This document shows positions 1 to 64,000 of a stretch of 64,000 nt of DNA, piece after piece. Position 1 is the first letter of the stretch, and the number at the start of each line of letters is the position of its first letter. Origin of the DNA: Nitrospirota bacterium (lineage in GTDB: Bacteria; Nitrospirota; Nitrospiria; 2-01-FULL-66-17). Position numbers and translations under genes: made by a program. The notes under the pieces were generated by a model. The model did not search any database and was not told the origin of the DNA. It saw only the letters and a list, made by a program, of their open reading frames with translations. The DNA lies in contig JBMOMC010000006.1 in assembly GCA_049325335.1 (NCBI GenBank), positions 35,673 to 99,672 of the forward strand, read 5' to 3'.

Positions 1-1572
1 GATTTCACCGACTTAAAGATGTGGTTTAACCTCGCCTGGTTTGCCCCCGAGTTTCTTGAGGAAGAGACGAGTATGCCGGACGGGTCGATCGTGTCCCTCA
101 AGAGATTTGTGGAGCAGGGCGCCGGGTTTGGCGACGCGGACATCGAGCAGATGGTCGCCCAGCAGTACGCCATCATGCGAAACATTGTTCCCCTTCACCG
201 AGCGCTTCAGGATCAAGGCCAGATCGAGATCGCAACCACGCCGTTTTATCATCCGATCCTGCCCCTCGTCTATGACTCCGATCAGGCGACGATCGACCGC
301 GAAGGCAGTACGCATCCCGCGCGATTTTTCTATCCCGAAGACGCCCGTGCGCAGGTGCGGCGCGCCGTCGAGTATTACCAAGCGGCGTTCGGGCGCTCGC
401 CCCGAGGGATGTGGCCGGCGGAAGGCGCGGTCAGCTCGCCGGTGGCCGATCTCTTTGCAGAGGCCGGGATCGCGTGGATCGCCACCGACCGCGGGGTGCT
501 CCAGCGATCAGGGCGCTGGGGATACCGGGTCGATGATCCCAACGTGCTGTGCCGGCCCTATCGAGCCGGAGAAGGTGAACGCGGGGTCTCGGTGTTCTTC
601 CGAGACGCCACGCTGTCGGACCGGATCGGGTTTCACTACCAGAGCTTTGACGACGCCGAACAAGCGGCCGCTGATTTCATCGCGGAGATCAAGGCTCGCT
701 TCGCGCATCGCGTCGATGATCCGCCGAATCGGGTTCTGTCCGTCATCCTCGACGGGGAGAACGCCTGGAGCGCCTATCGCGAGTCGGCGCGGCCCTTTCT
801 GCACGCGCTTTACCGGCGGCTCGGCGTCGATCCCGAAATCAGAACCGTGACCCTCGCTGAGTTCCTGGAAGGAAATCCCGCGCGGCGCGTGGTCCCGCAT
901 CCCGCGTCGTCGCAAGAGAAGGTCTACGACCTGTTCTGCGGCAGCTGGATCGACGAGATGGGCTCTCGCCCCGGCGCGGACCTGGGGACGTGGATTGGGG
1001 AACCGGAGGAAAACCGGGCGTGGGAACTCCTGGGTGAAGCCAGGCAGGCCCTGTCTGAGCGAGGCGCGGCGCCGGAGCGGCATCCGGCCGCGTACGAATC
1101 ACTCTACGCCGCCGAAGGGTCCGATTGGTTCTGGTGGTATGGAGACGACCAGAGCGCCGATCATGAGAGTGAGTTCGACGAACTGTTCAGAACGCACGTG
1201 AAGCAGATCTACCGAGGGCTGGGCCGCAGGCCGCCCCGAAGTCTCTCGCAGCCTCTGGTGCCGCGAGTCGTCGTGTGGTCGTTCGAACACCCGATCGGGA
1301 CGATTGAGCCGTCCGACCGGTTGGCGATCCAGACCCATTGCCGGGGCGTGCTGACATGGACCCTCAATGACGAAAAGACCGAGCAGCGCGCCGAGCTCGC
1401 GGCGGTGGGTGGGGTCATGGCGGGCGTCCGCCGGTATCGGTTGACGCTGGGCCCGTTCCCTCTCGGCGTGAAGCGGATTCGATTTGCGTTCCGATGCGCC
1501 GAGCAGGGCTGCTCGGGCGATCGACTCTGCTGCGCCCAACAGTGGTACACCGTTCGGATCGACACCCGATGA
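1..1572 (+). CDS. Glycoside hydrolase family 57 protein (alpha-amylase / glucanotransferase-like), 5'-partial
   Basis: Frame 1 is open from nt 1 (DFTDLK precedes the first Met at 19), so the N-terminus lies upstream of the window. It has GH57-like motifs FYHPILPL and EGSDWFWWYGDDQS. Confidence 0.8.
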   Translation, partial: DFTDLKMWFNLAWFAPEFLEEETSMPDGSIVSLKRFVEQGAGFGDADIEQMVAQQYAIMRNIVPLHRALQDQGQIEIATTPFYHPILPLVYDSDQATIDREGSTHPARFFYPEDARAQVRRAVEYYQAAFGRSPRGMWPAEGAVSSPVADLFAEAGIAWIATDRGVLQRSGRWGYRVDDPNVLCRPYRAGEGERGVSVFFRDATLSDRIGFHYQSFDDAEQAAADFIAEIKARFAHRVDDPPNRVLSVILDGENAWSAYRESARPFLHALYRRLGVDPEIRTVTLAEFLEGNPARRVVPHPASSQEKVYDLFCGSWIDEMGSRPGADLGTWIGEPEENRAWELLGEARQALSERGAAPERHPAAYESLYAAEGSDWFWWYGDDQSADHESEFDELFRTHVKQIYRGLGRRPPRSLSQPLVPRVVVWSFEHPIGTIEPSDRLAIQTHCRGVLTWTLNDEKTEQRAELAAVGGVMAGVRRYRLTLGPFPLGVKRIRFAFRCAEQGCSGDRLCCAQQWYTVRIDTR

Positions 1573-1637
1573 TTGCTCGACAGCCACGAGCAGAATCATC
1601 CCGACGGATCTCCAGGACGTAGAAAGGAGAAGCGCTG

Positions 1638-4076
1638 ATGACACCGCGGGCTCCGTACATTCGATGGTTTGATGAAATCGGAATCGACGATATCCCACTG
1701 GTGGGCGGCAAGAACGCTTCGCTGGGGGAGATGTATCGCGAGCTGGCTTCCAAAGGCGTGAAGGTGCCGAACGGATTTGCGATCACCGCCGAGGCCTACC
1801 GGGACTTTCTCCGGCAGACCGGCCTGGATCAGCGGGTCCGGGACATCCTGAAGGATTTGAACACCCATGACCTGGACAATCTTCGCCAGCGGGGACGCCA
1901 GGTGCGGCAGGCCATGCTCTCCGTCGGCCTACCCCCGGATCTTGAGCAGGGCATCACGGAGGCGTACGACCGCCTGGGTTCGGCAAACACCGGAGCGTTG
2001 GATGTCGCGGTTCGGAGCAGCGCTACCGCCGAGGACCTGCCGGATGCCAGCTTTGCCGGGCAGCAGGAAACGTATCTGAATGTCCAGGGCCATGCGGCGT
2101 TGCTGGATGCCTGTCGGCGTTGCTTTGCCTCGCTGTTTACCGACCGGGCCATTTCCTATCGGGCGGATAAGGGATTCGATCACTTCAAGATCGCTCTGTC
2201 CATCGGGATCCAACAGATGGTTCGGTCGGATCTGGCGACCTCGGGGGTGATGTTTTCGATCGACACCGAGACGGGCTTCCCTGATGTGGTCCTCATCAAT
2301 GCCGCCTATGGGTTGGGGGAAAACGTGGTGCAGGGGTCGGTGAATCCCGACGAGTATTACGTGTTCAAGCCCACCCTGAAGCAAGGCCACAAACCGATTC
2401 TCCAGAAGATCCTGGGGAGCAAGGAGTTCAAGCTGGTGTATGACGTGGGGGGAAGCAAGATGGTCAAGAACGTCCCGGTCCCGCCGGATGACCGGTCCCG
2501 CTTCGCCCTTACGGAGGAGGAAATCCTGACTCTGGCGCGGTGGGCGTGCGTGATCGAAGACCATTACAGCGCCAAGAAGGGACGGTCCAGCCCGATGGAC
2601 ATGGAGTGGGCCAAGGACGGCCGCACCGGGGAACTGTTCATCGTGCAGGCGCGCCCCGAGACGGTGCAGTCCCGTAAAGATCGAGACGTGCTGGAGATCT
2701 ATCACCTTGGTCAGCGCGGACGGGTCGTGGTCACGGGGCGGAGCGTGGGGGAGAAGATCGGCCAGGGGCCGGTGCGGGTGATCAAGAACGTCCAGCACAT
2801 CCACCAATTCAAGGACGGCGAGGTCCTGGTGACGGACAAGACCGATCCGGACTGGGAACCCATCATGAAGAAGGCGGCCGCCATTGTCACCAACCGGGGA
2901 GGCCGGACCTGCCACGCCGCGATCGTGAGCCGCGAGTTGGGCCTTCCCGCGATCGTGGGCGCCGAGACCGCCACGGAGGCGCTGAAGGACGGCCAGGCCG
3001 TCACCGTGTCATGCGCCGAGGGCGACACCGGGTTTGTCTACGACGGCTTGCTTCGGTTCGACGTGGAACGGGTGGAGCTCAAGGGCTTGGGTCGTCCCAG
3101 AACCAAGGTCATGATGAACGTGGGTAATCCCAATGAGGCGTTCGCGCTGTCTTTCATTCCGAACGATGGGGTGGGTCTGGCGCGGGAAGAGTTCATTATC
3201 ACCACCTCCATCAAGATCCACCCGATGGCTCTGCTGAACTACGATCGGCTGGAGGATCCCACGGTGAAGGCCGAGATCGATCGGTTGACCGCTGGCTATG
3301 CCGATAAATCGCGCTTTTTCGTGGATCGGCTTGCACAGGGGGTTGCGACGATTGCGGCGGCCTTTTACCCGAAGGACGTGATTGTCCGGCTGAGCGATTT
3401 CAAAACCAATGAATACGCCAACCTGGTCGGCGGAAGGTCGTACGAGCCGACCGAGGAGAACCCGATGCTGGGATTCCGCGGGGCGTCTCGCTACTACGAT
3501 CCGCGTTACCGGGAGGGTTTTGCGTTGGAGTGCCGGGCGATGAAGAAGGTTCGCGACGAGATGGGGCTCACCAATGTGAAGCTCATGATCCCGTTCTGCC
3601 GCACGGTGGAGGAGGGGCGACTGGTCCTGGCCGAGATGGAACAGAACGGGATGAGGCGGGGCGAGAACGGGCTGGAGGCGTACATGATGTGCGAGATCCC
3701 CAGCAATGTGATCCTGGCGGAACAATTCGCCGAGGTGTTCGACGGCTTCTCGATCGGCTCGAACGACCTCACCCAGCTCGTCTTGGGCGTGGACCGGGAC
3801 TCCGAGATCGTCGCCCACATTTTCGATGAGCGCAATCCAGCGGTCAAAGCCATGGTCGCCAGCGTGATCCGCGCCGCCAAGGCCAACGGGCGGAAGATCG
3901 GAATTTGCGGCCAGGCGCCCAGCGACTATCCGGAGTTCGCCCGGTTCCTGGTGGAGCAGGGCATCGACAGCCTCTCACTCAACCCGGACGCGGTGATGAA
4001 GACCACACTCGCGATCTTGGAAGTGGAGAAGGTCCTGGCCGAGGGTCAGCAGGATTCAAAGCGGGTCGTGAAGTGA
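1638..4076 (+). CDS. ppsA: Phosphoenolpyruvate synthase (pyruvate, water dikinase)
   Basis: 812 aa. The N-terminus VGGKNASLGEM is the ATP-grasp PPDK_N type, GGRTCHAAIVSRELG is the phosphohistidine swivel motif, and the C-terminus is a PEP-utilising TIM barrel (GSNDLTQL). Confidence 0.95.
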   Translation: MTPRAPYIRWFDEIGIDDIPLVGGKNASLGEMYRELASKGVKVPNGFAITAEAYRDFLRQTGLDQRVRDILKDLNTHDLDNLRQRGRQVRQAMLSVGLPPDLEQGITEAYDRLGSANTGALDVAVRSSATAEDLPDASFAGQQETYLNVQGHAALLDACRRCFASLFTDRAISYRADKGFDHFKIALSIGIQQMVRSDLATSGVMFSIDTETGFPDVVLINAAYGLGENVVQGSVNPDEYYVFKPTLKQGHKPILQKILGSKEFKLVYDVGGSKMVKNVPVPPDDRSRFALTEEEILTLARWACVIEDHYSAKKGRSSPMDMEWAKDGRTGELFIVQARPETVQSRKDRDVLEIYHLGQRGRVVVTGRSVGEKIGQGPVRVIKNVQHIHQFKDGEVLVTDKTDPDWEPIMKKAAAIVTNRGGRTCHAAIVSRELGLPAIVGAETATEALKDGQAVTVSCAEGDTGFVYDGLLRFDVERVELKGLGRPRTKVMMNVGNPNEAFALSFIPNDGVGLAREEFIITTSIKIHPMALLNYDRLEDPTVKAEIDRLTAGYADKSRFFVDRLAQGVATIAAAFYPKDVIVRLSDFKTNEYANLVGGRSYEPTEENPMLGFRGASRYYDPRYREGFALECRAMKKVRDEMGLTNVKLMIPFCRTVEEGRLVLAEMEQNGMRRGENGLEAYMMCEIPSNVILAEQFAEVFDGFSIGSNDLTQLVLGVDRDSEIVAHIFDERNPAVKAMVASVIRAAKANGRKIGICGQAPSDYPEFARFLVEQGIDSLSLNPDAVMKTTLAILEVEKVLAEGQQDSKRVVK

Positions 4077-4094
4077 TCGGTCCTTGAGGCGGAC

Positions 4095-5120
4095 ATGGCA
4101 ACGATTGAAGGGACCATACGGTCAATCATTTTCCTGGAGGTTGAGTCCTGGGAACAGGAGTTTCTCATGAAGTCCTGTCCCTCCCATTGGCAGGGCCGGT
4201 TTTACCCGGAGGAGGCCGACCGCATCGACCCGGAAAAGATCAGTGACGCCGAGATCCTCTCGGTCTTCATTTACTCCGATCTGGATGCCGCGTTCCTGAG
4301 TCGACTTCCCCATCTGAAAATGATCGCCACCCGATCCACCGGCTACGATCACATCGATGTCGCCTACTGCCGTGAACGCGGGATCATGGTCTGTACCGTG
4401 CCTACGTATGGGACCAACACGGTGGCTGAACACGCGTTCGCCCTGATCCTGTCGCTCTCGCGCAAGATTTATCCGGCCCGCGAGCGCACCGTCCGCGGCG
4501 AGTTCTCCTTTCACGGACTTCAGGGATTCGATCTGATGGGAAAGACGCTGGGGGTGATCGGCACCGGCCAGATCGGCCGGCATGTCATCCGGATCGCCAA
4601 CGGTTTCCAGATGCGAGTGCTCGCCTACGATGCCAGGCCCGAGCCGTCCCTGGCAGACCTGTTGGCTTTCCGGTACGCCGATTTGAACGAGCTCCTTTCG
4701 CGCGCGGATGTCATCTCGCTTCATTGTCCCCTGACGCCGGAGACACGGCATCTCATCGGAAGGGATCAGTTTCAAAGGATGAAGAGGGGAGTTCTGCTGA
4801 TCAACACGGCCCGCGGGGGCCTCGTGGATACTGAGGAACTGCTCCGGGCACTGGAGGAAGGCATCGTGGGCGGAGCGGGGCTGGACGTCCTGGAGGAGGA
4901 AGAGGCGATCCGGGAGGAGCGGGAGCTGCTCTCGGCGCGTTTCGACGAAGAAAGGCTACGCTCCGTGGTCAGAAACCACATCCTGCTCAAGCGGGACGAC
5001 GTGATCATCACGCCGCACATCGCGTTTAACAGCCGCGAGGCCGTGGAGCGGATCCTGATCACCACACTGGACAACATTGCGGGATTTCTCGAAGGCACGC
5101 CGCGTAATCGCGTGGCGTGA
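4095..5120 (+). CDS. D-isomer-specific 2-hydroxyacid dehydrogenase (D-lactate / phosphoglycerate dehydrogenase-like)
   Basis: NAD-binding motif GVIGTGQIGRHV, a catalytic-region pattern LINTARGGLVD, and ITPHIAF near the C-terminus. Confidence 0.85.
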   Translation: MATIEGTIRSIIFLEVESWEQEFLMKSCPSHWQGRFYPEEADRIDPEKISDAEILSVFIYSDLDAAFLSRLPHLKMIATRSTGYDHIDVAYCRERGIMVCTVPTYGTNTVAEHAFALILSLSRKIYPARERTVRGEFSFHGLQGFDLMGKTLGVIGTGQIGRHVIRIANGFQMRVLAYDARPEPSLADLLAFRYADLNELLSRADVISLHCPLTPETRHLIGRDQFQRMKRGVLLINTARGGLVDTEELLRALEEGIVGGAGLDVLEEEEAIREERELLSARFDEERLRSVVRNHILLKRDDVIITPHIAFNSREAVERILITTLDNIAGFLEGTPRNRVA

Positions 5121-5177
5121 TGCGCGTCGGGGAGGCGAAGCCCTCCCATGTCATTCCAACCGATTGAAGGAGGCGTG

Positions 5178-5648
5178 ATGCCCAAGGTCAGAACGGCGAA
5201 GCATGCGATCACGACGATCCTGGTTCCAACCGATTTCTCCGAGTATTCCAAGCAGGCCCTCAGCTACGCCGAGATGTTAGCCAAGAAATTTGATGCCAAG
5301 ATCGTCCTGATTCACGTGATCGACACCGTGAGCTACATCGTGAGCGAATCGGTGCAGTGGACAGCAGATGTCTCCGCCCGCGTGCAAGGCACCATCCAGC
5401 CCATGCTCGATGATCTGATTCGCGACGCGGAGAAGAGGGGTATCGTGGCATTCAGTCAATTGACCCAGGGCGTACCCTACGACCAGATCGTCAAGGCTGT
5501 CGAGGACATCCGCGCCGATCTCATCGTCATGGGAACCCATGGCCGGACCGGCATGCGCCACGTGCTGTTGGGAAGCGTGGCGGAACGAGTCGTCCGGTTG
5601 GCGGCGTGCCCGGTGTTGACCGTTCGAAGCAAAGGAGGAGACACATGA
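5178..5648 (+). CDS. Universal stress protein (UspA family)
   Basis: Usp pattern ILVPTDFSEYS...IVMGTHGRTG...LLGSVAERVVRLAACPVLTV. I chose the start at ATG 5178 because GAAGGAGG lies 4 nt upstream. The track ORF begins at 5148. Confidence 0.85.
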   Translation: MPKVRTAKHAITTILVPTDFSEYSKQALSYAEMLAKKFDAKIVLIHVIDTVSYIVSESVQWTADVSARVQGTIQPMLDDLIRDAEKRGIVAFSQLTQGVPYDQIVKAVEDIRADLIVMGTHGRTGMRHVLLGSVAERVVRLAACPVLTVRSKGGDT

Positions 5649-6703
5649 ACACGATCAAGGTAGCGGTCAACGGCTACGGAGTCATCGGCAAGCGCGTGGC
5701 CGATGCGGTGAGGCGGCAGGATGATATGGAACTCGTGGGCGTCGCCGACGTGGTGACCGATTATCGGATCAAGACCGCAGCGGTGTTGGATGTTGACGTA
5801 TATGCCGCGCTGCCCGAGAAAAGTCGGGAGATGCGCGCGGCGGGGATTCCGGTCGCTGGAACGCTCGACGAGTTGCTTGGACGTGTGAATGTCATCGTGG
5901 ACTGCACCCCCAAGAAGATCGCCAAGGCCAACAAGACTCGATACGAGCGCGCGGGCGTGAAAGCCATTTTCCAGGGCGGCGAGTCGCACGAACTGACCGG
6001 TCATTCGTTCGTGGCGCAGGCCAACTACGAGAGCGCGCTTGGCCGTCAGATGACGCGGGTGGTGTCGTGCAACACGACCTCGATCGTTCGCACCCTGACC
6101 GCGCTGAAGAAAGCGGGCCTGCTGAAGCGGGCGCGCGGCACGCTGATTCGGCGGGCCTCCGACCCCTGGGAAGGACATAAGGAAGGGATCTTGAACACGG
6201 TCGTTCCCGAGCACGTGATCCCCAGCCATCAAGGGCCGGACGCCCGCACCGTGGACCCTGATCTCGATGTGGTCACGATTGCGGTCAAGGGTCCCATGAA
6301 CGTCAGCCACCTCCACACTTGGTGGGTCGAGTTGGCACGGCCGTCGACCAAGGACGAGGTGCTCTCGGCGTTCCACGCCGCGCCCAGAATCGCGTCGATC
6401 CGGATGAGCGACGGGGTGGAAGCTCTCAACAGCACCAAGGAACTGATGGCCGACCTGGGCCGACCTCGGGCCGACATGTGGGAGGTGGCGCTCTGGGAAG
6501 ACGTGTTGACCGTGACCGGCAACGAGGCTTATTACGCCTACCAGGTGGACAACCAGGCGATCGTGATCCCTGAGACCGTCGATGCCATTCGCGCGCTCTC
6601 GGGCATCGAGCGAGACGCGATGCAATCCATTGCGAAGACGAACCAGTCGCTGGGTATCGTCAAGGAGTTCCTACCGCTCAAACAGGGCGTGTCGGCGGCG
6701 TAA
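5645..6703 (+). CDS. gap: Type II (archaeal-type) glyceraldehyde-3-phosphate dehydrogenase
   Basis: N-terminus MNTIKVAVNGYGVIGKRVADAV and active-site VVSCNTTS are typical of the archaeal-type phosphorylating GAPDH family. The ATGA start/stop overlap with uspA suggests translational coupling. Confidence 0.8.
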   Translation: MNTIKVAVNGYGVIGKRVADAVRRQDDMELVGVADVVTDYRIKTAAVLDVDVYAALPEKSREMRAAGIPVAGTLDELLGRVNVIVDCTPKKIAKANKTRYERAGVKAIFQGGESHELTGHSFVAQANYESALGRQMTRVVSCNTTSIVRTLTALKKAGLLKRARGTLIRRASDPWEGHKEGILNTVVPEHVIPSHQGPDARTVDPDLDVVTIAVKGPMNVSHLHTWWVELARPSTKDEVLSAFHAAPRIASIRMSDGVEALNSTKELMADLGRPRADMWEVALWEDVLTVTGNEAYYAYQVDNQAIVIPETVDAIRALSGIERDAMQSIAKTNQSLGIVKEFLPLKQGVSAA

Positions 6704-6755
6704 GGGGTGGTGAAGGCCGCTCCGGTTTGAAAATTGGGGGGAAGGGGGAGAACCC

Positions 6756-7613
6756 ATGAACGTGCTTAGGACCGGTCTGCTGCTGGCAGTGCTCGCGGGC
6801 ATCCTGGTCGCGGTGGGAGGACTGGTGGGCGGGCAGGGGGGCGCGACCTTTGCGCTGATCCTCGCGCTAGTGATGAACCTCGTGGCCTACTGGTTCTCCG
6901 ACAAGATCGTCCTGGCCATGTATCGGGCAAAACCGGTGTCGGAGGCTGAGGCGCCGGAGCTGCACCGGATCGTGCGAAACCTGGCGCGCAAGGCGGGGAT
7001 TCCCATGCCTCGCATCTATCGGATCGAACACCCGACGCCCAACGCGTTTGCGACGGGCCGCAATCCCTCGCATGCCGCCATCGCGGTGACCACGGGGATC
7101 GAAACGCTTCTGGAGGCGGAGGAACTCGAAGGGGTGCTGGGCCACGAGCTAGCGCACGTGCTCCATCGCGACATCCTGATCAGCACCATCGCCGCGACGA
7201 TCGCCGGGGCAATCAGTTATCTCACCTATTGGGCGCAGTGGAGCCTGATGCTGGGGGGCAATCATCGGGACCGTGATGGGGGACCGGCTCAGTTGATCGC
7301 GGCTCTGGTCGCCATCATCGTTGCCCCGCTTGCCGCGATGCTGGTTCAGTTGGCGATCTCGCGCGGGCGGGAGTACCACGCGGATGAGGGCGGCGCGGCT
7401 CTGACCAACCCGCTGAGTCTGGCCTCGGCCCTGCGCAAACTGGAGGCGGGCAATCGGCGGATTCCGCTCGACGCCAATCCTGGCACCGCGCACCTGTTCA
7501 TCGTCAACCCCTTGCGCGGGGGCGGATGGGCCACCCTCTTCTCAACCCATCCCCCGATTGGCGAGCGGGTCGCGAGGCTGGAGGCGATGGCGGGGCGCCG
7601 CCTCGTTCGGTAG
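6756..7613 (+). CDS. htpX: Zinc metalloprotease HtpX (M48 family)
   Basis: Four predicted TM segments, the HELAHV zinc motif, and [10 protein letters not shown] at the C-terminus. Confidence 0.9.
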
Positions 7614-7663
7614 CGGATCACGGTTTTCGAAGGCGCGAATCGAGGTTTTCTGATTGGCCGACG

Positions 7664-8425
7664 ATGAATAGAAGATCATCCACTTCTATTGTCTTGATTT
7701 CTGCCGTCCTCGTTTCGTGGGCGTTTGCCTGGGCGGGAGACGAAACCGAGATCATCGATCTCGGCCTCTCATCAAGGGACTATCGAGAAGGTCAGGTGCC
7801 CTCGGGTTGGACATTGCGCAAGTGGTTCGGCCTGCCGAAGGGAGCCAGCGCAGCGTGGGCCATCGAGAATGGGGTGCCGGCCGTGAAACTTCGTTCCAAC
7901 GGCGCGCTGACCTTTCTCGAGAAATGGGTTGACATCGATATCCAGGCCCACCCGGTCGTGACGTGGAAGTGGAGGGTGCGAAATATTCTTCAAAGGATTG
8001 ACGAGACAACGAAAGCGGGCGACGACCATCCGATCAGACTGCTGTTCGTCTTTGCCCCTGACGAATCTCGGCAATCCGTTTGGTTTCGGTTCAAGCGGTT
8101 TGTCTATCTCGACCGCGTTCATGGGCATCCGATGGGGAGCCGATTTATCGAATATCTCTGGAGCAGCCGTCTTCGAGCCGGTGACGTCATCGACGATCCG
8201 GGGAAGTCCGGGCAGAAGCTGGTAGTCGTGGAGAGCGGCAGCACGAACCTGGGCAGATGGTTGTCGTATCAGAGAAACCTGTATCGGGAATTTCAGACAC
8301 TGTATGGAGAAGAACCTCGGCGACTCGTGAAGATCGGCATCATCAACGACACCGATCAAACAGCGCAGGAAGCCGTCAGTTACATCGTCGATCTGACCTT
8401 CGGTCGGTCGGGAACGGCCGACTGA
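7664..8425 (+). CDS. DUF3047-like secreted protein
   Basis: ATG at 7664 followed by a signal-like segment SIVLISAVLVSWAFAWA. The conserved-looking block KAGDDHPIRLLFVF resembles DUF3047. The upstream part of the track ORF (7526-7663) overlaps htpX and was rejected. Confidence 0.55.
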   Translation: MNRRSSTSIVLISAVLVSWAFAWAGDETEIIDLGLSSRDYREGQVPSGWTLRKWFGLPKGASAAWAIENGVPAVKLRSNGALTFLEKWVDIDIQAHPVVTWKWRVRNILQRIDETTKAGDDHPIRLLFVFAPDESRQSVWFRFKRFVYLDRVHGHPMGSRFIEYLWSSRLRAGDVIDDPGKSGQKLVVVESGSTNLGRWLSYQRNLYREFQTLYGEEPRRLVKIGIINDTDQTAQEAVSYIVDLTFGRSGTAD

Positions 8426-8457
8426 TTCCATAGCGCGCTGCAACTGGAGAGGAAGCG

Positions 8458-9870
8458 ATGAACGTGTCATGGCTCACTGCAAACTCGACCGGCTGGCTTC
8501 AGTGGCGCAAGATGCGTCCATCGGTGGTTCTCATTCTGGCCGCGCTGGGGGGAAACAGCGGGATTGCTCTCGGCGCCGAAGGGGAGGCGCCGATCGTAGC
8601 GGCGCTCACCTTGGAGCAGAGCCTTCGGTTTGCCGAGGAGCACAACCCTCAACTCGTTGCGGCCCATGAGAAGGTTCGTTCCGCCGAGGCCGGTATCGTG
8701 GAGATGCGTTCCGGCCTGTACCCGCACCTCGACGCCAGCGCCGGCGTGTTCCACCTCGAATCTCCTCCCACCCTGACACTGGGTCCTCTCAGTGTCCCGA
8801 TCGGCCGGGAGGACATGAGGTTTATCAACGTGGGTGCGACGCAGACATTGTACGCCGGCGGCCGCATCCAGGGTGGCATTGAGTCGGCGCGGCTCGCCCG
8901 GGTTGACGCCAAGGAGCGGCTCCGGGCCTTGAGCCGCGAAGTAGCGGCGCAGGTGAAGAACGCGTTTTACGGCGTGCTGTTCGCGCGCGAACTGGTCAGG
9001 GTCAGGCAGGACGCGCTGGCCCTGTTGCAGGAGCATCTGGCCACGACGCAAGCGAGGTTTCGGCAAGGCACCGCGGCCGAGTTCGATATGCTGCGGGCGG
9101 ATGTGGAGGTGGCGAACGCGCGTCCGCCGCTGATTGAGGTGGAAAATCAGTTGGCGACGGCGGAGGAACGCTTCAAAAGAGCGCTGGGTTTTGATCTTGA
9201 CAGCGCCGTCAGCGTTAACGGCGAGCTTCGGCAACGGCCGGTCCCGTTCGCGGGCGCCGAAGCGGCAGCAGAGTCGGCCGCCTACGCCTGCCGTGCCGAA
9301 GTCGAGGCGGCCAGAGCGGCGGTTCGGCTTGCCGACACGCAGACCCGCATCGCGCGGGCCGGCGACAAACCCACGGTGTCGCTCTCTGCGAACTACTTCG
9401 GCACGTCGCCGGAGTACTTCATGGCGCCGTCGGAGGATTTGCGCTGGAACTGGATGGCAGGGGTCAACGTGACCCTGCCGCTGTTCTCCGGGTTTGAAAC
9501 CCGCGGGCGGGTCGCCAAATTTCAGGCGGAATCCGCGGGGGCACTGGCCCAAGTTCACGACGTGGAGCAGCAGGTTCGGCTGGAGACGCGGCAGGCCTTC
9601 CTGCGAATCAAGGAGGCGGAGGAACTCGTACGCTCGCAGGCCCAGAACGTGGTGCAGGCGGAGAAGGCGTTGCGCATTGCGCGCCGGCGCTATGAGCAGG
9701 GCCTGGGGACGCAGCTCGATGTGACGGATAGTCGGGTGGCGCTCACCCAGGCGCGGGTCAACGAACTGTCCGCTCTCTATCGACATGAGCTCGCCGTCGC
9801 CGAGCTCGATCGGGCGGTGGGCTGCCCACCGGGCACGCCAACGGAGGGACGGGAAGGAGACGAACCGTGA
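8458..9870 (+). CDS. TolC-family outer membrane efflux protein
   Basis: Two tandem OEP-type repeats with coiled-coil heptads (LTLEQSLRFAEEHNPQL ... ELSALYRHELAVAELDRAVG). The real start may be ATG 8512 (MRPSVVLILAALGG signal). Confidence 0.85.
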   Translation: MNVSWLTANSTGWLQWRKMRPSVVLILAALGGNSGIALGAEGEAPIVAALTLEQSLRFAEEHNPQLVAAHEKVRSAEAGIVEMRSGLYPHLDASAGVFHLESPPTLTLGPLSVPIGREDMRFINVGATQTLYAGGRIQGGIESARLARVDAKERLRALSREVAAQVKNAFYGVLFARELVRVRQDALALLQEHLATTQARFRQGTAAEFDMLRADVEVANARPPLIEVENQLATAEERFKRALGFDLDSAVSVNGELRQRPVPFAGAEAAAESAAYACRAEVEAARAAVRLADTQTRIARAGDKPTVSLSANYFGTSPEYFMAPSEDLRWNWMAGVNVTLPLFSGFETRGRVAKFQAESAGALAQVHDVEQQVRLETRQAFLRIKEAEELVRSQAQNVVQAEKALRIARRRYEQGLGTQLDVTDSRVALTQARVNELSALYRHELAVAELDRAVGCPPGTPTEGREGDEP

Positions 9871-10814
9871 GGAGGAACACTCAACGCGGCCTGTGGGCAC
9901 TGGGACTGCTGGTGATCGCCGGCGCGATCTGGGGTGCTTGGCGTTGGTTCGCACCAGCGGGCCTGCCGGAGGGCATCCTGGAGGGGTATGGGCGGATCGA
10001 GGGGACGGAAGTCACCGTGAGCAGCAAGGTGTCGGGCCGCATCGCGAAGTTGGCCGTTGCTGAAGGCGATCGTGTGGAGCAGGGCACGCTGATCGCGGAG
10101 CTGTCGGCCGATGAGATCGAGGCCCGCCTGGCCCAGGCCAGTGGCCGGTTGCTGGCCGCCGAGAAACAGGTCAAACAGCTGGCCGCGCGCCTTGCGACCC
10201 TCGAACACCATGCGTCCAAGGCGGAAACCGACCACCGGCGGTACCAGGCCCTGTTGCAGGAGGGCGCCGTCTCTACGCAGGAATTGGACCGATCGGAAAA
10301 CGCCGTGCGCGCCGCGGAAGGGGACGTGACGGCCGCCCGCGAACTCCTGTCTGCGGCCCGGGCGGAGGTGACCACCGCACGCGCCGCGCGGGATGAGGCC
10401 CAAGTGGCCGCGACCGAGACGCGCATCACCTCGCCGCTTGCAGGGACTGTCACCACCAAGCCGGTGGAGGCCGGCGAACTCGTGTTTCCGGGCAAGCCGA
10501 TCGTGGTCCTGGTGAATCTGAACCGACCGTACCTGCGGGTCTATTTGCCCGAACGCGACATCGGCAAGGTCAAGCTGGGTGATCCCGCGCGTGTGTACAT
10601 CGACTCGTTTCCCGATCGGCCGTTCGCGGCCACGGTGACCGAGGTCGCCAACAAAGCCGAGTTTACGCCCAAGGACGTGCACATGCCCGATGAGCGCGTG
10701 ACCCTGGTGTACAGCGTCAAGCTGGAGATCACCAATCCCGAGGGGATCCTGAAACCGGGCATGCCGGCCGATGCGCTCATCCGTTGGAAGCCGGATGCGG
10801 ACTGGGGCCGATAG
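9867..10814 (+). CDS. HlyD-family membrane fusion protein
   Basis: N-terminal TM, a long coiled-coil hairpin, barrel motifs ITSPLAGTV and PGMPADA, and the FTPKDVH motif typical of YbhG-type adaptors. The GTG start overlaps the tolC stop. Confidence 0.85.
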   Translation: MRRNTQRGLWALGLLVIAGAIWGAWRWFAPAGLPEGILEGYGRIEGTEVTVSSKVSGRIAKLAVAEGDRVEQGTLIAELSADEIEARLAQASGRLLAAEKQVKQLAARLATLEHHASKAETDHRRYQALLQEGAVSTQELDRSENAVRAAEGDVTAARELLSAARAEVTTARAARDEAQVAATETRITSPLAGTVTTKPVEAGELVFPGKPIVVLVNLNRPYLRVYLPERDIGKVKLGDPARVYIDSFPDRPFAATVTEVANKAEFTPKDVHMPDERVTLVYSVKLEITNPEGILKPGMPADALIRWKPDADWGR

Positions 10815-10818
10815 GCTC

Positions 10819-12747
10819 ATGGCCGAGCAATTCGTAATCGAGACGCGCGCCCTCACCCGCCGGTACCGCGAGCGCACGGCCGTGCAGGGGCTATCCCTTT
10901 CCGTTCGCCGCGGCGAAGTGTTCGGCCTGCTCGGTTCCGACGGCGCCGGTAAGACCACGACGCTGCAGATGCTCGCGGCCATCCTCGACCCCGCCGAAGG
11001 ATCGGCCACGGTGTTGGGGTACGACACGGTGCGCGAGGCGCCCGCGGTGACTGCTCGGCTCGGGTATATGTCGCAGACCTTCAGCCTCTACGGCCGGCTG
11101 TCGGTGGACGAGAACCTGGAGTTCTTCGCCGATCTCCATCGGGTGCCCGAACCGACACGAAGCGAGCGCACGCGGCGGTTGCTGGATTTCGCCCGCCTGG
11201 TGCCGCACCGCGGCCGGGCCGCGCGCCACCTGTCCGGTGGCATGCAAAAGAAACTCGCATTGTGTTGCGCCCTGATCCATCAGCCAGATCTCTTGATCCT
11301 GGACGAACCGACCACGGGCGTGGATCCGGTCTCGCGCCGCGAATTCTGGAATATTTTGTATCAAGCGCTTACCGCGGGAGCGACTATCGTGGTCTCCACG
11401 CCCTACATGGACGAGGCCGAGCGCTGCACGCGCGTGGCGTTGCTGCACGAAGGCCGACTTATCGCCTGCGACACCCCGGCGCGGCTACGCGCCGAACTGC
11501 CGGGCCGCATGCTCGCGATCAACGCGCGGCCGCAGCGTCAGGCGCTCGCGATCCTCCAGGAAACCCTGCCGAAGGCGCGTCCCTATGTGTTCGGCGAGAC
11601 CCTGCACCTTCACCAAGAAGAACAGATCATGTCGGACACGTCATTACAGGACTTGCTTATCTCGCGCGGCGTGACGGTCGCGCAGATCCGTCCGGTCAGT
11701 CCCAGTTTGGAGGACGTGTTCGTCAGGCGTCTGGCGGAGGCCGCACCGGTGTCTCCGCCGTCTCCGGTCGCGGTCTCCACCAGAACCGGCGCGGAGATCG
11801 CGGTGCAGGCACAGGATCTCACGATACGTTTCGACAGCTTCACGGCCGTCGACCGAGTCAGTTTATCGGTGCGGCGCGGGGAGATCTTCGGATTTCTGGG
11901 TCCCAACGGGTCGGGCAAGACCACCACCATCCGCATGTTGTGCGGGTTGCTCGCGCCAACGGAGGGGCGGGCCAAGGTGGCGGGATTTGATATCGGCCAA
12001 GAGCCTTCGGCGGTTAAGGCGCGCATCGGCTATATGTCACAGCGTTTCTCATTGTACGACGATATGACGGTGGACGAGAACCTCGCGTTTTTTTCCGGCG
12101 CTTACGGCGTGCCGGTCGCTGAGCTGCCCGCACGGCGCGAGTGGGCACTGATCTTGGCGGGGCTTGCGGGCTCGGAGTCGCGGCCGGTGCGCTCCCTCTC
12201 CGGCGGGGTGAAACAACGCCTGGCCCTGGCCTGCGCCGTGCTGCACGAACCGGAGGTGCTGTTTCTGGACGAGCCCACGGCGGGCGTTGATCCGCTGTCC
12301 CGGCGCCGCTTTTGGGAGCTGATCTACCACTTGTCCGATCGGGGCGTGACCGTGTTCGTCACCACGCATTACATGGACGAGGCGGAGCACTGCCACACCC
12401 TCGGGTTGCTCTACTCCGGGCGTCTGATCGCCCTGGGTTCGCCACAGGCGCTGCGGGACGGTATGCGCGCCGGAGAAATGCTGGAGTTGGAGTGCGATCA
12501 ACCGATCCAGGCGCTGGCGATTTTTCAAGAGGCAGAAGGGATCCGAGCCTCCTTCTTCGGCGATCGGCTGCATCTCCTGGTCGACGACGCGGAGGCGGCG
12601 AGGCCGCGGATACTCGATCGCCTGCAGCGGGAAGGCCATCGGGTCCACCGGGTCGAGCGCGTGCCCTTGAGCATCGAGGACGTGTTCATCGCCTTCATCG
12701 AGATGGAGCAGGCTCGTCTCGAAGCGGCAAACGCGCGGGGAGGGTAG
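10819..12747 (+). CDS. ABC transporter ATP-binding protein with two fused ATPase domains (YbhF-like)
   Basis: Two full sets of motifs: Walker A GSDGAGKTT / GPNGSGKTT, signature LSGGMQKK / LSGGVKQR, and Walker B LILDEPT / LFLDEPT. The start is at ATG 10819. Confidence 0.9.
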   Translation: MAEQFVIETRALTRRYRERTAVQGLSLSVRRGEVFGLLGSDGAGKTTTLQMLAAILDPAEGSATVLGYDTVREAPAVTARLGYMSQTFSLYGRLSVDENLEFFADLHRVPEPTRSERTRRLLDFARLVPHRGRAARHLSGGMQKKLALCCALIHQPDLLILDEPTTGVDPVSRREFWNILYQALTAGATIVVSTPYMDEAERCTRVALLHEGRLIACDTPARLRAELPGRMLAINARPQRQALAILQETLPKARPYVFGETLHLHQEEQIMSDTSLQDLLISRGVTVAQIRPVSPSLEDVFVRRLAEAAPVSPPSPVAVSTRTGAEIAVQAQDLTIRFDSFTAVDRVSLSVRRGEIFGFLGPNGSGKTTTIRMLCGLLAPTEGRAKVAGFDIGQEPSAVKARIGYMSQRFSLYDDMTVDENLAFFSGAYGVPVAELPARREWALILAGLAGSESRPVRSLSGGVKQRLALACAVLHEPEVLFLDEPTAGVDPLSRRRFWELIYHLSDRGVTVFVTTHYMDEAEHCHTLGLLYSGRLIALGSPQALRDGMRAGEMLELECDQPIQALAIFQEAEGIRASFFGDRLHLLVDDAEAARPRILDRLQREGHRVHRVERVPLSIEDVFIAFIEMEQARLEAANARGG

Positions 12748-12894
12748 CCTGAGACCCCCGCAAAACAAGAAGTTTGGCTTCAGACGAGGCGCGGCGCAGC
12801 TGAGCAGCGGAGCATACACGACAGTATGTGAGCAGCGGAAACAAGCCGCAACGAAGTATCAAGACAACATCCGCAGTTTTGCGGGGGTCTCAGG
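12748..12894. repeat. 147-nt intergenic element bounded by perfect 19-bp terminal inverted repeats
   Basis: CCTGAGACCCCCGCAAAAC (12748-12766) is the exact reverse complement of GTTTTGCGGGGGTCTCAGG (12876-12894). The element abuts the TAG of the ATPase gene and the ATG of the permease gene. Inside it, GAGCAGCGGA occurs twice around a CATAC/GTATG hairpin. Confidence 0.85.
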
Positions 12895-13998
12895 ATGAGA
12901 AGCCTGATCGGTGCGGTGATCTGGAAGGAGGTGCGCGAGATCCGCCGCGACCCCGTGATCATCTGGGTGGCCGCGGTCCTGCCGCTCATCATGCTCTACC
13001 TGTACGGCTCAGCCCTGTCGCTTGACGTCAAAGACGCGGCGCTCGCGGTCTACGACCAGGACAAGAGTCCCGAGAGCCGTGCCCTGATCGACGCGTTTCC
13101 GCATTCGGGCTATTTCCGCCTCGCCCACGAGATCCGCGCGAACGCGGACATCGGGCCGCTGCTTGATCGGGGCCGGGCGCGGCTGGTATTGGTGATCCCG
13201 AGCGATTTCTCCGAGCACCTCGCGGCCGGCGAGACCGCCATGGTCCAGACGCTGGTCGACGGCTCGTTTTCCGCGACGGCCATGGTGATCGCGGGGTACG
13301 CCGCCGCCATCATCCAGAACTACAACGTGGAGCGGACACACCACATACCCGCCCCCATCACCGTGGAAAGCCGCGTATGGTTCAACGCGCCGCTCAAGAG
13401 CGTGAACTACATCGTGCCGGGCTTGTTTGGGGTCATCCTGATGGCGTTCCCGCCGCTGCTCACGGCGCTCGCGGTGGTGCGAGAAAAGGAGGCGGGATCG
13501 GTGCAACAAATCTTCGTCTCGCCGATCCGGCCGTACCAGTTCATCGCCGGGAAGATGGTGCCGTACGCCGTCATCGCCTTCCTGGAGATGCTCCTGATCC
13601 TGGTTGCCGGTCTGTGGGGGTTCGGGATTCCGTTTCAGGGGAGCCTGCCGCTGTTTCTCGCCGCCACCACGATTTACGTCTTCTGCACGGTGGGCCTTGG
13701 CCTGTTGATCTCCACGGTCACGCGCAGCCAACTCGTGGCCATGCTGCTCGCGCTCATCGTGACCCTCATGCCCTCGTTCTTGTTCTCCGGGTTTCTGTTC
13801 CCGATCTTCACCATGCCGAAGATGATGCAGATGTACACGTATCTGTTCCCGGCGCGCTATTTCATCGAAATTGTTCGCGGCATCGTCATGAAGGACGTGG
13901 GCCTGGAGTTTCTGTGGCCGCAGTTTCTCCTGCTCGTCGTCTACACGACGGTCGTCTTCACTGTCGCCACCCTGCAGTTTCACAAGAAGATGGCCTGA
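12895..13998 (+). CDS. ABC-2 type transporter permease (YbhS-like)
   Basis: N-terminal TM, a large periplasmic loop, then five TM segments. It belongs to the ABC-2 family by architecture and operon context. Confidence 0.85.
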   Translation: MRSLIGAVIWKEVREIRRDPVIIWVAAVLPLIMLYLYGSALSLDVKDAALAVYDQDKSPESRALIDAFPHSGYFRLAHEIRANADIGPLLDRGRARLVLVIPSDFSEHLAAGETAMVQTLVDGSFSATAMVIAGYAAAIIQNYNVERTHHIPAPITVESRVWFNAPLKSVNYIVPGLFGVILMAFPPLLTALAVVREKEAGSVQQIFVSPIRPYQFIAGKMVPYAVIAFLEMLLILVAGLWGFGIPFQGSLPLFLAATTIYVFCTVGLGLLISTVTRSQLVAMLLALIVTLMPSFLFSGFLFPIFTMPKMMQMYTYLFPARYFIEIVRGIVMKDVGLEFLWPQFLLLVVYTTVVFTVATLQFHKKMA

Positions 13999-15116
13999 TG
14001 ATCAATACGGCACGCCTGGCAGCGGTCATGCGCAAGGAGTTGATTCAGTTTCTACGGGACCGCTTCATGCTGCTCCTGATTGTCTTCCTGTATACGGCCG
14101 AGATCCTGATGTGCACCTATGCCTTGTCGTTCGACGTGCGCCACCTGCCCACGGTGGTGGCCGACTTCGACCGCTCCGCCGCGAGCCGCCTGCTCACCGA
14201 GCGGTTCCGCAGCTCGGGATATTTCGACATCAATCACCAGACGACGCGTGACGCTGACCTGGCCGCCCTCCTCAATCGGGGCGAGGCCCTGGCGGCGCTG
14301 GTGATCCCCCCGGAATTTTCTCGGCATTTGGCAGCCGGGACGCCGGTGTCGGTGCAGCTCCTGCTCGACGGGGCTAACGCCAATACGGCGAGCGTGGCCC
14401 AGGGATACGCCCAACGCATCGTGCAAGCGTACGCCCTGGATCGCCTCCAGGCGTTCGCACCCGAACCATTGGCCTTGTCGGTCGAGCACCGGCCGCGTAT
14501 CTGGTACAACTCCGAGCTCAAGTACGCCTACTTCATGGTGCTGTCCATGATCGCCCTGGCCGGGATGATGGTCGGGGTGATCACCGCGGCGGCCGGCATC
14601 GTACGCGAGAAGGAGTCCGGCACCATCGAACAGATGCTGGTTACGCCGGTCAGACCTGCCGAACTGCTCGCGGCCAAGATGCTGCCCACCCTGCTTGTCG
14701 GATTGCTGGCGCTCGTGCCGAGCCTACTCATTGCCGCGTGGATCGGCGTGCCGATGCGCGGGAGCCTGGCGCTGTTCTTTCTCCTCTCCGCCGTGTTCCT
14801 GGTCAGCAGCATGGGCATCGGTATCCTGGTCGCGACCTTCGCGGACACCTTGCAGCAGGCGTTGTTGATGTCGTTCTTCGCCCTGTTTCCCATCCTGTTC
14901 CTGTCCGGAACCCTGGTGCCGGTGGAGAGTATGCCGGTGTGGCTCCAATACCTCGCGGAGCTGAGCCCGCTGACGCACTATATGGACGCCACGCTGGGGA
15001 TCTTCCTCAAGGGCGTTGGGATGGAAGTCCTGTGGCATCCACTTGCCGCGATCTCTTTGATTGCGTCAGCACTGTTGGCCGGTGGGATTTTGCAACTGCG
15101 GCGTCGTATGCGTTAG
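13998..15116 (+). CDS. ABC-2 type transporter permease (YbhR-like)
   Basis: The true start is ATG 13998 (MINTARLAAVMRKE), which overlaps the previous stop (ATGA). It is a paralogue of the preceding permease. The 5' part of track ORF 13377..15116 is out-of-frame read-through. Confidence 0.85.
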   Translation: MINTARLAAVMRKELIQFLRDRFMLLLIVFLYTAEILMCTYALSFDVRHLPTVVADFDRSAASRLLTERFRSSGYFDINHQTTRDADLAALLNRGEALAALVIPPEFSRHLAAGTPVSVQLLLDGANANTASVAQGYAQRIVQAYALDRLQAFAPEPLALSVEHRPRIWYNSELKYAYFMVLSMIALAGMMVGVITAAAGIVREKESGTIEQMLVTPVRPAELLAAKMLPTLLVGLLALVPSLLIAAWIGVPMRGSLALFFLLSAVFLVSSMGIGILVATFADTLQQALLMSFFALFPILFLSGTLVPVESMPVWLQYLAELSPLTHYMDATLGIFLKGVGMEVLWHPLAAISLIASALLAGGILQLRRRMR

Positions 15117-15152
15117 AACGAGAGCGTTTGGATTCAACAAGGAGACACGACC

Positions 15153-15302
15153 ATGGAAAAAGATCCGGTGTGCGGGATGCTGGTGGACGAGAAAAGAGCC
15201 GCGGCCACCAGCAGCTACAAGGGGAAGTCCTTCTGGTTTTGCTCCGCGTCGTGCAAAGAGAAGTTCGAGAAGGATCCCGGAAGGTTTATCACACAACCAT
15301 AG
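15153..15302 (+). CDS. YHS-domain (TRASH-like) metal-binding protein, 49 aa
   Basis: Not in the ORF track because it is under 60 aa. Product: MEKDPVCGMLVDEKRAAATSSYKGKSFWFCSASCKEKFEKDPGRFITQP. It shows the classic YHS pattern DPVCGM...FCS..C...F. GGAGA lies upstream. Confidence 0.7.
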   Translation: MEKDPVCGMLVDEKRAAATSSYKGKSFWFCSASCKEKFEKDPGRFITQP

Positions 15303-15315
15303 AGGAGGAACTCAC

Positions 15316-15636
15316 ATGAAGATCCGGACAATCGGAGCGCTGGTGTTTGCCCTGCCCATTGTGGTCGCCCCCGTGGTATCCGCCCAGATGATGGGCGGGG
15401 GGACGGAGATGAAGGGGGGAGAGATGGGGATGATGAAGGGCATGGACCGGGACCAGATGATGCACGAGATGATGGGCATGATGCGCACCATGATGAAACG
15501 GATGGAGGGGATGACGCAGGATCAACAAATGAAGCGCGAAATGGGCGACATGATGAAGCAGATGGACGAGATGATGAAACAGCACGAAGCGATGATGAAA
15601 GGGCCTGGCATGATGCAGAAGGGATCGCCGAAATAG
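15316..15636 (+). CDS. Secreted methionine-rich protein (putative periplasmic Cu(I)/Ag(I) binder)
   Basis: AGGAGG lies 7 nt upstream of ATG 15316. The signal peptide is MKIRTIGALVFALPIVVAPVVSA. I counted 28 Met in 83 mature residues, mostly as MM / MxxM pairs. Confidence 0.7.
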   Translation: MKIRTIGALVFALPIVVAPVVSAQMMGGGTEMKGGEMGMMKGMDRDQMMHEMMGMMRTMMKRMEGMTQDQQMKREMGDMMKQMDEMMKQHEAMMKGPGMMQKGSPK

Positions 15637-15670
15637 ACGACGAAGCAGGCCACTTGGAGGCCAACGGGAT

Positions 15671-16426
15671 GTGAATCAGCCCGGCCTGATCCCACACAAT
15701 ACACGGTTGACGCTCCGGGGCTTGCCGATCAGCATTCGGTGGCTGTTGAGCTGCTTCCTCGTCACCATCGGGCTGGGTTATCTCCTTGCCTTGACCTACC
15801 TCTTTCTGTTGGACGTCGAGCCTCATCGGACGATGGGGATGAACCTGGTCCAGGCGACGATCGTGAAGTATTACGGGAACCGAGGAGATACGCGGCTGGA
15901 GGCTGCCCTGAACGGCTCGATGGCGGGGAACATTGACTCGGCCGAAAAGTCCGACGTGATCGTATGGATACGCAACGGCGCATCAGCCACAGAATATGAA
16001 AAGGTCCAGCCGTTGTTTGCGAAAAACTGCGTGTCCTGCCACAGCAAGGATTCCGGCTATCCCGTTCCACCGCTGACGAGTTATGAGGAAGTCCGCAAAT
16101 TCGCTGAGGTGGATGTGGGACAATCCGTGCGTACGTTGGCCCGTGTCAGCCACGTCCATTTGTTCGGCATCGGTTTCTTGTTTCTTTTGACCGGCTCCAT
16201 TTTCGCGCTGAGCCAGATCAATAAACGGCTGCGTCTGGCCATTGTGGCTCTTCCCTTCATCGCGATCTGGCTGGACATCGGATCCTGGTGGTTCACAAAG
16301 TATCAGCCGGTCTTCGCGTACACCGTGGTGATCGGAGGTGCGTTGATGAGCCTGGCGCTCGCGGCCCAGATCCTGATCTCGCTCTGGGAAATGTGGTTGA
16401 AAACAGAAGCCACGGAGACGACCTGA
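15671..16426 (+). CDS. Integral membrane protein with an extracytoplasmic CxxCH motif
   Basis: GTG start. The layout is one TM segment, a soluble loop containing FAKNCVSCHS (a c-type haem-attachment-like motif), then three or four more TM segments. No family was recognised. Confidence 0.5.
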   Translation: MNQPGLIPHNTRLTLRGLPISIRWLLSCFLVTIGLGYLLALTYLFLLDVEPHRTMGMNLVQATIVKYYGNRGDTRLEAALNGSMAGNIDSAEKSDVIVWIRNGASATEYEKVQPLFAKNCVSCHSKDSGYPVPPLTSYEEVRKFAEVDVGQSVRTLARVSHVHLFGIGFLFLLTGSIFALSQINKRLRLAIVALPFIAIWLDIGSWWFTKYQPVFAYTVVIGGALMSLALAAQILISLWEMWLKTEATETT

Positions 16427-16474
16427 GTGCTTTTGGTTGTAGACATCGCGGACGCAGTTCTCCAATACTGACGC

Positions 16475-17428
16475 ATGAGATCGCCTCGGATCGGCGTGGT
16501 GCTGAGTTCGGGTGGCACACGAGGCGTCTACGCGCACACCGGCTTTCTGATCGCGCTGGAACGCCTGGGTGTTCCAATTGCTGCTGCCACGGGATCAAGC
16601 GCCGGGGCGGTCGTTGGCGCCATGGCCGCAAGCGGGACCGATATGATGGCGTGGTCGGAGACCATCGCCCATATCGCCCCCGCGCGATTTTGGCGACCAG
16701 ACCCGCTGCTGTATGTGCTGTGGCAGTTCCTGGTCCGTCGCGGGCGAGGCTATACCGGATTATCCGGTACTGACGCGGCGATTGAGTTCTGCCGCGGCCA
16801 GTTGGCGGTTCAGACGTTTGAAGAATGCCGGTACCCGTTTTACGCCTTGGCCGTCAGTCTCGGTCGAGGACGCAAGGTCGTCTTTTCGCAGGGACAACTG
16901 GCGCCGCGTATCGTGGCCAGCGCCGCCGCGCCGGTTCTGTACCGTCCGGTCGAGATCGAGGGGGATTGGTACTGCGATGGCGCCCTCGCTGATCTGGCTC
17001 CAACGGACGCCATCTGCTGTAAACACAACCTGGACGCACTGATCGTACATCACGTCTCAAGTCGCTATGAGGGGCAGAAGGATCTCAAGCGTATCAGCGA
17101 AGGCCCATGGTCCATGTTTCGTATACTGGAACGGCTGCTGTTCCGCCGGCGGCCATGGTATCTGTCCGATGAGCGGCTGGGCTTTCGGCGATGTCCGTGC
17201 GGTTGCGGAGCCGTCGTGGTTGTGGTGGAACCGCAATTGCCTGAACTTCAGTGGACCCCTGATAAGAGCGGTCCCCGGATCCAAAAGACGGCCATGGAAC
17301 AAACCCAAGCATTCTTGGCACCTCATGTGGATGCCCTATTGAGCGATCCGAAAAATCGTTTGCCGCCGGGGCACACCGATCGTCCTGACCACACTCTGAC
17401 GGAGGAGACCTTTCGACCACCCGATTGA
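16475..17428 (+). CDS. Patatin-like phospholipase
   Basis: Oxyanion SSGGTRG, nucleophile elbow GSSAGA (GxSxG) and the catalytic Asp in CDGAL. Confidence 0.85.
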   Translation: MRSPRIGVVLSSGGTRGVYAHTGFLIALERLGVPIAAATGSSAGAVVGAMAASGTDMMAWSETIAHIAPARFWRPDPLLYVLWQFLVRRGRGYTGLSGTDAAIEFCRGQLAVQTFEECRYPFYALAVSLGRGRKVVFSQGQLAPRIVASAAAPVLYRPVEIEGDWYCDGALADLAPTDAICCKHNLDALIVHHVSSRYEGQKDLKRISEGPWSMFRILERLLFRRRPWYLSDERLGFRRCPCGCGAVVVVVEPQLPELQWTPDKSGPRIQKTAMEQTQAFLAPHVDALLSDPKNRLPPGHTDRPDHTLTEETFRPPD

Positions 17429-17477
17429 TCACTTGTCTGAGACCTTCCTGACGGCGGACGGGGGGAGTACCGCCGTG

Positions 17478-19067
17478 TTAGGGTGAGTGGTGCGATGTCT
17501 GTGCGGGCAGGTACTGCAGGCTCCTCTTGAGCGATGCGAGTACCGGCGTCCGCGAGACATCTTCCTCGGCGCAGGCGCCCAGGAGCCGTTCGATGGCTGA
17601 TCGCAGATCCGCGACAGCGTCGTCCGGCGTCCCAGCCGCCTGCGCCAACATCCGGTAAGTCCGGCGGGCCTGCTCCAAGAGCGTCTTGGCCCGCCGGAGG
17701 CGCTCTCCTTTGGCCATCGTGGCCAGTGCGGCGAAGAGCGCGCGTCGCAGGGCGTCCCGGTTCGGCAAGGCCCGATACACTTGCCTGGCCTCGCCCAGAT
17801 CCGCGAAGCCGCCCCAGGTGAGGATCTGGGGCCGATAGCCGGTGCGTGGCCGCTCCGCCGCGACGCTGGATCCCCGAAACCCGCCGTAACGGGATTCGAA
17901 GAGTGCCAGCGCCGCGACCCGCTTTGCCCCTGCAGGTTCGACGCCCACCGGTCGCATCCCGGTCCGAAACGTCTTCACGAAGATCTCCACGACGGGATCG
18001 GATTTCCTCTCCCGCCGTCGTTTCACGGCTCGCTTCAAGAAACTGAAGAGCCGCGACGCGTAGAAGTCTTCCATGAAGCGATCGAGCCGGCCGAATCGAG
18101 CCGTCGCGTCGTCCGCTGCGAGTCCCGCAAAGGCAAGTGCCTGGGCCTTGTAGCTCGGATGATTCATCCGGCCGTAGGCTACGGCCGCCACCTCCGCAAC
18201 GACTTCCGCCGGCACGGTCGTCGGAGCCTGTTTGTTCCGAACGAACGCCGCTGAGGCCCGGCACACGTCCAGGTGCAGCCGGTAGAACCGGGCCCGCTCG
18301 GTTCGCGCCAGATCCCGCAGTGGCGCTTGGTCCAGGTGCCAAGCCTGCGCGATGTAGGGGAGCTTCCGATTGAGCTGGGCTTCAAACACCCCTTGTTCGG
18401 GGTGAAAGAAGCTCGACTCTTTCATCAGCACCCGCAGCACGCGCCGCCGCTGGTCCCGGAAGAGCCGCACCGGCCGCAGATCAGAGGGCAGGATGCCCGA
18501 GCCCATGACGCGCTGAGGATCGCCGTCCGGATCCTGTGTGAAGAACAGAAAATCGTCTTCAGACAGGCCCGATAGCCACCGGCTGACTTCCTCTTGCGTC
18601 GAAGAGTCGGTCTCCATCCACCGATCGCCGACCAGGCTCCACAACAGCGCCAGCGCCGACACCGGCCGATCAGGATCCACGAGCGCCGAGGCCGCCGCCC
18701 TCCGGTACAGCGGATTGCGGCGCCGCGCGAAGAACGCGGACACGAGCTGACGGTGTGCCGTCATGAAGCGCTCGGCCCGCTCTTCCGCTTCCTCAGCCAG
18801 TTCCTCCACGTGGAAGCCTTCGCGGAGTGCGGCGAACCCGGTGGCGTCGTCCCGGTCGACGAGCCGCTCGTCCGGGCCTTCGAACACTTCCCAGACGAAC
18901 TGGCCCCTCGCGGCATCCGGGGCGCGATGGGACAGGACCTGAACCGATGGTTCAGGTGATAGGAACGCCCGTTCATAGACACCGGATGCGTTCCCCACGG
19001 AATCTTCTCCGGCCTCCAGGCTGTATCCGTCTGGAGACCCCAGGCATGAGCGATGGTCTTCGTCCAT
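17478..19067 (-). CDS. Hypothetical protein, about 529 aa, no recognisable domain
   Basis: Long ORF with coding-like composition. I prefer the start at MDEDHRS (19067) to the Arg/Pro-rich extension reaching 19181. No motifs were recognised. Confidence 0.45.
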   Translation of the reverse strand: MDEDHRSCLGSPDGYSLEAGEDSVGNASGVYERAFLSPEPSVQVLSHRAPDAARGQFVWEVFEGPDERLVDRDDATGFAALREGFHVEELAEEAEERAERFMTAHRQLVSAFFARRRNPLYRRAAASALVDPDRPVSALALLWSLVGDRWMETDSSTQEEVSRWLSGLSEDDFLFFTQDPDGDPQRVMGSGILPSDLRPVRLFRDQRRRVLRVLMKESSFFHPEQGVFEAQLNRKLPYIAQAWHLDQAPLRDLARTERARFYRLHLDVCRASAAFVRNKQAPTTVPAEVVAEVAAVAYGRMNHPSYKAQALAFAGLAADDATARFGRLDRFMEDFYASRLFSFLKRAVKRRRERKSDPVVEIFVKTFRTGMRPVGVEPAGAKRVAALALFESRYGGFRGSSVAAERPRTGYRPQILTWGGFADLGEARQVYRALPNRDALRRALFAALATMAKGERLRRAKTLLEQARRTYRMLAQAAGTPDDAVADLRSAIERLLGACAEEDVSRTPVLASLKRSLQYLPAQTSHHSP

Positions 19068-19423
19068 GAGCTGTTCTCCTTTCCCCCCGTCCTCCCGCGG
19101 GCCGACAGCTCGGCCAGCGAGAGGGCGAGGAGAACAGGAGAGGAGAAACGGTTTCCCCGTCCGCCAACAGCAAGGTCTCACGATTCAGTTGTCAAAGAAC
19201 GGGTGCTGCTACGGGCTGAGCATACAGGCTGCCGCAACGAGCGAGCACGGGCTGGGCCGCCACTCAGCGCTTTGTTTTGGCAGGTTGAACGCAAGAACAA
19301 GGGATGGATTAGGAGGGCAAACGCTGTCCACATCCCGGACAGTGATTGCGACATTCTGTGTCCGGTGATTCCAGTTCGTCATGTTCGCCGCGATTTTCAG
19401 GTCCTGGACGCGTCGCCCTTGGA

Positions 19424-19440
19424 GGGCACCGACCTTGCAC
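19424..19440 (+). promoter_or_regulatory. Candidate sigma-54 (-24/-12) promoter upstream of the fadL-like gene
   Basis: GGGCAC-CGACC-TTGCA matches TGGCAC-N5-TTGC(A/T). The GG (19425-26) and GC (19437-38) are 12 nt apart, and the motif sits about 45 nt upstream of ATG 19485. Confidence 0.5.
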
Positions 19441-19484
19441 AGAAGACTCCTCACAAGGATCGTCCTCGGGCGGGGAGGTCAACC

Positions 19485-20726
19485 ATGGGAGCGGTATGCT
19501 GGCTTCTGACAGTGGTCTTTGCGGTAGCAGTATTGTTTAGCAATCCACAGGAGGTCGAGGCGTCTGGCTTTTCGGTTTACGACTTTGGAGCGGCTGAGCA
19601 AGCCAAGGGGAATGCCGTGGTGGCCCAGGTCGATGCCCCTTCGGCCGTGTTCTATAACCCGGCAGGGCTGGCCGGGCTCGAAGGGACCGATCTCCAGGTG
19701 GGAACCACGGCCGTCTTCCCCAAGAGCAGCTTCCACAGCAACGTCACGGGCCTGGACACGGACGGCGATGCCGGTGCCGCGTTCCCTTCCTATCTCTTCG
19801 TGTCACAGCGACTGGGCGGCTCTTGGGGCATGGGGCTCGGTCTCTTTGCGGCCTCGGGGAACAAGGTGGACTACCCCGAGGACTGGGAGGGCCGTTTCGT
19901 CGTGACCTCCGCAGAATTGCGCCAGGTGCATCTGGCGCCCTCGATAGCGTACCGTGTCACGCCGAACGTGTCGGTTGGAGCCGGCGTGGTGGTCACGCGA
20001 GCCGACTTTCAGCAATCCAGTCAACTCGACTTCTCGACATTCAGCCTTCCCGAAGGCAGCGCGGACCTGGAGGGCGACGGCTATGGACTCAGCGCGAACG
20101 CCGGTCTGCAGGCCCGGTTCGGTGCGACCGCGGTCGGCGCGGTCTATAAGAGCGCATCCAGTATTTCGTTCGACGGGACCGCCAGCTTTCAGGTACCGGT
20201 ACCCGCGGCCGCGTTCTTTCCCAACGGCGGGATGGAAACTTCGCTCAAGTTTCCGCAGATGGTCATCGTGGGAGTAGCGAACCGGGCGATTCCGCGGCTG
20301 ACCCTTGAGGGCGACGTGCAGTGGAGCAACTGGAACACGTTGGACAGCCAGGCCATCCGCTTCGACAACAACACGCTCGCGCTCCAGGACACCAGCGTGG
20401 CACTTGACTGGCAGGACACCTGGACATTCCGTATCGGCGGCCAGTACGACGTGAGCGATGCCGTGGCCATCCGGGCCGGATACACCTACGATCCCAGCGC
20501 CGTGCCGGATGCGACGCTGAGCCCCGTGTTTCCAGAGCCGGATAAGCACGAGGTGAATATGGGCCTGGGCATCACGCGAGGATCGTGGACCATCGACCTC
20601 CTGTACGGGGTCCTCATCACCGAGAGCCGCCAAGCGAACAACTCGCTGACCGGCCTTCCGAATCACAACGGGACCTACGACAGCTCCGCGCAGGCCGTCG
20701 GACTCTCGGTGCGCGGCCGGTTCTGA
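19485..20726 (+). CDS. Outer membrane transport protein (OMPP1/FadL/TodX family)
   Basis: Signal peptide MGAVCWLLTVVFAVAVLFS, an N-terminal hatch-like FGAAEQAKGNAV..AVFYNPAGLA, alternating beta-strand pattern, and a C-terminal Phe. The track ORF 5' extension from 19053 was rejected. Confidence 0.85.
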   Translation: MGAVCWLLTVVFAVAVLFSNPQEVEASGFSVYDFGAAEQAKGNAVVAQVDAPSAVFYNPAGLAGLEGTDLQVGTTAVFPKSSFHSNVTGLDTDGDAGAAFPSYLFVSQRLGGSWGMGLGLFAASGNKVDYPEDWEGRFVVTSAELRQVHLAPSIAYRVTPNVSVGAGVVVTRADFQQSSQLDFSTFSLPEGSADLEGDGYGLSANAGLQARFGATAVGAVYKSASSISFDGTASFQVPVPAAAFFPNGGMETSLKFPQMVIVGVANRAIPRLTLEGDVQWSNWNTLDSQAIRFDNNTLALQDTSVALDWQDTWTFRIGGQYDVSDAVAIRAGYTYDPSAVPDATLSPVFPEPDKHEVNMGLGITRGSWTIDLLYGVLITESRQANNSLTGLPNHNGTYDSSAQAVGLSVRGRF

Positions 20727-20870
20727 CTTGTGGAAGTCCGCGGGCTTGTGCTAGATTCGCGGCACGTCGGCGTCCGCGGAGACTTCTCGTGCCTCATCCC
20801 TGACGCTCCCCCAGCCGACCTCGGACCGGAACGCCGATCTCATGAACGCCTGGCTGAAGAAGGACGGGTC

Positions 20871-21926
20871 ATGCGCGTTGGAATGATCCCCGAAAATCCC
20901 TTGGAGTGGGTGGCGGCGCGAGCCAACGCGCTGCCGTTTCCCGTAGCCGATACGTTCGTGGCCATCATCCAGGCCCGGGCGATCATGGCCGCGACCCGGC
21001 TCGGCGTGTTCGGCGCGCTGGCGAAGACGCCGGCCTCGGCCGCGGAACTGGCGGCCAGGCTGTCGTGCACGGAAAAGGGGATCCAGATCCTGCTGAACAC
21101 GCTCGTCGGGTGCGGATACGCAGTGGAGACCGCCGGGCGCTACGACCTCGCGCCGCGCGCGCGCAAGTGGGTCACGCCGGATGACCCGCGGTCCATGAAC
21201 CACTTCATCGACTTTCAGTACGATCACTGGGAGTGGTGGACCCGCCTTGAAGACGCCATTCGCACCGGGGCGACATTGGACCTGCACGCGGGCATGCTCG
21301 ATCCGGCCGGGTGGCGCCGCTACATCTACGGGCTGCACGATCTGTCCAAAATGGCGGCCAAGGAGCTCGTGCTGCGATTCCGGTTGAAGCCAAACCAGAC
21401 GCGCCTGCTCGACATCGGGGGCGGCCACGGAGCGTACGTCGCGGCGTATTGTCGCCGATACCCCAATCTGCAAACCGTCATCTTTGATCTGCCGCCGTCC
21501 CTCGATGTGGCGCGCGAGATCGTCGGAACCCTGTATCGTGACGTGGCGGATCGGATCGCCTTTCGCCCGGGCGACCTGGTCAAAGACGACTTTGGCTCCG
21601 GCTATGACGTGATCTTTCTGTTCAACGTCCTGCACCACTTCGACGACGCGGCGATCCGCCAGACGTTCCAGAAAGTCGCCAATGCGTTGAATCCCGGCGG
21701 GACGTTCGTGATCCTCGATCAGTTCAAGCGCGACAAGGCCGCGGGCCCGGAATCCTACGCCGCGGTCCTGACGCAGCTCCTGTTCCTGGTCACCAGCAAC
21801 GCGGGAAGCCTGGATCTGGGCAACGTCCGTACGTGGCTGGGGGAGTCAGGTTTTTCGACCGTGCAGTCGAAAAACCTTCGTGTCGGTCCCGGAACCTCGT
21901 ACGTCACGGCGATCAAACGCTCGTGA
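20871..21926 (+). CDS. Class I SAM-dependent O-methyltransferase with N-terminal dimerisation / winged-helix domain
   Basis: SAM motif I LLDIGGGHGAY, an acidic loop VIFDLP, and post-I motifs DVIFLFNVLHHF. The start is at ATG 20871. Confidence 0.8.
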   Translation: MRVGMIPENPLEWVAARANALPFPVADTFVAIIQARAIMAATRLGVFGALAKTPASAAELAARLSCTEKGIQILLNTLVGCGYAVETAGRYDLAPRARKWVTPDDPRSMNHFIDFQYDHWEWWTRLEDAIRTGATLDLHAGMLDPAGWRRYIYGLHDLSKMAAKELVLRFRLKPNQTRLLDIGGGHGAYVAAYCRRYPNLQTVIFDLPPSLDVAREIVGTLYRDVADRIAFRPGDLVKDDFGSGYDVIFLFNVLHHFDDAAIRQTFQKVANALNPGGTFVILDQFKRDKAAGPESYAAVLTQLLFLVTSNAGSLDLGNVRTWLGESGFSTVQSKNLRVGPGTSYVTAIKRS

Positions 21927-21944
21927 AACCCGTGAGGTCGCTCC

Positions 21945-24900
21945 ATGACGATCGTGCCCAAGGGCATCCTGATCGTCGGCATCGCCATCGCGACGGCGGC
22001 GATCGGCATCTTGGTCCTCAAAGAGCGCCGCGCCGCTGCCAATGTGGCGGGCTTCTTCTTATGCCTGGCGGCCGCCTTTCAGGCCTTGTTCCTCTTCGGC
22101 CGCGAGTGGCTGCTCGACCGGAACCAAGTCCCGCTTCCGTGGAATAACTTCGCCGACGCCAGCGGCGCGCTATTTTCGTTTGCCGCGGTGTCGTTCGCGC
22201 TGGCGTTTCCCAAGCCCATCCCTCATTTCCGCCTGGCGGTCATCCCGCTCGCCGTGGTCTCGGCGCCCATTGCCGGAATCGCGCTGGCCGGCGGCAATTT
22301 CGCCGAGCACGCCGTCGTCGATGGCGTCCACGTCTTCACCACGACCACGTTCTATCAGGTCTATGTCGCCTACGCCTTGCTCTCCATGGTGGCGACGTTC
22401 GGCATCCTGGTGGCCAAGTACCGCCAAGCCGGGACTGCGAGCGCGAACGAGACCGCCCGGAAAGCGGTCGGGACGGTCCTGATCGGCTTCTCTGGCGCGA
22501 TCGCGGTCGGGCTCATTTTCGCATTCATCCTGCCCCTGCTCTTCCATGAGGTCCGGTACTTCTATCTGCAAACGCTCGGGTTTCTGATCGCCACCATCGT
22601 CGTCTTCTATTCCGTGGTTCGGTTCCGGGCGTTCGACGTCCAGACCGTGGTCCACAAGACCCTGAGCTGGCTTGCCCTGTCCTCGGTGCCACTTGCGGTC
22701 GCCTTCTGGGTGGGGTCGTGGCTCAAGCCGCGCATGGCGGAGGCATCGGCGTCGGAGTGGGGGCTGGCCATCGGGGGAATCGGATTTCTTTGCGGCCTGT
22801 ACCTGTACGTCGCGCAACCTTATATCGACCAGCTCTTCGACCGGAGAAAGCATAACCTCCGGCGGACCCTGGAGGAGATGATCACGGATCTGGCTGTCCT
22901 CCAGGAACTCCGTCCCATGGCGGAGGGCATTCTCGCGCGCGTCTGCCGCGTACTTCCGGTCGAGGGCGCCAGCGCGCTGGTCCTTGCCGATTCCCGCGAT
23001 CGGCTAGTGGTCGTGGCCTCGCAGGGTCATGGCGCGACCGACTCGATCGGGGTTGGTGCCGCCGTCCTGAAACGGCTCGAAACCGGAGACGTGTTGGCGT
23101 TCGATCGTGCCGGTGACGATTCGGCGCGGCAGTGGCTCGAGACATCGAACTTCGCGCTCTGCTTCCCCCTGGTCCAGCAGGGGCAAGTCGTCGGAGCGAT
23201 CGCACTCGGAAAGAAACGGAACCTCCGCCGGTTTGCCCCGCGGGAGATCGCGTTTCTCTCGCGAGTGGCTGCCACCGCGACGATCGCGTTTTCCAATTCG
23301 CTGCTCCTGGAACGAGTCCGTGAGCTCGACCGTCTCAAGACGGAATTTCTCTCGGAGATCGCCCACGAGTTGCGCGGGCCGCTCTTCGGCATTTCGAGCA
23401 TTGCGGACGGGCTCACGGCGGACGACGATCACGCGCTCACCGAAGACCACCGCCGGTTGATCGATGTGATTCGCGTGACGGCGGTGGAGATGAAGGAGCT
23501 GGTAGAGCATCTCTTTGATTTGAACAAGATCGAAATGGGCATCATGAGATTCGATGTCCAGCCAGTGGACGTCCCCACCGTAGTGCGTCTGGCGGCCGAT
23601 TTGGCGCGGGATTCGGCTCGGGCGAAGGGCCTCAGTCTCGAGGTGGCGTTAGACGATGATCTCCCGCTCGTCGAGGGAGACCGGACGCGGATCAGGCAAT
23701 GCGTCACCAACCTGCTCTCGAACGCGATCAAGTACACGGACAAGGGCACGATCCGCCTGTCCTGCGGGCTTGAGGGAACCGGCGTGCGGGTGGCTGTCGC
23801 GGACACCGGACCGGGGATGGCGCCGGAAGAAGTGAAGACGGCGTTCGATCGCTACCGCCGCGGCCGAGAGGTGGGGGCCATCGAGGGGACCGGCCTGGGG
23901 TTGGCGCTCACCAAGGAGATCATCGAGGCCCACGGAGGCAGTGTGGCGGTTGACAGTGCGCCGGGGAAGGGAAGCACGTTCTTCTTTGATCTTCCGATCC
24001 AACAGGCGACGCCCCAGCGCATGACGGATGGGGCGCACCGGTGGCCGGGCCGGCCGTTGCTCAGAACCCACGCATCTCTGGGGACAGGGCTCCAAGGCGG
24101 CTCGTCGTGGACCATGCCGGAGTCCCTGCATGGCCGTGGCGAAACTGTTCTTGTAGCTGATGATTCTGAGACGGATCGCGAGGCGCTCCGAGCGTCGCTG
24201 GTGGGCAAGGGCTACACGGTCCTGGCCGCGAAAGACGGCATGGAAGCGCTGGATCTGGTGCGCACCCACAAGCCTGGTCTGGTCGTGACCGACTTGATGA
24301 TGCCCCGGCTGTCGGGCGCCGAGCTCTGCCGGCTGCTGAAAGAGGATCCCGACACGGCGTCCATCCCCGTGATCCTGGTAACGGCCCGGAATAGCCTGGG
24401 CGACATGGTGTTCGGGATCGAGATGGGGGCCGATGACTACGTGGCCAAGCCGTATGACGCGCACGAACTGGCCGTGCGGATCTCCGCGCTGCTGCGTATG
24501 CGGCGGATCAGGGAGGACCTTGAATCAGCCCAGGCCCGTCTAGTGGAGATGGAACTGATCGCCACCTCGGCGGGGACCTTGGCGCACGCAGTCAAGAATC
24601 CCGTGGTGATCATCAGAAACTACGTGAAGTGGCTGCGGGACGCAATCGAGCGCTCGGACAGACGAGAAACTGGTGACGCGCTGGCACGGATCGACGCGGC
24701 GGCCGCGGCCATTGCGCGGATCATCGATGGCCTCAAGCGGGCCCACCTGGATCGGCCGCGGAAGACTTGGGTCCACCTGCCGGAACTCCTGGATGGCACG
24801 CTTCGCGAAATGGCGGAGACAGCGGCCGGGGCGGGCGTCCATGTGGTCCGGGACTACGAGGAGGGGCTGCCTGCGGTGGAGGCGGACGCGGCGCAGCTCG

Positions 24901-25253
24901 CGATGGCGTTCACCAATCTGCTGACCAACGCGATCGAGGCAATGCCTCATGGGGGGACCCTGACGCTGCGAACGTTTGCGGGATCTGATGGTATCCAGAC
25001 CGAGATTGAGGATTCCGGGCCCGGGATTCGAGAGGAGTTACAGGAGCACCTGTTCAAGCCGTTCATCACAACCAAGATCGGCGGTACCGGACTTGGGCTT
25101 TGGACCACGAGGCGGATCATCGAGTCGCATCACGCAGGACGCCTGACGATCGACTCGGTCCCGGGCAAAGGCACCGTGGTCCGGGTGTGGATGCCGACGC
25201 GAAGCCCGGCGAGCACCGCTCTGCGAGAGGTGGTGAGTCATGGAACGAGCTGA
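21945..25253 (+). CDS. Multi-domain hybrid sensor histidine kinase: polytopic membrane sensor, GAF, HisKA/HATPase, REC, then a second DHp/HATPase
   Basis: About 8 N-terminal TM segments. Core 1 has H-box SEIAHELRGPL, N-box NLLSNAIKYT, and G-boxes DTGPGM / GTGLGLAL. The REC domain shows LVADDSE...TDLMMP...DDYVAKP. Core 2 has H-box LAHAVKNPV, N-box LLTNAIEAM, and DSGPGI / GTGLGLW. Confidence 0.9.
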   Translation: MTIVPKGILIVGIAIATAAIGILVLKERRAAANVAGFFLCLAAAFQALFLFGREWLLDRNQVPLPWNNFADASGALFSFAAVSFALAFPKPIPHFRLAVIPLAVVSAPIAGIALAGGNFAEHAVVDGVHVFTTTTFYQVYVAYALLSMVATFGILVAKYRQAGTASANETARKAVGTVLIGFSGAIAVGLIFAFILPLLFHEVRYFYLQTLGFLIATIVVFYSVVRFRAFDVQTVVHKTLSWLALSSVPLAVAFWVGSWLKPRMAEASASEWGLAIGGIGFLCGLYLYVAQPYIDQLFDRRKHNLRRTLEEMITDLAVLQELRPMAEGILARVCRVLPVEGASALVLADSRDRLVVVASQGHGATDSIGVGAAVLKRLETGDVLAFDRAGDDSARQWLETSNFALCFPLVQQGQVVGAIALGKKRNLRRFAPREIAFLSRVAATATIAFSNSLLLERVRELDRLKTEFLSEIAHELRGPLFGISSIADGLTADDDHALTEDHRRLIDVIRVTAVEMKELVEHLFDLNKIEMGIMRFDVQPVDVPTVVRLAADLARDSARAKGLSLEVALDDDLPLVEGDRTRIRQCVTNLLSNAIKYTDKGTIRLSCGLEGTGVRVAVADTGPGMAPEEVKTAFDRYRRGREVGAIEGTGLGLALTKEIIEAHGGSVAVDSAPGKGSTFFFDLPIQQATPQRMTDGAHRWPGRPLLRTHASLGTGLQGGSSWTMPESLHGRGETVLVADDSETDREALRASLVGKGYTVLAAKDGMEALDLVRTHKPGLVVTDLMMPRLSGAELCRLLKEDPDTASIPVILVTARNSLGDMVFGIEMGADDYVAKPYDAHELAVRISALLRMRRIREDLESAQARLVEMELIATSAGTLAHAVKNPVVIIRNYVKWLRDAIERSDRRETGDALARIDAAAAAIARIIDGLKRAHLDRPRKTWVHLPELLDGTLREMAETAAGAGVHVVRDYEEGLPAVEADAAQLAMAFTNLLTNAIEAMPHGGTLTLRTFAGSDGIQTEIEDSGPGIREELQEHLFKPFITTKIGGTGLGLWTTRRIIESHHAGRLTIDSVPGKGTVVRVWMPTRSPASTALREVVSHGTS

Positions 25254-26661
25254 GATTCTGGTCGTTGAAGACGACCCCAACTACGTCGAACTGTACGGAG
25301 CGGTCTTGAAGGCCGCGGGATACACGACCGCCGTCGCGTCCGATCCCCAAGCCGCGCTCGCAGCGATCCATCGGCGCGCACCGGACCTGGTGCTCCTCGA
25401 TCTGACCTTTGAGGGCACGCCGCAGGCCGGGTTGGACTTCATTCCTGACGCGCTCCATCGACAGCCGGACCTTCCTATCACCGTGGTGAGTAGCCAGGAT
25501 CAGAGCGCGATCATCACCAAGGCCCTGGAACTGGGCGCGGTGGATTACATCGTGAAGGATCAATCGCTCTACGACCTGCTCGCGTTCCGGGTGGGGCAGA
25601 CGCTGACCCGCACGCGCCTGGAGCGGCGGATCAAGATGGACGGCGGGTTCATCTTCGACGCGGGCCGGGTGATCATCGGGCGGTCTCCAGCGATGGTGCA
25701 TGTCTACGACCTGATCGAGCGCGTTGCCCAGCACCGGTCCACCGTGCTCATCCTGGGGGAGAGCGGGACCGGGAAGGAACTGGTGGCCCAAGCCATCCAC
25801 GCGCGCAAGGGGCTGCCCAGCGCGCCGTTCGTCTCGATCGATTGCGGCGCCGTACCGAAGTCCGTCTTGGAACCCGAGTTGTTTGGGGTGAAGGCGAATT
25901 ACCCAGGCTTTCACAACAAAGAGCGGCTGGTCGGCAAGCTGGAGGCCGCCGGAGAAGGAACGCTCTTCCTCGATGAGATCGGCAACATGGAGATGGACCT
26001 GCAGGCCTCCCTGTTGCGCGTACTTGAGGAGCGCCGGTTCACACCGATCGGGGACACGACACCTCAATCGCTCAAAGCCCAGGTCGTCGCCTCGACCAAC
26101 GTCAACATCGACGCGGCCATCCGAACGGGAAAGTTCCGCGAAGATCTCTACTATCGCCTGAACGAAGTCCCGATCGTGTTGCCCCCGCTGCGCGACCGGA
26201 AGGAGGACATTCCCTTGTTGGTGCGACACGTGCTCGCTCAACACGAGGTGCGGTCGGGCGATCGGATCGAGATCGTGCCGGAGGCGGTGGAGAAACTGAT
26301 GGCCTACGATTGGCCCGGCAATGTGCGGGAACTCGTCAAGACGTTGCAGCGAGCGGCGACATTGTGCCGGTCCCGTTATCTCACGCCGAAAGATTTCGAT
26401 CTCAGCCCGTCCACGGCCAAGCCCACGGCTGGGGCGATCGAATTTACACCCGTTGACGAGTCGGTCCTGTCGATTTCGGTTCGTGTGCCGTTCGAGAGTA
26501 CGCCGTTGGCCGAGTTCACGCGCGCTGCGAGAAGGGCATACGCCAAGCATGCCATGGCGCAGTCCAAGGGCAATCGGCTCATGGCAGCGGGGCTGTTAGG
26601 CGTCGACATCAGAACACTGCGACGGTTGCTGAATAACCGCAGTGGAGACGAGGGGACGTGA
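25240..26661 (+). CDS. NtrC-family response regulator (REC, AAA+ bEBP domain, Fis-type HTH) with a degenerate GAFTGA loop
   Basis: REC domain ILVVEDDP...VLLDL, Walker A GESGTGKE, Walker B LFLDEIG, and C-terminal HTH NRLMAAGLLGVDIRTLRRLL. The canonical ELFGHEKGAFTGA reads ELFGVKANYPGFHNK here. Confidence 0.9.
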   Translation: MERAEILVVEDDPNYVELYGAVLKAAGYTTAVASDPQAALAAIHRRAPDLVLLDLTFEGTPQAGLDFIPDALHRQPDLPITVVSSQDQSAIITKALELGAVDYIVKDQSLYDLLAFRVGQTLTRTRLERRIKMDGGFIFDAGRVIIGRSPAMVHVYDLIERVAQHRSTVLILGESGTGKELVAQAIHARKGLPSAPFVSIDCGAVPKSVLEPELFGVKANYPGFHNKERLVGKLEAAGEGTLFLDEIGNMEMDLQASLLRVLEERRFTPIGDTTPQSLKAQVVASTNVNIDAAIRTGKFREDLYYRLNEVPIVLPPLRDRKEDIPLLVRHVLAQHEVRSGDRIEIVPEAVEKLMAYDWPGNVRELVKTLQRAATLCRSRYLTPKDFDLSPSTAKPTAGAIEFTPVDESVLSISVRVPFESTPLAEFTRAARRAYAKHAMAQSKGNRLMAAGLLGVDIRTLRRLLNNRSGDEGT

Positions 26662-26759
26662 TGGAAAGAGATCGCGCTTTGCAGCTCCCTCTGAACACCG
26701 CTTCTACAGGCAGTCTTGCCGCGAGTCTCTGCCGTTCGTCTCCCCGCCCTCCAATGCCT

Positions 26760-27980
26760 TCAACTGAAGAAATTGAACGATCTTGACTCAGGAAATTTAC
26801 AATTAGGATTTCTAAAGAGCAGTCCCTCATTGTAGAAGCGGCTAACGTTGGTAGTCCTCTCGCTTCTGACTTCTGACCAATAGCCTATTGCTGCGACGTG
26901 AGAGAGCCCGGGCTTCGCAAGCTCAAGGCAGGTCATGATTTGCAGGGCGCTATCCGTATTTAGACCGTGAAGATCATCTATCCCTTCTAAAAAACACCAA
27001 ATCAGACCGGGTCGTGACGTATCTAATTGCCCAACAGCATTGGAAATCCTATCCCTGATGCCAGATACGACATGATCAGCCTTGTTCGACTTCAAGATCA
27101 GTTCAACGGGATCAACGGGGTGCCCACCGTGGCCCCTTGCGAAAACTGCCCCGTGAGCGTGGTGTTGCTCTTCCTTGTTCAGCTTTTCGTACAGGTTGCT
27201 GTAGCACGAAGCAAAATCCACAGCGGCTTTGCTCGATCTCTCTAGCTCTACGTGTAATGTCCCTTGATCGATAGACCGAAAGCCGTGGTTTCCCGTGGTC
27301 CTTATTGATTGAATGACTGAGTGCAATAAGGTGTCCAAGTACTGCTCATTGGTATGAAGCCGGTCGTTTAACGTGAGATCAATTGTCCCCGAATATCCCA
27401 TCTTCTCGATTTCGGGAATCAGCTTTTCTGCAAGTCGGTAAAAGTCTCTCCGTCTAATCTTTCTGGACGCGTCTACGCTTATTCGTTTGCACTCAACATT
27501 AAATTCTACCGTGGGGGCTTTCACTAGGAACTCTGAATGGCGGCGAGAGTCGTCACTGTGCCATTGAATTGAATAGCCCTTCACATAAAAAGGCCATGCC
27601 GCTGCTATCTCAAACAGAGCGTCATATGATCGTTCGTCAACAGTAAGGTCCCGACGATATTTCTCTCTGATCGAGTCGGGCATCAGTTTCTGAAGAGTAG
27701 TTATCTTTTTCGCATCAGCAGCTAGGTTCTTCAGTTCGCCCGTAAGGTTTAATCGTAGAGACTTGCCAGCCTTGAGCAGCGCACGATACTCGCTAAGAGC
27801 TTGCCACCATGGATGCCTATATTTTAGAAAATACTCCCGATATACCGGGCCAGCCGATCGGAGGGCCTTTTCGTATCTTTCGAGTTGTTTCTCCACAGTA
27901 ATTGGCCCTAGAAACCGAATGAGTTTCCTGACCAAATTCGACACCTCAGTGTCATGAAGCTCTGCAACTGACTGCGTCAT
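26760..27980 (-). CDS. Hypothetical protein, 406 aa, with a possible PD-(D/E)xK nuclease-like core
   Basis: Lower-GC ORF. The segment HSEFLVKAPTVEFNVECKRIS fits the (D/E)-x(n)-E-x-K restriction-endonuclease-fold pattern. No other motif was recognised. Confidence 0.5.
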   Translation of the reverse strand: MTQSVAELHDTEVSNLVRKLIRFLGPITVEKQLERYEKALRSAGPVYREYFLKYRHPWWQALSEYRALLKAGKSLRLNLTGELKNLAADAKKITTLQKLMPDSIREKYRRDLTVDERSYDALFEIAAAWPFYVKGYSIQWHSDDSRRHSEFLVKAPTVEFNVECKRISVDASRKIRRRDFYRLAEKLIPEIEKMGYSGTIDLTLNDRLHTNEQYLDTLLHSVIQSIRTTGNHGFRSIDQGTLHVELERSSKAAVDFASCYSNLYEKLNKEEQHHAHGAVFARGHGGHPVDPVELILKSNKADHVVSGIRDRISNAVGQLDTSRPGLIWCFLEGIDDLHGLNTDSALQIMTCLELAKPGLSHVAAIGYWSEVRSERTTNVSRFYNEGLLFRNPNCKFPESRSFNFFS

Positions 27981-28028
27981 TTTATGGCGCGGAGTTTTGA
28001 GAGTTTCCGCGTCTCACGGCAACCTTGA

Positions 28029-29090
28029 TTATGGTAACGGAGCCAAGAGACCTCTCCTTGACTTGATGGTGATCGCGTCAGATGGACGGCGCTCAAAATC
28101 TTCATCCGAGATCTTGTGCATTATTTGGGGTGTGCCTCCGTCGGGAGGAATGAAGAGGACTGTTGCTGCGGCGGAACCAGACCGCATGACGTCCGGGCCT
28201 ACCGCAAAGCAATCGCCAAATAGAACGCCTAGCGGCCCGTCAAAGCTATGATCCTTGTAAAACTTCAGCACGCGGCAGTTGGTGAGTTGTATCTGATCGG
28301 GATCGATCCTAGAGAAACGATCATAAAAGTCTCTTCTGTCGACGGGCGGAAGAAAGACGACTCGATCTGCGATACCGGCAACAAGGGTAAGTTCTTTCCC
28401 CACAAGGCCAATACCTATCCATGGGCTATCGAATCCACCATTTGGACAGCGGGCTATGAACGGGCCCTCCAAGATTTGTTCCGTGGGTCTGGTGATCTGT
28501 TCTCTGAGTGGATTGAGATGTTTCTGAAGCGCCCACGAATATCCCAGTTCCCGAAACCACAGAAGATATGCCGAGGTCAGAAAGCCAATCGCAATCAGCC
28601 GTTGTTTTTCCTCTTCCAGGATCGGAATCGGTACGGTAACGGTGAGGTGGCCAGGGCGAGCGGCTTGCAGTTCTTCTAGTCGTCTCAGCGAATCTGGAGA
28701 GGTCTTGTCTGCCCAAATAAGAAATTGGAGGCCAGTCGCAGGCGTAAACTCGAAACTGCCACTAACCCGTATACCCGAGACTTCAAAATAGCCTCTTGTC
28801 AGTCTTGTGTTTAGGACAGACTGCTGACCGTCTCTTCGCAGTCTTAGGTACTCTCCGAACCATTTATCCTGCCGAGTTCCGAACGTACTGTTGCATCGTC
28901 TACAGATAAGGGTCTTCAGCGTCCCCCCTGCGACGCGTGGGATGACGTGAGCCTCGCTAATTTCGTCAGGTTGATCACCCGGAATCGAATTGAGACAAGT
29001 CGGGCAGAGAAAATGGCCTGCGAATTGCGGATGGAACAAAGCGAAGCTTCTTGCAAGCTCTGAAATGACTCTCTGTTTCGTCCGTTTCAT
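28029..29090 (-). CDS. Protein with an N-terminal HNH (His-Me finger, HNH_5-like) zinc-finger domain and an uncharacterised C-terminal domain
   Basis: CPTCLNSIPGDQPDEISEAHVIPRVAGGTLKTLICRRCNSTFG fits CxxC...(E)H(V/I)IP..GG...CxxCN..(F)G. The remaining 270 aa or so are unassigned. It sits 48 nt upstream of the 406-aa gene on the same strand. Confidence 0.55.
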   Translation of the reverse strand: MKRTKQRVISELARSFALFHPQFAGHFLCPTCLNSIPGDQPDEISEAHVIPRVAGGTLKTLICRRCNSTFGTRQDKWFGEYLRLRRDGQQSVLNTRLTRGYFEVSGIRVSGSFEFTPATGLQFLIWADKTSPDSLRRLEELQAARPGHLTVTVPIPILEEEKQRLIAIGFLTSAYLLWFRELGYSWALQKHLNPLREQITRPTEQILEGPFIARCPNGGFDSPWIGIGLVGKELTLVAGIADRVVFLPPVDRRDFYDRFSRIDPDQIQLTNCRVLKFYKDHSFDGPLGVLFGDCFAVGPDVMRSGSAAATVLFIPPDGGTPQIMHKISDEDFERRPSDAITIKSRRGLLAPLP

Positions 29091-29579
29091 GTTGTCGAGA
29101 ACAGACCCCGCTTACCAGAGTCCCACTTGCGCGCTACATCTGAGCAGCTCGCGTAGATCGTCGAGCAAGGACACGCCAGCATAGACTCTAGCCGAGCTGA
29201 CAGTCAAGAAATCGCCGAAGAACAGCGTTACGAGGGCTCTCCCCCGGTGTATGCTGCTTCCGGATTAGAACGCTCATGCGGAAATCCCGAAGTTCCCATC
29301 GACGCTCATGGGCTCCAGCGCGTGTCCGTCGGGCGCGCGTCACGCCAAATCCGGATTCACGCTGGCCGGTTTCCTGCGTTCGAGCCCGCGTCTCTCCCGG
29401 TATGATCACTGCGAGCGCCTAGCGCCTTCCGCGCTTCGGGCCTTTCGAGAAGCGGTCAGAGGCGGCCTTTTCGCCGCACGGCGTGTCCGGCACTGTCCTC
29501 ATCACGGCCGGAAGGCGTGAATTCTGGCCGCTCCGGGAGGCATGGTTCTGGCAGTTTCTCTCTGCGACCTGTTTGCGTC

Positions 29580-30086
29580 ATGGATGACGTGCCAACGCCG
29601 GGTGAGAAATACAAGGCCCTGAAGGAACGGCTCTGGAACCAACCGCGTCCTCGCCAGATTCTGGAGCGACTCGAGCAGCACCGCGCCAGCCCCCCGATGT
29701 TGGAAACCGTGGCGCAGACCTTTGTGAATGGGCGGCACGGGGAGGCGGAGATCAGATCGGCCATCTACAGCGAGCTGCTCCGCAATCGCGACCGGACCGC
29801 GGTTCTCAAACGAATCGGCGATCTCCGCCACTGCCTTATGAAGATTCAACAGGATCTGTCCCACGTCGCGCGCGAGTTGCATCAACTCAAGGTCTGGGAG
29901 GGACACCGCGTCTTGGGATACGAGTCCTGGGGCGACTGTCTCGAGAAGGAGTTGGAGTTGTCCGATCAGGTGGCGAGGATGCTGTTCTTGGCGGAGGAGC
30001 AGGGGGAGCGGGCCACGTTCGACGCGTTCGTGCGGACGCTCATCAAAGGCTACGCGGCGACCCGGCCGGCCGTGGCGGTGAAATGA
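29580..30086 (+). CDS. Hypothetical protein, 168 aa
   Basis: ORF with an ATG at 29580 (MDDVPTPGEKYKALKERL). Its stop overlaps the next start (ATGA at 30083-86), suggesting an operon. No domain was recognised. Confidence 0.4.
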   Translation: MDDVPTPGEKYKALKERLWNQPRPRQILERLEQHRASPPMLETVAQTFVNGRHGEAEIRSAIYSELLRNRDRTAVLKRIGDLRHCLMKIQQDLSHVARELHQLKVWEGHRVLGYESWGDCLEKELELSDQVARMLFLAEEQGERATFDAFVRTLIKGYAATRPAVAVK

Positions 30087-30523
30087 ACGAGGAACTGCCC
30101 GAGGCTTGGTGCTGGGAACGGTTACGGAGTCTTCGCTGGCCGGCCCGTGTGGTCTGCCCCCACTGTCGCCGACCCGCAGGCCGGCATCATCGAAGGCGGC
30201 ATGCGCTGTACTACCGGTGCGCGCGGTGCCAGCGAGTGTTCTCCGACCTCACCGGTACGCCATTCCAGGGCAGCCCGCTGCCGCTGGCGTGTTGGTTTCG
30301 AGCCATTGCGTGGCAAATGATGAGTGAGTCCGGCAGCGCCGCTGCGCTCGCTGAGGCGGTTGGTGTGGACCACCGAACCGCAAGGAAGATGCAGCATCGG
30401 CTTGCCATGCTTGACCGTGATCCGTTGTTGCGGGCCATCGGAACGAGCGTGCTCTGTCAGAGGCCGGAGTCACATGTGCACATCGGAGTGGGTTTTGACA
30501 CCGTGTCAAAACCCACTCCGTAA
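30083..30523 (+). CDS. IS1595-type transposase N-terminal zinc-ribbon domain protein, with no DDE catalytic domain
   Basis: LRWPARVVCPHCRR...YYRCARCQRVFSDLTGTPFQGSPLPLACWFRAIAW matches the Zn-ribbon/HTH N-terminus of IS1595/ISXO2-like transposases. At only 146 aa it lacks the catalytic part. Confidence 0.6.
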   Translation: MNEELPEAWCWERLRSLRWPARVVCPHCRRPAGRHHRRRHALYYRCARCQRVFSDLTGTPFQGSPLPLACWFRAIAWQMMSESGSAAALAEAVGVDHRTARKMQHRLAMLDRDPLLRAIGTSVLCQRPESHVHIGVGFDTVSKPTP

Positions 30524-30544
30524 TGCTTCGCGCAGGAGAGTGAG

Positions 30545-31936
30545 ATGAGCATCGAGCAACAGAGTGAGCATCGCGAGATGGACCGGCTCATCGAACAATA
30601 CGTCGCGGATCCGCAGAGCCTTTCGTTGGAGGAGCAGCGACGGATCTACGACCACTTTCTCAAACGCGTTGGGGCGGACGATACCGAATGCGAGCAATTG
30701 AAGCTCGCGCTGCAGGCGGTCGATCAGGCATTGGACAGGGCCAGGCAAGGGGATGCGGCCTATCGGGTCACGCCACGGGGGACGTACTGGCGTCGCGACG
30801 CGGAGATGAAACTGGTGCCGATCGACGCCCTGTTTCCTAGCGACGACAATCAGGACCTGTTTCGGGACATGGAGGGTGAGGACTTCGAGCAGCTCAAGGG
30901 CTCCATTCAAGAACTTGGCGTGATCGAGCCGTTGATCGTGGACGAAGATATGCGGCTCATCTGCGGGCACCAGCGACTGCGGGCGGCCAAGGCTGTGGGC
31001 CTGCCATCGGTCCCGGTGGTGATCCGGTCTGTGGGAGAAGCCGAGACCCGGGCCATGATCACGATCGAAGAGAACATCCGCCGGCGCCAACTCCAACCCT
31101 CCGAGATGGCTCGAGCGATCAAGAAATTGACGGAACTCAAGACCCGCGCCGGACAGGTGGCGGAAACCGTTGGGCTGTCCGACCGCCAGGTCCAGCGCTA
31201 TCGCAGTCTCTCGGACCTCATCCCCGAGCTGTCGGTCCTGCTGGACGGCGGCACGCTGACGCAGCACGTGGCGATCCAATTGGCCCAGTTGGATGAGACG
31301 GCTCAGCGCGAGTTGTACCACGCCATGAAGGACCGGATGGCCAGGACCTTGGAGGGGCAAAAGGCGGTCGAGTTCGAAACGATGCACGCCGGGCTTTTGA
31401 AGGAACTGGACGGGCTGTCCGCCGAGGTGAAGAGTATCACGCAGCGCGACGGCGAGCTGACCGCGCATCTGACCGAATTGCAGCAGCGCCTCGATCGGGC
31501 GGAGGGTCAGGTCGGGGGCGAGATCAAGGCGAAGAAGCTCTTGGAGGAAGAGCTGGAAAAAGTCCGTGCCGAGATGTACCGGAAGGTCCAGGAGAAGCAG
31601 GCGCTGATCGACAAGCTGACGAAGAACACGGAACCGACGGTCGTTCCGCCCGCTGATTACCAGGCCCTCAAGGCTGAGAACGTCAAACTCAAGGCTGCGC
31701 TGAAGGAACGCGGCGAGTCCGTCGCGAAAGCAACGCCACAGGCCGGCGCCGTCGTGGCCGAACTGGATGCCCTCATCGGCACCCGGTTATTGGCGATCGA
31801 TCCCGAGGCCCTCACTCGGAATATCTCACCCGCTGTAAAAGATCAGCTCCAATCCCTCCTGCGAAAACTGGAGGCCTGGATCGCAGGCGTCAAGCAGCGC
31901 CTCGGCGCTCCTCGAATCGCCAGCAAGAAGTCGTGA
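30545..31936 (+). CDS. ParB/Sulfiredoxin-domain protein with HTH and a long C-terminal coiled coil
   Basis: ParB N-domain LKGSIQELGVIEPLIVDEDMRLICGHQRLRAAKAVGLPSVPVVI, followed by the HTH VAETVGLSDRQVQRYRSL and about 180 aa of heptad-rich sequence. Confidence 0.8.
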   Translation: MSIEQQSEHREMDRLIEQYVADPQSLSLEEQRRIYDHFLKRVGADDTECEQLKLALQAVDQALDRARQGDAAYRVTPRGTYWRRDAEMKLVPIDALFPSDDNQDLFRDMEGEDFEQLKGSIQELGVIEPLIVDEDMRLICGHQRLRAAKAVGLPSVPVVIRSVGEAETRAMITIEENIRRRQLQPSEMARAIKKLTELKTRAGQVAETVGLSDRQVQRYRSLSDLIPELSVLLDGGTLTQHVAIQLAQLDETAQRELYHAMKDRMARTLEGQKAVEFETMHAGLLKELDGLSAEVKSITQRDGELTAHLTELQQRLDRAEGQVGGEIKAKKLLEEELEKVRAEMYRKVQEKQALIDKLTKNTEPTVVPPADYQALKAENVKLKAALKERGESVAKATPQAGAVVAELDALIGTRLLAIDPEALTRNISPAVKDQLQSLLRKLEAWIAGVKQRLGAPRIASKKS

Positions 31937-31943
31937 GGTCGTC

Positions 31944-32453
31944 GTGTCGCCGCTCGATCCCGACGACGAGCCGACCGACAAGGATTCAGCCCCGCAACTG
32001 TTCTCCGACGAAGAACGCGACCTCCTCGTGAAACGCCTGGCGCTCTGCGGCCTTCCCACGCGGGAAATCGTCCGCATCACGGCTGCGTCCGGCCGAACCG
32101 TGGCCCGTATCATCCAGCGGTGGGGGATCCGGCGGCCCAGACCGGGGTACCGGTCAGTCGCGAGAATGCGACGAGCGCAACGCCTCACCGAGATCCTCAC
32201 CGGTTATTACGCCCTGAACGAGGTCACGCTCGATTCGCTCGATCGCTTGGCCAGAGAGCACGGCCTCTCGGTCAAGGAGCTGTTCGATCTGATCCGCGAG
32301 AACGTGTCGCCATCCCGCTGGGCGATCCGCGCCTGCCTGGCCTGCGGGCAAGTGGCCCTGACGTCGTCGGCGGCTGATCGGTATTGCTTGGCGTGCAAGG
32401 GCACGGTGAAGAAAGCGCGGGGGAAAGTAGACGAGGCGGTTCTTTACGAGTAA
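31944..32453 (+). CDS. Small HTH protein with a C-terminal CxxC...CxxC zinc ribbon
   Basis: GTG start. It has a resolvase-like HTH (TREIVRITAASGRTVARII) and the cysteine motif CLACGQ...CLACKG. Confidence 0.45.
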   Translation: MSPLDPDDEPTDKDSAPQLFSDEERDLLVKRLALCGLPTREIVRITAASGRTVARIIQRWGIRRPRPGYRSVARMRRAQRLTEILTGYYALNEVTLDSLDRLAREHGLSVKELFDLIRENVSPSRWAIRACLACGQVALTSSAADRYCLACKGTVKKARGKVDEAVLYE

Positions 32454-32686
32454 TCGGCGTCGTGGTTTGCATCAACAAATTTCCGGTGCAATTGTCGTCT
32501 TGCATCACTGAGCAGGCACATACTGACGTGTAAATCTTAGGGAAACGCTGCCCAGTTTTTGGGCGATGTGCTCGGGCCACGATCATCAGGGCTCTCCACT
32601 CGTGTTCCCACAAGCTGTCCACACGATTTTTCACAGCATCTGTGGAGGAGATTCTTGCGATCAAAGGGCACGGACGGGTGGTTTCC

Positions 32687-32716
32687 TTGACCCGTGGAGC
32701 CGCGACGGGCTATGCT
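32687..32716 (+). promoter_or_regulatory. Candidate sigma-70 promoter for the SNF2 helicase gene
   Basis: TTGACC (32687-92), an 18-nt spacer, then TATGCT (32711-16). GAGGGG lies 6 nt before the putative TTG start at 32743. Confidence 0.35.
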
Positions 32717-32742
32717 GCGGTGCGGTTTTCGAGGGGCCTGCC

Positions 32743-35631
32743 TTGCCTGAACCCGGTTCCAGCGCCGTCGAGCGCGCATCGTTGTCCATCACGTCCTACC
32801 ACGCCAAGTTTCTCGCCCATGAGCTGACCAAACGCTGTGCCTCCGATACCATCGAGAAACTCGCCGGCGCGTTGGTGGACGCCCAGGTGGACCTCAATCC
32901 GCACCAGGTCGAAGCGGCCCTGTTCGCTTTCCGATCGCCGCTGTCCAAGGGCGCGCTGCTCGCCGACGAAGTCGGGTTGGGGAAGACGATCGAGGCCGGT
33001 CTGGTGCTCTCGCAGAAATGGGCGGAGCGAAAGCGGCGAGTCTTGGTGATCACGCCCTCCAATCTCCGCAAACAGTGGCATCAGGAGTTGACCGAGAAAT
33101 TCTTCCTCCCGTGTCATATTTTGGAAACCAAGTCGTACAAGGAAGCGATCAAACAGGGGCGGCCGCATCCGTTTCACGCCGACGCGATCATTATCTGCTC
33201 CTACCAATTCGCCCGCGGCAAGGCGGCTGACATCAGTTCGATCCCGTGGGACCTGGTTGTCATCGACGAGGCCCACCGACTGCGAAACGTCTACAAGCCG
33301 TCGAACATCATCGCGAATACGCTCAAAGAGGCGCTCAAACACGCTCCCAAGCTGCTGCTGACCGCCACGCCGCTCCAAAATTCCCTGCTGGAATTATTCG
33401 GCCTGGTGAGTTTCGTCGATGAACACGCGTTCGGGGATCTGAAGAGTTTTCGCGAACAATTTGCCTCGGTGAACGATCCCGCGGTCTTCGGCGCCCTCAG
33501 GGCGAGGCTCCGGCCGCTCTGCCATCGGACGTTGCGGCGCCAGGTTCTTCCGTACGTGCGGTATACGAAGCGGCTGCCCATCGTCCAACCCTTTACGCCG
33601 GAGGAGGGCGAGGATCGGCTCTATCATTTGGTCTCCGACTACCTCCGTCGCGACAATCTGCAAGCCCTACCGTCAAGCCAGCGCACGCTCATGACGCTGG
33701 TGTTGCGGAAGCTGCTGGCCTCATCAACGTTCGCGATCGCCGGGGCCCTTGAGACATTAAGCGGACGGCTTCAGGAGCGGTTGAAAGCGCAGGAGCCCGC
33801 GCAGCCCCTGGAAGACGAGTTGGACCAGGATTACGAAGCGCTCGACGAAACGGCCGAGGAGTGGTCCGAGAACGGAGGCCCTGAACCAATGTCAGCCGCC
33901 GATCGTGAAGCGATCGGGCGCGAGATCGCTGACTTGGACCGGTTCCGGGAACTGGCGGTCTCGATCACCCACAACGCCAAGGGCAAAGCCCTGCTCGTGG
34001 CGCTTGAGCGCGCCTTCACCGAGGCTGACCGACTGAGAGCGCCGCGCAAAGCGATCATCTTCACCGAGTCGCGCCGCACGCAGGACTACTTGCTCCGAGT
34101 CCTGGCGGACGGGCCGTATCGCGACAAGATCGTGCTCTTTAACGGCTCCAACACCGACGAAGGGTCTCGTCGCATCTATGCCGAGTGGGTCGAGCGGCAT
34201 ACCGGCACCGACCGCGTGACCGGCTCGCGCACCGCGGACATGCGCTCCGCGTTGGTCGACTATTTCAGAGAGCAAGGCCAGATCATGATTGCGACCGAGG
34301 CGGGGGCGGAGGGCATCAATCTCCAGTTCTGCGCGCTCGTGGTGAACTACGACCTGCCCTGGAACCCCCAGCGCATCGAACAGCGAATCGGCCGCTGCCA
34401 TCGCTACGGCCAACAACACGACGTCGTGGTAGTTAACTTCCTGAATCAGACGAACGAGGCCGATCAACGCGTGTTCAGAATTCTGTCCGAAAAGTTCCGG
34501 CTCTTCGATGGCGTATTCGGCGCGAGCGACGAAGTGCTCGGCGCCATCGAATCGGGCGTGGATTTCGAAAAGCGCATCGCGGACATCTACCAGCGCTGCC
34601 GGAAGCCGGAAGAGATCAACAATGCCTTCGACCAGCTTCAACTCGACCTGAGCACCCAGATCAACGACGCCATCACGAAAACGCGTCAACAACTGCTGGA
34701 GCACTTCGACGACGAAGTGCGGGAAAAACTCCGCGTGAGCGACGAGAGTTCGCGCCAGTACCTGAATTATTTTGAGCGGATGTTGATGCGTCTCACCCGG
34801 TACGAACTCACTGGTCACACTGAGTTCCTCAGCGATTCGGCATTCCGCCTGAACGCCTGTCCGTTCGAAGGCGACATCCCGCTCGGCCTCTATGAACTCC
34901 CGCGTCGGTCGGGTGAAGCCCATTTCTACCGCATGGGCCATCCACTGGCACAACGGATCCTTGACCAAGCCAAGAACCGCCCGCTGGCGCCCGCTCAAGT
35001 GGTCTTCGACCTGAGCCAATACGATGGGAAGGTCAGCGTCTTAGAACCGTTCCTCGGTCAGTCGGGCAGTCTCATGCTCGCTTTGCTCACGGTCGAATCC
35101 CTCGACCAGGCGGAAGATTATCTGCTCGTCGGCGCGGTGACTGATGACGGAAGAACGTTGGATGAGGACGCCGCACGCCGGTTGTTCGCCTTGCCGGGGC
35201 GCGTAGTCAAAGAGCTTGCTGGCGAGGGAGGCGACGCGGGATTGGAGGAGATCCTCCATCGGCGGCAAGAAACCATTCAGCGGACAATCGCGCAGCGCAA
35301 TGCGGCGTTTTTCGAGGTGGAGGCGGAAAAGTTAGACGGCTGGGCCGATGATCTCAAAGTGGGCCTTGAGCGGGAGATCAAGGAAATGGATCGCCAGATC
35401 AAGGACGCCCGGAGGGCTGCGGCCGCATCGCTGACCCTGGAGGAAAAGCTGGCGGGGCAAAAGGACGTCAAGGCTTTGGAAGGCCAGCGCAGCGCCAAGC
35501 GGCGGGCATTGTTCGATGCGCAGGATGCTATTGATCAGAGGCGCGAGCAGTTGATCGCAGAGATCGAGGGAAAGTTGCAACAGCGCGTGACACGGACAGG
35601 ACTCTTTTCCATTCAATGGGTCCTAACGTGA
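32743..35631 (+). CDS. SNF2-family helicase with a C-terminal coiled-coil region
   Basis: Motif I ADEVGLGKT, motif II VIDEAHRLRN, motif VI QRIGRCHRYGQ, and a C-terminal heptad-rich stretch of about 150 aa. The track ORF starts at 32566. I prefer the TTG at 32743, in frame and with an SD, because residues before it are Cys/Gly/His-rich and non-conserved-looking. The start is uncertain. Confidence 0.85.
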   Translation: MPEPGSSAVERASLSITSYHAKFLAHELTKRCASDTIEKLAGALVDAQVDLNPHQVEAALFAFRSPLSKGALLADEVGLGKTIEAGLVLSQKWAERKRRVLVITPSNLRKQWHQELTEKFFLPCHILETKSYKEAIKQGRPHPFHADAIIICSYQFARGKAADISSIPWDLVVIDEAHRLRNVYKPSNIIANTLKEALKHAPKLLLTATPLQNSLLELFGLVSFVDEHAFGDLKSFREQFASVNDPAVFGALRARLRPLCHRTLRRQVLPYVRYTKRLPIVQPFTPEEGEDRLYHLVSDYLRRDNLQALPSSQRTLMTLVLRKLLASSTFAIAGALETLSGRLQERLKAQEPAQPLEDELDQDYEALDETAEEWSENGGPEPMSAADREAIGREIADLDRFRELAVSITHNAKGKALLVALERAFTEADRLRAPRKAIIFTESRRTQDYLLRVLADGPYRDKIVLFNGSNTDEGSRRIYAEWVERHTGTDRVTGSRTADMRSALVDYFREQGQIMIATEAGAEGINLQFCALVVNYDLPWNPQRIEQRIGRCHRYGQQHDVVVVNFLNQTNEADQRVFRILSEKFRLFDGVFGASDEVLGAIESGVDFEKRIADIYQRCRKPEEINNAFDQLQLDLSTQINDAITKTRQQLLEHFDDEVREKLRVSDESSRQYLNYFERMLMRLTRYELTGHTEFLSDSAFRLNACPFEGDIPLGLYELPRRSGEAHFYRMGHPLAQRILDQAKNRPLAPAQVVFDLSQYDGKVSVLEPFLGQSGSLMLALLTVESLDQAEDYLLVGAVTDDGRTLDEDAARRLFALPGRVVKELAGEGGDAGLEEILHRRQETIQRTIAQRNAAFFEVEAEKLDGWADDLKVGLEREIKEMDRQIKDARRAAAASLTLEEKLAGQKDVKALEGQRSAKRRALFDAQDAIDQRREQLIAEIEGKLQQRVTRTGLFSIQWVLT

Positions 35632-35671
35632 TCATGATCTCTAAGTCCTTCAATCAGTCCGATTGATGCGA

Positions 35672-35700
35672 TTGAACGGTGCTATTGAAACCGGTATGCT
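35672..35700 (+). promoter_or_regulatory. Candidate sigma-70 promoter for the AAA-ATPase/subtilase pair
   Basis: TTGAAC (35672-77), a 17-nt spacer, then TATGCT (35695-700), within the 109-nt gap after the SNF2 stop. Confidence 0.45.
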
Positions 35701-35740
35701 AGGCCCGTTTGGGACTCTGTAGAAAGGGTGCTGAGCGGCT

Positions 35741-36751
35741 TTGGCCAAACCGCCCAAGGAGCGCATCAGTCCGCAGATGGCACGATCTGATCTTCTCATA
35801 TCGCTGGTCAAGACAGGGCGGGACAGTTCTAATCCGCGTTTCCGTCGCGCGGTCGAAGCCCTGATCGCAGAGGAGCGCGCTAAGAAGCACAATATGCTTG
35901 CAGACCAACTCGCCGCCGCTTACACTGACCAATCTACGAACGGTCCGCCACGGCCCCTAAGTGCGCCGTCGGGAACCGTAGCCGATTTGGTGTACGAGAT
36001 TGCTTCCGACCGTAGGCTCGACAGCCTCGTCTTGCCTCAGATAGTGGCCCAAGAGTGTCGGAGTCTGATCGAGGAGCATCGGCGTGCCGACCTTCTGCGT
36101 TCCTTTGGTCTTGCGCCGCGCCATCGTGTCCTTCTCGTCGGCCCACCCGGCAATGGAAAAACGTCTCTTGCAGAGTCACTGGCTCACGAGTTGATGGTCC
36201 CATTGCTGGCCATTCGATACGAAGGCCTTATCGGCAGCTACCTGGGCGAGACAGCGGCACGTCTGCGGAAAGTCTTTGATTATGCCCGACAGCGAGCGTG
36301 TTTGCTGTTTTTTGACGAATTCGAGACGCTGGGCAAAGAACGCGGTGATGAACACGAAACTGGAGAGATCAAGCGCGTGGTCAGCACGCTTCTACTGCAA
36401 ATTGATAGCCTTCCTCCGCATGTTGTGGTGGTTACCGCGACAAACCATCGCGAGTTGTTGGACCGTGCGGTCTGGCGTCGCTTTCAACTTCGTCTTGAGC
36501 TGCCTAGTCCGACGAAGAGACAGGTGACGCAATTCCTCGATCGTTTGTTCGCACAATTGGAGTTCGCGCGTACTCTGCCGGTAAGTACTTTCGCGGAGTC
36601 ATTCCGCAGCGCGAGCTATTCCGAAATCGAGGACTTTGTGCGTGATCTTGCTCGTCGCTATGTTCTTGCAATTCCGAATGGCGACGTACGAAAGATCGCA
36701 CGGGATCTGCTCGCCGCGTGGAAAGCTCGAGCGGGTTCCGAATCTCGATAA
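35741..36751 (+). CDS. AAA+ ATPase (classic-clade AAA), IetA-like
   Basis: Walker A GPPGNGKT, Walker B LLFFDEFE, and sensor-1 / Arg-finger region VVVTATNHRELLDRAVWRRF. It is paired with a downstream S8 peptidase as in the Iet (IetA/IetS) defence system. The start is TTG 35741 or ATG 35777. Confidence 0.75.
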   Translation: MAKPPKERISPQMARSDLLISLVKTGRDSSNPRFRRAVEALIAEERAKKHNMLADQLAAAYTDQSTNGPPRPLSAPSGTVADLVYEIASDRRLDSLVLPQIVAQECRSLIEEHRRADLLRSFGLAPRHRVLLVGPPGNGKTSLAESLAHELMVPLLAIRYEGLIGSYLGETAARLRKVFDYARQRACLLFFDEFETLGKERGDEHETGEIKRVVSTLLLQIDSLPPHVVVVTATNHRELLDRAVWRRFQLRLELPSPTKRQVTQFLDRLFAQLEFARTLPVSTFAESFRSASYSEIEDFVRDLARRYVLAIPNGDVRKIARDLLAAWKARAGSESR

Positions 36752-36766
36752 TCCAGGGGCACCCCA

Positions 36767-39382
36767 TTGCCCGACAAGCCGATTCTCATATTTCCAGCCG
36801 CGACTGTCGAAGCGCGACGACCACTTCCACAGGGTTTCACTCCACCTCGTACACGACCGACGCAAGCACAGCAACGTAGACGTCTGGCAGCTCGATTTCA
36901 GGCACTTTCACAGAGCTTTGGGGTCGTCCGTGCAGATACGACTGGCCTCGATCCCGAGCAGGTCGTTGTTTTCGAGGTCGCTGGCGCCATCGCTGACTTT
37001 CAGAATGTCGTTAGGCGACTCGGGGGAATGGAGTGGCTTGGTGATTTTGAAGTCGAGATCGCCGAGCCACCTCCAGCATTTTTCGAACAGGGCGTGTCCG
37101 TAACGCCGCTGGCGGGTCGGCTGTTCGTTGTCGTCAGCAACCAAGCAAAGCTCAACGAGATCGTCCGGCTCTGGCGGCTCTGGTGCCGATCAAGCGACGA
37201 AAAGCTCCCTCGTAACTTTGGGAAGTTAGCCGAGGTCTTTAAGCACCTGAACGACGTGCGTCCATGGGGCGTACAAGATCGCCTTCGAGAGCGCCGCGCT
37301 CTCGATTGGTGGAGGGACTGCCTTGCAGCGAATAAGGCGACTATTCGCTTTGAGGTCGAACTCTGGTGCCGTCAGTCGGCGGAGAAACAAGCCGAGGCTT
37401 ACCGACACCTTCAGGGTGTCGTTCAGGAGATTCATGGTCAGTGCGTCACGCAGGCTGCCATTTGGGAGATCGATTATCATGGTGTACTCGTCGATCTTCC
37501 AGCATCGGCGGTCCAGGCCACGATAGATGCACTCAACGCTCAGGGAGATACCAAGCTTCTGCGTCTCACCGACATCAAGTATTTCTGTCCGATGGGGCAA
37601 GTCGTCATAGCCCATCCGACAGAGTCGGCACCAGGCGACTTCCCCCAACAGCCGCGACCAGGCGGTGATCCGATTGTTGGCCTGTTAGATGGCCTTCCCC
37701 TCGAAAACCATGCAGCACTCCAGGATCGTCTCATTATCGATGACCCAGATGGCTTTTCTTCTCGGTACGGCGCAGGGGAGCAACGTCACGGCACGGCGAT
37801 GGCTTCTCTAATCGTGCACGGCGAACTGGATGGAAACGAGGATGCACTTCTCCGCCCCGTGTATACGCGACCAATCATGTATCCCGGCAGCCCCAATATT
37901 AACCACATCCGATGGGAGCAGTTACCCGAGGGCAACCTGCCAGTTGATCTCACTTTTCGCGCGGTACGACGGATGTTCGAGAGTGACGGGGTGACACCTG
38001 CAGTTGCGCCAACCGTCAAGGTCATCAACTTCAGTATTGGTGACGCAAATCAGCTCTTCGATCGCGAAATGAGTCCATGGGCTCGCTTGCTGGATTGGCT
38101 GGCGTGGAAATATAAGGTGGTGTTTGTCGTCAGCGCGGGCAACCACCACGGGAACGTTACATTGGAAACGCCCGCAGATCAGTTGATGACACTCGGCGAT
38201 GACACGCTGCGCGCCCAGACGCTGCGCGCGATGGCGCGGGATCAATTGCAGCGACGTCTGCTTGCTCCGTCGGAGTCCGTCAATGCGGTTACCGTGGGAG
38301 CCGTACATGCGGATCTTGGGCCGAATAGCCCGCCCCCGAGCCTTGTGGATCCTCTTCGGAATGCCCGCTATTGCAGCCCGATTTCCTCTGTCGCCGGTGG
38401 GTTCCGACGATCCGTCAAGCCGGATATCTTGGTTGCTGGAGGCCGTCAACATTATCGGATACAGATGACGACGCCGAGTGCGAATCCGGCCGTGCTTGAG
38501 GTGCCGGAAAATCACAGCCAGCTTGGCCAGCGCGTGGCCGCTCCGGGTGGCATAGCGATTCCCCCAAATCACACGACACGTGTATGCGGAACCAGCAACG
38601 CTGCGGCTTTGACCACGCGTCGAGGTGCCCAATTGTACGATCAGATTCACGCTCTGCGCACAGAGCCGGGCGGCGAAGTACTGACGGACGACCTCGTTTC
38701 GGTACTAATCAAAGCGCTGCTTGTTCATGGAACATCATGGAACGACATGGAAGGCGTGATTGGTTCTGCTCTGGATCAAGGCGACAACGGAAATACCCGA
38801 TGGAATCGGGTGAAGCGCGCCTGTACCCAGTTTCTTGGATATGGCGAGGCGGATTGGGTTCGAGGCAGCGTGTGTACCGATCAGCGAGTCATCATGCTTG
38901 GAGTCGGTCGTCTTGAGGCGGACCGAGCACACGTTTACGAGGTGCCTCTTCCGCCAGCGCTGAGTGCCCAGCGTGTCGGCAGGCGCCTGACGGTCACCCT
39001 GGCTTGGCTGACGCCAATCAATACGCGTCATCGTTCATACCGCGTGGCCTCGCTATGGTTTGACCCGCCATGCGACGCATTACAGTTGGAGAGACGGGAT
39101 GGTCACCACGACACAGTAAACCGGGGAACCGTTCAACATGAGATCCTTGAAGGCGACCGAGCGGTGCCGATCACTGTCGGCGATACCGCTACGGTGCAGG
39201 TCAACTGCCGATCTGATGCTGGAACAAAGCTGCCTTCTCCGATTCCATACGCGCTCGCAGTAACCCTCGAGGTCTCACGTCCCCTCGCGGTGAGTGTGTA
39301 CGACGAGGTGAGGGTCGCTCTGGATCGAATCCGCACAGTATCACGTGTCCGTCCTCCCGTTCGCACAGGTGGTCGTGGGTAG
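36767..39382 (+). CDS. S8-family subtilase (871 aa), IetS-like
   Basis: Catalytic Asp region IVGLLDGLP, His HGTAMASLIVHG, oxyanion Asn VVSAGN, and Ser GTSNAAALTT. There is no signal peptide, so it is predicted cytoplasmic. It begins 15 nt after the ATPase stop. Confidence 0.8.
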   Translation: MPDKPILIFPAATVEARRPLPQGFTPPRTRPTQAQQRRRLAARFQALSQSFGVVRADTTGLDPEQVVVFEVAGAIADFQNVVRRLGGMEWLGDFEVEIAEPPPAFFEQGVSVTPLAGRLFVVVSNQAKLNEIVRLWRLWCRSSDEKLPRNFGKLAEVFKHLNDVRPWGVQDRLRERRALDWWRDCLAANKATIRFEVELWCRQSAEKQAEAYRHLQGVVQEIHGQCVTQAAIWEIDYHGVLVDLPASAVQATIDALNAQGDTKLLRLTDIKYFCPMGQVVIAHPTESAPGDFPQQPRPGGDPIVGLLDGLPLENHAALQDRLIIDDPDGFSSRYGAGEQRHGTAMASLIVHGELDGNEDALLRPVYTRPIMYPGSPNINHIRWEQLPEGNLPVDLTFRAVRRMFESDGVTPAVAPTVKVINFSIGDANQLFDREMSPWARLLDWLAWKYKVVFVVSAGNHHGNVTLETPADQLMTLGDDTLRAQTLRAMARDQLQRRLLAPSESVNAVTVGAVHADLGPNSPPPSLVDPLRNARYCSPISSVAGGFRRSVKPDILVAGGRQHYRIQMTTPSANPAVLEVPENHSQLGQRVAAPGGIAIPPNHTTRVCGTSNAAALTTRRGAQLYDQIHALRTEPGGEVLTDDLVSVLIKALLVHGTSWNDMEGVIGSALDQGDNGNTRWNRVKRACTQFLGYGEADWVRGSVCTDQRVIMLGVGRLEADRAHVYEVPLPPALSAQRVGRRLTVTLAWLTPINTRHRSYRVASLWFDPPCDALQLERRDGHHDTVNRGTVQHEILEGDRAVPITVGDTATVQVNCRSDAGTKLPSPIPYALAVTLEVSRPLAVSVYDEVRVALDRIRTVSRVRPPVRTGGRG

Positions 39383-39445
39383 CAATGATTCGTCGCGTTG
39401 GTATTTGAGACGCTTGTTAATACTGCACCAGTGACCTGCTAAGAC

Positions 39446-41080
39446 ATGGATAGACGCCAAAAACTCGAACTCACTTGGATCGGGAAGGAGAACCGGCCAA
39501 AACTGGAGCCGCGGATTCTGCTGGCGGACCCGAAGACGTCTTACCACGCACCACACCGAGTCACCGACCGCGACTTGTTCGACAACCGCCTCATTTTCGG
39601 CGACAACCTGCTCGCCCTCAAAGCCCTCGAACAGGAATTTTCTGGCAAGATCAAGTGCATTTTTATTGACCCACCGTACAATACCGGTGCAGCGTTCGAG
39701 CACTATGATGACGGGGTGGAACATTCGACCTGGCTGTCGCTGATGCGCGATCGGCTAGAAATCATCTGGCGGCTGTTGTCCGACGACGGTTCGCTGTGGA
39801 TCACCATCGATGACAACGAGGCGCATTACCTGAAGGTGTTGTGCGATGAGGTGTTTGGGCGGGCCAACTTCGTTGCCTCGATGGTTTGGGAAAAAGACAG
39901 CGGGCGCAAGAACGATACAGACGTTTCTTCGTCGCACGACTATGTACTACTTTTCGCTCGCAATAGAGAGATATGGCGTAAGACGCGGAATCTGTTGGAG
40001 CGCAGCGACGAGCAGCTTGACCGGTATCAGAATCCCGATAACGACCCTCGGGGGGCGTGGAGACAAGGAGCTGACGGTACGGCAAAGAGTGGGAGCGAAA
40101 GTCTGCGCTATCCCATTACATTACCTTCGGGTAGGGTAGTAACACCTCCCTCTGGTAATTTTTGGAGGTTCAGTCGAGAAACCTTTGAAACGGCGGTTGC
40201 GGAGAATCGCGTCTACTTTGGGAAGGACGGCAATCGCCTGCCGATCATTAAGAAGTACCTCTCCGAGATTCAAACCGGTATTGTGCCCAAAACATGGTGG
40301 CCTGCCGACGAGGTCGGATCGAACCAAGAAGCCAGGCGAGATCATTTGAGGAAGCTGTTACCCGACATCGAACCCTTTGCCACGCCCAAGCCGGAGCGGC
40401 TGCTCAAACGAATCGTTGAGATTGCCACCAATCCCGGTGACTTGGTCCTTGACTCATTCGCCGGTTCCGGCACCACCGGGGCCGTCGCCCACAAGATGGG
40501 TCGTCGCTGGATCATGGTGGAGCTTGGCGAGCACTGCCACACGCATATCATTCCGCGTCTGAAGAAGGTCATCGACGGAACCGACAAGGGGGGAATCACC
40601 GAGGCCGTGGGCTGGAAGGGCGGCGGTGGGTTTCGTTATTACCGGCTGGCGCCGTCGCTGCTGGAGCAGGACAAGTGGGGGAATTGGGTTATCAATAAGG
40701 CGTACAACTCGGCGATGCTGGCCGAGGCTGTCTGCAAGCTGGAGGGATTCACGTACGCGCCCAGCGACGCGGCCTACTGGCAGCACGGTCACTCCACCGA
40801 GTGCGATTTCATCTACGTCACCACGCAGAATCTGAACCACGACCAGCTCCAGCAGCTCAGCGACGAGGTCGGCCCCAATCGCACGCTGCTCGTGATGTGC
40901 ACCGCCTTCCGCGCCAAGCCGGATCGGTTTCCCAACCTGACGATCAAGAAGATCCCCAAGACCGTGCTCTCCCGGTGTGAGTGGGGCAAGGACGATTACA
41001 GCCTGCGCGTGGAGAACCTGCCGAAGGCGCCGCCCCCGATGGGGCAGCAGGAGTTGGAATTGGACCGAGATAAGAGATAG
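39446..41080 (+). CDS. mod: Type III restriction-modification methyltransferase (Mod; beta-class N6/N4 amino-MTase)
   Basis: Motif IV IFIDPPYNTG precedes motif I DSFAGSGTTG, which is the beta permutation. The size and variable central domain are typical of Mod subunits. Confidence 0.9.
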   Translation: MDRRQKLELTWIGKENRPKLEPRILLADPKTSYHAPHRVTDRDLFDNRLIFGDNLLALKALEQEFSGKIKCIFIDPPYNTGAAFEHYDDGVEHSTWLSLMRDRLEIIWRLLSDDGSLWITIDDNEAHYLKVLCDEVFGRANFVASMVWEKDSGRKNDTDVSSSHDYVLLFARNREIWRKTRNLLERSDEQLDRYQNPDNDPRGAWRQGADGTAKSGSESLRYPITLPSGRVVTPPSGNFWRFSRETFETAVAENRVYFGKDGNRLPIIKKYLSEIQTGIVPKTWWPADEVGSNQEARRDHLRKLLPDIEPFATPKPERLLKRIVEIATNPGDLVLDSFAGSGTTGAVAHKMGRRWIMVELGEHCHTHIIPRLKKVIDGTDKGGITEAVGWKGGGGFRYYRLAPSLLEQDKWGNWVINKAYNSAMLAEAVCKLEGFTYAPSDAAYWQHGHSTECDFIYVTTQNLNHDQLQQLSDEVGPNRTLLVMCTAFRAKPDRFPNLTIKKIPKTVLSRCEWGKDDYSLRVENLPKAPPPMGQQELELDRDKR

Positions 41081-41087
41081 CGCGCGA

Positions 41088-41180
41088 ATGAAGCGACCTA
41101 TGCGGGCGACGTTGTATCACCGGATTCGGGAGATTCTGGAATCGGCCCGGACCCGCGTGGCGCGGACGGTCAACACCACA
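41088..41180 (+). pseudogene. Possible remnant of a DUF1016/YhcG-type (PDDEXK nuclease) gene N-terminus
   Basis: MKRPMRATLYHRIREILESARTRVARTVNTT resembles the conserved N-terminal helix of DUF1016 proteins. Similarity is then lost and the frame runs into the res gene. The call rests on recall of the family consensus only. Confidence 0.3.
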
Positions 41181-41227
41181 TCCTGGGACACGCCGACATC
41201 ACAACAATCGGAGATCTGGTACGCACC

Positions 41228-44020
41228 GTGTACCGAATCCTGGAAGCCGGGCCGGCTTCACCCGAACTTCGTTTGGACCCATTTGGGCTGGCATCCGGCG
41301 CGCGCACCGCGAAAGCGCACGCCGTGAACCGCCACGTCAACGCCATTGCCGGTCGCTTGAGCCTGCGGCCCCCGCAGCGCCGTTCGCTGGAGATCCTCGA
41401 CCGGATCACCGAGATCGCGCCGCCCAAGAAGGCCGTGGACCTGTCGTCGGCACTCGCCGCGATCCGCAGCGAGTTTCCGACCGTGACGGATTTCGAGCGG
41501 GAATTCCCGTCGCTCTGCTTCGCCCTGGCCACCGGCGTGGGCAAGACTCGGCTCATGGGCGCCTTCATCAGCTATTTGCACTTGGCGCATGGCATCAACC
41601 ACTTCTTCGTGCTGGCGCCAAATCTCACGATCTACAACAAGTTGATCACCGACTTTACGCCGAACACGCCCAAGTACGTGTTCAAAGGCATCGCCGAGTT
41701 CGCCACCGAACCGCCCCAGATCATCACCGGAGACAACTACGAGACCGGAATCGGCGTCCGTGAAGGACGACTGTTTGAGAGCGGCATCCACGTGAACATC
41801 TTCAACATCTCCAAGATCAATTCCGAGGTCCGCGGCGGCAAGTCCCCGCGCATCAAGCGCCTCTCGGAGTACATCGGCGAGAGCTACTTCGATTATCTCG
41901 CGGGCCTGGACGACCTGGTGCTGATCATGGACGAATCGCATCGCTACCGGGCATCGGCCGGGGTGCGGGCGATCAACGAGCTGAAGCCGGTGTTGGGTCT
42001 GGAACTGACGGCCACGCCGGTCGTGGAAACGGCCAAGGCCGCAGTGCGCTTCAAGAACGTGATCTATGACTACCCACTGGCGAACGCCATGGCCGACGGT
42101 TTCGTGAAAGAGCCGGCCGTGGTCACGCAGAAGAACTTCGACCCCAGACAGTTCACCCCACCGCAGATCGAGGAGATCAAGCTCCAGGACGGCGTGCGGC
42201 TGCACGAGAACACCAAGGTCGAACTGGAGACGTACGCCCGACAGACCGGGCAGCGGATCGTCAAGCCCTTCATGCTGATTATCGCGCGCGACACCACGCA
42301 CGCCGGGCAACTGATGCAACTGATACAGTCCGCGAAATTCTTCGATGGGCGCTACAAGGACAAGGTCATCCAGGTGGACTCCAGCAGGACCGGCGCGGAA
42401 GAAGACGAGATGGTGCAGCGCCTGCTCGCGGTGGAGAGCCCTGATGAACCGACCGAGATCGTGATCCACGTCAACATGCTCAAGGAAGGGTGGGATGTCA
42501 CGAACCTTTATACGATCGTCCCACTCCGGGCGGCCAATGCGCGCGTCCTGATCGAGCAGTCGATTGGTCGCGGATTGCGCCTGCCCTACGGCAAGCGAAC
42601 CGGGGTGAGCGCGGTGGACCGGCTGAGCATCGTGGCGCACGATCGCTTTCAGGAGATCATTGACGAGGCGAATCGGCCCGATTCAGTGATCCGTCTGGCG
42701 CAGGTGGTTCTGGATCCAGCGACGGATCTCCAGAAGACCCGAACCGTGATTGCGCAATCGAACGTGGCCGCGCAGATCGGCATGGCTCCGGCAACCCCGG
42801 GGGGTACGCTTCCCGCACCGGAAACAGTGGTCACTCCGCTGTTTACAACCGAGGCGGAGAAGAAGATCGCGCAGGCCGCGTATGAGGTGATCCGGCGATA
42901 CGAACACCTTCCCGCGTCGACCGACCTGCTCAAACCGGACATCCAGGCAAGTCTCGTGAAAGAAGTCGCGGAGTACTTGACTCCCACCCAGCAGGCGCTG
43001 CCGGGCGTCACCGAGCCGGCCGATATTCCGGCCGTGGTCGCCAAGACCTTGCAGTTTGTCGTCCAGCAAACGATCGACATTCCTCGCATCCTCGTCGTCC
43101 CCAAGGGCGACGTGACCACGGGGTTTCACCCGTTTACGCTGGGTTGCTCCGGCATCCGCTATCAGCCGGTTGAACGGGACTTGCTGATCCAGCATCTGCG
43201 AACGCACGCGCAGGAGACGTTAAGTTTCGGCGCCGGTCACCAACAGGAGCTGCGGCTCGAAGATTACCTGGTGCGAGGGCTCATCGACTTCGACGATGTC
43301 TCATACGACGAACACGCCGACCTGCTCTACGACCTCGCCGGGCAACTGGTGGCACACCTGCGGTCGTATCTCTCGGAGGAGGACGCGCGAAACGTGTTGA
43401 TCTACCATCAGCGGCAACTCGCCGCGTTCATCCACGCACAAATGCAGGCGCATCAGTGGGAGAAGGCGGCGGGATACGACGTCGTGGTGAGCAAAGGCTT
43501 TACCGAACTCAAACCCAGTGCCCATACGGTCCGGGACGGCGACCCGATTCATGATTTCCGCCAGACCGTGGAGGACAAGAGCCGGATCGCGCAATTGCTA
43601 TTCGGCGGGTTCCAGCGCTGTCTGTATCGCGTCCAGAAGTTCCAATCCGACACCGAGCGCAAGCTCGCCGTGATCTTGGACCGTGAGGCGCTGAAGTGGT
43701 TCAGGCCTGTTCAAGGGCAGTTCCAGATCATCTATAAACGGGGGGCGGACCAGCCCGAATACGTGCCGGATTTTGTGGCCGAAACGGCCACTGGAATCTA
43801 TATGCTGGAGCCCAAAGCGCGGAGCGAAATGACGGACGCCGATGTCCTGGCAAAAAGGGACGCCGCGGTCCAATGGTGCGCCCACGCATCGAATCACGCC
43901 CTCCAGAATGGCGGGAAGCCCTGGAAGTACGCCCTCATTCCGCACGATGCGATTGCGGAGAACATGACGCTTGCGGGGTTGGTGAGCCAGTTCGCGATTA
44001 TGCCTCAGGGGGCGATATAG
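41228..44020 (+). CDS. res: Type III restriction enzyme Res subunit (SF2 helicase plus C-terminal PD-(D/E)xK endonuclease)
   Basis: Motif I LATGVGKT, motif II LIMDESHRY, motif VI EQSIGRGLRLPYG, and a C-terminal nuclease motif YVPDFVAE...YMLEPKA. The start is uncertain: GTG 41228 as in the track, or GTG 41324 just before the conserved VNRHVNAIAGRLSLRPPQRRSLEIL. Confidence 0.85.
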   Translation: MYRILEAGPASPELRLDPFGLASGARTAKAHAVNRHVNAIAGRLSLRPPQRRSLEILDRITEIAPPKKAVDLSSALAAIRSEFPTVTDFEREFPSLCFALATGVGKTRLMGAFISYLHLAHGINHFFVLAPNLTIYNKLITDFTPNTPKYVFKGIAEFATEPPQIITGDNYETGIGVREGRLFESGIHVNIFNISKINSEVRGGKSPRIKRLSEYIGESYFDYLAGLDDLVLIMDESHRYRASAGVRAINELKPVLGLELTATPVVETAKAAVRFKNVIYDYPLANAMADGFVKEPAVVTQKNFDPRQFTPPQIEEIKLQDGVRLHENTKVELETYARQTGQRIVKPFMLIIARDTTHAGQLMQLIQSAKFFDGRYKDKVIQVDSSRTGAEEDEMVQRLLAVESPDEPTEIVIHVNMLKEGWDVTNLYTIVPLRAANARVLIEQSIGRGLRLPYGKRTGVSAVDRLSIVAHDRFQEIIDEANRPDSVIRLAQVVLDPATDLQKTRTVIAQSNVAAQIGMAPATPGGTLPAPETVVTPLFTTEAEKKIAQAAYEVIRRYEHLPASTDLLKPDIQASLVKEVAEYLTPTQQALPGVTEPADIPAVVAKTLQFVVQQTIDIPRILVVPKGDVTTGFHPFTLGCSGIRYQPVERDLLIQHLRTHAQETLSFGAGHQQELRLEDYLVRGLIDFDDVSYDEHADLLYDLAGQLVAHLRSYLSEEDARNVLIYHQRQLAAFIHAQMQAHQWEKAAGYDVVVSKGFTELKPSAHTVRDGDPIHDFRQTVEDKSRIAQLLFGGFQRCLYRVQKFQSDTERKLAVILDREALKWFRPVQGQFQIIYKRGADQPEYVPDFVAETATGIYMLEPKARSEMTDADVLAKRDAAVQWCAHASNHALQNGGKPWKYALIPHDAIAENMTLAGLVSQFAIMPQGAI

Positions 44021-44055
44021 GCGGGTAGGGGCAGTATCCTCCAAGTTTGGTGATC

Positions 44056-44646
44056 TTAGCGGGGCCCCCGACGAAGGCTTATCCGCCGCCGTAATTGAAG
44101 TGCAACACCACTTAAATTCCGACGCGATACGAGCATTGGCAGAGAGACGCGATACTGCTCGCACGCCGCGTCATCGGGAATCTGATGTCTAGCGATATAG
44201 AGCAACGCTTCTCTGGGAAGTAGAAGGCATCCTGAGAACCACGCTGCCTCATCTTCCTGTTTCTGGTCGTAGCTCCGCATCACCCAGGCTCCATCTTGCG
44301 AGATGACCAGCCGGCTTGCCTCATGGCCTATGAGAATATGTGCCAACTCGTGCATTTGATCGCTTGATTGTCGCCCGAAAGAATGTTTGGGATTGTAGAC
44401 CACAATGTGTCGTCCAGCACTTTCAACCGTTACTGCTGACCAACCATCTGGATCTGCATTGAGAAGCTGGCGCTTGTGGGACGGTTCGAGCCCCTGGACA
44501 TCATGTGGAGTAATCAGCTCAACTTTGAGGAATCGTGCCAGGTCCGGAGCAAACAATGGACCATGGGCCTGAACACCGAGTTCTCGCCGAACACCTACCG
44601 AGGTGCGCTCAGCCCAGATTTTGAATCCCCGGTCAAATGTCGCCAT
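44056..44646 (-). CDS. ImmA/IrrE-family zinc metallopeptidase (DUF955)
   Basis: HEXXH motif MHELAHILIGHE. It follows and overlaps the XRE gene by 14 nt if the start is MATFDRG (44646). Confidence 0.8.
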   Translation of the reverse strand: MATFDRGFKIWAERTSVGVRRELGVQAHGPLFAPDLARFLKVELITPHDVQGLEPSHKRQLLNADPDGWSAVTVESAGRHIVVYNPKHSFGRQSSDQMHELAHILIGHEASRLVISQDGAWVMRSYDQKQEDEAAWFSGCLLLPREALLYIARHQIPDDAACEQYRVSLPMLVSRRNLSGVALQLRRRISLRRGPR

Positions 44647-45019
44647 CTCGCAAATCTTGATCGGGTTGCGGCTGTGTCTCGGCAACCAGCGAAATCATCG
44701 AAACGAGGGCCTGCAGAGTCTCCTGCTTCGGCGCCCGGTCTGAACGAAGGTGTGCCGATACGTGGATTTTGGCCGGTCGACGTGCCTGCTCATCATGATG
44801 TTTGGCCTGTTCGACAGTAAATCCCATTAGTTCATTGGGATCAACTTGGAGCCACCTGCAGACCTTGGTGAAGGTGGCAATATCGGGCGTTCGGCCATTT
44901 TCAATCCGCATGAGCGTCGCCGGACTGATCCCAATCTCGCCTGCGGTCTCGCGCAATCGTCGACTTCCCCGTTTTGCCTTGACGAAAGCCCCAAGGCCTT
45001 CCAACGTTCGTCTCGCCAT
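44633..45019 (-). CDS. XRE-family helix-turn-helix transcriptional regulator
   Basis: HTH_3 pattern LRETAGEIGISPATLMRIENGRTPDIATFTKVCRWLQVDPNELMG. Confidence 0.85.
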   Translation of the reverse strand: MARRTLEGLGAFVKAKRGSRRLRETAGEIGISPATLMRIENGRTPDIATFTKVCRWLQVDPNELMGFTVEQAKHHDEQARRPAKIHVSAHLRSDRAPKQETLQALVSMISLVAETQPQPDQDLRDGDI

Positions 45020-45055
45020 TACGCCATCCTCCTAGGCGTTTAACTAAAGAAACAT

Positions 45056-45110
45056 AACTCTACCTCTTGACAATCCGCAGTCTCCAACGGTAGAGTTTCA
45101 CCTGTGAAAC
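45056..45110 (+). promoter_or_regulatory. Promoter with overlapping palindromic operators in the XRE / DUF2188 divergent region
   Basis: TTGACA (45067-72), an 18-nt spacer, then TAGAGT (45091-96). AACTCTACC (45056-64) and GGTAGAGTT (45089-97) form a perfect 9-bp inverted repeat bracketing the promoter. A second palindrome GTTTCAC-CT-GTGAAAC lies at 45095-45110. Confidence 0.5.
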
Positions 45111-45195
45111 AGATCTCAATCAACAATATACGTGATTCGGATGGTTTTGGGAAGGAATATTTTGGCGACCACGACCAGATGGAAAGGAGCACAAG

Positions 45196-45423
45196 ATGGC
45201 CAATCAGCACGTTGTGCGTCGGGGACAAGAGTGGGCGGTGAAAGGAGAGAAAACGAAACGGGACACATCGCACCATCAGACCCAAGCCGAGGCGATTGAG
45301 GCAGCGCGCGAAATCGCGAAACACCAAGGCGTGGAAGTAGTGATCCACGGCCGGGACGGGAAGATCCGCGATAAGGATTCCTATGGAAATGATCCCATGC
45401 CACCACGGGATCTGAAACACTAA
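45196..45423 (+). CDS. DUF2188-domain protein
   Basis: 75 aa. WAVKGEKTKRDTSHHQTQAEAIEAAREIAKHQGVEVVIHGRDGKIR matches the DUF2188 pattern. GGAAAGGAG lies upstream of the start. Confidence 0.75.
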   Translation: MANQHVVRRGQEWAVKGEKTKRDTSHHQTQAEAIEAAREIAKHQGVEVVIHGRDGKIRDKDSYGNDPMPPRDLKH

Positions 45424-45462
45424 TCATGTCTGACTGCGGGATAAGCCACGGAGTGATCAAAG

Positions 45463-45882
45463 ATGCGATATAGCGACGAAGAATTAACCGCCATTTTTGA
45501 TCGGGCGTCCGGTTATTGTCATCTCTGTCGAAAAAAGCTCGCATTCAAAAATTACGGCGTCCTGGGAGCAAGAGGCGCTTGGGAAGTTGATCACTCGCGG
45601 CCACGGGTTCGGGGAGGGTGTGACCTAGGAATCAATCTTTACCCAGCCTGCTGTGTATGTAATCGAAGCAAAGGGAGTGTTTCAACACGAACAGTGCGGG
45701 GTTGGAACGGGTACAGCAAGGCGCCTCTGTCGAACACCAGGCGCAAGCTCGAAAAAAGAAATAACGCAATTGTCGGTGGAGTCCTCGGAGGTCTTCTCGG
45801 ATTAGTTGCCGGTCCCTTCGGGGCAGTTGCTGGTGCAGCAATCGGGGCAACACTTGGTCACGAGGCCAATCCCGACAGCTAA
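45463..45882 (+). CDS. HNH endonuclease domain fused to a C-terminal glycine-zipper segment
   Basis: HNH region CHLCRKK...WEVDHSRPRVRGG...NLYPACCVCNRSKG. The C-terminus is GGVLGGLLGLVAGPFGAVAGAAIGATLG (repeated GxxxG). Confidence 0.75.
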   Translation: MRYSDEELTAIFDRASGYCHLCRKKLAFKNYGVLGARGAWEVDHSRPRVRGGCDLGINLYPACCVCNRSKGSVSTRTVRGWNGYSKAPLSNTRRKLEKRNNAIVGGVLGGLLGLVAGPFGAVAGAAIGATLGHEANPDS

Positions 45883-45894
45883 CGGAGGGGGACG

Positions 45895-46200
45895 ATGGCA
45901 AGGCAACCGAATACGAACGTACACGGGCAGCGATTTGATCAAACTGCGATAAATGCAGTTTGGGAGAAGGGGAATATCGTCCCTACGCATGACGTTTCGG
46001 TCTATCGGAAGGACGCCTGCGGAGCGTGGATTCAGAAATCGAGTTATGGGACGACGGGAGAGTATGGGTGGGAAATCGACCACATTCAGCCGGTTTCGAA
46101 AGACGGCGGGGATGCGTTGTCGAATCTTCAGCCGCTTCATTGGAAGAATAACCGGCATAAAGCTGACAATTACCCTAATTGGTCGTGTCTCGTCGGGTGA
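45895..46200 (+). CDS. Small HNH endonuclease
   Basis: CGAW...WEIDHIQPVSKDGGDALSNLQPLHWKNNRHKAD, an HNH core with DH...N...H. Confidence 0.75.
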   Translation: MARQPNTNVHGQRFDQTAINAVWEKGNIVPTHDVSVYRKDACGAWIQKSSYGTTGEYGWEIDHIQPVSKDGGDALSNLQPLHWKNNRHKADNYPNWSCLVG

Positions 46201-46205
46201 CTCCT

Positions 46206-46886
46206 ATGCGACCCTCCAAGCGTGTTTTGGTAAGCCCAATGTTTCGGGGAGCGGCAATCCTCGCCGTCCCCTTACTGGTCGCCTGCGCCTCCGTCCCCAA
46301 GGAGGTGGTGGAACTGTCCTACGTCGTGGGACACGATTTGGATGCTGTCCGCATCTCCTACCGAACGCTGATCCACACGCACTTCGACGACCTTCGCTCC
46401 CGCGCTAACGCCTTTCTTGAGGACCAGTGGGTACCCGCGTTTCTCTCGGACTTTGTCCAGCGTGGTCAGTTGGTCGAGAATGCAAGGGGGAGCGATCCAA
46501 GAGCCGTCTTAGAGGACGTCAGCATTTGGGCCGAGAGCGCAATGGAGGAAATCAACGACAAGCGACGGGTGCTGATCGAGCCCATCGATAGGGATGAGGC
46601 GTCATTGATGTCTTCGGTCGACGAAGCTTTTGATCGCCTGACGCGGGCTAATGCCACTATTACGGCGCACCTTAACAGTCTGCGCAAAGTCCAGGAGGTC
46701 CAAGACGAGGCCTTGAAGTCCCTACGCCTTCAGGACCTTCGTGAAGTGATCGATCAAAGGCTTGTGGCCGCGTCGGATGCAACTCAGAAAGCGATCGAGA
46801 AACTCGCCGAGGAACAGGAAGGTTTCGAGGGAGTGAAATCGCGTATCCAACGATCTCGGGGCACAGCCCCTGGAGGCGAGCAATGA
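46206..46886 (+). CDS. Putative lipoprotein, function unknown
   Basis: The signal with lipobox AVPLLVAC is followed by a helical, charged domain. The start at ATG 46206 is preferred to 46179. Confidence 0.5.
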   Translation: MRPSKRVLVSPMFRGAAILAVPLLVACASVPKEVVELSYVVGHDLDAVRISYRTLIHTHFDDLRSRANAFLEDQWVPAFLSDFVQRGQLVENARGSDPRAVLEDVSIWAESAMEEINDKRRVLIEPIDRDEASLMSSVDEAFDRLTRANATITAHLNSLRKVQEVQDEALKSLRLQDLREVIDQRLVAASDATQKAIEKLAEEQEGFEGVKSRIQRSRGTAPGGEQ

Positions 46887-47179
46887 GCAGCCGTGAGGAA
46901 AAGCGAAAACGAATGAAGGAGTTGGCCCGCGAGTCGGCCCGACGGACTGATGACTTATTAGAAAGTGATCTTGAAGCGCTCAAGAAGGCCACCCAGTCGG
47001 ACCTCGACGCCCTGCGGCCAAAGGTAACGGATTCTGAGACATACGACCGGCTTGTGGAAGCTGTGAACGAGTCCACGCGACGAAATGAGAGCTTGGCGGA
47101 GTTGAAGGCGCGTTTGGAGAAACTTGGCGGCAGCGCTTCACAGCTCGTGAAGGAGGCGGTCAGGCTACTTCGTCCGTAG
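46883..47179 (+). CDS. Small charged coiled-coil protein, function unknown
   Basis: 98-aa ORF with an ATGA overlap to the preceding gene. It is heptad-like and rich in E/K/R. Confidence 0.4.
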   Translation: MSSREEKRKRMKELARESARRTDDLLESDLEALKKATQSDLDALRPKVTDSETYDRLVEAVNESTRRNESLAELKARLEKLGGSASQLVKEAVRLLRP

Positions 47180-47215
47180 CGACAATCCAATCTGCTCTTG
47201 GGACCGTGAGAGGAT

Positions 47216-48790
47216 TCACCGAGGAGTGTCGCCAAGATCGCTATTTTGTGAAGCACGAGGAGACCCGACGGACCCCTTTCCCATCTCCTCCTGCAAATCC
47301 CGATAGATCCGCTGATTGATCCGTTGCCACAAGCCGAGTGGCTGGGCTTCTTTCCGGCGAAAGCGTGGCAACACTTTTGCGTAGTCCCATCCGTGCTCGA
47401 TTTCCGGCTCGACCCACGAGACGCGCGCTCTTCGAGGCTCGCCACGCCAGTTGATCATTGCTTCACCGACCGCCAGTTCGTGCAGCAACGCCTCCGGCCG
47501 CACGCGCTGATCGTACATCTGCCGATGCGTCAGTGATGACGTCCGGGAATCAGTTCGCCGTGGATTGACGTAACGACTGAGGCTGATCACCTGCTCCGCG
47601 TCCGATCGCGATTCTCCCGCCGAGACCTGCGCGAACCACCGTAATTCCTGCCCGAAGAACTCAGACGCCCAGAGCGCCGACTCCAGGCTCTTAAGGCGCA
47701 TAAAGACCTTCGTCTCCGTGTTCCCCATCACGGTCTCCAGAAACCCCGTCGACAGTCCCTTCTCTCGATCCGCGAGTTGCGACGTCAGTTGGAAGGCTGC
47801 CACCACGGCCACATTTGCCTCCCGCGCCTGCTCGAACACCACGGCGAAATCGGGGAGGGCGTACGAGCCGAATTCGTCCAGCACGACCAGGCACGGCATC
47901 AACGGCCGAAAATCCTTCTCGCTGTAGACCGCACCGATCGATGATTGCAGGTCTGTCAGGATCACTTTGCCCAGCTTCTCCGACTTCTTCGTCTCCTGTA
48001 GCCGCGGGAGCGCGGCGTAGATGATCTGGCTCTTCTTGATCGCCTGGTAGAAATCCACGTCGCTCACCGGCCGGCACAGGAAGTCTCCCATAGGCGTGCT
48101 CGAGATCGCGCCCAGTTCCGAGATCAGACCGGAGAGCAGGTCGCTGACTTGTGCCGTGCCCTTGAACTTCCGCACGAACTTTTCCACTTCGATCAGCGAG
48201 TCTGATGCGTTATCGTTATACAGGTCTTGCTTCAAGATCCGGAACGCTTGGTCCGGTGTCTCGAAGATCGCTAGGATGTCTCGGTATGAGAACCCCCGCT
48301 TGAGATGGTGGAGCGCTCGTACCATCTTGAGAATTGCCGTGTAGGCGAGATTGGAGTAGTACGAGGCGGGGTGGCCTTCGGGGACCGAGGGCAGGAGGCG
48401 GTGGATCTTGTTGGCGATGATCCCTGCTTCGCGCTCGGCGTCGCGCGCCATCAGCGGGTTGTAGGCGTGGGAGAGTGTTGGATCCTGGGGATCGATCACC
48501 CGCAGGTCGCTTGCGCGGCCGCAGGCCTGGGCGAGCCAGGCCACCTTCGCGAAGCCGCTGTAGCGGCGCTTGCCGTCCATGAAGATTACGGCCCCGCCGC
48601 GGCGCATCTGCTGGTAGATCAGCGAGAGCAGGAAGCTCGTCTTGCCCGCGCCCGAGGAGCCGACGACCGCCATGTGCTGGGTGAGCAGGCGGTCGGGCAG
48701 CACCAGCTCCTCGCCGGTCTCGGCGTCGTAGCCGAGTGTCAGGCCCGGTCTGGGCCCGACAAAAGACGTCGCTTCAGTCCGCATCTCCAT
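47216..48790 (-). CDS. Type IV coupling protein-like ATPase (TraD/VirD4 family) lacking N-terminal TM helices
   Basis: Walker A VVGSSGAGKTS, Walker B LVVLDEFGSY, and a TraD/TrwB-like arrangement. No hydrophobic N-terminus. Confidence 0.7.
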   Translation of the reverse strand: MEMRTEATSFVGPRPGLTLGYDAETGEELVLPDRLLTQHMAVVGSSGAGKTSFLLSLIYQQMRRGGAVIFMDGKRRYSGFAKVAWLAQACGRASDLRVIDPQDPTLSHAYNPLMARDAEREAGIIANKIHRLLPSVPEGHPASYYSNLAYTAILKMVRALHHLKRGFSYRDILAIFETPDQAFRILKQDLYNDNASDSLIEVEKFVRKFKGTAQVSDLLSGLISELGAISSTPMGDFLCRPVSDVDFYQAIKKSQIIYAALPRLQETKKSEKLGKVILTDLQSSIGAVYSEKDFRPLMPCLVVLDEFGSYALPDFAVVFEQAREANVAVVAAFQLTSQLADREKGLSTGFLETVMGNTETKVFMRLKSLESALWASEFFGQELRWFAQVSAGESRSDAEQVISLSRYVNPRRTDSRTSSLTHRQMYDQRVRPEALLHELAVGEAMINWRGEPRRARVSWVEPEIEHGWDYAKVLPRFRRKEAQPLGLWQRINQRIYRDLQEEMGKGSVGSPRASQNSDLGDTPR

Positions 48791-49046
48791 TTTGGTCTAC
48801 AACGATCCTACTCCTGAGTTTGGCGACTCCTCTGAAGATCAGCAGCGCAGCGGCTGTTTCGTCGACCAGCACGAGTGCGATGACCCACCAAGGATCCACC
48901 CAGCCGGGGATCGGCACGACGGCGCGAAAGGGAAGAAAGAACACGGTGTGTATCAGAAACAGTGCCCCACCGCCCAGAAGCCAAGGCCAACGACGGCGTT
49001 TCTGTATACGCGGAGGGGATTCCACTGACCGCGTCTCTTCACGCAC
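48774..49046 (-). CDS. Small two-TM membrane protein, possibly the membrane anchor of the coupling ATPase
   Basis: 90 aa with two hydrophobic helices (WLLGGGALFLIHTVFFL; WWVIALVLVDETAAALLIF). It overlaps both flanking genes, by 8 nt and 17 nt, which suggests coupling. Confidence 0.45.
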   Translation of the reverse strand: MREETRSVESPPRIQKRRRWPWLLGGGALFLIHTVFFLPFRAVVPIPGWVDPWWVIALVLVDETAAALLIFRGVAKLRSRIVVDQNGDAD

Positions 49047-50565
49047 GCCGCGCTCCGCTCAACTTCACCTCGTACGGCTGGCAGCGCGTCCAGGACCGGA
49101 CCGCGTCTGGGGCGAGTGCTTCCAACGCGGGCAGGGACAGGGCGGCCACGCATTTGTACGTCACACCGCTCGCGTTGATATTGAACAGCGCCGACGGATT
49201 GGCCTTCCGGCCTTGCGTGGCCTCTGCCAGGACGCCGTGCTCGCGTAGCACGTCGACCAGGAGCGGCCAAGCGGGATGGAGTTTGCCGAGCGGTCGCTGG
49301 ATCGGGAGCTTTTCTTTGAGTTGCGGCGGCAGACGGTCGAGTGTCTTCTCGCGCAGCGCGTGTTCGAGTACGAAGACGGTCTCTTCCGCCGTGAACCCAT
49401 CGGGATACCCGCCGCGGTGCCGGTTGATATTGAGATCAGCCACCGCCGCGCAGAACGCCTCCCACAGATAGGGCTTGACCCCCTCGACCTGTTGTCGGCT
49501 CTGAGACGTTTCCTGCTCGTGCGCGATCGCGTCGGCCTTGTGCATCAGCTCGAACAGGACCGAGGTGAGCGGCGGGGCCGATGTCGGGATCTCTTCGGGG
49601 TTGTGGTAGTAGCGCACGGCGCACAGCAGCGCCTCGCGGTGAGCCGGGCTGCTCTCGGTATAGAGCGCCGGCAGGCTGGAGAGGATCAAGGCCGAGATTC
49701 GATCGTGGGGCAAGCGCCGATCGATCCAGCCGCCGTCTGATCTCTCGTAGGCCAGCAGTTTCCCCAGGTCGTGGGAGAGCGCCATCAGCAGGCACAGCCG
49801 ACGCTCGTCATCGGGGCGACCCTGTGCGAGGGTGGCCATGATGTCGATCGTCCTCGCCGTGTGCTCGATCAGTCCGCCTGGCACGTTGAGGTGGTCGGCC
49901 AGTGAAGCCGGCTGTTCCGGCGATGCAGCGAAGCACGCGAGAATCTGCTCGGTTCCCGGCGAGAGGAAGCCCAGCTTCTCGGCCTGGGCAGACAGCGGCG
50001 TGGATCTGGCGTTCGCCTGCGGCACGCGCAAGTCCAGCGGCTGATCCGGAGTGACGATCATCCGCGACGTGTGAGGCAAGTCGTCCGCCGAAGGTCGGCG
50101 GCGAACGGTTCGTGTTATCACCAGCGCCGCTACGACTCCGAGCACCCCGTTCAGCGCACCCAAACCGAGTGCGGTGTCCCGCATGACGATCCACCGCAAA
50201 CCGTTTTCGGCCGTCCAGAGATTCCAGGTCGATCGAGCCCCGCCGAGTACTGTGTGAAGTCCGTCTCCATTGGTCCCGTGACGGACCGTGATCGCTCCCT
50301 CCAGCGCGGTCTGGTAGGCGCTCCAGGCTCCGGAGGCGTTTTCCCGCGACATGATCCCTGCGATTGCTGCACCCGCATGCATCGGGAACCACCGTGTGCC
50401 GCGCCACAGCACCTCCGCTCTCTGAGCACTTTCTTCGACCTGGGATCGAACGACATCGCCAAACGACGCGTGTGCCGACACCGGCGCAATCACGAGTGTC
50501 ATCGCGAGGGTCACAGGAGCGAGTCCGGGAGCGAGGCGAACCAACCTTGAGGACGTTTCCACCAT
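49039..50565 (-). CDS. HD-domain protein resembling MobH-family (TraI_2 / PFGI-1-class) conjugative relaxases, with an N-terminal signal/TM region
   Basis: HD motif LLMALSHDLGK...LPHDRIS, and a C-terminal region like the TraI_2 C-domain. It lies upstream of the coupling ATPase and divergent from the T4SS genes. The N-terminal hydrophobic segments are unusual for a relaxase. Confidence 0.5.
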   Translation of the reverse strand: MVETSSRLVRLAPGLAPVTLAMTLVIAPVSAHASFGDVVRSQVEESAQRAEVLWRGTRWFPMHAGAAIAGIMSRENASGAWSAYQTALEGAITVRHGTNGDGLHTVLGGARSTWNLWTAENGLRWIVMRDTALGLGALNGVLGVVAALVITRTVRRRPSADDLPHTSRMIVTPDQPLDLRVPQANARSTPLSAQAEKLGFLSPGTEQILACFAASPEQPASLADHLNVPGGLIEHTARTIDIMATLAQGRPDDERRLCLLMALSHDLGKLLAYERSDGGWIDRRLPHDRISALILSSLPALYTESSPAHREALLCAVRYYHNPEEIPTSAPPLTSVLFELMHKADAIAHEQETSQSRQQVEGVKPYLWEAFCAAVADLNINRHRGGYPDGFTAEETVFVLEHALREKTLDRLPPQLKEKLPIQRPLGKLHPAWPLLVDVLREHGVLAEATQGRKANPSALFNINASGVTYKCVAALSLPALEALAPDAVRSWTRCQPYEVKLSGARRA

Positions 50566-50760
50566 CAGATCCGCTGTAGTTCCGAAGAATCAACGGGGTC
50601 TCCCCACGATACCTGCCCCATCCAAGTTCTCCTGCTCTGAATCGCGCCAAAAGACGCCCTACGCCGTCCGGTTTGCGACATCAGCCGGTCACGCGTGGTT
50701 GCTACAGTCGCGCTCACACAACGGGGCGCTGCCCCGACAACCAAGGGAGGAGGGAGAGGA

Positions 50761-51063
50761 ATGGGAGAGACACGTGGGGTGGGGCAGGTCGTAGTGTTGG
50801 CGCTGTTGGTGCTGGCCGTACTCGCGCCGACCGTGGCGCTCGCAGGCACGGCGGACACCGAGTTCCAACCGCTGTACCAGAAGTTCATCGACTGGGTGAG
50901 CGGGTATCTGGGCAAGACGCTCGCCGTGGCCGCGCTGATCGGGGGGTTGTTCATCGGCATTGTCCGCCAGAGCCCGCTGGCCGCCGTGGCCGGGGTGGCC
51001 ACGGCAATCTTCGCAGCCTACGGTCCCACCGTCATCGAAGGCCTGGTCGGCGCCACGTTCTAA
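50761..51063 (+). CDS. Putative conjugative pilin (TraA-like)
   Basis: GGAGGGAGAGGA precedes ATG 50761. It has a long leader ending VALA/GTAD, two hydrophobic helices, is about 100 aa, and is the first gene of the traL-E-K-B block. Confidence 0.5.
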   Translation: MGETRGVGQVVVLALLVLAVLAPTVALAGTADTEFQPLYQKFIDWVSGYLGKTLAVAALIGGLFIGIVRQSPLAAVAGVATAIFAAYGPTVIEGLVGATF

Positions 51064-51218
51064 GCCCGTCCATGAACGGCCACCTGCTGCGTTGCCGCTG
51101 CGCTTCCGGTCCTCACGTACGCATTCAGTACGCTCCGGTCCGGTGCTCGCGGCGCCTTGCATCTGGCGCGCTCCTGAACGGGCTCAATCACCGAATACAG
51201 GACAGGTAGCAGACGATT

Positions 51219-51485
51219 ATGGAAAGTCGAATTCCAAGGCATATCGATGATCCGCCGCAATTTCTGTGGTGGGAGCTGGACGAGCTGATGTTCGTCGTCG
51301 CTGGTTTTGGCCTCGGCATCTTTCTCGACTATCCCACCATCGGCGGTGTGCTCGGGATCGTTCTGGCCAGATTGGCCGGGAAGCAGAAATCGGGAAGGGC
51401 CGATGGCTATCTCTGGCACGCCTTGTACTGGGTCGGCGTCGTGGCGGGCCGACCGTCGGGACACATTCGGGAGATGGTGGAGTGA
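51219..51485 (+). CDS. traL: Type-F conjugative transfer protein TraL
   Basis: IPRHIDDPPQFLWWELDELMFVV followed by a TM segment is the TraL signature. Gene order supports the call. Confidence 0.75.
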   Translation: MESRIPRHIDDPPQFLWWELDELMFVVAGFGLGIFLDYPTIGGVLGIVLARLAGKQKSGRADGYLWHALYWVGVVAGRPSGHIREMVE

Positions 51486-52057
51486 GGATCGAGCGGTATC
51501 TCGCGGGACAGCGGGAGCACGGCCTGCTCAAGCTCGCGGTCCTGGCGCTGGTCCTGGGGCTGCTCGCCGAGGGCGTGCTGGTGCTCCTGATGGCGAGATC
51601 ACAGCGCATCGTGCTCGTCCCGCCCGTGCTCTCGGAGCAACGCGAGATCTGGGTGAGCGACGAGGCCGCGAGCGCCGCGTACTTGGAGGATCAGACGCGG
51701 TTTCTGCTGCCGTTGCTGGCCGACGTACACCCCCGCAACCTGGACGCGCAGTTTGCCCTCTTTCTGCGGTACGTGGCGCCCGAGTCGTACGGCGCGGTCA
51801 AGGCGCAGTTGCTCGCCCAGGCCGAGCGCGCGCGGCGCAACGACCTCGCGCAAGTCTTCTACATCCAGGATTTCGACGTGAAAGACCAGACCGTCCGAGC
51901 GACCGGCCTCTTGCGGCGTTTCGTCGGCAAGACATCCACATCGGAGGAGGTGGCGACCTATGAAGTGCGTTACGAGATGCGGCGTGGCCGCCCTGTGGTG
52001 GTGGGCGTTGCTGTCGGCGCCCCAGGCGTGGGCGCTCCAGAGCGTGTCGGGCCATGA
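51482..52057 (+). CDS. traE: Type-F conjugative transfer protein TraE
   Basis: The GTG start overlaps the traL stop (GTGA). It has an N-terminal TM segment (LLKLAVLALVLGLLAEGVLVLLM) and the size and position of TraE. Confidence 0.65.
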   Translation: MRIERYLAGQREHGLLKLAVLALVLGLLAEGVLVLLMARSQRIVLVPPVLSEQREIWVSDEAASAAYLEDQTRFLLPLLADVHPRNLDAQFALFLRYVAPESYGAVKAQLLAQAERARRNDLAQVFYIQDFDVKDQTVRATGLLRRFVGKTSTSEEVATYEVRYEMRRGRPVVVGVAVGAPGVGAPERVGP

Positions 52058-52646
52058 CGCGGCGGTGGTGAAGGTCAGCAATCGGGACCTCAATCGCATC
52101 GCGCTGCCGTCCAAGGTCCTCAAGGCCTACACGACCAAGCCCATCGACGTGAAGGTCGAGGGCCGCGACGTGTACGTGAAGGTGCCCGCGACCGTCACCG
52201 GGCCGATCGAGCTGTACCTGCTCACCGAAGAGGACACCTACACGCTCATGCTGGTCCCGGTTCCCGCCCCGGCCGAGACCGTGGTGATCAAGGCCGGACC
52301 TGACACCGGGCCCAGCCTAGAGGGCGAGACTTACGTGCGGCAGATCAAGGCCCTGCTGCGAGCGATCGCGTCGGGCGTGGTTCCGAAGGGCTATGACGGG
52401 AGCACGATCGCAGAGGGTAAGGAGGCTTGCACGGTCTCGCAGTGTTCCCTCACTTCGGTGCGACGTTACGTGGGCGCGCGCCTCTCCGTCACCGAATACC
52501 GACTCACCAACCCCGGAACGGAGCCGCGCACGTATGGAGAGGCGTCATTCGACCGGCCGGGCACGCGGGCGGTAGCCATCGAGCGCCAGCCGCTCGAAGC
52601 AGGCGGGGCGACGCGGCTGTTCCGGGTCGAGGAGGTCGGGCCGTGA
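51960..52646 (+). CDS. traK: Type-F conjugative transfer protein TraK (secretin-like)
   Basis: Signal peptide MKCVTRCGVAALWWWALLSAPQAWA, then VVKVSNRDLNRIALPS typical of TraK. It overlaps the traE 3' end by 98 nt. Confidence 0.7.
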   Translation: MKCVTRCGVAALWWWALLSAPQAWALQSVSGHDAAVVKVSNRDLNRIALPSKVLKAYTTKPIDVKVEGRDVYVKVPATVTGPIELYLLTEEDTYTLMLVPVPAPAETVVIKAGPDTGPSLEGETYVRQIKALLRAIASGVVPKGYDGSTIAEGKEACTVSQCSLTSVRRYVGARLSVTEYRLTNPGTEPRTYGEASFDRPGTRAVAIERQPLEAGGATRLFRVEEVGP

Positions 52647-53827
52647 CGCTGCAGGAACGCGTCCGCGCGCTCGGTCGCAAGCCCCTGGTCGTGATGGGCG
52701 TCATCGCGGTCGCGATCCTGATTGTGGTTGTGCTGATCATCGGACCCGGCACTCCGCCCAGGCCAACTCCATCCAAGAAGCCGGTGGAAGTCAACGTCCT
52801 TGGCAGCGCGGACCTGGAGAAAGAGCACTGGCGCGCGACCGCCGAGAAGGATCTCGAAGCGATCAAGATCCAGCAACGCGCGATCGAGGAACAGCTCAAG
52901 GCGCTCGCCGAGAAGGGATCGGACCGGTCTTCACGAATGACGCCGTCCCCGACGACCGAATCGGTTCGGCGCGACCCGTTCGAGCCGAGGATCAAACCGG
53001 CGCCGATCCAGTCTCCGCCCCCGGTGGCCACGGCGATGCCGATACGACCTGAGATGGCCCCGATGCCCGCGCCGTTTCCCGCCCCCGAGCCGATCCGCAT
53101 CTTCGGGCCGGAGTCCGGGGTCGGATCGGCGCTCACGGCGCCCCCCTCGAGACCGGTGGAAGCTGCGCACGCCACCGGGACGGGCGAGGAGTCGGCGTAC
53201 CTGCCATCCGGCAGCTTTGTCCAAGGCATCCTGCTGTCCGGGCTCGACGCGCCAGCGGGCGTCACGGCCTCCAAGGAGCCGCACCCGGTGTTGATCAAGC
53301 TCTCGGACCTCGCCGTGTTGCCCAACCGCGCGCGTCTGGACATCAAGGACTGCTTCATCGTGGGCGAGGGGTACGGAGACCTCTCCTCCGAGCGCGCCTA
53401 CGTCAGGACAACCACGCTCTCGTGCGTGAAGGCGAACGGCCGGAGCCTGGATACGCCGCTCAAGGGGTTCGTCGCGGGCGAGGACGGCAAGGTCGGGCTC
53501 CGCGGCCGCGTGGTATCAAAGCAGGGGCAGTTCCTGGCCAAGGCGCTGGTCGCCGGGTTCGCCGAGGGACTGTCGGACGTCTTCAGGCTCTCGGCCACGA
53601 CCGTGAGCGTCTCGCCGCTGGGGTCCACCCAGTCGATCGACCCCGAGCGCGCCCTGGAGGCGGGCGCGCTCTCCGGCACGGGCAGGGCCCTCGACCGTTT
53701 GGCGCAGCACTACATCAACATGGCGGAGCGGCTGTTCCCCGTGATCGAGATCGACGCGGGCCGCAAGGCCGAGGTGGTCGTCCTGCAAGGGCGTCCGCTC
53801 GAATCCATGGAGGCCAAGACCCGATGA
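52643..53827 (+). CDS. traB: Type-F conjugative transfer protein TraB
   Basis: GTGA overlap with the traK stop. It has an N-terminal TM, a Pro-rich linker and a conserved C-domain LPSGSFVQGILLSGLDAP...LPNRARLDIKDCFIVGEGYGDLSSERAYVRTTTLSCV. Confidence 0.8.
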   Translation: MTLQERVRALGRKPLVVMGVIAVAILIVVVLIIGPGTPPRPTPSKKPVEVNVLGSADLEKEHWRATAEKDLEAIKIQQRAIEEQLKALAEKGSDRSSRMTPSPTTESVRRDPFEPRIKPAPIQSPPPVATAMPIRPEMAPMPAPFPAPEPIRIFGPESGVGSALTAPPSRPVEAAHATGTGEESAYLPSGSFVQGILLSGLDAPAGVTASKEPHPVLIKLSDLAVLPNRARLDIKDCFIVGEGYGDLSSERAYVRTTTLSCVKANGRSLDTPLKGFVAGEDGKVGLRGRVVSKQGQFLAKALVAGFAEGLSDVFRLSATTVSVSPLGSTQSIDPERALEAGALSGTGRALDRLAQHYINMAERLFPVIEIDAGRKAEVVVLQGRPLESMEAKTR

Positions 53828-54546
53828 AGATCGTCCAGCACGTGTTCGCACTCGTGGTGTTCACCGCGGCGGCCACACCGGCCCTCGCAGCGGAGGAGAT
53901 TCCGGCCGCGGTGCGCCAGGCGCTGCCACAGGTCGACATCGAGCGCGTCGAGGCGCGCGAGCTGGCCTCGCCACTCTACACCGTGGTGACGGCACAAGGC
54001 GTCTTCTATCTGGATGGCAGCGGCCGCTATCTCTTCACCGGCGACCTGTACGACCTGAAGACCCAAGAGAATCTGACCCAGGCCACGCTCTCGGCGCGGC
54101 GTCGCATCACCTTCAACGATCTGCCGCTTGGAGACGCGATTCTCTACAAGAAGGGGCCGCGCCGCCTGGCGATCTTCGTGGATCCTGACTGCCCGTACTG
54201 CCGCAAGCTGCATCAAGAGCTGGGACAGCTCGACGCCACCGTATACGTCTTCCTGTATCCCCTCGCCGAACTGCATCCCCTGGCCTATCGCAAGTCCGTG
54301 TCGATCTGGTGCAGCGAGAACCGGATCGTTGCGCTCGATGCCGCGCTGGGCGGACAGGTGATCCCCGCGCGCGATTGCGAACATCCGATTGACCGTACCG
54401 TCAGCCTGGGGACGCGGCTTGGGGTCCGGGCCACGCCGACCATCGTGCTCGATGACGGGCGTTGGATTGAGGGCTACCGCTCCGCCGCCGAGCTGGCCCG
54501 GCTGCTGGGCACGGCGTCTTCAGGAGTTCCCAACACCAATCGCTGA
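53824..54546 (+). CDS. DsbC/TrbB-like thiol:disulfide interchange protein
   Basis: ATGA overlap with traB. It has a signal peptide and the thioredoxin-fold motif DPDCPYCRKLH. Confidence 0.8.
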   Translation: MKIVQHVFALVVFTAAATPALAAEEIPAAVRQALPQVDIERVEARELASPLYTVVTAQGVFYLDGSGRYLFTGDLYDLKTQENLTQATLSARRRITFNDLPLGDAILYKKGPRRLAIFVDPDCPYCRKLHQELGQLDATVYVFLYPLAELHPLAYRKSVSIWCSENRIVALDAALGGQVIPARDCEHPIDRTVSLGTRLGVRATPTIVLDDGRWIEGYRSAAELARLLGTASSGVPNTNR

Positions 54547-54583
54547 GGGATTCATCCACCATCTACCAAGGAGCTGTGACGCG

Positions 54584-54706
54584 ATGACCCACGATCTGTT
54601 GTATTTCGTCTTACTCCTGCTGCCTATCGCGGGACCGACCTGGTACCTGCACGTCGAAGCCAGGCAAGAGGCCGCTCGCCTTGCAAGGGAGGAACGATCG
54701 TCATGA
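54584..54706 (+). CDS. Possible 40-aa single-TM protein
   Basis: AAGGAG lies 10 nt upstream. The product is MTHDLLYFVLLLLPIAGPTWYL..., and its stop overlaps the traV start. It is short, so confidence is low. Confidence 0.3.
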   Translation: MTHDLLYFVLLLLPIAGPTWYLHVEARQEAARLAREERSS

Positions 54707-55101
54707 GGTTCGCGGCGGCGTGCGCGTCAATCCTTGCTGCGGCGGTCCTTGCGGGTTGCGCCGCCCGCTATAGCTGTCCCGCACCCAAAGGCGTGTCGTG
54801 CAAGCCGATCTCGGAGGTGTACCGGTCCACGCTCGGCAGCGCCACAACACCGAAGGCGGCGAAGAATGCGACGGCTCCGTCGATCCCAGCCAAGCCTCCT
54901 GCTACGCCCTCGCTCGCCGAGAGCCAGCCGCCGATCCGCTCGGCCCCCAAGATCCTGCGGGTGTGGATCGCGCCCTGGATCGATGACGAGGGCGACCTGC
55001 ACCAGGAGGGGTACGTGTACGTGGTGGTCGATCACGGAGCCTGGGCGTTCGGGGTGCCTGCGACGACTCAAGAGGCGGGGAGCCGCGATGAGGCGAAGTG
55101 A
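54703..55101 (+). CDS. traV: Type-F conjugative transfer lipoprotein TraV
   Basis: Lipobox VLAGC, then the conserved YSCPAPKGVSCKPISEVY Cys pattern. Confidence 0.65.
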   Translation: MRFAAACASILAAAVLAGCAARYSCPAPKGVSCKPISEVYRSTLGSATTPKAAKNATAPSIPAKPPATPSLAESQPPIRSAPKILRVWIAPWIDDEGDLHQEGYVYVVVDHGAWAFGVPATTQEAGSRDEAK

Positions 55102-57481
55102 ACGACTGCAGGAGCTCTTCGAGCGCGAGGGGCTCTCCTCGTTCCTGCCGTACGAGGCCTATGACCCGGAGACCGGAGTCTTTCTGGTCGAGCACGGCGC
55201 CGGGGTGGTCTTTGAGTGCCTGCCGCGCTGCGGCGTGGGGATGGAGACGATCCAGGTGCTGGAGGCGCTCTATGCCGCGACCTTCCTACCGCCGGGCACC
55301 GCCATTCAGGTGATGCTCTACGCCTCGCCCTCGGTGGGGTCGTTGCTCGCGCTCTGGAGCCAGGCGCGCGGGACCGGTCCCTTGTTCGCGCGTATGGCGC
55401 AGCAGCGGATCGATCTCCTGCGTGGCCGGTCCTCGGGGGAGGGCGATGCGGGGCTCGGGCCCGCGCCGGTCCGCGACTTCCGGCTCCTGGTGAGCGTGAC
55501 CGTGCCGGCGAATCACAACGGATCGGGCTCGTTGACCGATCGAGCCGGCGAACTGTTCACCAAGGTCGAGGGCCTCCTTCAGTCCATGCACCTCTTTCCC
55601 CGCAAGCTCTCGGCGCACGGCCTGATCGGCCTGGTCTTCGAGCTGCTCAATCCTTGCCATCCGGTCGAGCGGCTTCCGGTGTGGGACGAGTCGGCTCCGC
55701 TGGGCGAGCAGATGGTGTTCGCGGACAGCCCGCTGCGACTGGAGCCCGCGCATCTCGCGCTCGACGGCCGGGTCATCAAGAGCCTGTCGGTCAAGCAGTA
55801 CCCCCAGGAGGCGAGCCTGGCCACCATGAACCAGGTGATCGGCGACGGCTTGAAAGGGATGGACCAGATCCCCACGCCGTTCTGCCTGACACTGAACGCC
55901 CTGGTCCTGGATCTCGACAAGGACGTGAAGGCCATCGAGGCCAAGGCTGGCCTGGTGACTTACCAATCGCTCGGCGTGCTGGCGCGCATTCTGCCCAAGA
56001 TCCATGAAAAGAAGGAGCACTTCGACGTGCTGCTGAAAGGCCTCGGCAACGGTCGCCGGCTGATCAAGGCCTACCTGCACCTGGCCCTGTATGGAAGCGA
56101 GGTGCAGAGCCTCGATCAGGTCGCCCAGCAGGTAGTGGGCCTGTTTCGCAAGCAGGGGTTCATCCTGCAGGAGGATCACTTCATCACATTGCCCCTCCTG
56201 CTCGCGAGCCTGCCGATGGGCCTCGGCGCCGAGCACGAGAAGAAACTGCTCAAGCGCGCCAAGACCGTTCTGTCGTCCAACGCCGCGTTCCTCTCGCCGG
56301 TCTGCGCAGACTGGAAAGGCACTGGCTCGCCCGCGCTGCTGCTGATCTCCCGGCGCGGCCAGGTCATGCTGCTCGACCTGTTCGACTCGCCCGGCAACTA
56401 CAACGCGGTGGTGGCGGCCAGTTCCGGATCGGGCAAGAGCTTTCTGGTCAACGAGCTCTGCCTGTCCTACCTGGCCGCGGGCGGGCAGGTCTGGGTGATC
56501 GACATTGGCCGGAGCTACGCCAAGCTCTGTCGCCTGTTGGATGGCGACTTCATCGAGTTCCGGCCGGACAACCCGCCGGGCCTGAACCCGTTCTCGCGGG
56601 TGAAGGACCTGGACGGCGAGGACACGGACCTCGATCTCTTGATCCCGATCATCGGCCAGATGGCCTCGCCCTCCAAGCCGCTCTCGGACTTGGAGCGTTC
56701 CTTCATCGAACGGGCGATCCGCAAAGCGTTCGCCCAGCACCAGCACAAGACCACGATCACGGCGGTGGCCGAGGCGCTGGCAGGAACCGACGATGCCCGA
56801 GCCAAGGACCTGGCCACCATGCTCTTCCCCTACACGCGCCGTGGGCGTTACGGCCGGTTCTTCGAGGGCGAGATGACGCTCCGATCGAAGAACCCGTTCG
56901 TGGTCCTGGAGCTGGAGGAACTGCGGGGCAAGGGCGATCTGCGAAGCGTGGTGCTTCTGCTGCTGATCTACTACATCCAGACCGAGATGTACCTGGGCGA
57001 GCGCAAGCGCAAAAAGCTCGTGGTGATCGACGAAGCGTGGGACCTGCTGGGCGAAGGAAACACCGCGAAGTTCATCGAGCACGGCTACCGGCGCTTTCGC
57101 AAGTACAACGGAGGCATTGTGACGATCACGCAGGGGATCAACGATCTGGCCAAGACCGACGCCGGCCGCGCGGCCTTGGAGAACAGCGACTTTCTGTTCC
57201 TGCTACGACAGAAGGCAGAGAGCCTGATGGCGCTCAAGGAGACGGGCCGACTCTTGATGGATCAGGCGTTGTTCGAGTTGCTCTCCAGCGTCCACACGGT
57301 GCCGGGGCGCTACTCGGAGGTCTTCGTGCGCACACCGATCGGCGCAGGGATCGGGCGGCTGATGGTGGATCCGTTCACGCACCTGGTCTACACGACCAAC
57401 CCAGCCGAGTACGCGCGTGTGGAGGCGTTTCAGAAAGAGGGATTGAGTCTGGTGGAGGCGATCGAGCGATGTCTCGATTGA
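55088..57481 (+). CDS. traC: Type-F conjugative transfer ATPase TraC (VirB4 family)
   Basis: N-terminus SFLPYEAYDPETGVFLVEHGAGVVFECLP, Walker A AASSGSGKSF and Walker B LVVIDEAWDL. The start is ATG 55088, and the track ORF 5' part is read-through across traV. Confidence 0.9.
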   Translation: MRRSERLQELFEREGLSSFLPYEAYDPETGVFLVEHGAGVVFECLPRCGVGMETIQVLEALYAATFLPPGTAIQVMLYASPSVGSLLALWSQARGTGPLFARMAQQRIDLLRGRSSGEGDAGLGPAPVRDFRLLVSVTVPANHNGSGSLTDRAGELFTKVEGLLQSMHLFPRKLSAHGLIGLVFELLNPCHPVERLPVWDESAPLGEQMVFADSPLRLEPAHLALDGRVIKSLSVKQYPQEASLATMNQVIGDGLKGMDQIPTPFCLTLNALVLDLDKDVKAIEAKAGLVTYQSLGVLARILPKIHEKKEHFDVLLKGLGNGRRLIKAYLHLALYGSEVQSLDQVAQQVVGLFRKQGFILQEDHFITLPLLLASLPMGLGAEHEKKLLKRAKTVLSSNAAFLSPVCADWKGTGSPALLLISRRGQVMLLDLFDSPGNYNAVVAASSGSGKSFLVNELCLSYLAAGGQVWVIDIGRSYAKLCRLLDGDFIEFRPDNPPGLNPFSRVKDLDGEDTDLDLLIPIIGQMASPSKPLSDLERSFIERAIRKAFAQHQHKTTITAVAEALAGTDDARAKDLATMLFPYTRRGRYGRFFEGEMTLRSKNPFVVLELEELRGKGDLRSVVLLLLIYYIQTEMYLGERKRKKLVVIDEAWDLLGEGNTAKFIEHGYRRFRKYNGGIVTITQGINDLAKTDAGRAALENSDFLFLLRQKAESLMALKETGRLLMDQALFELLSSVHTVPGRYSEVFVRTPIGAGIGRLMVDPFTHLVYTTNPAEYARVEAFQKEGLSLVEAIERCLD

Positions 57482-57837
57482 TCGCCGTTGCGTTATTGAG
57501 CGCTGTGCTGGGTGCCGGTGCAGCGGCCGCTCTTCTCCGATGGGACGTGCCCAGTGCGAAGCAGGACCCAGGGGCTTTTCTAGCCGTTGTGGATTTGGCG
57601 AGCATCGTCGAGCGGCAGAGGGCGGCGGTGATTCGCGTGGCCCGTGATCCTGACTCGGCCGAGTCGATGATGGCCGAGCGGCTGGTGCGCCTCGCGTCCG
57701 TCCTCGCCGAGGCAGGCCAGACGCGCGTGATCTTGAACAAGCCGGCAGTGGTCAGTGGGACCCTGATCGATCTAACTGGGGAGATCGAGGAGCGACTCAA
57801 GCGAGAGGGGATCGATGCGCGTGAGCCGTCGCGTTGA
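57469..57837 (+). CDS. TrbI-like small membrane protein
   Basis: 122 aa with an N-terminal TM segment (IAVALLSAVLGAGAAAALL). It sits between traC and traW as trbI does in F-like systems. The call is by position only. Confidence 0.4.
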   Translation: MSRLIAVALLSAVLGAGAAAALLRWDVPSAKQDPGAFLAVVDLASIVERQRAAVIRVARDPDSAESMMAERLVRLASVLAEAGQTRVILNKPAVVSGTLIDLTGEIEERLKREGIDAREPSR

Positions 57838-58306
57838 GAGGTGGACGGTGCTCGTGTGGACGGTGGTGCTGGTGGTGATCGGGAGCCAAGCCGCTCTGGC
57901 GCTGTCCGCGGTCTCACTAGGCATCAACCCGACGGCGTCGCAGCCGTATCGCGTGTTCGTGGTGCTGCACGGACGGTCGTTCGGTCGCGATGACCTGGTC
58001 GCGTTTCGGTTCGGGGGAAGCCGCTACTACCCCGAGGGAACGCTTTTCGTGAAAGTAGTCAAAGGACTGCCGGGCGATCGCCTGGAAATCCGCGAGGACC
58101 GGACGGTCTGGCTCGATGGCGTGCGGCTGGATTCCGTTCGCGCGACCGATAGCAAAGGCCGCACGGTCGAGCCATTTCGGTTCGAGGGCGTGATCCCGGA
58201 GGACACGTACTTTCTCTACTCTCCCGCGCCAAACTCCTACGACAGCCGCTACTACGGTCTGATCGCCAAAAGCCAAATCATAGGGCGAGTCGTGCCGCTC
58301 TTGTGA
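57815..58306 (+). CDS. S26-family conjugative signal peptidase (TraF/TrhF-like)
   Basis: N-terminal TM and the S26 box SYDSRYYGLI. It occupies the position of trhF between traC and traW, as in SXT/R391-type clusters. Confidence 0.7.
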   Translation: MRVSRRVERWTVLVWTVVLVVIGSQAALALSAVSLGINPTASQPYRVFVVLHGRSFGRDDLVAFRFGGSRYYPEGTLFVKVVKGLPGDRLEIREDRTVWLDGVRLDSVRATDSKGRTVEPFRFEGVIPEDTYFLYSPAPNSYDSRYYGLIAKSQIIGRVVPLL

Positions 58307-58316
58307 GGTCTAAGCG

Positions 58317-58964
58317 ATGAGCCGAAATGGGAAGAAGGTTGCGGCTCGGCTAGGGATCGTGGCGGCGAGCCTTCTAGCGCTACTGATCGCAGGCAGTTCG
58401 CTGAGGGATGTGGGCGCAGGCTCCGCTGGATACGCTGACCGCCTCGGTCCCACATACCCGATTCTGGAACCGGACTGGAGCACTTGGCTGCCCGCGCAGA
58501 TGCAGAAGCGCTTAGAAAAGCAGTCCCTGGGCCTCCCGCGGGACCGAGTCCGTTCCGCCCTTCGCCGGCAGGACCGCGACCTTGATCTGCCAGAGGCGAT
58601 GACGCCAAGGACCTATACCGTCGATCCCACCGTTAGAGTGCCGCGCCCAGCGACGGATCTCGTCGGTCGTAACCTTGCTGCTGGCGAGGCCCTCAATCCG
58701 ATGAGCTACTTGGCGGGTTTCCGGCCGATCCTAATCATTGACGGCGGCAAGGACCGACACGTCCAGTGGGCCAAGCGAATCCTGGCCAGGACGAACTCGA
58801 TCGTGCTCGCTCTCTCCGGCGATGTGCCTGCCCTAAGCGCGCGTCTCGGGGCTCCGGTCTACTTCGCTCCTCCGCTGTTGCTTGAACGGCTGTCAATCAC
58901 AAGAGCGCCGGTGGTCGTCTCAGGGGAGGGCGGCCTTGTGCGAGTTGATGAGGTCGTTCCGTGA
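58317..58964 (+). CDS. traW: Type-F conjugative transfer protein TraW
   Basis: Signal peptide, then the conserved LGPTYPILEPDW motif of TraW. Confidence 0.7.
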   Translation: MSRNGKKVAARLGIVAASLLALLIAGSSLRDVGAGSAGYADRLGPTYPILEPDWSTWLPAQMQKRLEKQSLGLPRDRVRSALRRQDRDLDLPEAMTPRTYTVDPTVRVPRPATDLVGRNLAAGEALNPMSYLAGFRPILIIDGGKDRHVQWAKRILARTNSIVLALSGDVPALSARLGAPVYFAPPLLLERLSITRAPVVVSGEGGLVRVDEVVP

Positions 58965-59323
58965 TGGACGGAGATTTACTCCTTGCGACCGTCGATCAAC
59001 TCGACGGCTATCGGGTCGATTCCTATCACGGCGTCATCTCGGTCCACGTGTCCTGCGGGATCAACTTCGTGCGCGGTTGGTTCGTGGCGTTACGTGATCT
59101 CGTGGGTGGGAAAGTGGGTACATTCGAGAACGAAGCCGTCCGCCTCGAGGAACGCGCCAAACGAGAACTCTGGGAGAGGATTCGCCAGATGCCGGACGTC
59201 AACGCTGTGATCGGCCTGCAGTTCACCTACCACCACATTGGCCAGCAGCGGAAATCCATGCTTGCACTGACTGTGAGTGGGACCGCCTGCCACATTCGAG
59301 CTGCAGGTTCTCAGCATCATTGA
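58961..59323 (+). CDS. YbjQ/DUF74-family (UPF0145) protein
   Basis: GYRVDSYHGVISVHV...FVALRDLVGGKVGTFE...AVIGLQF is the YbjQ_1 pattern. It is the last co-oriented gene of the T4SS block. Confidence 0.7.
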   Translation: MMDGDLLLATVDQLDGYRVDSYHGVISVHVSCGINFVRGWFVALRDLVGGKVGTFENEAVRLEERAKRELWERIRQMPDVNAVIGLQFTYHHIGQQRKSMLALTVSGTACHIRAAGSQHH

Positions 59324-59325
59324 AT

Positions 59326-60534
59326 TCAGTACGCCAACACCACTCCCAAGACACCGGTGTGCGTCTTTTCCGGGTGAGTGGCATCGCGAGGCTGCAGGTC
59401 GTGGGTGTACTCAGCGAGGAACTTCAGATTTCGTAGGTGGTAGTACGTCACGTTGGCGGTCAGGGTGCGACTGTCGAGCGTGGGAAGGTCATTCGACGAG
59501 ACCTGATTGTACAGCAGCACGCCTGTCCACCGGTCGTTGAAGTGGACATCGGCTTCCACGAACCCGCCGTTGTGGGCAACGGCGGGTTCGCCCGGCGTGA
59601 ACGTAGGGTGATCGTCGTGCCCGAAGATCCAGTTGGCCCTCAGGTCGGCCCGTTTTCCGAGTGGTGCATAGAGGTCGGGCCCGTAGCGGACGAATCGATT
59701 CGACTGGCCGTTCAGGAGGTCCTCGTCTTTGCCGTGGTAACCGAACATGCCGACCGTCATCCACGGTATGTCCACGGCGATTCGTGCCATCTGATTCTTG
59801 TAGGCGTTGCTATCGAAGTGACCATTGTTCAACTCCCCGAGTCCATTGCCGTTGGTAACACCCACCATCAAGAATCCGGGGCCCGCCGACCACGTCGTCA
59901 GCACCCCCCGGTCGTAGGCGAGTTTAAATCCCGGGTCGGTGCCTCCGGAGGCGGTGTTCACGACGTTGGCCGTGTAGATCGAGATGTCCTGAAACGTCAG
60001 ACGTTGCTCCCGAGGGTAAAACGTGTCCATCACCTGGAATTGACCGACCACCGCGTCCCAGTCGTGTCCGCCGAGATTGTTGAAGTACAGGAACGCGTCT
60101 TCCAGCCCGACGACTTCGCCACCCTCGGAGGCGAGAAAGTAAAAGTAGTACGTAAGATCCTTGGCGAGATAGCCGGTGCTGAACAGTTTGAGGGTCAGTG
60201 GAGATTCGAAGTCCGTGGTCACCGCGGTGTCGTTTCGCGCGCGAAAGAACCCGTCCGCGCGGATCGCAAAGGTGGGGCTGGTCGGAAGATTGAGGAGCGG
60301 ATCACCGGTTTCGACCGCGCGACCCTTCGGATCCTCACCGGGGAACTGGTAGCCGTTGCCCGCGTAGTCACGACCGAATTCATTGAGCTTGGGGAACGCT
60401 ACGTGACAGACTGCGCAACTGACGTTATATCGGCGCGCGAAGCCAGGGTTGGCTTCGGCCAGTTCCACACACGCCCCCAGAGATGCGACCAAGATCAGGG
60501 CACAGTGGGCGAACCGCCGAAAACCATGCATCAT
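59326..60534 (-). CDS. Putative outer-membrane beta-barrel protein with an N-terminal CxxCH motif
   Basis: Signal peptide MMHGFRRFAHCALILVASLGACVELAEA, then YNVSCAVCHVAFPKLNEFG, alternating beta-strand-like sequence, and a C-terminal ...VVLAY aromatic residue. The start at 60534 is preferred to 60762. Confidence 0.55.
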   Translation of the reverse strand: MMHGFRRFAHCALILVASLGACVELAEANPGFARRYNVSCAVCHVAFPKLNEFGRDYAGNGYQFPGEDPKGRAVETGDPLLNLPTSPTFAIRADGFFRARNDTAVTTDFESPLTLKLFSTGYLAKDLTYYFYFLASEGGEVVGLEDAFLYFNNLGGHDWDAVVGQFQVMDTFYPREQRLTFQDISIYTANVVNTASGGTDPGFKLAYDRGVLTTWSAGPGFLMVGVTNGNGLGELNNGHFDSNAYKNQMARIAVDIPWMTVGMFGYHGKDEDLLNGQSNRFVRYGPDLYAPLGKRADLRANWIFGHDDHPTFTPGEPAVAHNGGFVEADVHFNDRWTGVLLYNQVSSNDLPTLDSRTLTANVTYYHLRNLKFLAEYTHDLQPRDATHPEKTHTGVLGVVLAY

Positions 60535-60673
60535 GTGTTCATCACATACGGTGGGATGATTCACGTGCGCAGCATCATAGGTATCGGTTTCGATCCGTGT
60601 CAAGGCGCATCTGTCACCCCGCGACCCGTCGTCTCGGTTGACACGTCGCACGGTTTGCTGTAAAAACGATCGC

Positions 60674-61036
60674 ATGCGACTCTCGCATACGAGGCTTCGG
60701 AAAGCTCCCGTCATCCTGCTCTCGTGTCTTTTGTTTTTCCAGCTCAGTGGTTTGACCTGCATTCAAGACGCCTCGGCTTCTCCCTTCAACGGGAACGCCT
60801 TCGACGTGGTGGCCGCGGTCGGCAATCCGTCTCCGGAATCCGCGCCCGCTTCGGGCAATGATTTAAATGATTCAGAGGGGAGTCTCCACCACGACTGTCC
60901 CTGTCACCATCTCAGTTCTCTTTCGACGGTGACGATCGAATCCGTGGTGTCTCCGGGTGCGCCCATCGCTCCGGTCTCCTTCTCCACTCCAGAGGATCTT
61001 CCGCAAATCCTGTTTCACCCCCCGCTTCTTCTGTAG
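60674..61036 (+). CDS. Small secreted His/Cys-motif protein upstream of czcCBA
   Basis: ATG 60674, signal-like VILLSCLLFFQLSGLTC, and the motif LHHDCPCHH. Its position is analogous to small periplasmic proteins that precede HME-RND operons. Confidence 0.4.
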   Translation: MRLSHTRLRKAPVILLSCLLFFQLSGLTCIQDASASPFNGNAFDVVAAVGNPSPESAPASGNDLNDSEGSLHHDCPCHHLSSLSTVTIESVVSPGAPIAPVSFSTPEDLPQILFHPPLLL

Positions 61037-61098
61037 TTCTCCCGATTCCGTAGTCGATTCCTAGCTCCGAAGACTTACTCAACGGCGGTCTGCGTGTC

Positions 61099-62376
61099 GT
61101 GCCGCCAAGGAGGCGTGTTGCAGTGCCTATTCCACGAGTGATGTTCTGCGCGCTCATCGCGCTGATCGTTTCAAGTATCTTCATCAGATTGTCCACCGCA
61201 GAGGAGGGTGGCAAGCGCTATTCCCTGGAAGAGATCTTGTCCCTTGCCGAACAGCGCAATCCGTCCCTTTCGGTCTTTCAATCGAATGTCGAGGCCGCTC
61301 GCGGTGCATTGACTTCCGCGCGCGCGTATCCCAATCCCGAAGCCATGGTCGAACTCGGCACCGCCAAGCCACTGGACCCACCAAACGCCGACAGTGGGCG
61401 CGAACATCGTCTGGAACTGAGCCAATCCTTAGAGTGGCCCGGGAAACGAGCGTCTCGCAGACGGGCGGCGGAAGCGCAGGTGGGGGTGGCTCGCGGGAGC
61501 CTAGACGACTTCCGGCTGGAACTGCGGGCTCGGGTCAAGGAAGCTTTTTTTCAGACCGTGCTCGCCCAACACACCGCACAGGTCGCGGCGCAAAATCTGG
61601 CAACGGCCCGGAGTCTGGTGGAGTCCGCCACATTGCGGGTCGAATCGGGTGAAGCGCCTGAGCTGGAATTGATCCGGGCACGAGTGGAAGTCTTCAACGT
61701 GACGAGGGAGGCGCGCCGCGCCCACAATCGTCTCCTCACCGCCCAAGCTGCGCTCAACAGCTTGCTGGCCGGAGCCTTGGGGGAGATTTTCTATGTGGTT
61801 GACGCTCCACCTCGTCTTGATGCCGCGTACGAGTTGCCCGCTCTGATCGAACGCGCCCTCGCCGCGCACCCGCTCATCACCCGTCAGGAACATGCCTTGA
61901 AGGCGGCCGGGTACACGCTGTCCGAGCAACGACTGGCCCGCGTTCCCGATCTCACCGTGACCGGATCGACCGGGGAGGAGATCGACAAACGCTCCTCAGC
62001 GATCGGATTGGCACTGGCCGTGCCGCTCTTCAATCAACGACGCGGTGACATTGCGGTCGCGAGGGCCGAACAGACAAAGGCCCAAGCGGAACTGGCGCAA
62101 ACGCGCCTCGATCTCACGAAGGAGATTACACAAGAGTACGAGAACTATCGCTTGGCAATGGATCAACTCGCCACGTTCGAAGAGGGCTTGCTCAAGCAGG
62201 CGGACGAGGCCTTACGCATCGCGCAATTGAGTTATGAACAAGGCGAACTGGACTTGCTGAACCTGCTGGATGCCCAGCGGGTCCAGCGCGCCACCTTACT
62301 CGAATATTACGACGCGCAGTTCGAACTCCAGACATCCCTCGCACGACTGGAACGCGTGACAGGAGGTTTGCAATGA
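61099..62376 (+). CDS. czcC: Outer membrane factor of a heavy-metal RND efflux system (CzcC/TolC family)
   Basis: OEP repeats (SLEEILSLAEQRNPSL ...), and it overlaps the adaptor gene by 4 nt. The start is uncertain: GTG 61099 or ATG 61141. Confidence 0.85.
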   Translation: MPPRRRVAVPIPRVMFCALIALIVSSIFIRLSTAEEGGKRYSLEEILSLAEQRNPSLSVFQSNVEAARGALTSARAYPNPEAMVELGTAKPLDPPNADSGREHRLELSQSLEWPGKRASRRRAAEAQVGVARGSLDDFRLELRARVKEAFFQTVLAQHTAQVAAQNLATARSLVESATLRVESGEAPELELIRARVEVFNVTREARRAHNRLLTAQAALNSLLAGALGEIFYVVDAPPRLDAAYELPALIERALAAHPLITRQEHALKAAGYTLSEQRLARVPDLTVTGSTGEEIDKRSSAIGLALAVPLFNQRRGDIAVARAEQTKAQAELAQTRLDLTKEITQEYENYRLAMDQLATFEEGLLKQADEALRIAQLSYEQGELDLLNLLDAQRVQRATLLEYYDAQFELQTSLARLERVTGGLQ

Positions 62377-63602
62377 AGTTGGCAAGAGGAGCAGGAGGAA
62401 CAGTCGCAGTGGCTCTGGTGTGGTTGGTGTTGGGGTGTCAGTCGCCTGCTTCCCAACCGGAGGCCGGGAAACAGGCCGAGCAAGCCGCGTCCCATCAGGA
62501 CGAGCATGCTGAGGACGGGCATGCGGAGTCTGAGGAACGGGGAGGGCTCATCACGTTGAGCCCTCAAGCCCAACAGCTCGCCGGGATCACGGTTGAAGAG
62601 GTCGCCCGGCGGTCCTTACAGCGCGAGGTGCGATTGCCGGGCACGATCCAGGCTAACCAGAACCGACTTGCGCATGTCGGCCCCCGGATTCAAGGCCGTG
62701 TCGTGGTGGTGTCGGCGGGATTGGGCGACCGCGTGGAATCGGGCGCAACGCTGGCGATGATCGACAGCCCTGAATTGGGCCAAGCCGAATCCGACTTCGT
62801 GACCGCCCGAGCGAAGTTCGTCGTTGCCGAGAAGGCGTACGAACGGGCCAAGACCCTGCTCGATGGCAAAGTGATCGGCACGGGCGAATTTCAGCGACGC
62901 GAGGGCGACTATCTGGCGAGCAAGGCCGAAGCGCAGGCCGCGGAAGACCGACTGCGGCTGTTGGGCTTGGAGGATCCGGAGATCGCCGATGTGAGCGGCA
63001 CCCGATCGGTGCGATCCCAGGTCGCGATCACCGCACCGCTGACCGGAACCGTCGTTGACCGGGACGTCACGCTGGGGGAGGTGGTCGAGCCGGCGAAAAC
63101 GCTGTTTACCATCGCTGATCTGTCGGCGCTCTGGGGCGTGGCGGATATTTCGGAACGAGATCTGCCCACCGTCAAGAAGGGCTTGCCCGCCAAGGTCTCG
63201 GTCTCCGCGTATCCCCGTGAAGTGTTTTCGGGGAAGGTCACGTACATCTCCGATATCCTCGACCCCTCGTCGCGTACGGCGAAAGTCCGGGTCGAGATCG
63301 ACAATGCGCGTGGGAAACTCAAACCCGAGATGTTTGCCACGTTTGTGATCCTGACCGAGGAAACCGAGGGCGTCCTCAGCGTCCCCGAACACGCGGTCCA
63401 ACGGGACGGAGGCAACACGATCGTCTTTGTCTCCCAGGACGCGGGTTTTGAAAAACGCCTGGTTGAACTCGGGCCCGAACAACAAGGGTACTACCCGATC
63501 CAGTCGGGCCTCAAAGCGGGAGAGATCGTCGTCACAAAAGGCGCTTTCGTCCTCAAGTCCGAATCCGAGCGCGGGCAGATGGAGGAGGGCCATGGGCATT
63601 GA
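62373..63602 (+). CDS. czcB: RND efflux periplasmic adaptor (CzcB/CusB family)
   Basis: Lipoyl and barrel-sandwich motifs (ITAPLTGTV, KPEMFATF), an N-terminal His/Glu-rich stretch (HQDEHAEDGHAESEE), and its operon position. Confidence 0.85.
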   Translation: MKLARGAGGTVAVALVWLVLGCQSPASQPEAGKQAEQAASHQDEHAEDGHAESEERGGLITLSPQAQQLAGITVEEVARRSLQREVRLPGTIQANQNRLAHVGPRIQGRVVVVSAGLGDRVESGATLAMIDSPELGQAESDFVTARAKFVVAEKAYERAKTLLDGKVIGTGEFQRREGDYLASKAEAQAAEDRLRLLGLEDPEIADVSGTRSVRSQVAITAPLTGTVVDRDVTLGEVVEPAKTLFTIADLSALWGVADISERDLPTVKKGLPAKVSVSAYPREVFSGKVTYISDILDPSSRTAKVRVEIDNARGKLKPEMFATFVILTEETEGVLSVPEHAVQRDGGNTIVFVSQDAGFEKRLVELGPEQQGYYPIQSGLKAGEIVVTKGAFVLKSESERGQMEEGHGH

Positions 63603-64000
63603 CCGGATCATCGAGTTTGCCTTACGCCAGCGGATTCTCGTGCTGGTGGCGGTCCTCCTCTCCGTGGCGCTCGGCGTGGCCGCCTTTCGTGCGCTGCCCA
63701 TCGACGCGTTTCCGGATGTCACCAACATCCAGGTCCAGGTCATCACCGAAGCGCCGGGGCGCTCGCCGGTGGAGGTGGAGCAATTCGTCACCTATCCCAT
63801 CGAAGTGCAGATGACCGGCCTGCCCCAGCTCGCGGAACTGCGTTCGCTCTCGAAGTTCGGGTTGTCCATGGTCACGGTGGTGTTCGAAGACGACGTGGAC
63901 ATCTATTTCGCCAGGCAACTGGTGCTCGAGCGATTGATCGAGGCTCGAGAGAAGTTGCCGGTGGGCGTCGAGCCGGCCATGGGGCCCATCTCCACCGGAC
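63592..64000 (+). CDS. czcA: Heavy-metal efflux RND transporter CzcA/CusA family, 3'-partial
   Basis: My own translation from ATG 63592 gives MGIDRIIEFALRQRILVLVAVLLSVALGVAAFRALPIDAFPDVTNIQVQVITEAPGRSPVEVEQFVTYPIE..., the canonical HME-RND N-terminus. The frame is open to the window end, so it is absent from the ORF track. Confidence 0.9.
   Translation, partial: MGIDRIIEFALRQRILVLVAVLLSVALGVAAFRALPIDAFPDVTNIQVQVITEAPGRSPVEVEQFVTYPIEVQMTGLPQLAELRSLSKFGLSMVTVVFEDDVDIYFARQLVLERLIEAREKLPVGVEPAMGPISTG

Follow-up and report, generated by a model that had tools for sequence, protein, structure and literature searches.

When two AT-rich genes on the same strand are found together at the border between core chromosome and a conjugative element, do they constitute a two-gene defence module, or are they self-contained nuclease genes that came to lie side by side? 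We addressed this question for genes A and B, located in a 64,000-nt stretch of DNA (hereafter the window) for which an earlier note had proposed the former.

Location and composition of the two genes

Gene A (28029-29090, minus strand), defined by its ORF, a Pfam match, and 40 homologues, encodes a 353-aa HNH_5 (His-Me finger) protein. Gene B (26760-27980, minus strand), defined by its ORF and 129 close homologues, encodes a protein of 406 aa from a large unannotated family whose members are ~400 aa long. Both start with ATG, and the ORFs confirmed the 48-nt gap described between them (27981-28028). A sigma-54 response regulator gene (25240-26661) is convergent with gene B at a stop-to-stop distance of 98 nt, in agreement with a prior estimate of less than 100 nt. 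The surroundings are those of a conjugative element (ICE) bearing restriction and defence-type cargo, as had also been claimed.

The segment covering both genes (26760-29090; 2,331 nt) has a GC content of 0.497, compared to a window mean of 0.615 (sd 0.035; about -3.4 sd), and ranks first for lowest GC among all 61,670 segments of the same size, so that its description as the lowest-G+C part of the window was accurate. At 1-kb resolution GC is 0.483 and 0.522 across the two genes and about 0.60-0.66 in the flanks, while GC3 is 0.51 for both A and B, compared to 0.79-0.80 for core genes and 0.73-0.85 for ICE backbone genes. Genes A and B are compositionally foreign. Within the window, no ICE att repeats or tRNA target that would place them inside or outside the ICE were detected, nor were flanking repeats around them, and an Rfam search of 26000-30200 returned zero RNA elements.

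The spacer between the two genes (27981-28028, minus strand) folds into a weak hairpin with a 6-bp stem (-11.7 kcal/mol; z -0.98), which was not significant and no better than shuffles, and a consensus scan found no promoter-like site within it. A sigma-70-like match, TTGACT-18-TATGCT (29178-29207, minus strand; 9/12 consensus positions), lies ~90 nt upstream of gene A and represents a weak lead as a candidate promoter, the scan having returned no more sites than expected from shuffles. The shared strand, the 48-nt gap, the presence of a single promoter-like site, ahead of A, and the like GC3 of 0.51 fit co-transcription, and perhaps co-acquisition, and count against reading A and B as separate genes.

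Gene A and its relatives

Residues 29-79 of protein A (28854-29006, minus strand) match Pfam HNH_5 (PF14279) at 33.8 bits, above the gathering cutoff of 27.5, and contain the motif C30xxC33 ... AH48VIP ... GG ... C63xxC66N67, in which H48, C63, C66, and N67 vary little or not at all across the A-family alignment. The clear HNH_5-like finger previously noted in this protein is borne out by this score, and, judged by profile and motif, protein A is a bona fide member of the HNH_5 (His-Me finger) family. Jablonska et al. 2017 (PMC5714182) place HNH_5 in groups 1 and 8 of the His-Me finger superfamily. Structurally, it corresponds to the Cys4-zinc beta-beta-alpha-metal fingers found in Hpy99I and T4 endonuclease VII, and the best PDB sequence match for A was the Hpy99I finger, albeit a weak and non-significant one (E 0.54).

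In contrast with known HNH_5 members, protein A carries an additional, invariant C-terminal domain of ~270 aa (residues 90-353; 28032-28823, minus strand), which includes a conserved helix region, LTxAYLLWFxxLGYSWxLQ, and the invariant residues T172, F179, Y184, S185, Q189, R196, and P202. The earlier note had listed this as an unknown domain, and it proved to be conserved, with neither a fold nor a sequence match: a PDB fold search with the AF2 model of A (pLDDT 91.3) returned no match for the C-terminal domain and no significant nuclease fold match for the full-length protein. The architecture is fixed across the family. The C-terminal domain always occurs with the HNH_5 finger, and zero cases of its fusion to other effectors were found.

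In 38 of 40 A-family loci the gene has a lower GC content than the flanking DNA, and the relatives occupy variable regions with mobile-element and defence genes, in which TIR, DUF4238, integrases, toxin-antitoxin modules, and a second HNH_5 are enriched. All-against-all clustering of A-family neighbours revealed no conserved partner, and the gene that follows the closest relative (59% identity) is an unrelated one.

HNH_5 genes are reported to travel often on mobile DNA, integron cassettes being one example (PMC7370490), and we pursued this lead with a crude attC scan (RYYYAAC...GTTRRRY plus folding). The scan found no sites in 26400-29700 and hardly any in 13 A loci, and the 48- and 98-nt spacers contain no attC-type cores. 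An integron cassette was accordingly rejected as the origin of gene A, which differs from HNH_5 integron cassettes in having no flanking attC-like site. A phage origin of A or B was rejected as well, given that PHROGs produced nothing and that viral contigs contained 0 A-family matches and 1 B-family match, the latter identical to a chromosomal segment of Desulfosarcina widdelii. Plasmid cargo fared no better, with one distant match each for A and B among 72,556 plasmids.

We also considered a Type II restriction-modification system. Hpy99I-type Type II systems have an adjacent methyltransferase, whereas in the window neither A nor B has a methyltransferase as its neighbour, the nearest being the Mod gene of a Type III system, which lies 10 kb away and is accompanied by its own Res. 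DNA methylase was likewise absent from the 25 recurrent Pfam families listed for neighbours of B or A relatives, and from 10 immediate B neighbours scanned individually. With no cognate methyltransferase adjacent to either gene, this candidate was set aside. Judged by its neighbourhoods, the A family is a candidate stand-alone defence nuclease.

Gene B, its predicted core and the habit of its family

The long start of protein B is supported by homologues whose alignments begin at residue 1 and by the invariance of L20 and F23. The AF2 model (pLDDT 93.6) places a predicted PD-(D/E)xK-like core at residues 115-204 (27369-27638, minus strand), with an alpha-beta-beta-beta-alpha-beta topology comprising a helix with E124, a strand with E150, a strand with E163-C164-K165, a helix with E185, and a fourth strand. 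The motifs SEFLV (149-153) and VEFNVECK (158-165), on which the earlier note had based a restriction-endonuclease-fold core, are present as described. Among 62 diverse family members, E124, [E/D]150, and E163 are conserved in 62/62, C164 in 61/62, and K165 in 58/62, with R in the remaining 4; position 185 is D or E in 60/62, being E in B and D in most relatives. The E...ExK constellation is invariant down to ~20% identity, and Q318 and N391, beyond the core, are invariant as well. The predicted structure therefore displays the core topology, the conserved acidic residues, and the (D/E)xK on strands 2 and 3 by which PD-(D/E)xK proteins are recognized.

Protein B had no match in Pfam, NCBIfam, PADLOC, PHROG, or PDB, Foldseek of the model against PDB and BFVD gave no match at E < 1e-3, and hmmsearch of PDB sequences with B profiles yielded no real matches. 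The sub-threshold Foldseek list is rich in Hjc, RecU, HincII, HindIII, VRR-NUC, and 'restriction endonuclease' entries, with local rmsd of ~2 A over ~50 columns, and the below-threshold Pfam matches are Hjc (twice), Mrr_cat, and PDDEXK_5. A relationship to Mrr or McrC was rejected by hhalign against the E. coli proteins (probability <1%). The Foldseek values, all at E > 1e-3, and the hhalign result count against the reading of A and B as two self-contained nuclease genes. In the absence of a significant fold match, the PD-(D/E)xK assignment rests on motif, topology, and sub-threshold matches. The proposed restriction-endonuclease-fold core thus stands as an invariant motif on a predicted core, while its fold matches all fall below threshold; similarly, the proposal that both proteins are nucleases holds for the HNH_5 profile match of A, but neither full-length model has a significant fold match.

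With these qualifications, the modelled core of B fits a PD-(D/E)xK nuclease, and we infer nuclease activity with E124, E150, and E163-x-K165 as the catalytic residues. It shares the core, the helix-1 acidic residue, the strand-2 acidic residue, and the strand-3 ExK with Hjc, RecU, Mrr_cat, PDDEXK_5, and Type II cores, but differs from PD-(D/E)xK nucleases in its large N- and C-terminal domains, which have no known counterpart, and in the conserved Cys inside ExK (E-C-K).

Neither protein had been recognized as part of a named defence system, and PADLOC-DB v2 (including Shedu, Septu, Zorya HNH, Hachiman, and Gabija) agreed, with 0 families at E <= 1 for A or B. Among the closest parallels to B are Shedu (SduA, DUF4263) and other single-gene PD-(D/E)xK defence nucleases: Shedu, too, is a single, horizontally mobile gene of ~400 aa with a PD-(D/E)xK-type core, extra domains, and no methyltransferase partner. 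However, B has no PADLOC or Pfam match (E <= 1), its core is central rather than C-terminal, and its relatives lie among housekeeping genes rather than in defence islands.

A profile search recovered 973 B-family clusters at 50% identity, all of ~400 aa, from hosts including Desulfobacterota, Planctomycetota, and Nitrospirota. The genes are AT-rich in every host (GC 0.31-0.41, compared to 0.43-0.67 for the hosts), and the low-GC patch coincides with the B ORF and has sharp borders. They are wedged singly between housekeeping genes, with immediate neighbours that include LpxK, Lgt, ribonucleotide reductase, and aldehyde dehydrogenase, and with the next gene sometimes only 4-12 nt past the B stop. 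Within one bacterial order B sits at differing loci, and sequence identity does not track host taxonomy. Some copies contain in-frame stops, consistent with decay, while two loci (L004 and L010) reflect vertical inheritance at ~90% nucleotide identity. All-against-all clustering of neighbours found no constant partner, and PADLOC matches near B relatives are only scattered and generic. Across 12 B loci there were no conserved flanks and no terminal inverted repeats; with no terminal repeats there and no flanking repeats in the window, a transposon or IS carrying B was rejected.

Relationship between the two genes

Using tblastn and profile HMMs, an A relative was found in 0/25 B loci (19 genome loci and 6 further) and a B relative in 0/81 independent A loci, for a total of 106 independent loci. 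Elsewhere, the two genes were seen side by side only in two re-assemblies of the same organism, where their flanks were also the same. Given that A and B are never neighbours in more than 100 other loci, they are probably separate solitary genes; on these synteny tests a conserved A-B pair was rejected, and neighbour clustering gave no conserved alternative partner for either gene. The two-gene module proposed in the earlier note is therefore not supported, the lack of synteny in other genomes being an outcome that the note itself had named as refuting it. Enrichment in defence islands, which the note had put forward as a check on the pair, applies to the A family only: B relatives mostly lie beside housekeeping genes, and A relatives near TIR, DUF4238, integrases, and toxin-antitoxin modules. 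A point against separate genes is that the nearest relatives sampled share only 56-59% identity, and a donor with both genes may thus have gone unsampled.

It is nevertheless conceivable that A and B constitute a genuine, co-transcribed and interdependent defence or abortive-infection system that is very rare or was newly assembled here. Their shared strand, the gap free of promoter-like sites, their matching foreign GC3, the adjoining defence-type ICE cargo, and the occurrence in several A relatives of some same-strand gene immediately downstream would all be in keeping with this. We consider it unlikely, however, given the zero co-occurrence in 106 loci by profile HMMs, the finding that the genes 3' of A relatives are mutually unrelated, the partnerless B relatives, and the lack of a PADLOC model matching either protein.

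A second alternative, which we regard as equally improbable, is that B genes are selfish and homing-endonuclease-like, spreading by cleavage of unoccupied sites between conserved genes and by copying of the gene into the break during repair, in which case B would be a passenger here of no benefit to its host. AT-rich precise insertion, spread, and decay are the usual life cycle of homing genes, and the precise single-gene insertion with sharp composition borders, the AT richness in all hosts, the varying loci and non-taxonomic identity, and the decaying copies of B recall it. B also resembles the free-standing seg/mob homing genes of T4, which are AT-rich lone nuclease genes inserted precisely between conserved genes, patchily distributed and occasionally decayed, but those are phage-borne whereas B is chromosomal in diverse bacteria. 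Moreover, L004 and L010 were inherited vertically and show no sign of spread, viral contigs are essentially free of B, the sole match there being a chromosomal segment, and B loci lack terminal repeats or conserved flanks.

Least probable of all is that B is not an active nuclease and that its core serves binding or other chemistry in a non-defence cellular role: the housekeeping neighbourhoods, the failure of fold and profile searches to match any nuclease significantly, and a larger functional site suggested by Q318 and N391 outside the core are outweighed by the strict invariance of the canonical E, D/E, and ExK at canonical secondary-structure positions and by a foreign composition and patchy, non-taxonomic distribution atypical of a housekeeping gene.

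We therefore favour, with a probability of roughly two in three, the reading that A and B are two unrelated, self-contained foreign nuclease genes that are adjacent at a chromosome/ICE junction and form no conserved system. Under this reading of separate genes, A would be a zinc-stabilised HNH_5 (beta-beta-alpha-metal) endonuclease whose C-terminal ~270-aa domain probably provides target recognition or control, and B would consist of a helical domain at the N-terminus, a PD-(D/E)xK-like Mg2+ nuclease core in the centre, and an alpha/beta domain at the C-terminus. Each most likely acts alone as a DNA endonuclease, and the two would be independent cargo genes that came to rest beside each other at the junction. 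For each gene, the most plausible function appears to be abortive infection or a restriction-like activity that is modification-dependent or gated in some other way.

That the two-nuclease defence pair does not hold spares follow-up effort on a module present in one organism only. The B family, on the other hand, is large and wholly unannotated (~1,000 clusters with no annotation and no solved relative), and combines a high-confidence model and a strict nuclease-like signature with an unusual genomic habit. A new Pfam entry could reasonably be based on it, and it is a reasonable candidate single-gene defence or selfish nuclease. More speculatively, and with only a modest chance of being correct, the family may represent a new class of solitary PD-(D/E)xK nuclease genes that spread autonomously in bacterial chromosomes, either homing-like and selfish or single-gene immune; in this one organism, B might form a composite system with an HNH_5 nuclease. 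If so, the immune variant would make B a widespread single-gene nuclease of anaerobic sediment bacteria, and the selfish variant a free-standing gene that inserts precisely between housekeeping genes.

Composition and setting of the two genes

Two open reading frames on the minus strand, encoding a 353-aa protein (A; 28029-29090) and a 406-aa protein (B; 26760-27980), are separated by a spacer of 48 nt, in full agreement with the earlier note. A sigma-54 response-regulator gene (25240-26661) is convergent with B, with 98 nt from stop to stop. The G+C content of 26760-29090 (2,331 nt) is 0.497 and ranks 1 of 61,670 for low G+C among windows of that size across the 64 kb (mean 0.615, sd 0.035), bearing out its description as the lowest-G+C stretch of the window. 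Measured per 1 kb, G+C is 0.483 and 0.522 across A-B and approximately 0.60-0.66 in the surroundings, while GC3 is 0.51 in both A and B, as against 0.79-0.80 in the neighbouring chromosomal genes and 0.73-0.85 in the backbone of the adjacent element. The low-GC feature is genuine and far from chance. One sigma-70-like match was detected ~90 nt upstream of A and none in the A-B spacer, whose hairpin is not significant, and an Rfam search of the A-B region returned no match.

To the right of A-B lie genes for a ParB-like protein, an SNF2-family protein (1021 aa; 32566-35631), an AAA ATPase and S8 protease, and Type III Mod and Res proteins (39446-44020, plus strand; N6_N4_Mtase Mod, 544 aa, and ResIII helicase-nuclease, 930 aa; GC3 native-like), beyond which are a type IV coupling protein and the F-type transfer genes TraE, TrbI, DsbC and TraC. 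The adjacent element is a conjugative one whose cargo includes restriction and defence-type genes. The AAA ATPase (336 aa) and following S8 subtilase (871 aa), at 35741-39382 on the plus strand, constitute a second cargo pair of foreign composition (GC3 0.57-0.58 versus 0.73-0.85 in the backbone) and look like a candidate ATPase-protease defence module. Between a 189-aa ORF without assignment and the ParB-like gene, a 146-aa protein (30083-30523, plus strand) has an IS1595-type transposase zinc ribbon and lacks the transposase catalytic domain. No tRNA, att-type direct repeats or repeats bracketing A-B were found in the window, and A-B may be cargo of the conjugative element or may form an islet of its own at that junction.

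A and B do not form a conserved pair

The earlier note had proposed that A and B act as a two-gene module, and a gene-neighbourhood check was run on their synteny. Searches with tblastn detected no A relatives at 19 genome loci that carry a B relative (flanks up to 10 kb), and no B relatives at 80 metagenome loci or on the contig that carries A's closest homologue. When every ORF of every locus was searched with profile HMMs of the two families, A was found in 0/25 B loci and B in 0/81 independent A loci. Elsewhere, the two genes were seen together only in two further assemblies of this organism, whose flanks are identical. Downstream of the closest relative of A (59% identity), across a gap of 44 nt, lies an unrelated gene without family (228 aa as called, 242 aa by our own ORF call), and neither family has a conserved neighbour. 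Lack of synteny in other genomes is what the earlier note had named as refuting its proposal, and that is the outcome here. The pair is thus not a system, and the finding as a whole comes down to two newly recognised members of enzyme kinds already known.

The genomic habits of the two families also differ. Gene GC is below flank GC in 38 of the 40 loci of A relatives, and their neighbours are of accessory type, including TIR (3), DUF4238 (2), tyrosine and DDE integrases, nucleotidyltransferase and SocA-type toxin-antitoxin parts, DUF2971 and, beside one A relative, a tandem second HNH_5 gene. In the latter case (L036, 5774-7887), the A relative comes first and overlaps by 4 nt the gene of a different HNH_5 protein of 335 aa. 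Directly 3' of A relatives, the genes at L029 (9195-10178) and L063 (1555-2499) include one for a TIR-TPR protein and one for a DUF4238 protein; such domains are known from anti-phage systems.

B relatives are AT-rich in every host (gene GC 0.31-0.41, flanks 0.43-0.67), and the low-GC patch coincides in extent with the B ORF. At one locus (L016), GC passes from 0.69 to 0.34 and back to 0.64, and the following gene begins 4 nt past the stop. Direct neighbours encode LpxK, Lgt, class II ribonucleotide reductase, aldehyde dehydrogenase, an AMP-binding enzyme and ADP-ribosylglycohydrolase; no DNA methyltransferase appeared among the 25 recurrent families listed for the neighbourhood or the 10 direct neighbours scanned one by one, nor do B loci have conserved flanks or terminal repeats. 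In four Pirellulales MAGs, B occupies a different locus each time; the copies are 44-65% identical, which is not above between-phyla identity. In two related Desulfobaccales-type MAGs (L004 and L010), the same insertion lies upstream of lpxK; B is ~90% identical at the nucleotide level, as are the flanks, implying vertical inheritance there with GC staying at 0.31-0.32 in genomes of ~0.61. At L010, an IS with a DDE transposase is inserted immediately upstream of B. Certain copies have in-frame stops (L004, 9965-11236, at approximately codon 205; L015, 10001-11224) or an N-terminal truncation (L017, 10001-10822), and these are either decaying genes or assembly errors. The sole 'viral' contig with a B relative, an IMG/VR UViG (L101), matches part of the Desulfosarcina widdelii chromosome (L005) at 100% identity and therefore does not count as an independent phage occurrence.

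Protein A as a new HNH_5 member

Residues 29-79 of A match Pfam HNH_5 at 33.8 bits (curated cutoff 27.5), confirming the HNH-type finger noted previously, while searches of NCBIfam, PADLOC and PHROG returned no match. The finger (C30xxC33, H48, C63xxC66-N67) is common to its 40 homologues, in which the C-terminal region is also strongly conserved, with T172, F179, Y184, S185, Q189, R196 and P202 invariant. The C-terminal 264 residues as sole query retrieved only HNH_5-bearing proteins or fragments, indicating that the architecture is fixed. The confident AF2 model (pLDDT 91.3) matched no PDB chain at E < 1e-3; the top PDB sequence-profile match was the finger of the restriction enzyme Hpy99I, which was non-significant (E 0.54).

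Protein B and the likely activities of both proteins

B matched nothing in Pfam, NCBIfam, PADLOC or PHROGs, nor PDB sequences, family profiles included. Its 129 close homologues are "hypothetical" wherever the source supplies a name, and a profile search recovered 973 clusters (50% identity level), 609 of them at E <= 1e-10; nearly all are some 400 aa long and align over their whole length. In the very confident AF2 model (pLDDT 93.6, pTM 0.89), residues 115-204 form a helix, three strands, a helix and a strand. Within a 62-member alignment reaching down to about 20% identity, E124 (helix 1), [E/D]150 (start of strand 2; E in 39, D in 23) and E163 (strand 3) are present in all members, C164 in 61 and D/E185 in 60, and position 165 is occupied by K (58) or R (4); Q318 and N391 of the C-terminal domain are invariant too. 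This helix/strand, acidic and lysine layout is the canonical geometry of PD-(D/E)xK nucleases.

The restriction-endonuclease-like core that had been proposed for B is supported by motif invariance and by the helix/strand order of the model, but Foldseek against PDB and BFVD gave no match below 1e-3. Direct fold support is sub-threshold only: the weak Foldseek lists are mostly Hjc and other Holliday-junction resolvases, RecU, HincII, HindIII, N.BspD6I, VRR-NUC and "restriction endonuclease" entries, several with local rmsd ~2 A over ~50 columns, and Hjc, Mrr_cat and PDDEXK_5 are 3 of the 25 listed weak Pfam families (37 matched) among B-family members. Alignment of B with single E. coli Mrr and McrC sequences by hhalign gave probabilities <1%, and the tests run exclude B as Shedu, Mrr, McrC or any PADLOC family. 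We consider it about three-to-one likely that B is a PD-(D/E)xK-type nuclease, and B founds an unannotated family, most likely part of that superfamily, whose N- and C-terminal domains have no known counterpart.

The most likely mechanism is that A and B are two independent stand-alone endonucleases. By homology to HNH enzymes, the Cys4 zinc finger of A would support a beta-beta-alpha-metal site in which H48 acts as the general base and N67 binds the metal, and the fixed C-domain probably serves target recognition or activity gating. By analogy with its superfamily, B would probably bind Mg2+ via E150 and E163 and use K165 as its catalytic lysine, helped by E124 and D/E185. Neither gene has a methyltransferase partner; any restriction of DNA by the two proteins would have to depend on modification or on some other form of activation. 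Given its defence-type neighbourhoods, a defence role is reasonable for A, and for B a defence role or a selfish, homing-like life style are both possible. What remains most interesting in the finding is the B family: how large it is, how strict its motif is and how cleanly its solitary genes are inserted.

Follow-up and report, generated by a model that had tools for sequence, protein, structure and literature searches.

Five large genes lie in the same orientation on the forward strand of the window, that is, of the whole stretch of 64,000 nucleotides that was analysed. The first encodes a RapA-like Swi2/Snf2 ATPase (SNF2; ORF 32566-35631, likely 32782..35631). It is followed by the genes for an AAA+ ATPase, IetA (ORF 35741-36751, likely 35777..36751), and for an S8 subtilase of 871 aa with a TTG start, IetS (36767..39382). 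The fourth gene encodes a Type III, beta-class N6/N4 DNA methyltransferase, Mod (39446..41080), and the fifth encodes Res (ORF 41228-44020, start at 41324), a Type III, SF2 helicase-like ATPase whose C-terminal part is a PD-(D/E)xK nuclease. Between Mod and Res, on the same strand, the remnant of a YhcG/DUF1016 PDDEXK-nuclease gene with an internal deletion was recognized (41118..41323). The coordinates and orientation of the five genes in the initial annotation were reproduced, together with the gaps of 109, 15, 63, and 147 nt between the longest ORFs. With corrected starts the gaps become 145, 15, 63, and 243 nt; the last had been offered as an alternative Mod-Res distance and is the right value once Res starts at GTG 41324. 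Promoter and terminator scans of the locus gave matches at chance level.

SNF2 contains the Pfam domains SNF2-rel_dom and Helicase_C, and the motifs GLGKT137, DEAH234, and QRIGRCHR606 (motif numbers throughout are residues of the long ORFs). Its most likely start is TTG 32782, which gives a protein of 949 aa beginning with MSITSYHAK and agrees with the family consensus. RapA is the best PDB match by sequence and also the best fold match of the full-length model (E 2.5e-22). The C-terminal alpha+beta and coiled-coil domain was modelled with a pLDDT of 85, and its comparison with the PDB gave no match.

IetA matches the Pfam domain AAA and the PADLOC profile IetA (PDLC04232, 465 bits, E 4.8e-140), and carries Walker A (GPPGNGKT134) and Walker B (LLFFDE188). 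The ORF starts with TTG 35741, the PADLOC alignment begins at ORF residue 13, and the most likely start is ATG 35777 (324 aa). IetS matches Peptidase_S8 and the PADLOC profile IetS (PDLC04233, 962 bits, E 5.5e-290). Its homologues are about 872 aa long, the alignment spans 100% of the query, and D308, H341, N459, and S610 of the active site do not vary in an alignment of 18 sequences. These profile matches bear out the earlier identification of the AAA and S8 genes as IetAS, which Gao et al. (2020) described as an adjacent, co-oriented AAA+ ATPase and S8 protease; both features, and intact catalytic residues, are found in the window. The window copy differs in being embedded between genes of another system, and by homology with E. 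coli it may rely on the SNF2 encoded there.

Mod matches N6_N4_Mtase (PF01555) and MTase_III (PDLC03636, 729 bits), and its PDB matches include the Mod protein 6k0w (E 1e-53) and EcoP15I Mod (E 3e-39). Res matches ResIII (PF04851) and REase_III (PDLC03648, 746 bits), and its best PDB sequence match, a weak one, is EcoP15I Res (E 2.9e-6). The Res start at GTG 41324 gives a protein of 898 aa, and the N-terminal MNRHVNAIAG is conserved in 36 loci. In classical Type III systems, Mod is a beta-class N6A/N4C enzyme that has motif IV (DPPY) ahead of motif I (FxGxG) and a target-recognition region in the middle. As in these systems, the window Mod is of the beta class with DPPY75 preceding FAGSG338, Res has the SF2 motifs (GVGKT103, DESH235, QSIGRG444) and a C-terminal PD-ExK (VPDF...EPK), and mod lies 5' of res on the same strand; for both proteins, an EcoP15I subunit ranks first or close to first among the PDB sequence matches. 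The Type III-like nature of the pair was thus confirmed, as was the integrity of the catalytic motifs of SNF2, IetA (Walker A and B), IetS, Mod, and Res. Type III restriction-modification (R-M) systems consist of two genes; cleavage follows ATP-dependent sliding and takes place at two unmethylated sites in inverse orientation. The clade to which the window locus belongs differs from them in adding a conserved SNF2 and two cargo slots.

Gene neighbourhoods indicate that SNF2, Mod, and Res, in this order, are one conserved, co-diverging three-gene frame. In a set of 80 metagenome loci anchored by SNF2, Mod (55-82% identical) follows SNF2 on the same strand in 34 of the 36 that extend at least 6 kb downstream of it, and in 29 of the 30 that extend at least 8 kb. 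The two loci without Mod among the former bear long arrays of defence genes, and their sequence probably ends before Mod is reached. On viral contigs anchored by Res, SNF2 precedes Res in all 12 loci where Res is at least 40% identical and enough upstream sequence is present; in seven loci with Res 37-38% identical, Mod is present and SNF2 is absent. The order SNF2, variable genes, MTase, Res is also seen on annotated plasmids of Salmonella, Deinococcus, Aeromonas, and Sphingopyxis, and compact three-gene frames are found at L131, L175, L177, and L183 and in Escherichia coli NCTC86. Divergence of the three proteins is correlated across 40 loci (Mantel r 0.90 for SNF2-Res, 0.72 for SNF2-Mod, and 0.76 for Mod-Res; p 0.0005 each), and clade structure accounts for part of these correlations. 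The outer flanks are unrelated between loci: similarity was seen in 28 of 1378 pairs of upstream flanks and in 3 of 153 pairs of downstream flanks. The frame clade ranges over Nitrospirota, Acidobacteriota, Deinococcota, Alpha- and Gammaproteobacteria, and plasmids, and its genes, to judge from these comparisons, are inherited and transferred jointly across phyla. The link of SNF2 to Mod/Res considered earlier is upheld by these data, although co-inheritance seen in sequences is by itself no proof of joint function. The literature searched contained no description of a clade of Type III R-M systems in which SNF2 is a conserved partner.

Three kinds of described system that resemble the locus were considered and rejected. 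The best PADLOC match of SNF2 is DrmD of DISARM class 1 (PDLC02619, 680 bits), covering profile positions 25-657 of 872 and leaving the C-terminal part of DrmD unmatched, and an adenine-type methyltransferase lies near SNF2 in the window, but it is Type III Mod-like. The core genes drmA, drmB (DUF1998), and drmC (PLD) are absent: none was detected in the ORFs scanned from 21.9 to 50.6 kb (most of those with 140 aa or more), none lies within 10 kb, and the related loci examined have Mod-Res in their place. SNF2 is DrmD-like yet the locus is not DISARM, as had been proposed. MADS, Hma, and the DUF499-centred BREX-related (BR) systems are also methylation-linked multigene defence loci. In MADS, MAD6-8 are mandatory, mad2 serves as the methyltransferase and recognizes a bipartite site, and SNF2 is lacking (Maestri et al.). 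Membership was rejected on the absence of MAD6-8; no mads HMM is among the PADLOC matches of Res, IetA, or IetS, or among the best 25 matches listed for SNF2 and Mod, and the sole mad8-like match is a TraG/HerA-like ATPase on the opposite strand (47216-48790, 63 bits). Hma and BR systems use Swi2/Snf2 helicases and can take up other defence genes; the former consists of HmaA with a NOV_C nuclease, HmaB, and HmaC, and the latter contains a DUF499 ATPase. Neither DUF499 nor NOV_C was matched in domain scans of the window ORFs, and SNF2 scores 165 bits against HmaA versus 680 bits against DrmD. As a separate observation, a MAD1-like HTH gene is located 5' of SNF2 in 5 of 102 frame loci, the window not being one of them.

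By comparison of loci, the SNF2-Mod gap (slot 1) and the Mod-Res gap (slot 2) are replaceable cargo sites. The SNF2-Mod gap varies from 40 bp to 9.5 kb, with a median of 3.2 kb; sequence conservation ends at the SNF2 stop codon and returns at the Mod ATG. Slot 1 contains 63 protein clusters across 50 loci. Annotated cargo includes AbiU/AIPR, LmuB-like (Lamassu-like), HerA, Ppl-like, OLD, HEC-01/AbiL-like, M78 with DUF4411, DUF2130, and AbiE proteins, and a second IetAS subfamily. In the window, slot 1 is occupied by the two-gene IetAS module, IetA first and IetS second, and slot 2 by the decayed YhcG/DUF1016 gene alone. The remnant shows two collinear matches in the same frame to residues 14-35 and 195-219 of the intact slot-2 protein of locus L156, which has the Pfam domains YhcG_C and DUF1016_N, and blastn aligns about 60 nt of it with slot 2 of L091, L092, L094, L126, and L127 at 75-81% identity. 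Across the frames, the slots carry what are, by annotation, dozens of different defence or toxin-antitoxin modules. Since no conserved site was found bordering the cargo, it is probably exchanged by homologous recombination inside the highly conserved flanking genes.

IetAS itself is free-standing in about 75 of 80 IetS-anchored genome loci, of which three neighbourhoods were inspected, and papers citing Gao et al. (2020) describe free-standing IetAS as functioning without SNF2. IetA is immediately 5' of IetS in 77 of the 80, the remaining three having no sequence upstream of IetS, and SNF2 adjoins IetAS in just two. IetAS is defined as giving phage defence or toxin-antitoxin behaviour with its two genes alone, and the free-standing pairs agree with this indirectly. 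The frame-embedded IetS copies are polyphyletic; IetAS has entered frames several times, its two subfamilies having been captured in three or more lineages.

The five-gene order of the window recurs, in one orientation, in Nitrospira MAGs, where the nearest relatives of the window locus are found, in metagenomes (L001, L003, L207, L208, and L209 among Nitrospira and metagenome loci), and in 74 E. coli genomes. This is far beyond chance, and the proposal that the five genes form a recurring co-oriented unit is supported. Of 5426 E. coli genomes, 74 contain the locus, among them O104:H4 2011C-3493, 55989, E24377A, and 042, and no match covers less than 80% of the five-gene query. In all 74 the five genes are unseparated. 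NCTC9082 and AR_0149 have the same layout with gaps of 25, 9, 9, and 2 nt, so that the genes are spaced more widely in the window. Identity between the window and E. coli proteins is 44% for SNF2, 41% for IetA, 23% for IetS, 53% for Mod, and 46% for Res.

Part of the E. coli layout has been published. Liu et al. (NAR 2026, PMC13069673) experimentally validated ietHAS (Liu-DS4), consisting of an SNF2 gene, ietH, and IetAS. Defence against T7 depends on the ATPase motifs of SNF2 as well as on protease activity; ietH K65A and D165A abolish protection, and an ietH mutant is cytotoxic. The authors described a three-gene system reported in Pseudomonadota only, with no mention of Mod/Res or a methyltransferase. 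Wu et al. (bioRxiv 10.1101/2022.08.21.504612) reported that RM III and ietAS co-localise non-randomly in E. coli. Liu-DS4 was equated with the E. coli locus from gene order, residue numbering, and prevalence: the Walker A lysine of the E. coli SNF2 is K65 and the DEAH aspartate is D165, the residues mutated in ietH, and the locus is present in 1.4% of the E. coli genomes here versus "more than 1.5%" in that paper. On this evidence, ietHAS and the RM III-ietAS co-localisation are the same five-gene layout. The initial annotation knew of no described system of this composition; that view gives way in part, ietHAS and the co-localisation both being published.

As in ietHAS, a DrmD-like SNF2 gene in the window lies directly 5' of ietA-ietS on the same strand, and the native E. 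coli locus continues with Mod and Res in the same order. The window IetS, of the PDLC04233 type, belongs to a different subfamily from that of E. coli; the metagenome relative nearest to the E. coli protein, that of L146, is of the PDLC02198 type. The ietHAS paper casts SNF2 as an accessory of IetAS, whereas here SNF2 tracks Mod/Res and not IetAS. In evolutionary terms, ietH belongs to the Type III-like R-M frame. Functional coupling between SNF2 and the slot-1 cargo is plausible, because SNF2 is essential for IetAS defence in the homologous ietHAS. It is extrapolated from E. coli proteins with no more than 44% (SNF2), 41% (IetA), and 23% (IetS) identity, and the diversity of the cargo argues that any such coupling is generic or repeatedly evolved.

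The account that we consider probable as a whole is a frame with replaceable slot cargo, in which SNF2 also cooperates with IetAS. The locus would consist of a three-gene frame (RapA-like SNF2, Type III-like Mod, and Type III-like Res) with two cargo slots. From what is known of these families, Mod would methylate host sites, and unmethylated invader DNA would be cut by the Res-Mod complex in the Type III manner. From homology to the E. coli five-gene locus, the SNF2 ATPase would cooperate with the slot-1 module, being needed for IetAS-dependent phage defence and helping to keep the toxic IetS protease in check. This would make the five genes a two-armed defence with one shared motor, combining a restriction arm with a protease-based, probably abortive, arm. 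Overall, IetAS is an interchangeable defence module in a restriction frame, and neither three stacked systems nor one multi-component system, the two options of the initial annotation, fits the data.

A rather unlikely alternative is that the frame is a working restriction system of three genes, while IetAS is an autonomous passenger in a permissive intergenic hotspot and has no interplay with the frame, the dependence on ietH in E. coli being peculiar to that lineage or to the experiments. The free-standing majority of IetAS loci and the 63 alternative protein clusters in slot 1 are in its favour, and so is the equal length of IetA and of IetS in embedded and free-standing copies. Moreover, cargo can differ between closely related frames: those of E. 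coli and Aeromonas are 72% (SNF2) and 70% (Res) identical, yet carry IetAS and an AAA ATPase with DUF4276, respectively, and the window SNF2 is 79% identical to that of L083, with AbiE-type cargo, and 72-75% identical to those of the IetAS-bearing L001 and L003. This reading is opposed by the requirement of T7 defence for SNF2 ATPase motifs together with the protease, by the cytotoxicity of the ietH mutant, by the repeated capture of IetAS from two subfamilies, and by the unbroken five-gene unit in E. coli.

A single obligate system is very improbable; in it all five proteins would be needed, and Mod/Res would read the methylation status that licenses the protease arm. The E. coli genes are co-oriented, always together, and only 2-25 nt apart, and the window lineage inherits five-gene loci as a unit. 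A precedent exists in PrrC-EcoprrI, where an embedded effector is checked by R-M proteins (PMC3710099). A toxic or abortive effector likewise lies between R-M genes in the type Ic hsd locus of EcoprrI, which contains PrrC, and in R-M operons that contain Abi/HEPN genes, but EcoprrI is a Type I system, while the window has a Type III-like frame with SNF2 and a protease-ATPase effector. Against an obligate system, ietHAS was published as three genes with the methyltransferase unmentioned, frames often carry unrelated cargo or none, and IetAS is mostly free-standing. A protease arm coupled to methylation-based discrimination, as raised earlier, is conceivable at most. Defence systems tend to cluster in genomes, and the island around the locus has an atypical G+C and contains mobile-element genes. 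A chance stack of three independent systems (IetAS, a Type III R-M system, and SNF2 as an orphan defence helicase) is nevertheless scarcely credible and was rejected as contradicted by the neighbourhood data: Mod accompanies SNF2 (34/36) and SNF2 accompanies Res (12/12), co-divergence is no looser between SNF2 and Res than between Mod and Res, and the unit is conserved between unrelated outer flanks.

Returning to the frame with replaceable cargo, a tentative extension, which we consider possible and no better than that, is that the frame is a general docking platform. Its RapA-like SNF2 motor, tied to the Type III-like R-M, would license or restrain any toxic slot-1 cassette (IetAS, AbiU, Lamassu-like, OLD, HerA, AbiE, and others), and failed or blocked restriction, for instance by anti-restriction proteins, would free the second arm. 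If so, ietH would not be a helicase specific to IetAS; it would control, for all such cassettes, an immune locus built of exchangeable sensor and effector modules.

The two slots provide a compact natural catalogue of defence cargo with many unannotated clusters, which can be mined for new systems, and this cargo can be used to ask whether R-M systems guard embedded effectors, as in the PrrC paradigm. A widespread clade of Type III R-M systems with a conserved SNF2 partner is defined, and the job of the SNF2 motor becomes a mechanistic question. In E. coli, ietHAS is followed by Mod-Res in all 74 genomes, and therefore the published ietHAS experiments may have dealt with one part of a larger unit.

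The SNF2 gene and the Type III-like Mod and Res genes form a conserved frame with replaceable cargo, and the five-gene layout seen in the window (SNF2, IetA, IetS, Mod and Res, in this order) is recurrent. The interval between SNF2 and Mod is designated as slot 1, the interval between Mod and Res as slot 2, and the genes residing in these slots as cargo. Slot 1 of the window contains IetAS, the pair of the AAA+ ATPase IetA and the S8 protease IetS.

The ORF listing gave five plus-strand ORFs at 32566-44020, with exactly the coordinates and gaps (109, 15, 63 and 147 or 243 nt) of the initial annotation, whose domain assignments also agreed with Pfam and PADLOC for all five proteins. The first is an SNF2/Helicase_C protein, with DrmD PDLC02619 as its top PADLOC model (680 bits). 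The others were recognized by PADLOC as IetA (465 bits), IetS (962 bits), a Type III methyltransferase (Mod, 729 bits) and a Type III restriction enzyme (Res, 746 bits). All catalytic motifs that were checked, that is, every one listed initially but the Arg finger of IetA, were found, and the catalytic Asp, His, Asn and Ser of IetS are invariant in a family alignment of 18 sequences. The start codons of SNF2, IetA and Res appear to need correction. The SNF2 homologues are about 949 aa long and begin with MxLTxYHAK, which places the SNF2 start at TTG 32782; an ATG and the profile alignment place that of IetA at 35777. Res starts at GTG 41324, a start kept in 36 loci, and therefore the gap between Mod and Res is 243 nt, the longer of the two values initially proposed, and not 147 nt. 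In a scan of 32.0-44.6 kb, promoter consensus matches numbered 4 against 3.9 in shuffled sequences, and terminator consensus matches were at the shuffle level (12 against 11.0).

The top PDB match of the SNF2 protein by sequence is RapA. RapA is also the top fold match of the full-length model, which is of low confidence (pLDDT 62), with an E-value of 2.5e-22 over about 1000 columns, and chromatin remodellers follow at about 1e-12. The C-terminal 290 residues form, in a confident model (pLDDT 85), an α+β domain and then a long antiparallel coiled coil; this part gave no PDB match at E ≤ 0.001. A nuclease fold was considered for this protein. The full-length model fits RapA best, and nothing in the PDB is a significant neighbour of the C-terminal part, so the models give no evidence of a nuclease domain.

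The SNF2 family is very abundant, and members with 72-82% identity are distributed over Nitrospirota, Methylomirabilota, Acidobacteriota, Verrucomicrobiota, Planctomycetota and KSB1. In a set of 80 SNF2-anchored metagenome loci, Mod lies 3' of SNF2 on the same strand in 44, and nearly all of the other 36 end too early. Mod is present downstream in 34 of the 36 loci with at least 6 kb of downstream sequence and in 29 of the 30 with at least 8 kb. L152 and L114, which are the two exceptions, carry long co-oriented arrays of defence genes, and their sequences probably end before reaching Mod. Among Res-anchored loci from viral contigs, SNF2 was found in all 12 that have a Res of at least 40% identity and sufficient sequence 5' of it. 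Seven viral-contig loci with Res of 37-38% identity have Mod without SNF2, and thus the association is specific to one clade. Annotated plasmids from Salmonella, Deinococcus, Aeromonas and Sphingopyxis also show SNF2, variable genes, a methyltransferase and a DEAD/DEAH helicase.

Compact three-gene frames were found in the compared loci L131 (with a 40-bp gap), L175, L177 and L183, and in E. coli NCTC86. The NCTC86 operon (L204, NZ_LR217818.1, 13984-23401) encodes SNF2 (963 aa), a methyltransferase (1040 aa) and a DEAD/DEAH helicase (1126 aa); it carries no cargo, and its Mod- and Res-like proteins are much larger. This type is the commonest SNF2 variant in E. coli, accounting for most of the 225 partial matches, with about 70% identity, to an enterobacterial SNF2 probe. 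In 40 non-redundant loci, Mantel correlations were 0.90 for SNF2-Res, 0.72 for SNF2-Mod and 0.76 for Mod-Res (p = 0.0005 each), and the three proteins co-diverge. Beyond SNF2 and beyond Res, the adjacent 2 kb show no relationship from locus to locus, and no flank synteny linked the window to the Nitrospira or Rhodanobacteraceae loci. The unrelated outer flanks and the lack of synteny with the Nitrospira loci indicate that the transferable unit begins with the start codon of SNF2 and ends with the stop codon of Res.

In the window, this unit lies in an island. The core genome seems to end before it with a hybrid GAF-HisKA-HATPase-REC sensor kinase (1102 aa) and a sigma-54-dependent response regulator (473 aa), at 21945-26661 on the plus strand. 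At 26760-29090 the G+C content is 0.50-0.53, against about 0.63 in the flanks, and two co-oriented minus-strand ORFs are found there, a 406-aa ORF that matches nothing in Pfam or PADLOC and a 353-aa ORF with an HNH_5 endonuclease domain; at the left edge of the island, the two may form an acquired module of their own. Four co-oriented plus-strand genes at 29517-32453, 5' of SNF2, encode a 189-aa protein without match, a 146-aa protein with an IS1595-type zinc ribbon, a 463-aa protein with ParB_N and HTH_ParB, and a 169-aa protein with a weak HTH_23 match. Since tblastn revealed no relatives of the ParB or 169-aa HTH proteins in the IetS-anchored loci, these four are probably island or mobile-element genes outside the frame. 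Directly after Res, in a second low-G+C stretch (44-47 kb), an M78/IrrE-like peptidase (209 aa, with CapP- and RmrA-like PADLOC matches) and an adjoining 128-aa ORF with a weak HTH match are encoded at 44056-45019 on the minus strand. They resemble a regulator pair of the ImmA/IrrE type or else a small module for defence. Further on, at 47216-50565 on the minus strand, a TraG/VirD4/HerA-like ATPase (524 aa; TrwB_AAD_bind, TraG-D_C; PADLOC mad8, 63 bits) adjoins a 508-aa HD-domain protein, and the two could be a conjugation remnant or a further ATPase-nuclease defence pair.

SNF2 and Mod are 40 bp to 9.5 kb apart (median 3.2 kb; 3.8 kb in the window). The slot-1 genes of 50 loci fall into 63 clusters, represented by DUF2130, AbiU/AIPR, LmuB-like SMC ATPases, HerA, Ppl-like ATPases, OLD, AbiEi/Eii, M78 peptidase with DUF4411, and HEC-01/AbiL-like ATPases. 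In L146, slot 1 is occupied by IetAS from another subfamily (PDLC02198, 1035 bits). DUF2130 is the commonest of the slot-1 genes and occurs in 11 loci (L085, L086, L101, L105, L108, L121, L123, L128, L138, L148 and L167). Its products are 425-565 aa long with mutual identity of 70-100%, and it is usually the gene next to SNF2 or one of the first in the slot, with a second, variable gene behind it. It may serve the frame as a semi-conserved accessory.

Slot 2 is smaller. In 16 of 37 loci Mod is directly followed by Res, and in the other 21 the two are separated by 0.4-2.2 kb with small toxin-antitoxin-like or YhcG genes. The 243-nt spacer of the window contains two collinear and in-frame fragments of a YhcG/DUF1016 nuclease gene, and slot 2 of the window thus holds decayed cargo. 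In a Nitrospira relative (L001, GCA_030692565.1), Bro-N and Fic-like genes separate SNF2 from IetA, and slot 2 has DUF4258/DUF2283 and NTP_transf_2 genes; therefore, both slots are filled in the closest relatives of the window locus. The SNF2 orthologue of this locus (3308-6439, 1043 aa) has a precomputed GIY-YIG Pfam match. Nucleotide conservation drops exactly at the SNF2 stop codon and returns about 5 nt 5' of the Mod ATG, and no conserved repeat or att-like sequence was found at the borders of the cargo. Because no dedicated recombination site is evident there, homologous recombination within the conserved genes would be the simplest explanation for cargo exchange.

An IetS-anchored scan with one genome per species yielded 80 loci from many phyla. 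IetA lies directly 5' of IetS in all 77 loci with upstream sequence, and only one of the 80, L003 from Nitrospira, has SNF2, Mod and Res homologues alongside. In the Rhodanobacteraceae locus L074, SNF2 lies directly 5' of IetA and the contig ends beyond. Two Nitrospira-type loci obtained by look-up, L001 and L002, both contain Mod and Res, and L001 also contains SNF2. In the inspected neighbourhoods, free-standing IetAS is surrounded by housekeeping genes or carried on mobile elements, without the R-M frame. Given its rarity beside frame genes and these free-standing copies, IetAS is normally an autonomous two-gene module. The IetS copies embedded in frames are polyphyletic: that of the window clusters with those of L001 and L003, that of L074 branches outside a group holding ten free-standing copies, and those of L146 and E. 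coli belong to another subfamily. The IetS proteins with 74-78% identity to that of the window are all in five-gene loci wherever flanks are available. The initial annotation had considered either a stack of three independent systems or a single composite one. The AAA/S8 pair does occur independently, but SNF2 is not independent of Mod and Res.

In E. coli, "RM III and ietAS" was reported among the non-randomly co-localising pairs (Wu et al., bioRxiv 10.1101/2022.08.21.504612). Liu et al. 2026 (PMC13069673) validated ietHAS, composed of ietAS and a DrmD-like SNF2 helicase. Defence against T7 was abolished by ietH K65A, ietH D165A or loss of protease activity, the ietH mutant was cytotoxic, and a methyltransferase is not mentioned in that paper. 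The E. coli loci collected with the enterobacterial SNF2 gene as the probe encode SNF2 (949 aa), AAA (326 aa), S8 (795 aa), a methyltransferase (542 aa) and a DEAD/DEAH helicase (956 aa), with successive gaps of 25, 9, 9 and 2 nt. The Walker A lysine of this SNF2 is residue 65 and the DEAH aspartate is residue 165, and by these positions it matches ietH. The five-gene stretch of 10.8 kb was found in 74 of 5426 complete E. coli genomes. Each match covers at least 80% of it (93-100% among the 40 matches listed), and thus ietHAS never occurs without Mod-Res among these genomes. A second allele with about 85% identity is present in eight E. coli genomes (600029, RM9513, STEC1587 and others; matches H100-H104). 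It aligns in two pieces covering 93-94% of the query, and the rest could be a segment that has diverged or been exchanged, for instance the target-recognition region of Mod.

Identities between the window and E. coli proteins are 44% for SNF2, 41% for IetA, 23% for IetS, 53% for Mod and 46% for Res. The window locus shares the architecture of ietHAS. Within the partly described E. coli layout it is a distant member: its IetAS belongs to another subfamily, and its relatives to another phylum. The frame of E. coli is close to that of an Aeromonas plasmid (SNF2 72%, Res 70%), in which slot 1 carries an AAA ATPase and DUF4276; therefore, cargo has been swapped between near relatives.

Among known systems, the window locus belongs neither to the BREX-related systems nor to Hma. 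DrmA, DrmB and DrmC are absent from it, as noticed initially, and on testing it is not DISARM class 1. It also differs from the gene set of MADS (methylation-associated defence system), which has the mad2 methyltransferase, mandatory MAD6-8 and no SNF2 (MADS preprint, Maestri et al.). An HTH gene 5' of the E. coli SNF2 is labelled "mads1" by PGAP, and a MAD1-like HTH was found in only 5 of 102 frame loci. A 66-aa HTH overlapping the SNF2 start is named 'MAD1' by PGAP at 13814-14014 of E. coli CFSAN064036 (L203) and at 5577-5777 of a Salmonella IncFIB plasmid (L196). This name could mislead, as the locus is not MADS. IetA and IetS of the window have the features of IetAS. Mod and Res have the sequence features of Type III R-M, but in this clade a third conserved gene, SNF2, is present.

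Abi or HEPN genes embedded in R-M operons are an old observation. The initial annotation knew of no described system with this arrangement. For the SNF2-Mod-Res frame with its cargo slots, no description was found in the literature searched, nor was the point that ietH is a member of this frame; the five-gene layout itself is partly described, in E. coli.

From knowledge of the families, Mod would methylate host sites, and Res together with Mod would restrict unmethylated DNA. By homology to the E. coli ietHAS, the SNF2 ATPase may also act with IetAS, and in that case the locus would have two arms with one shared motor.
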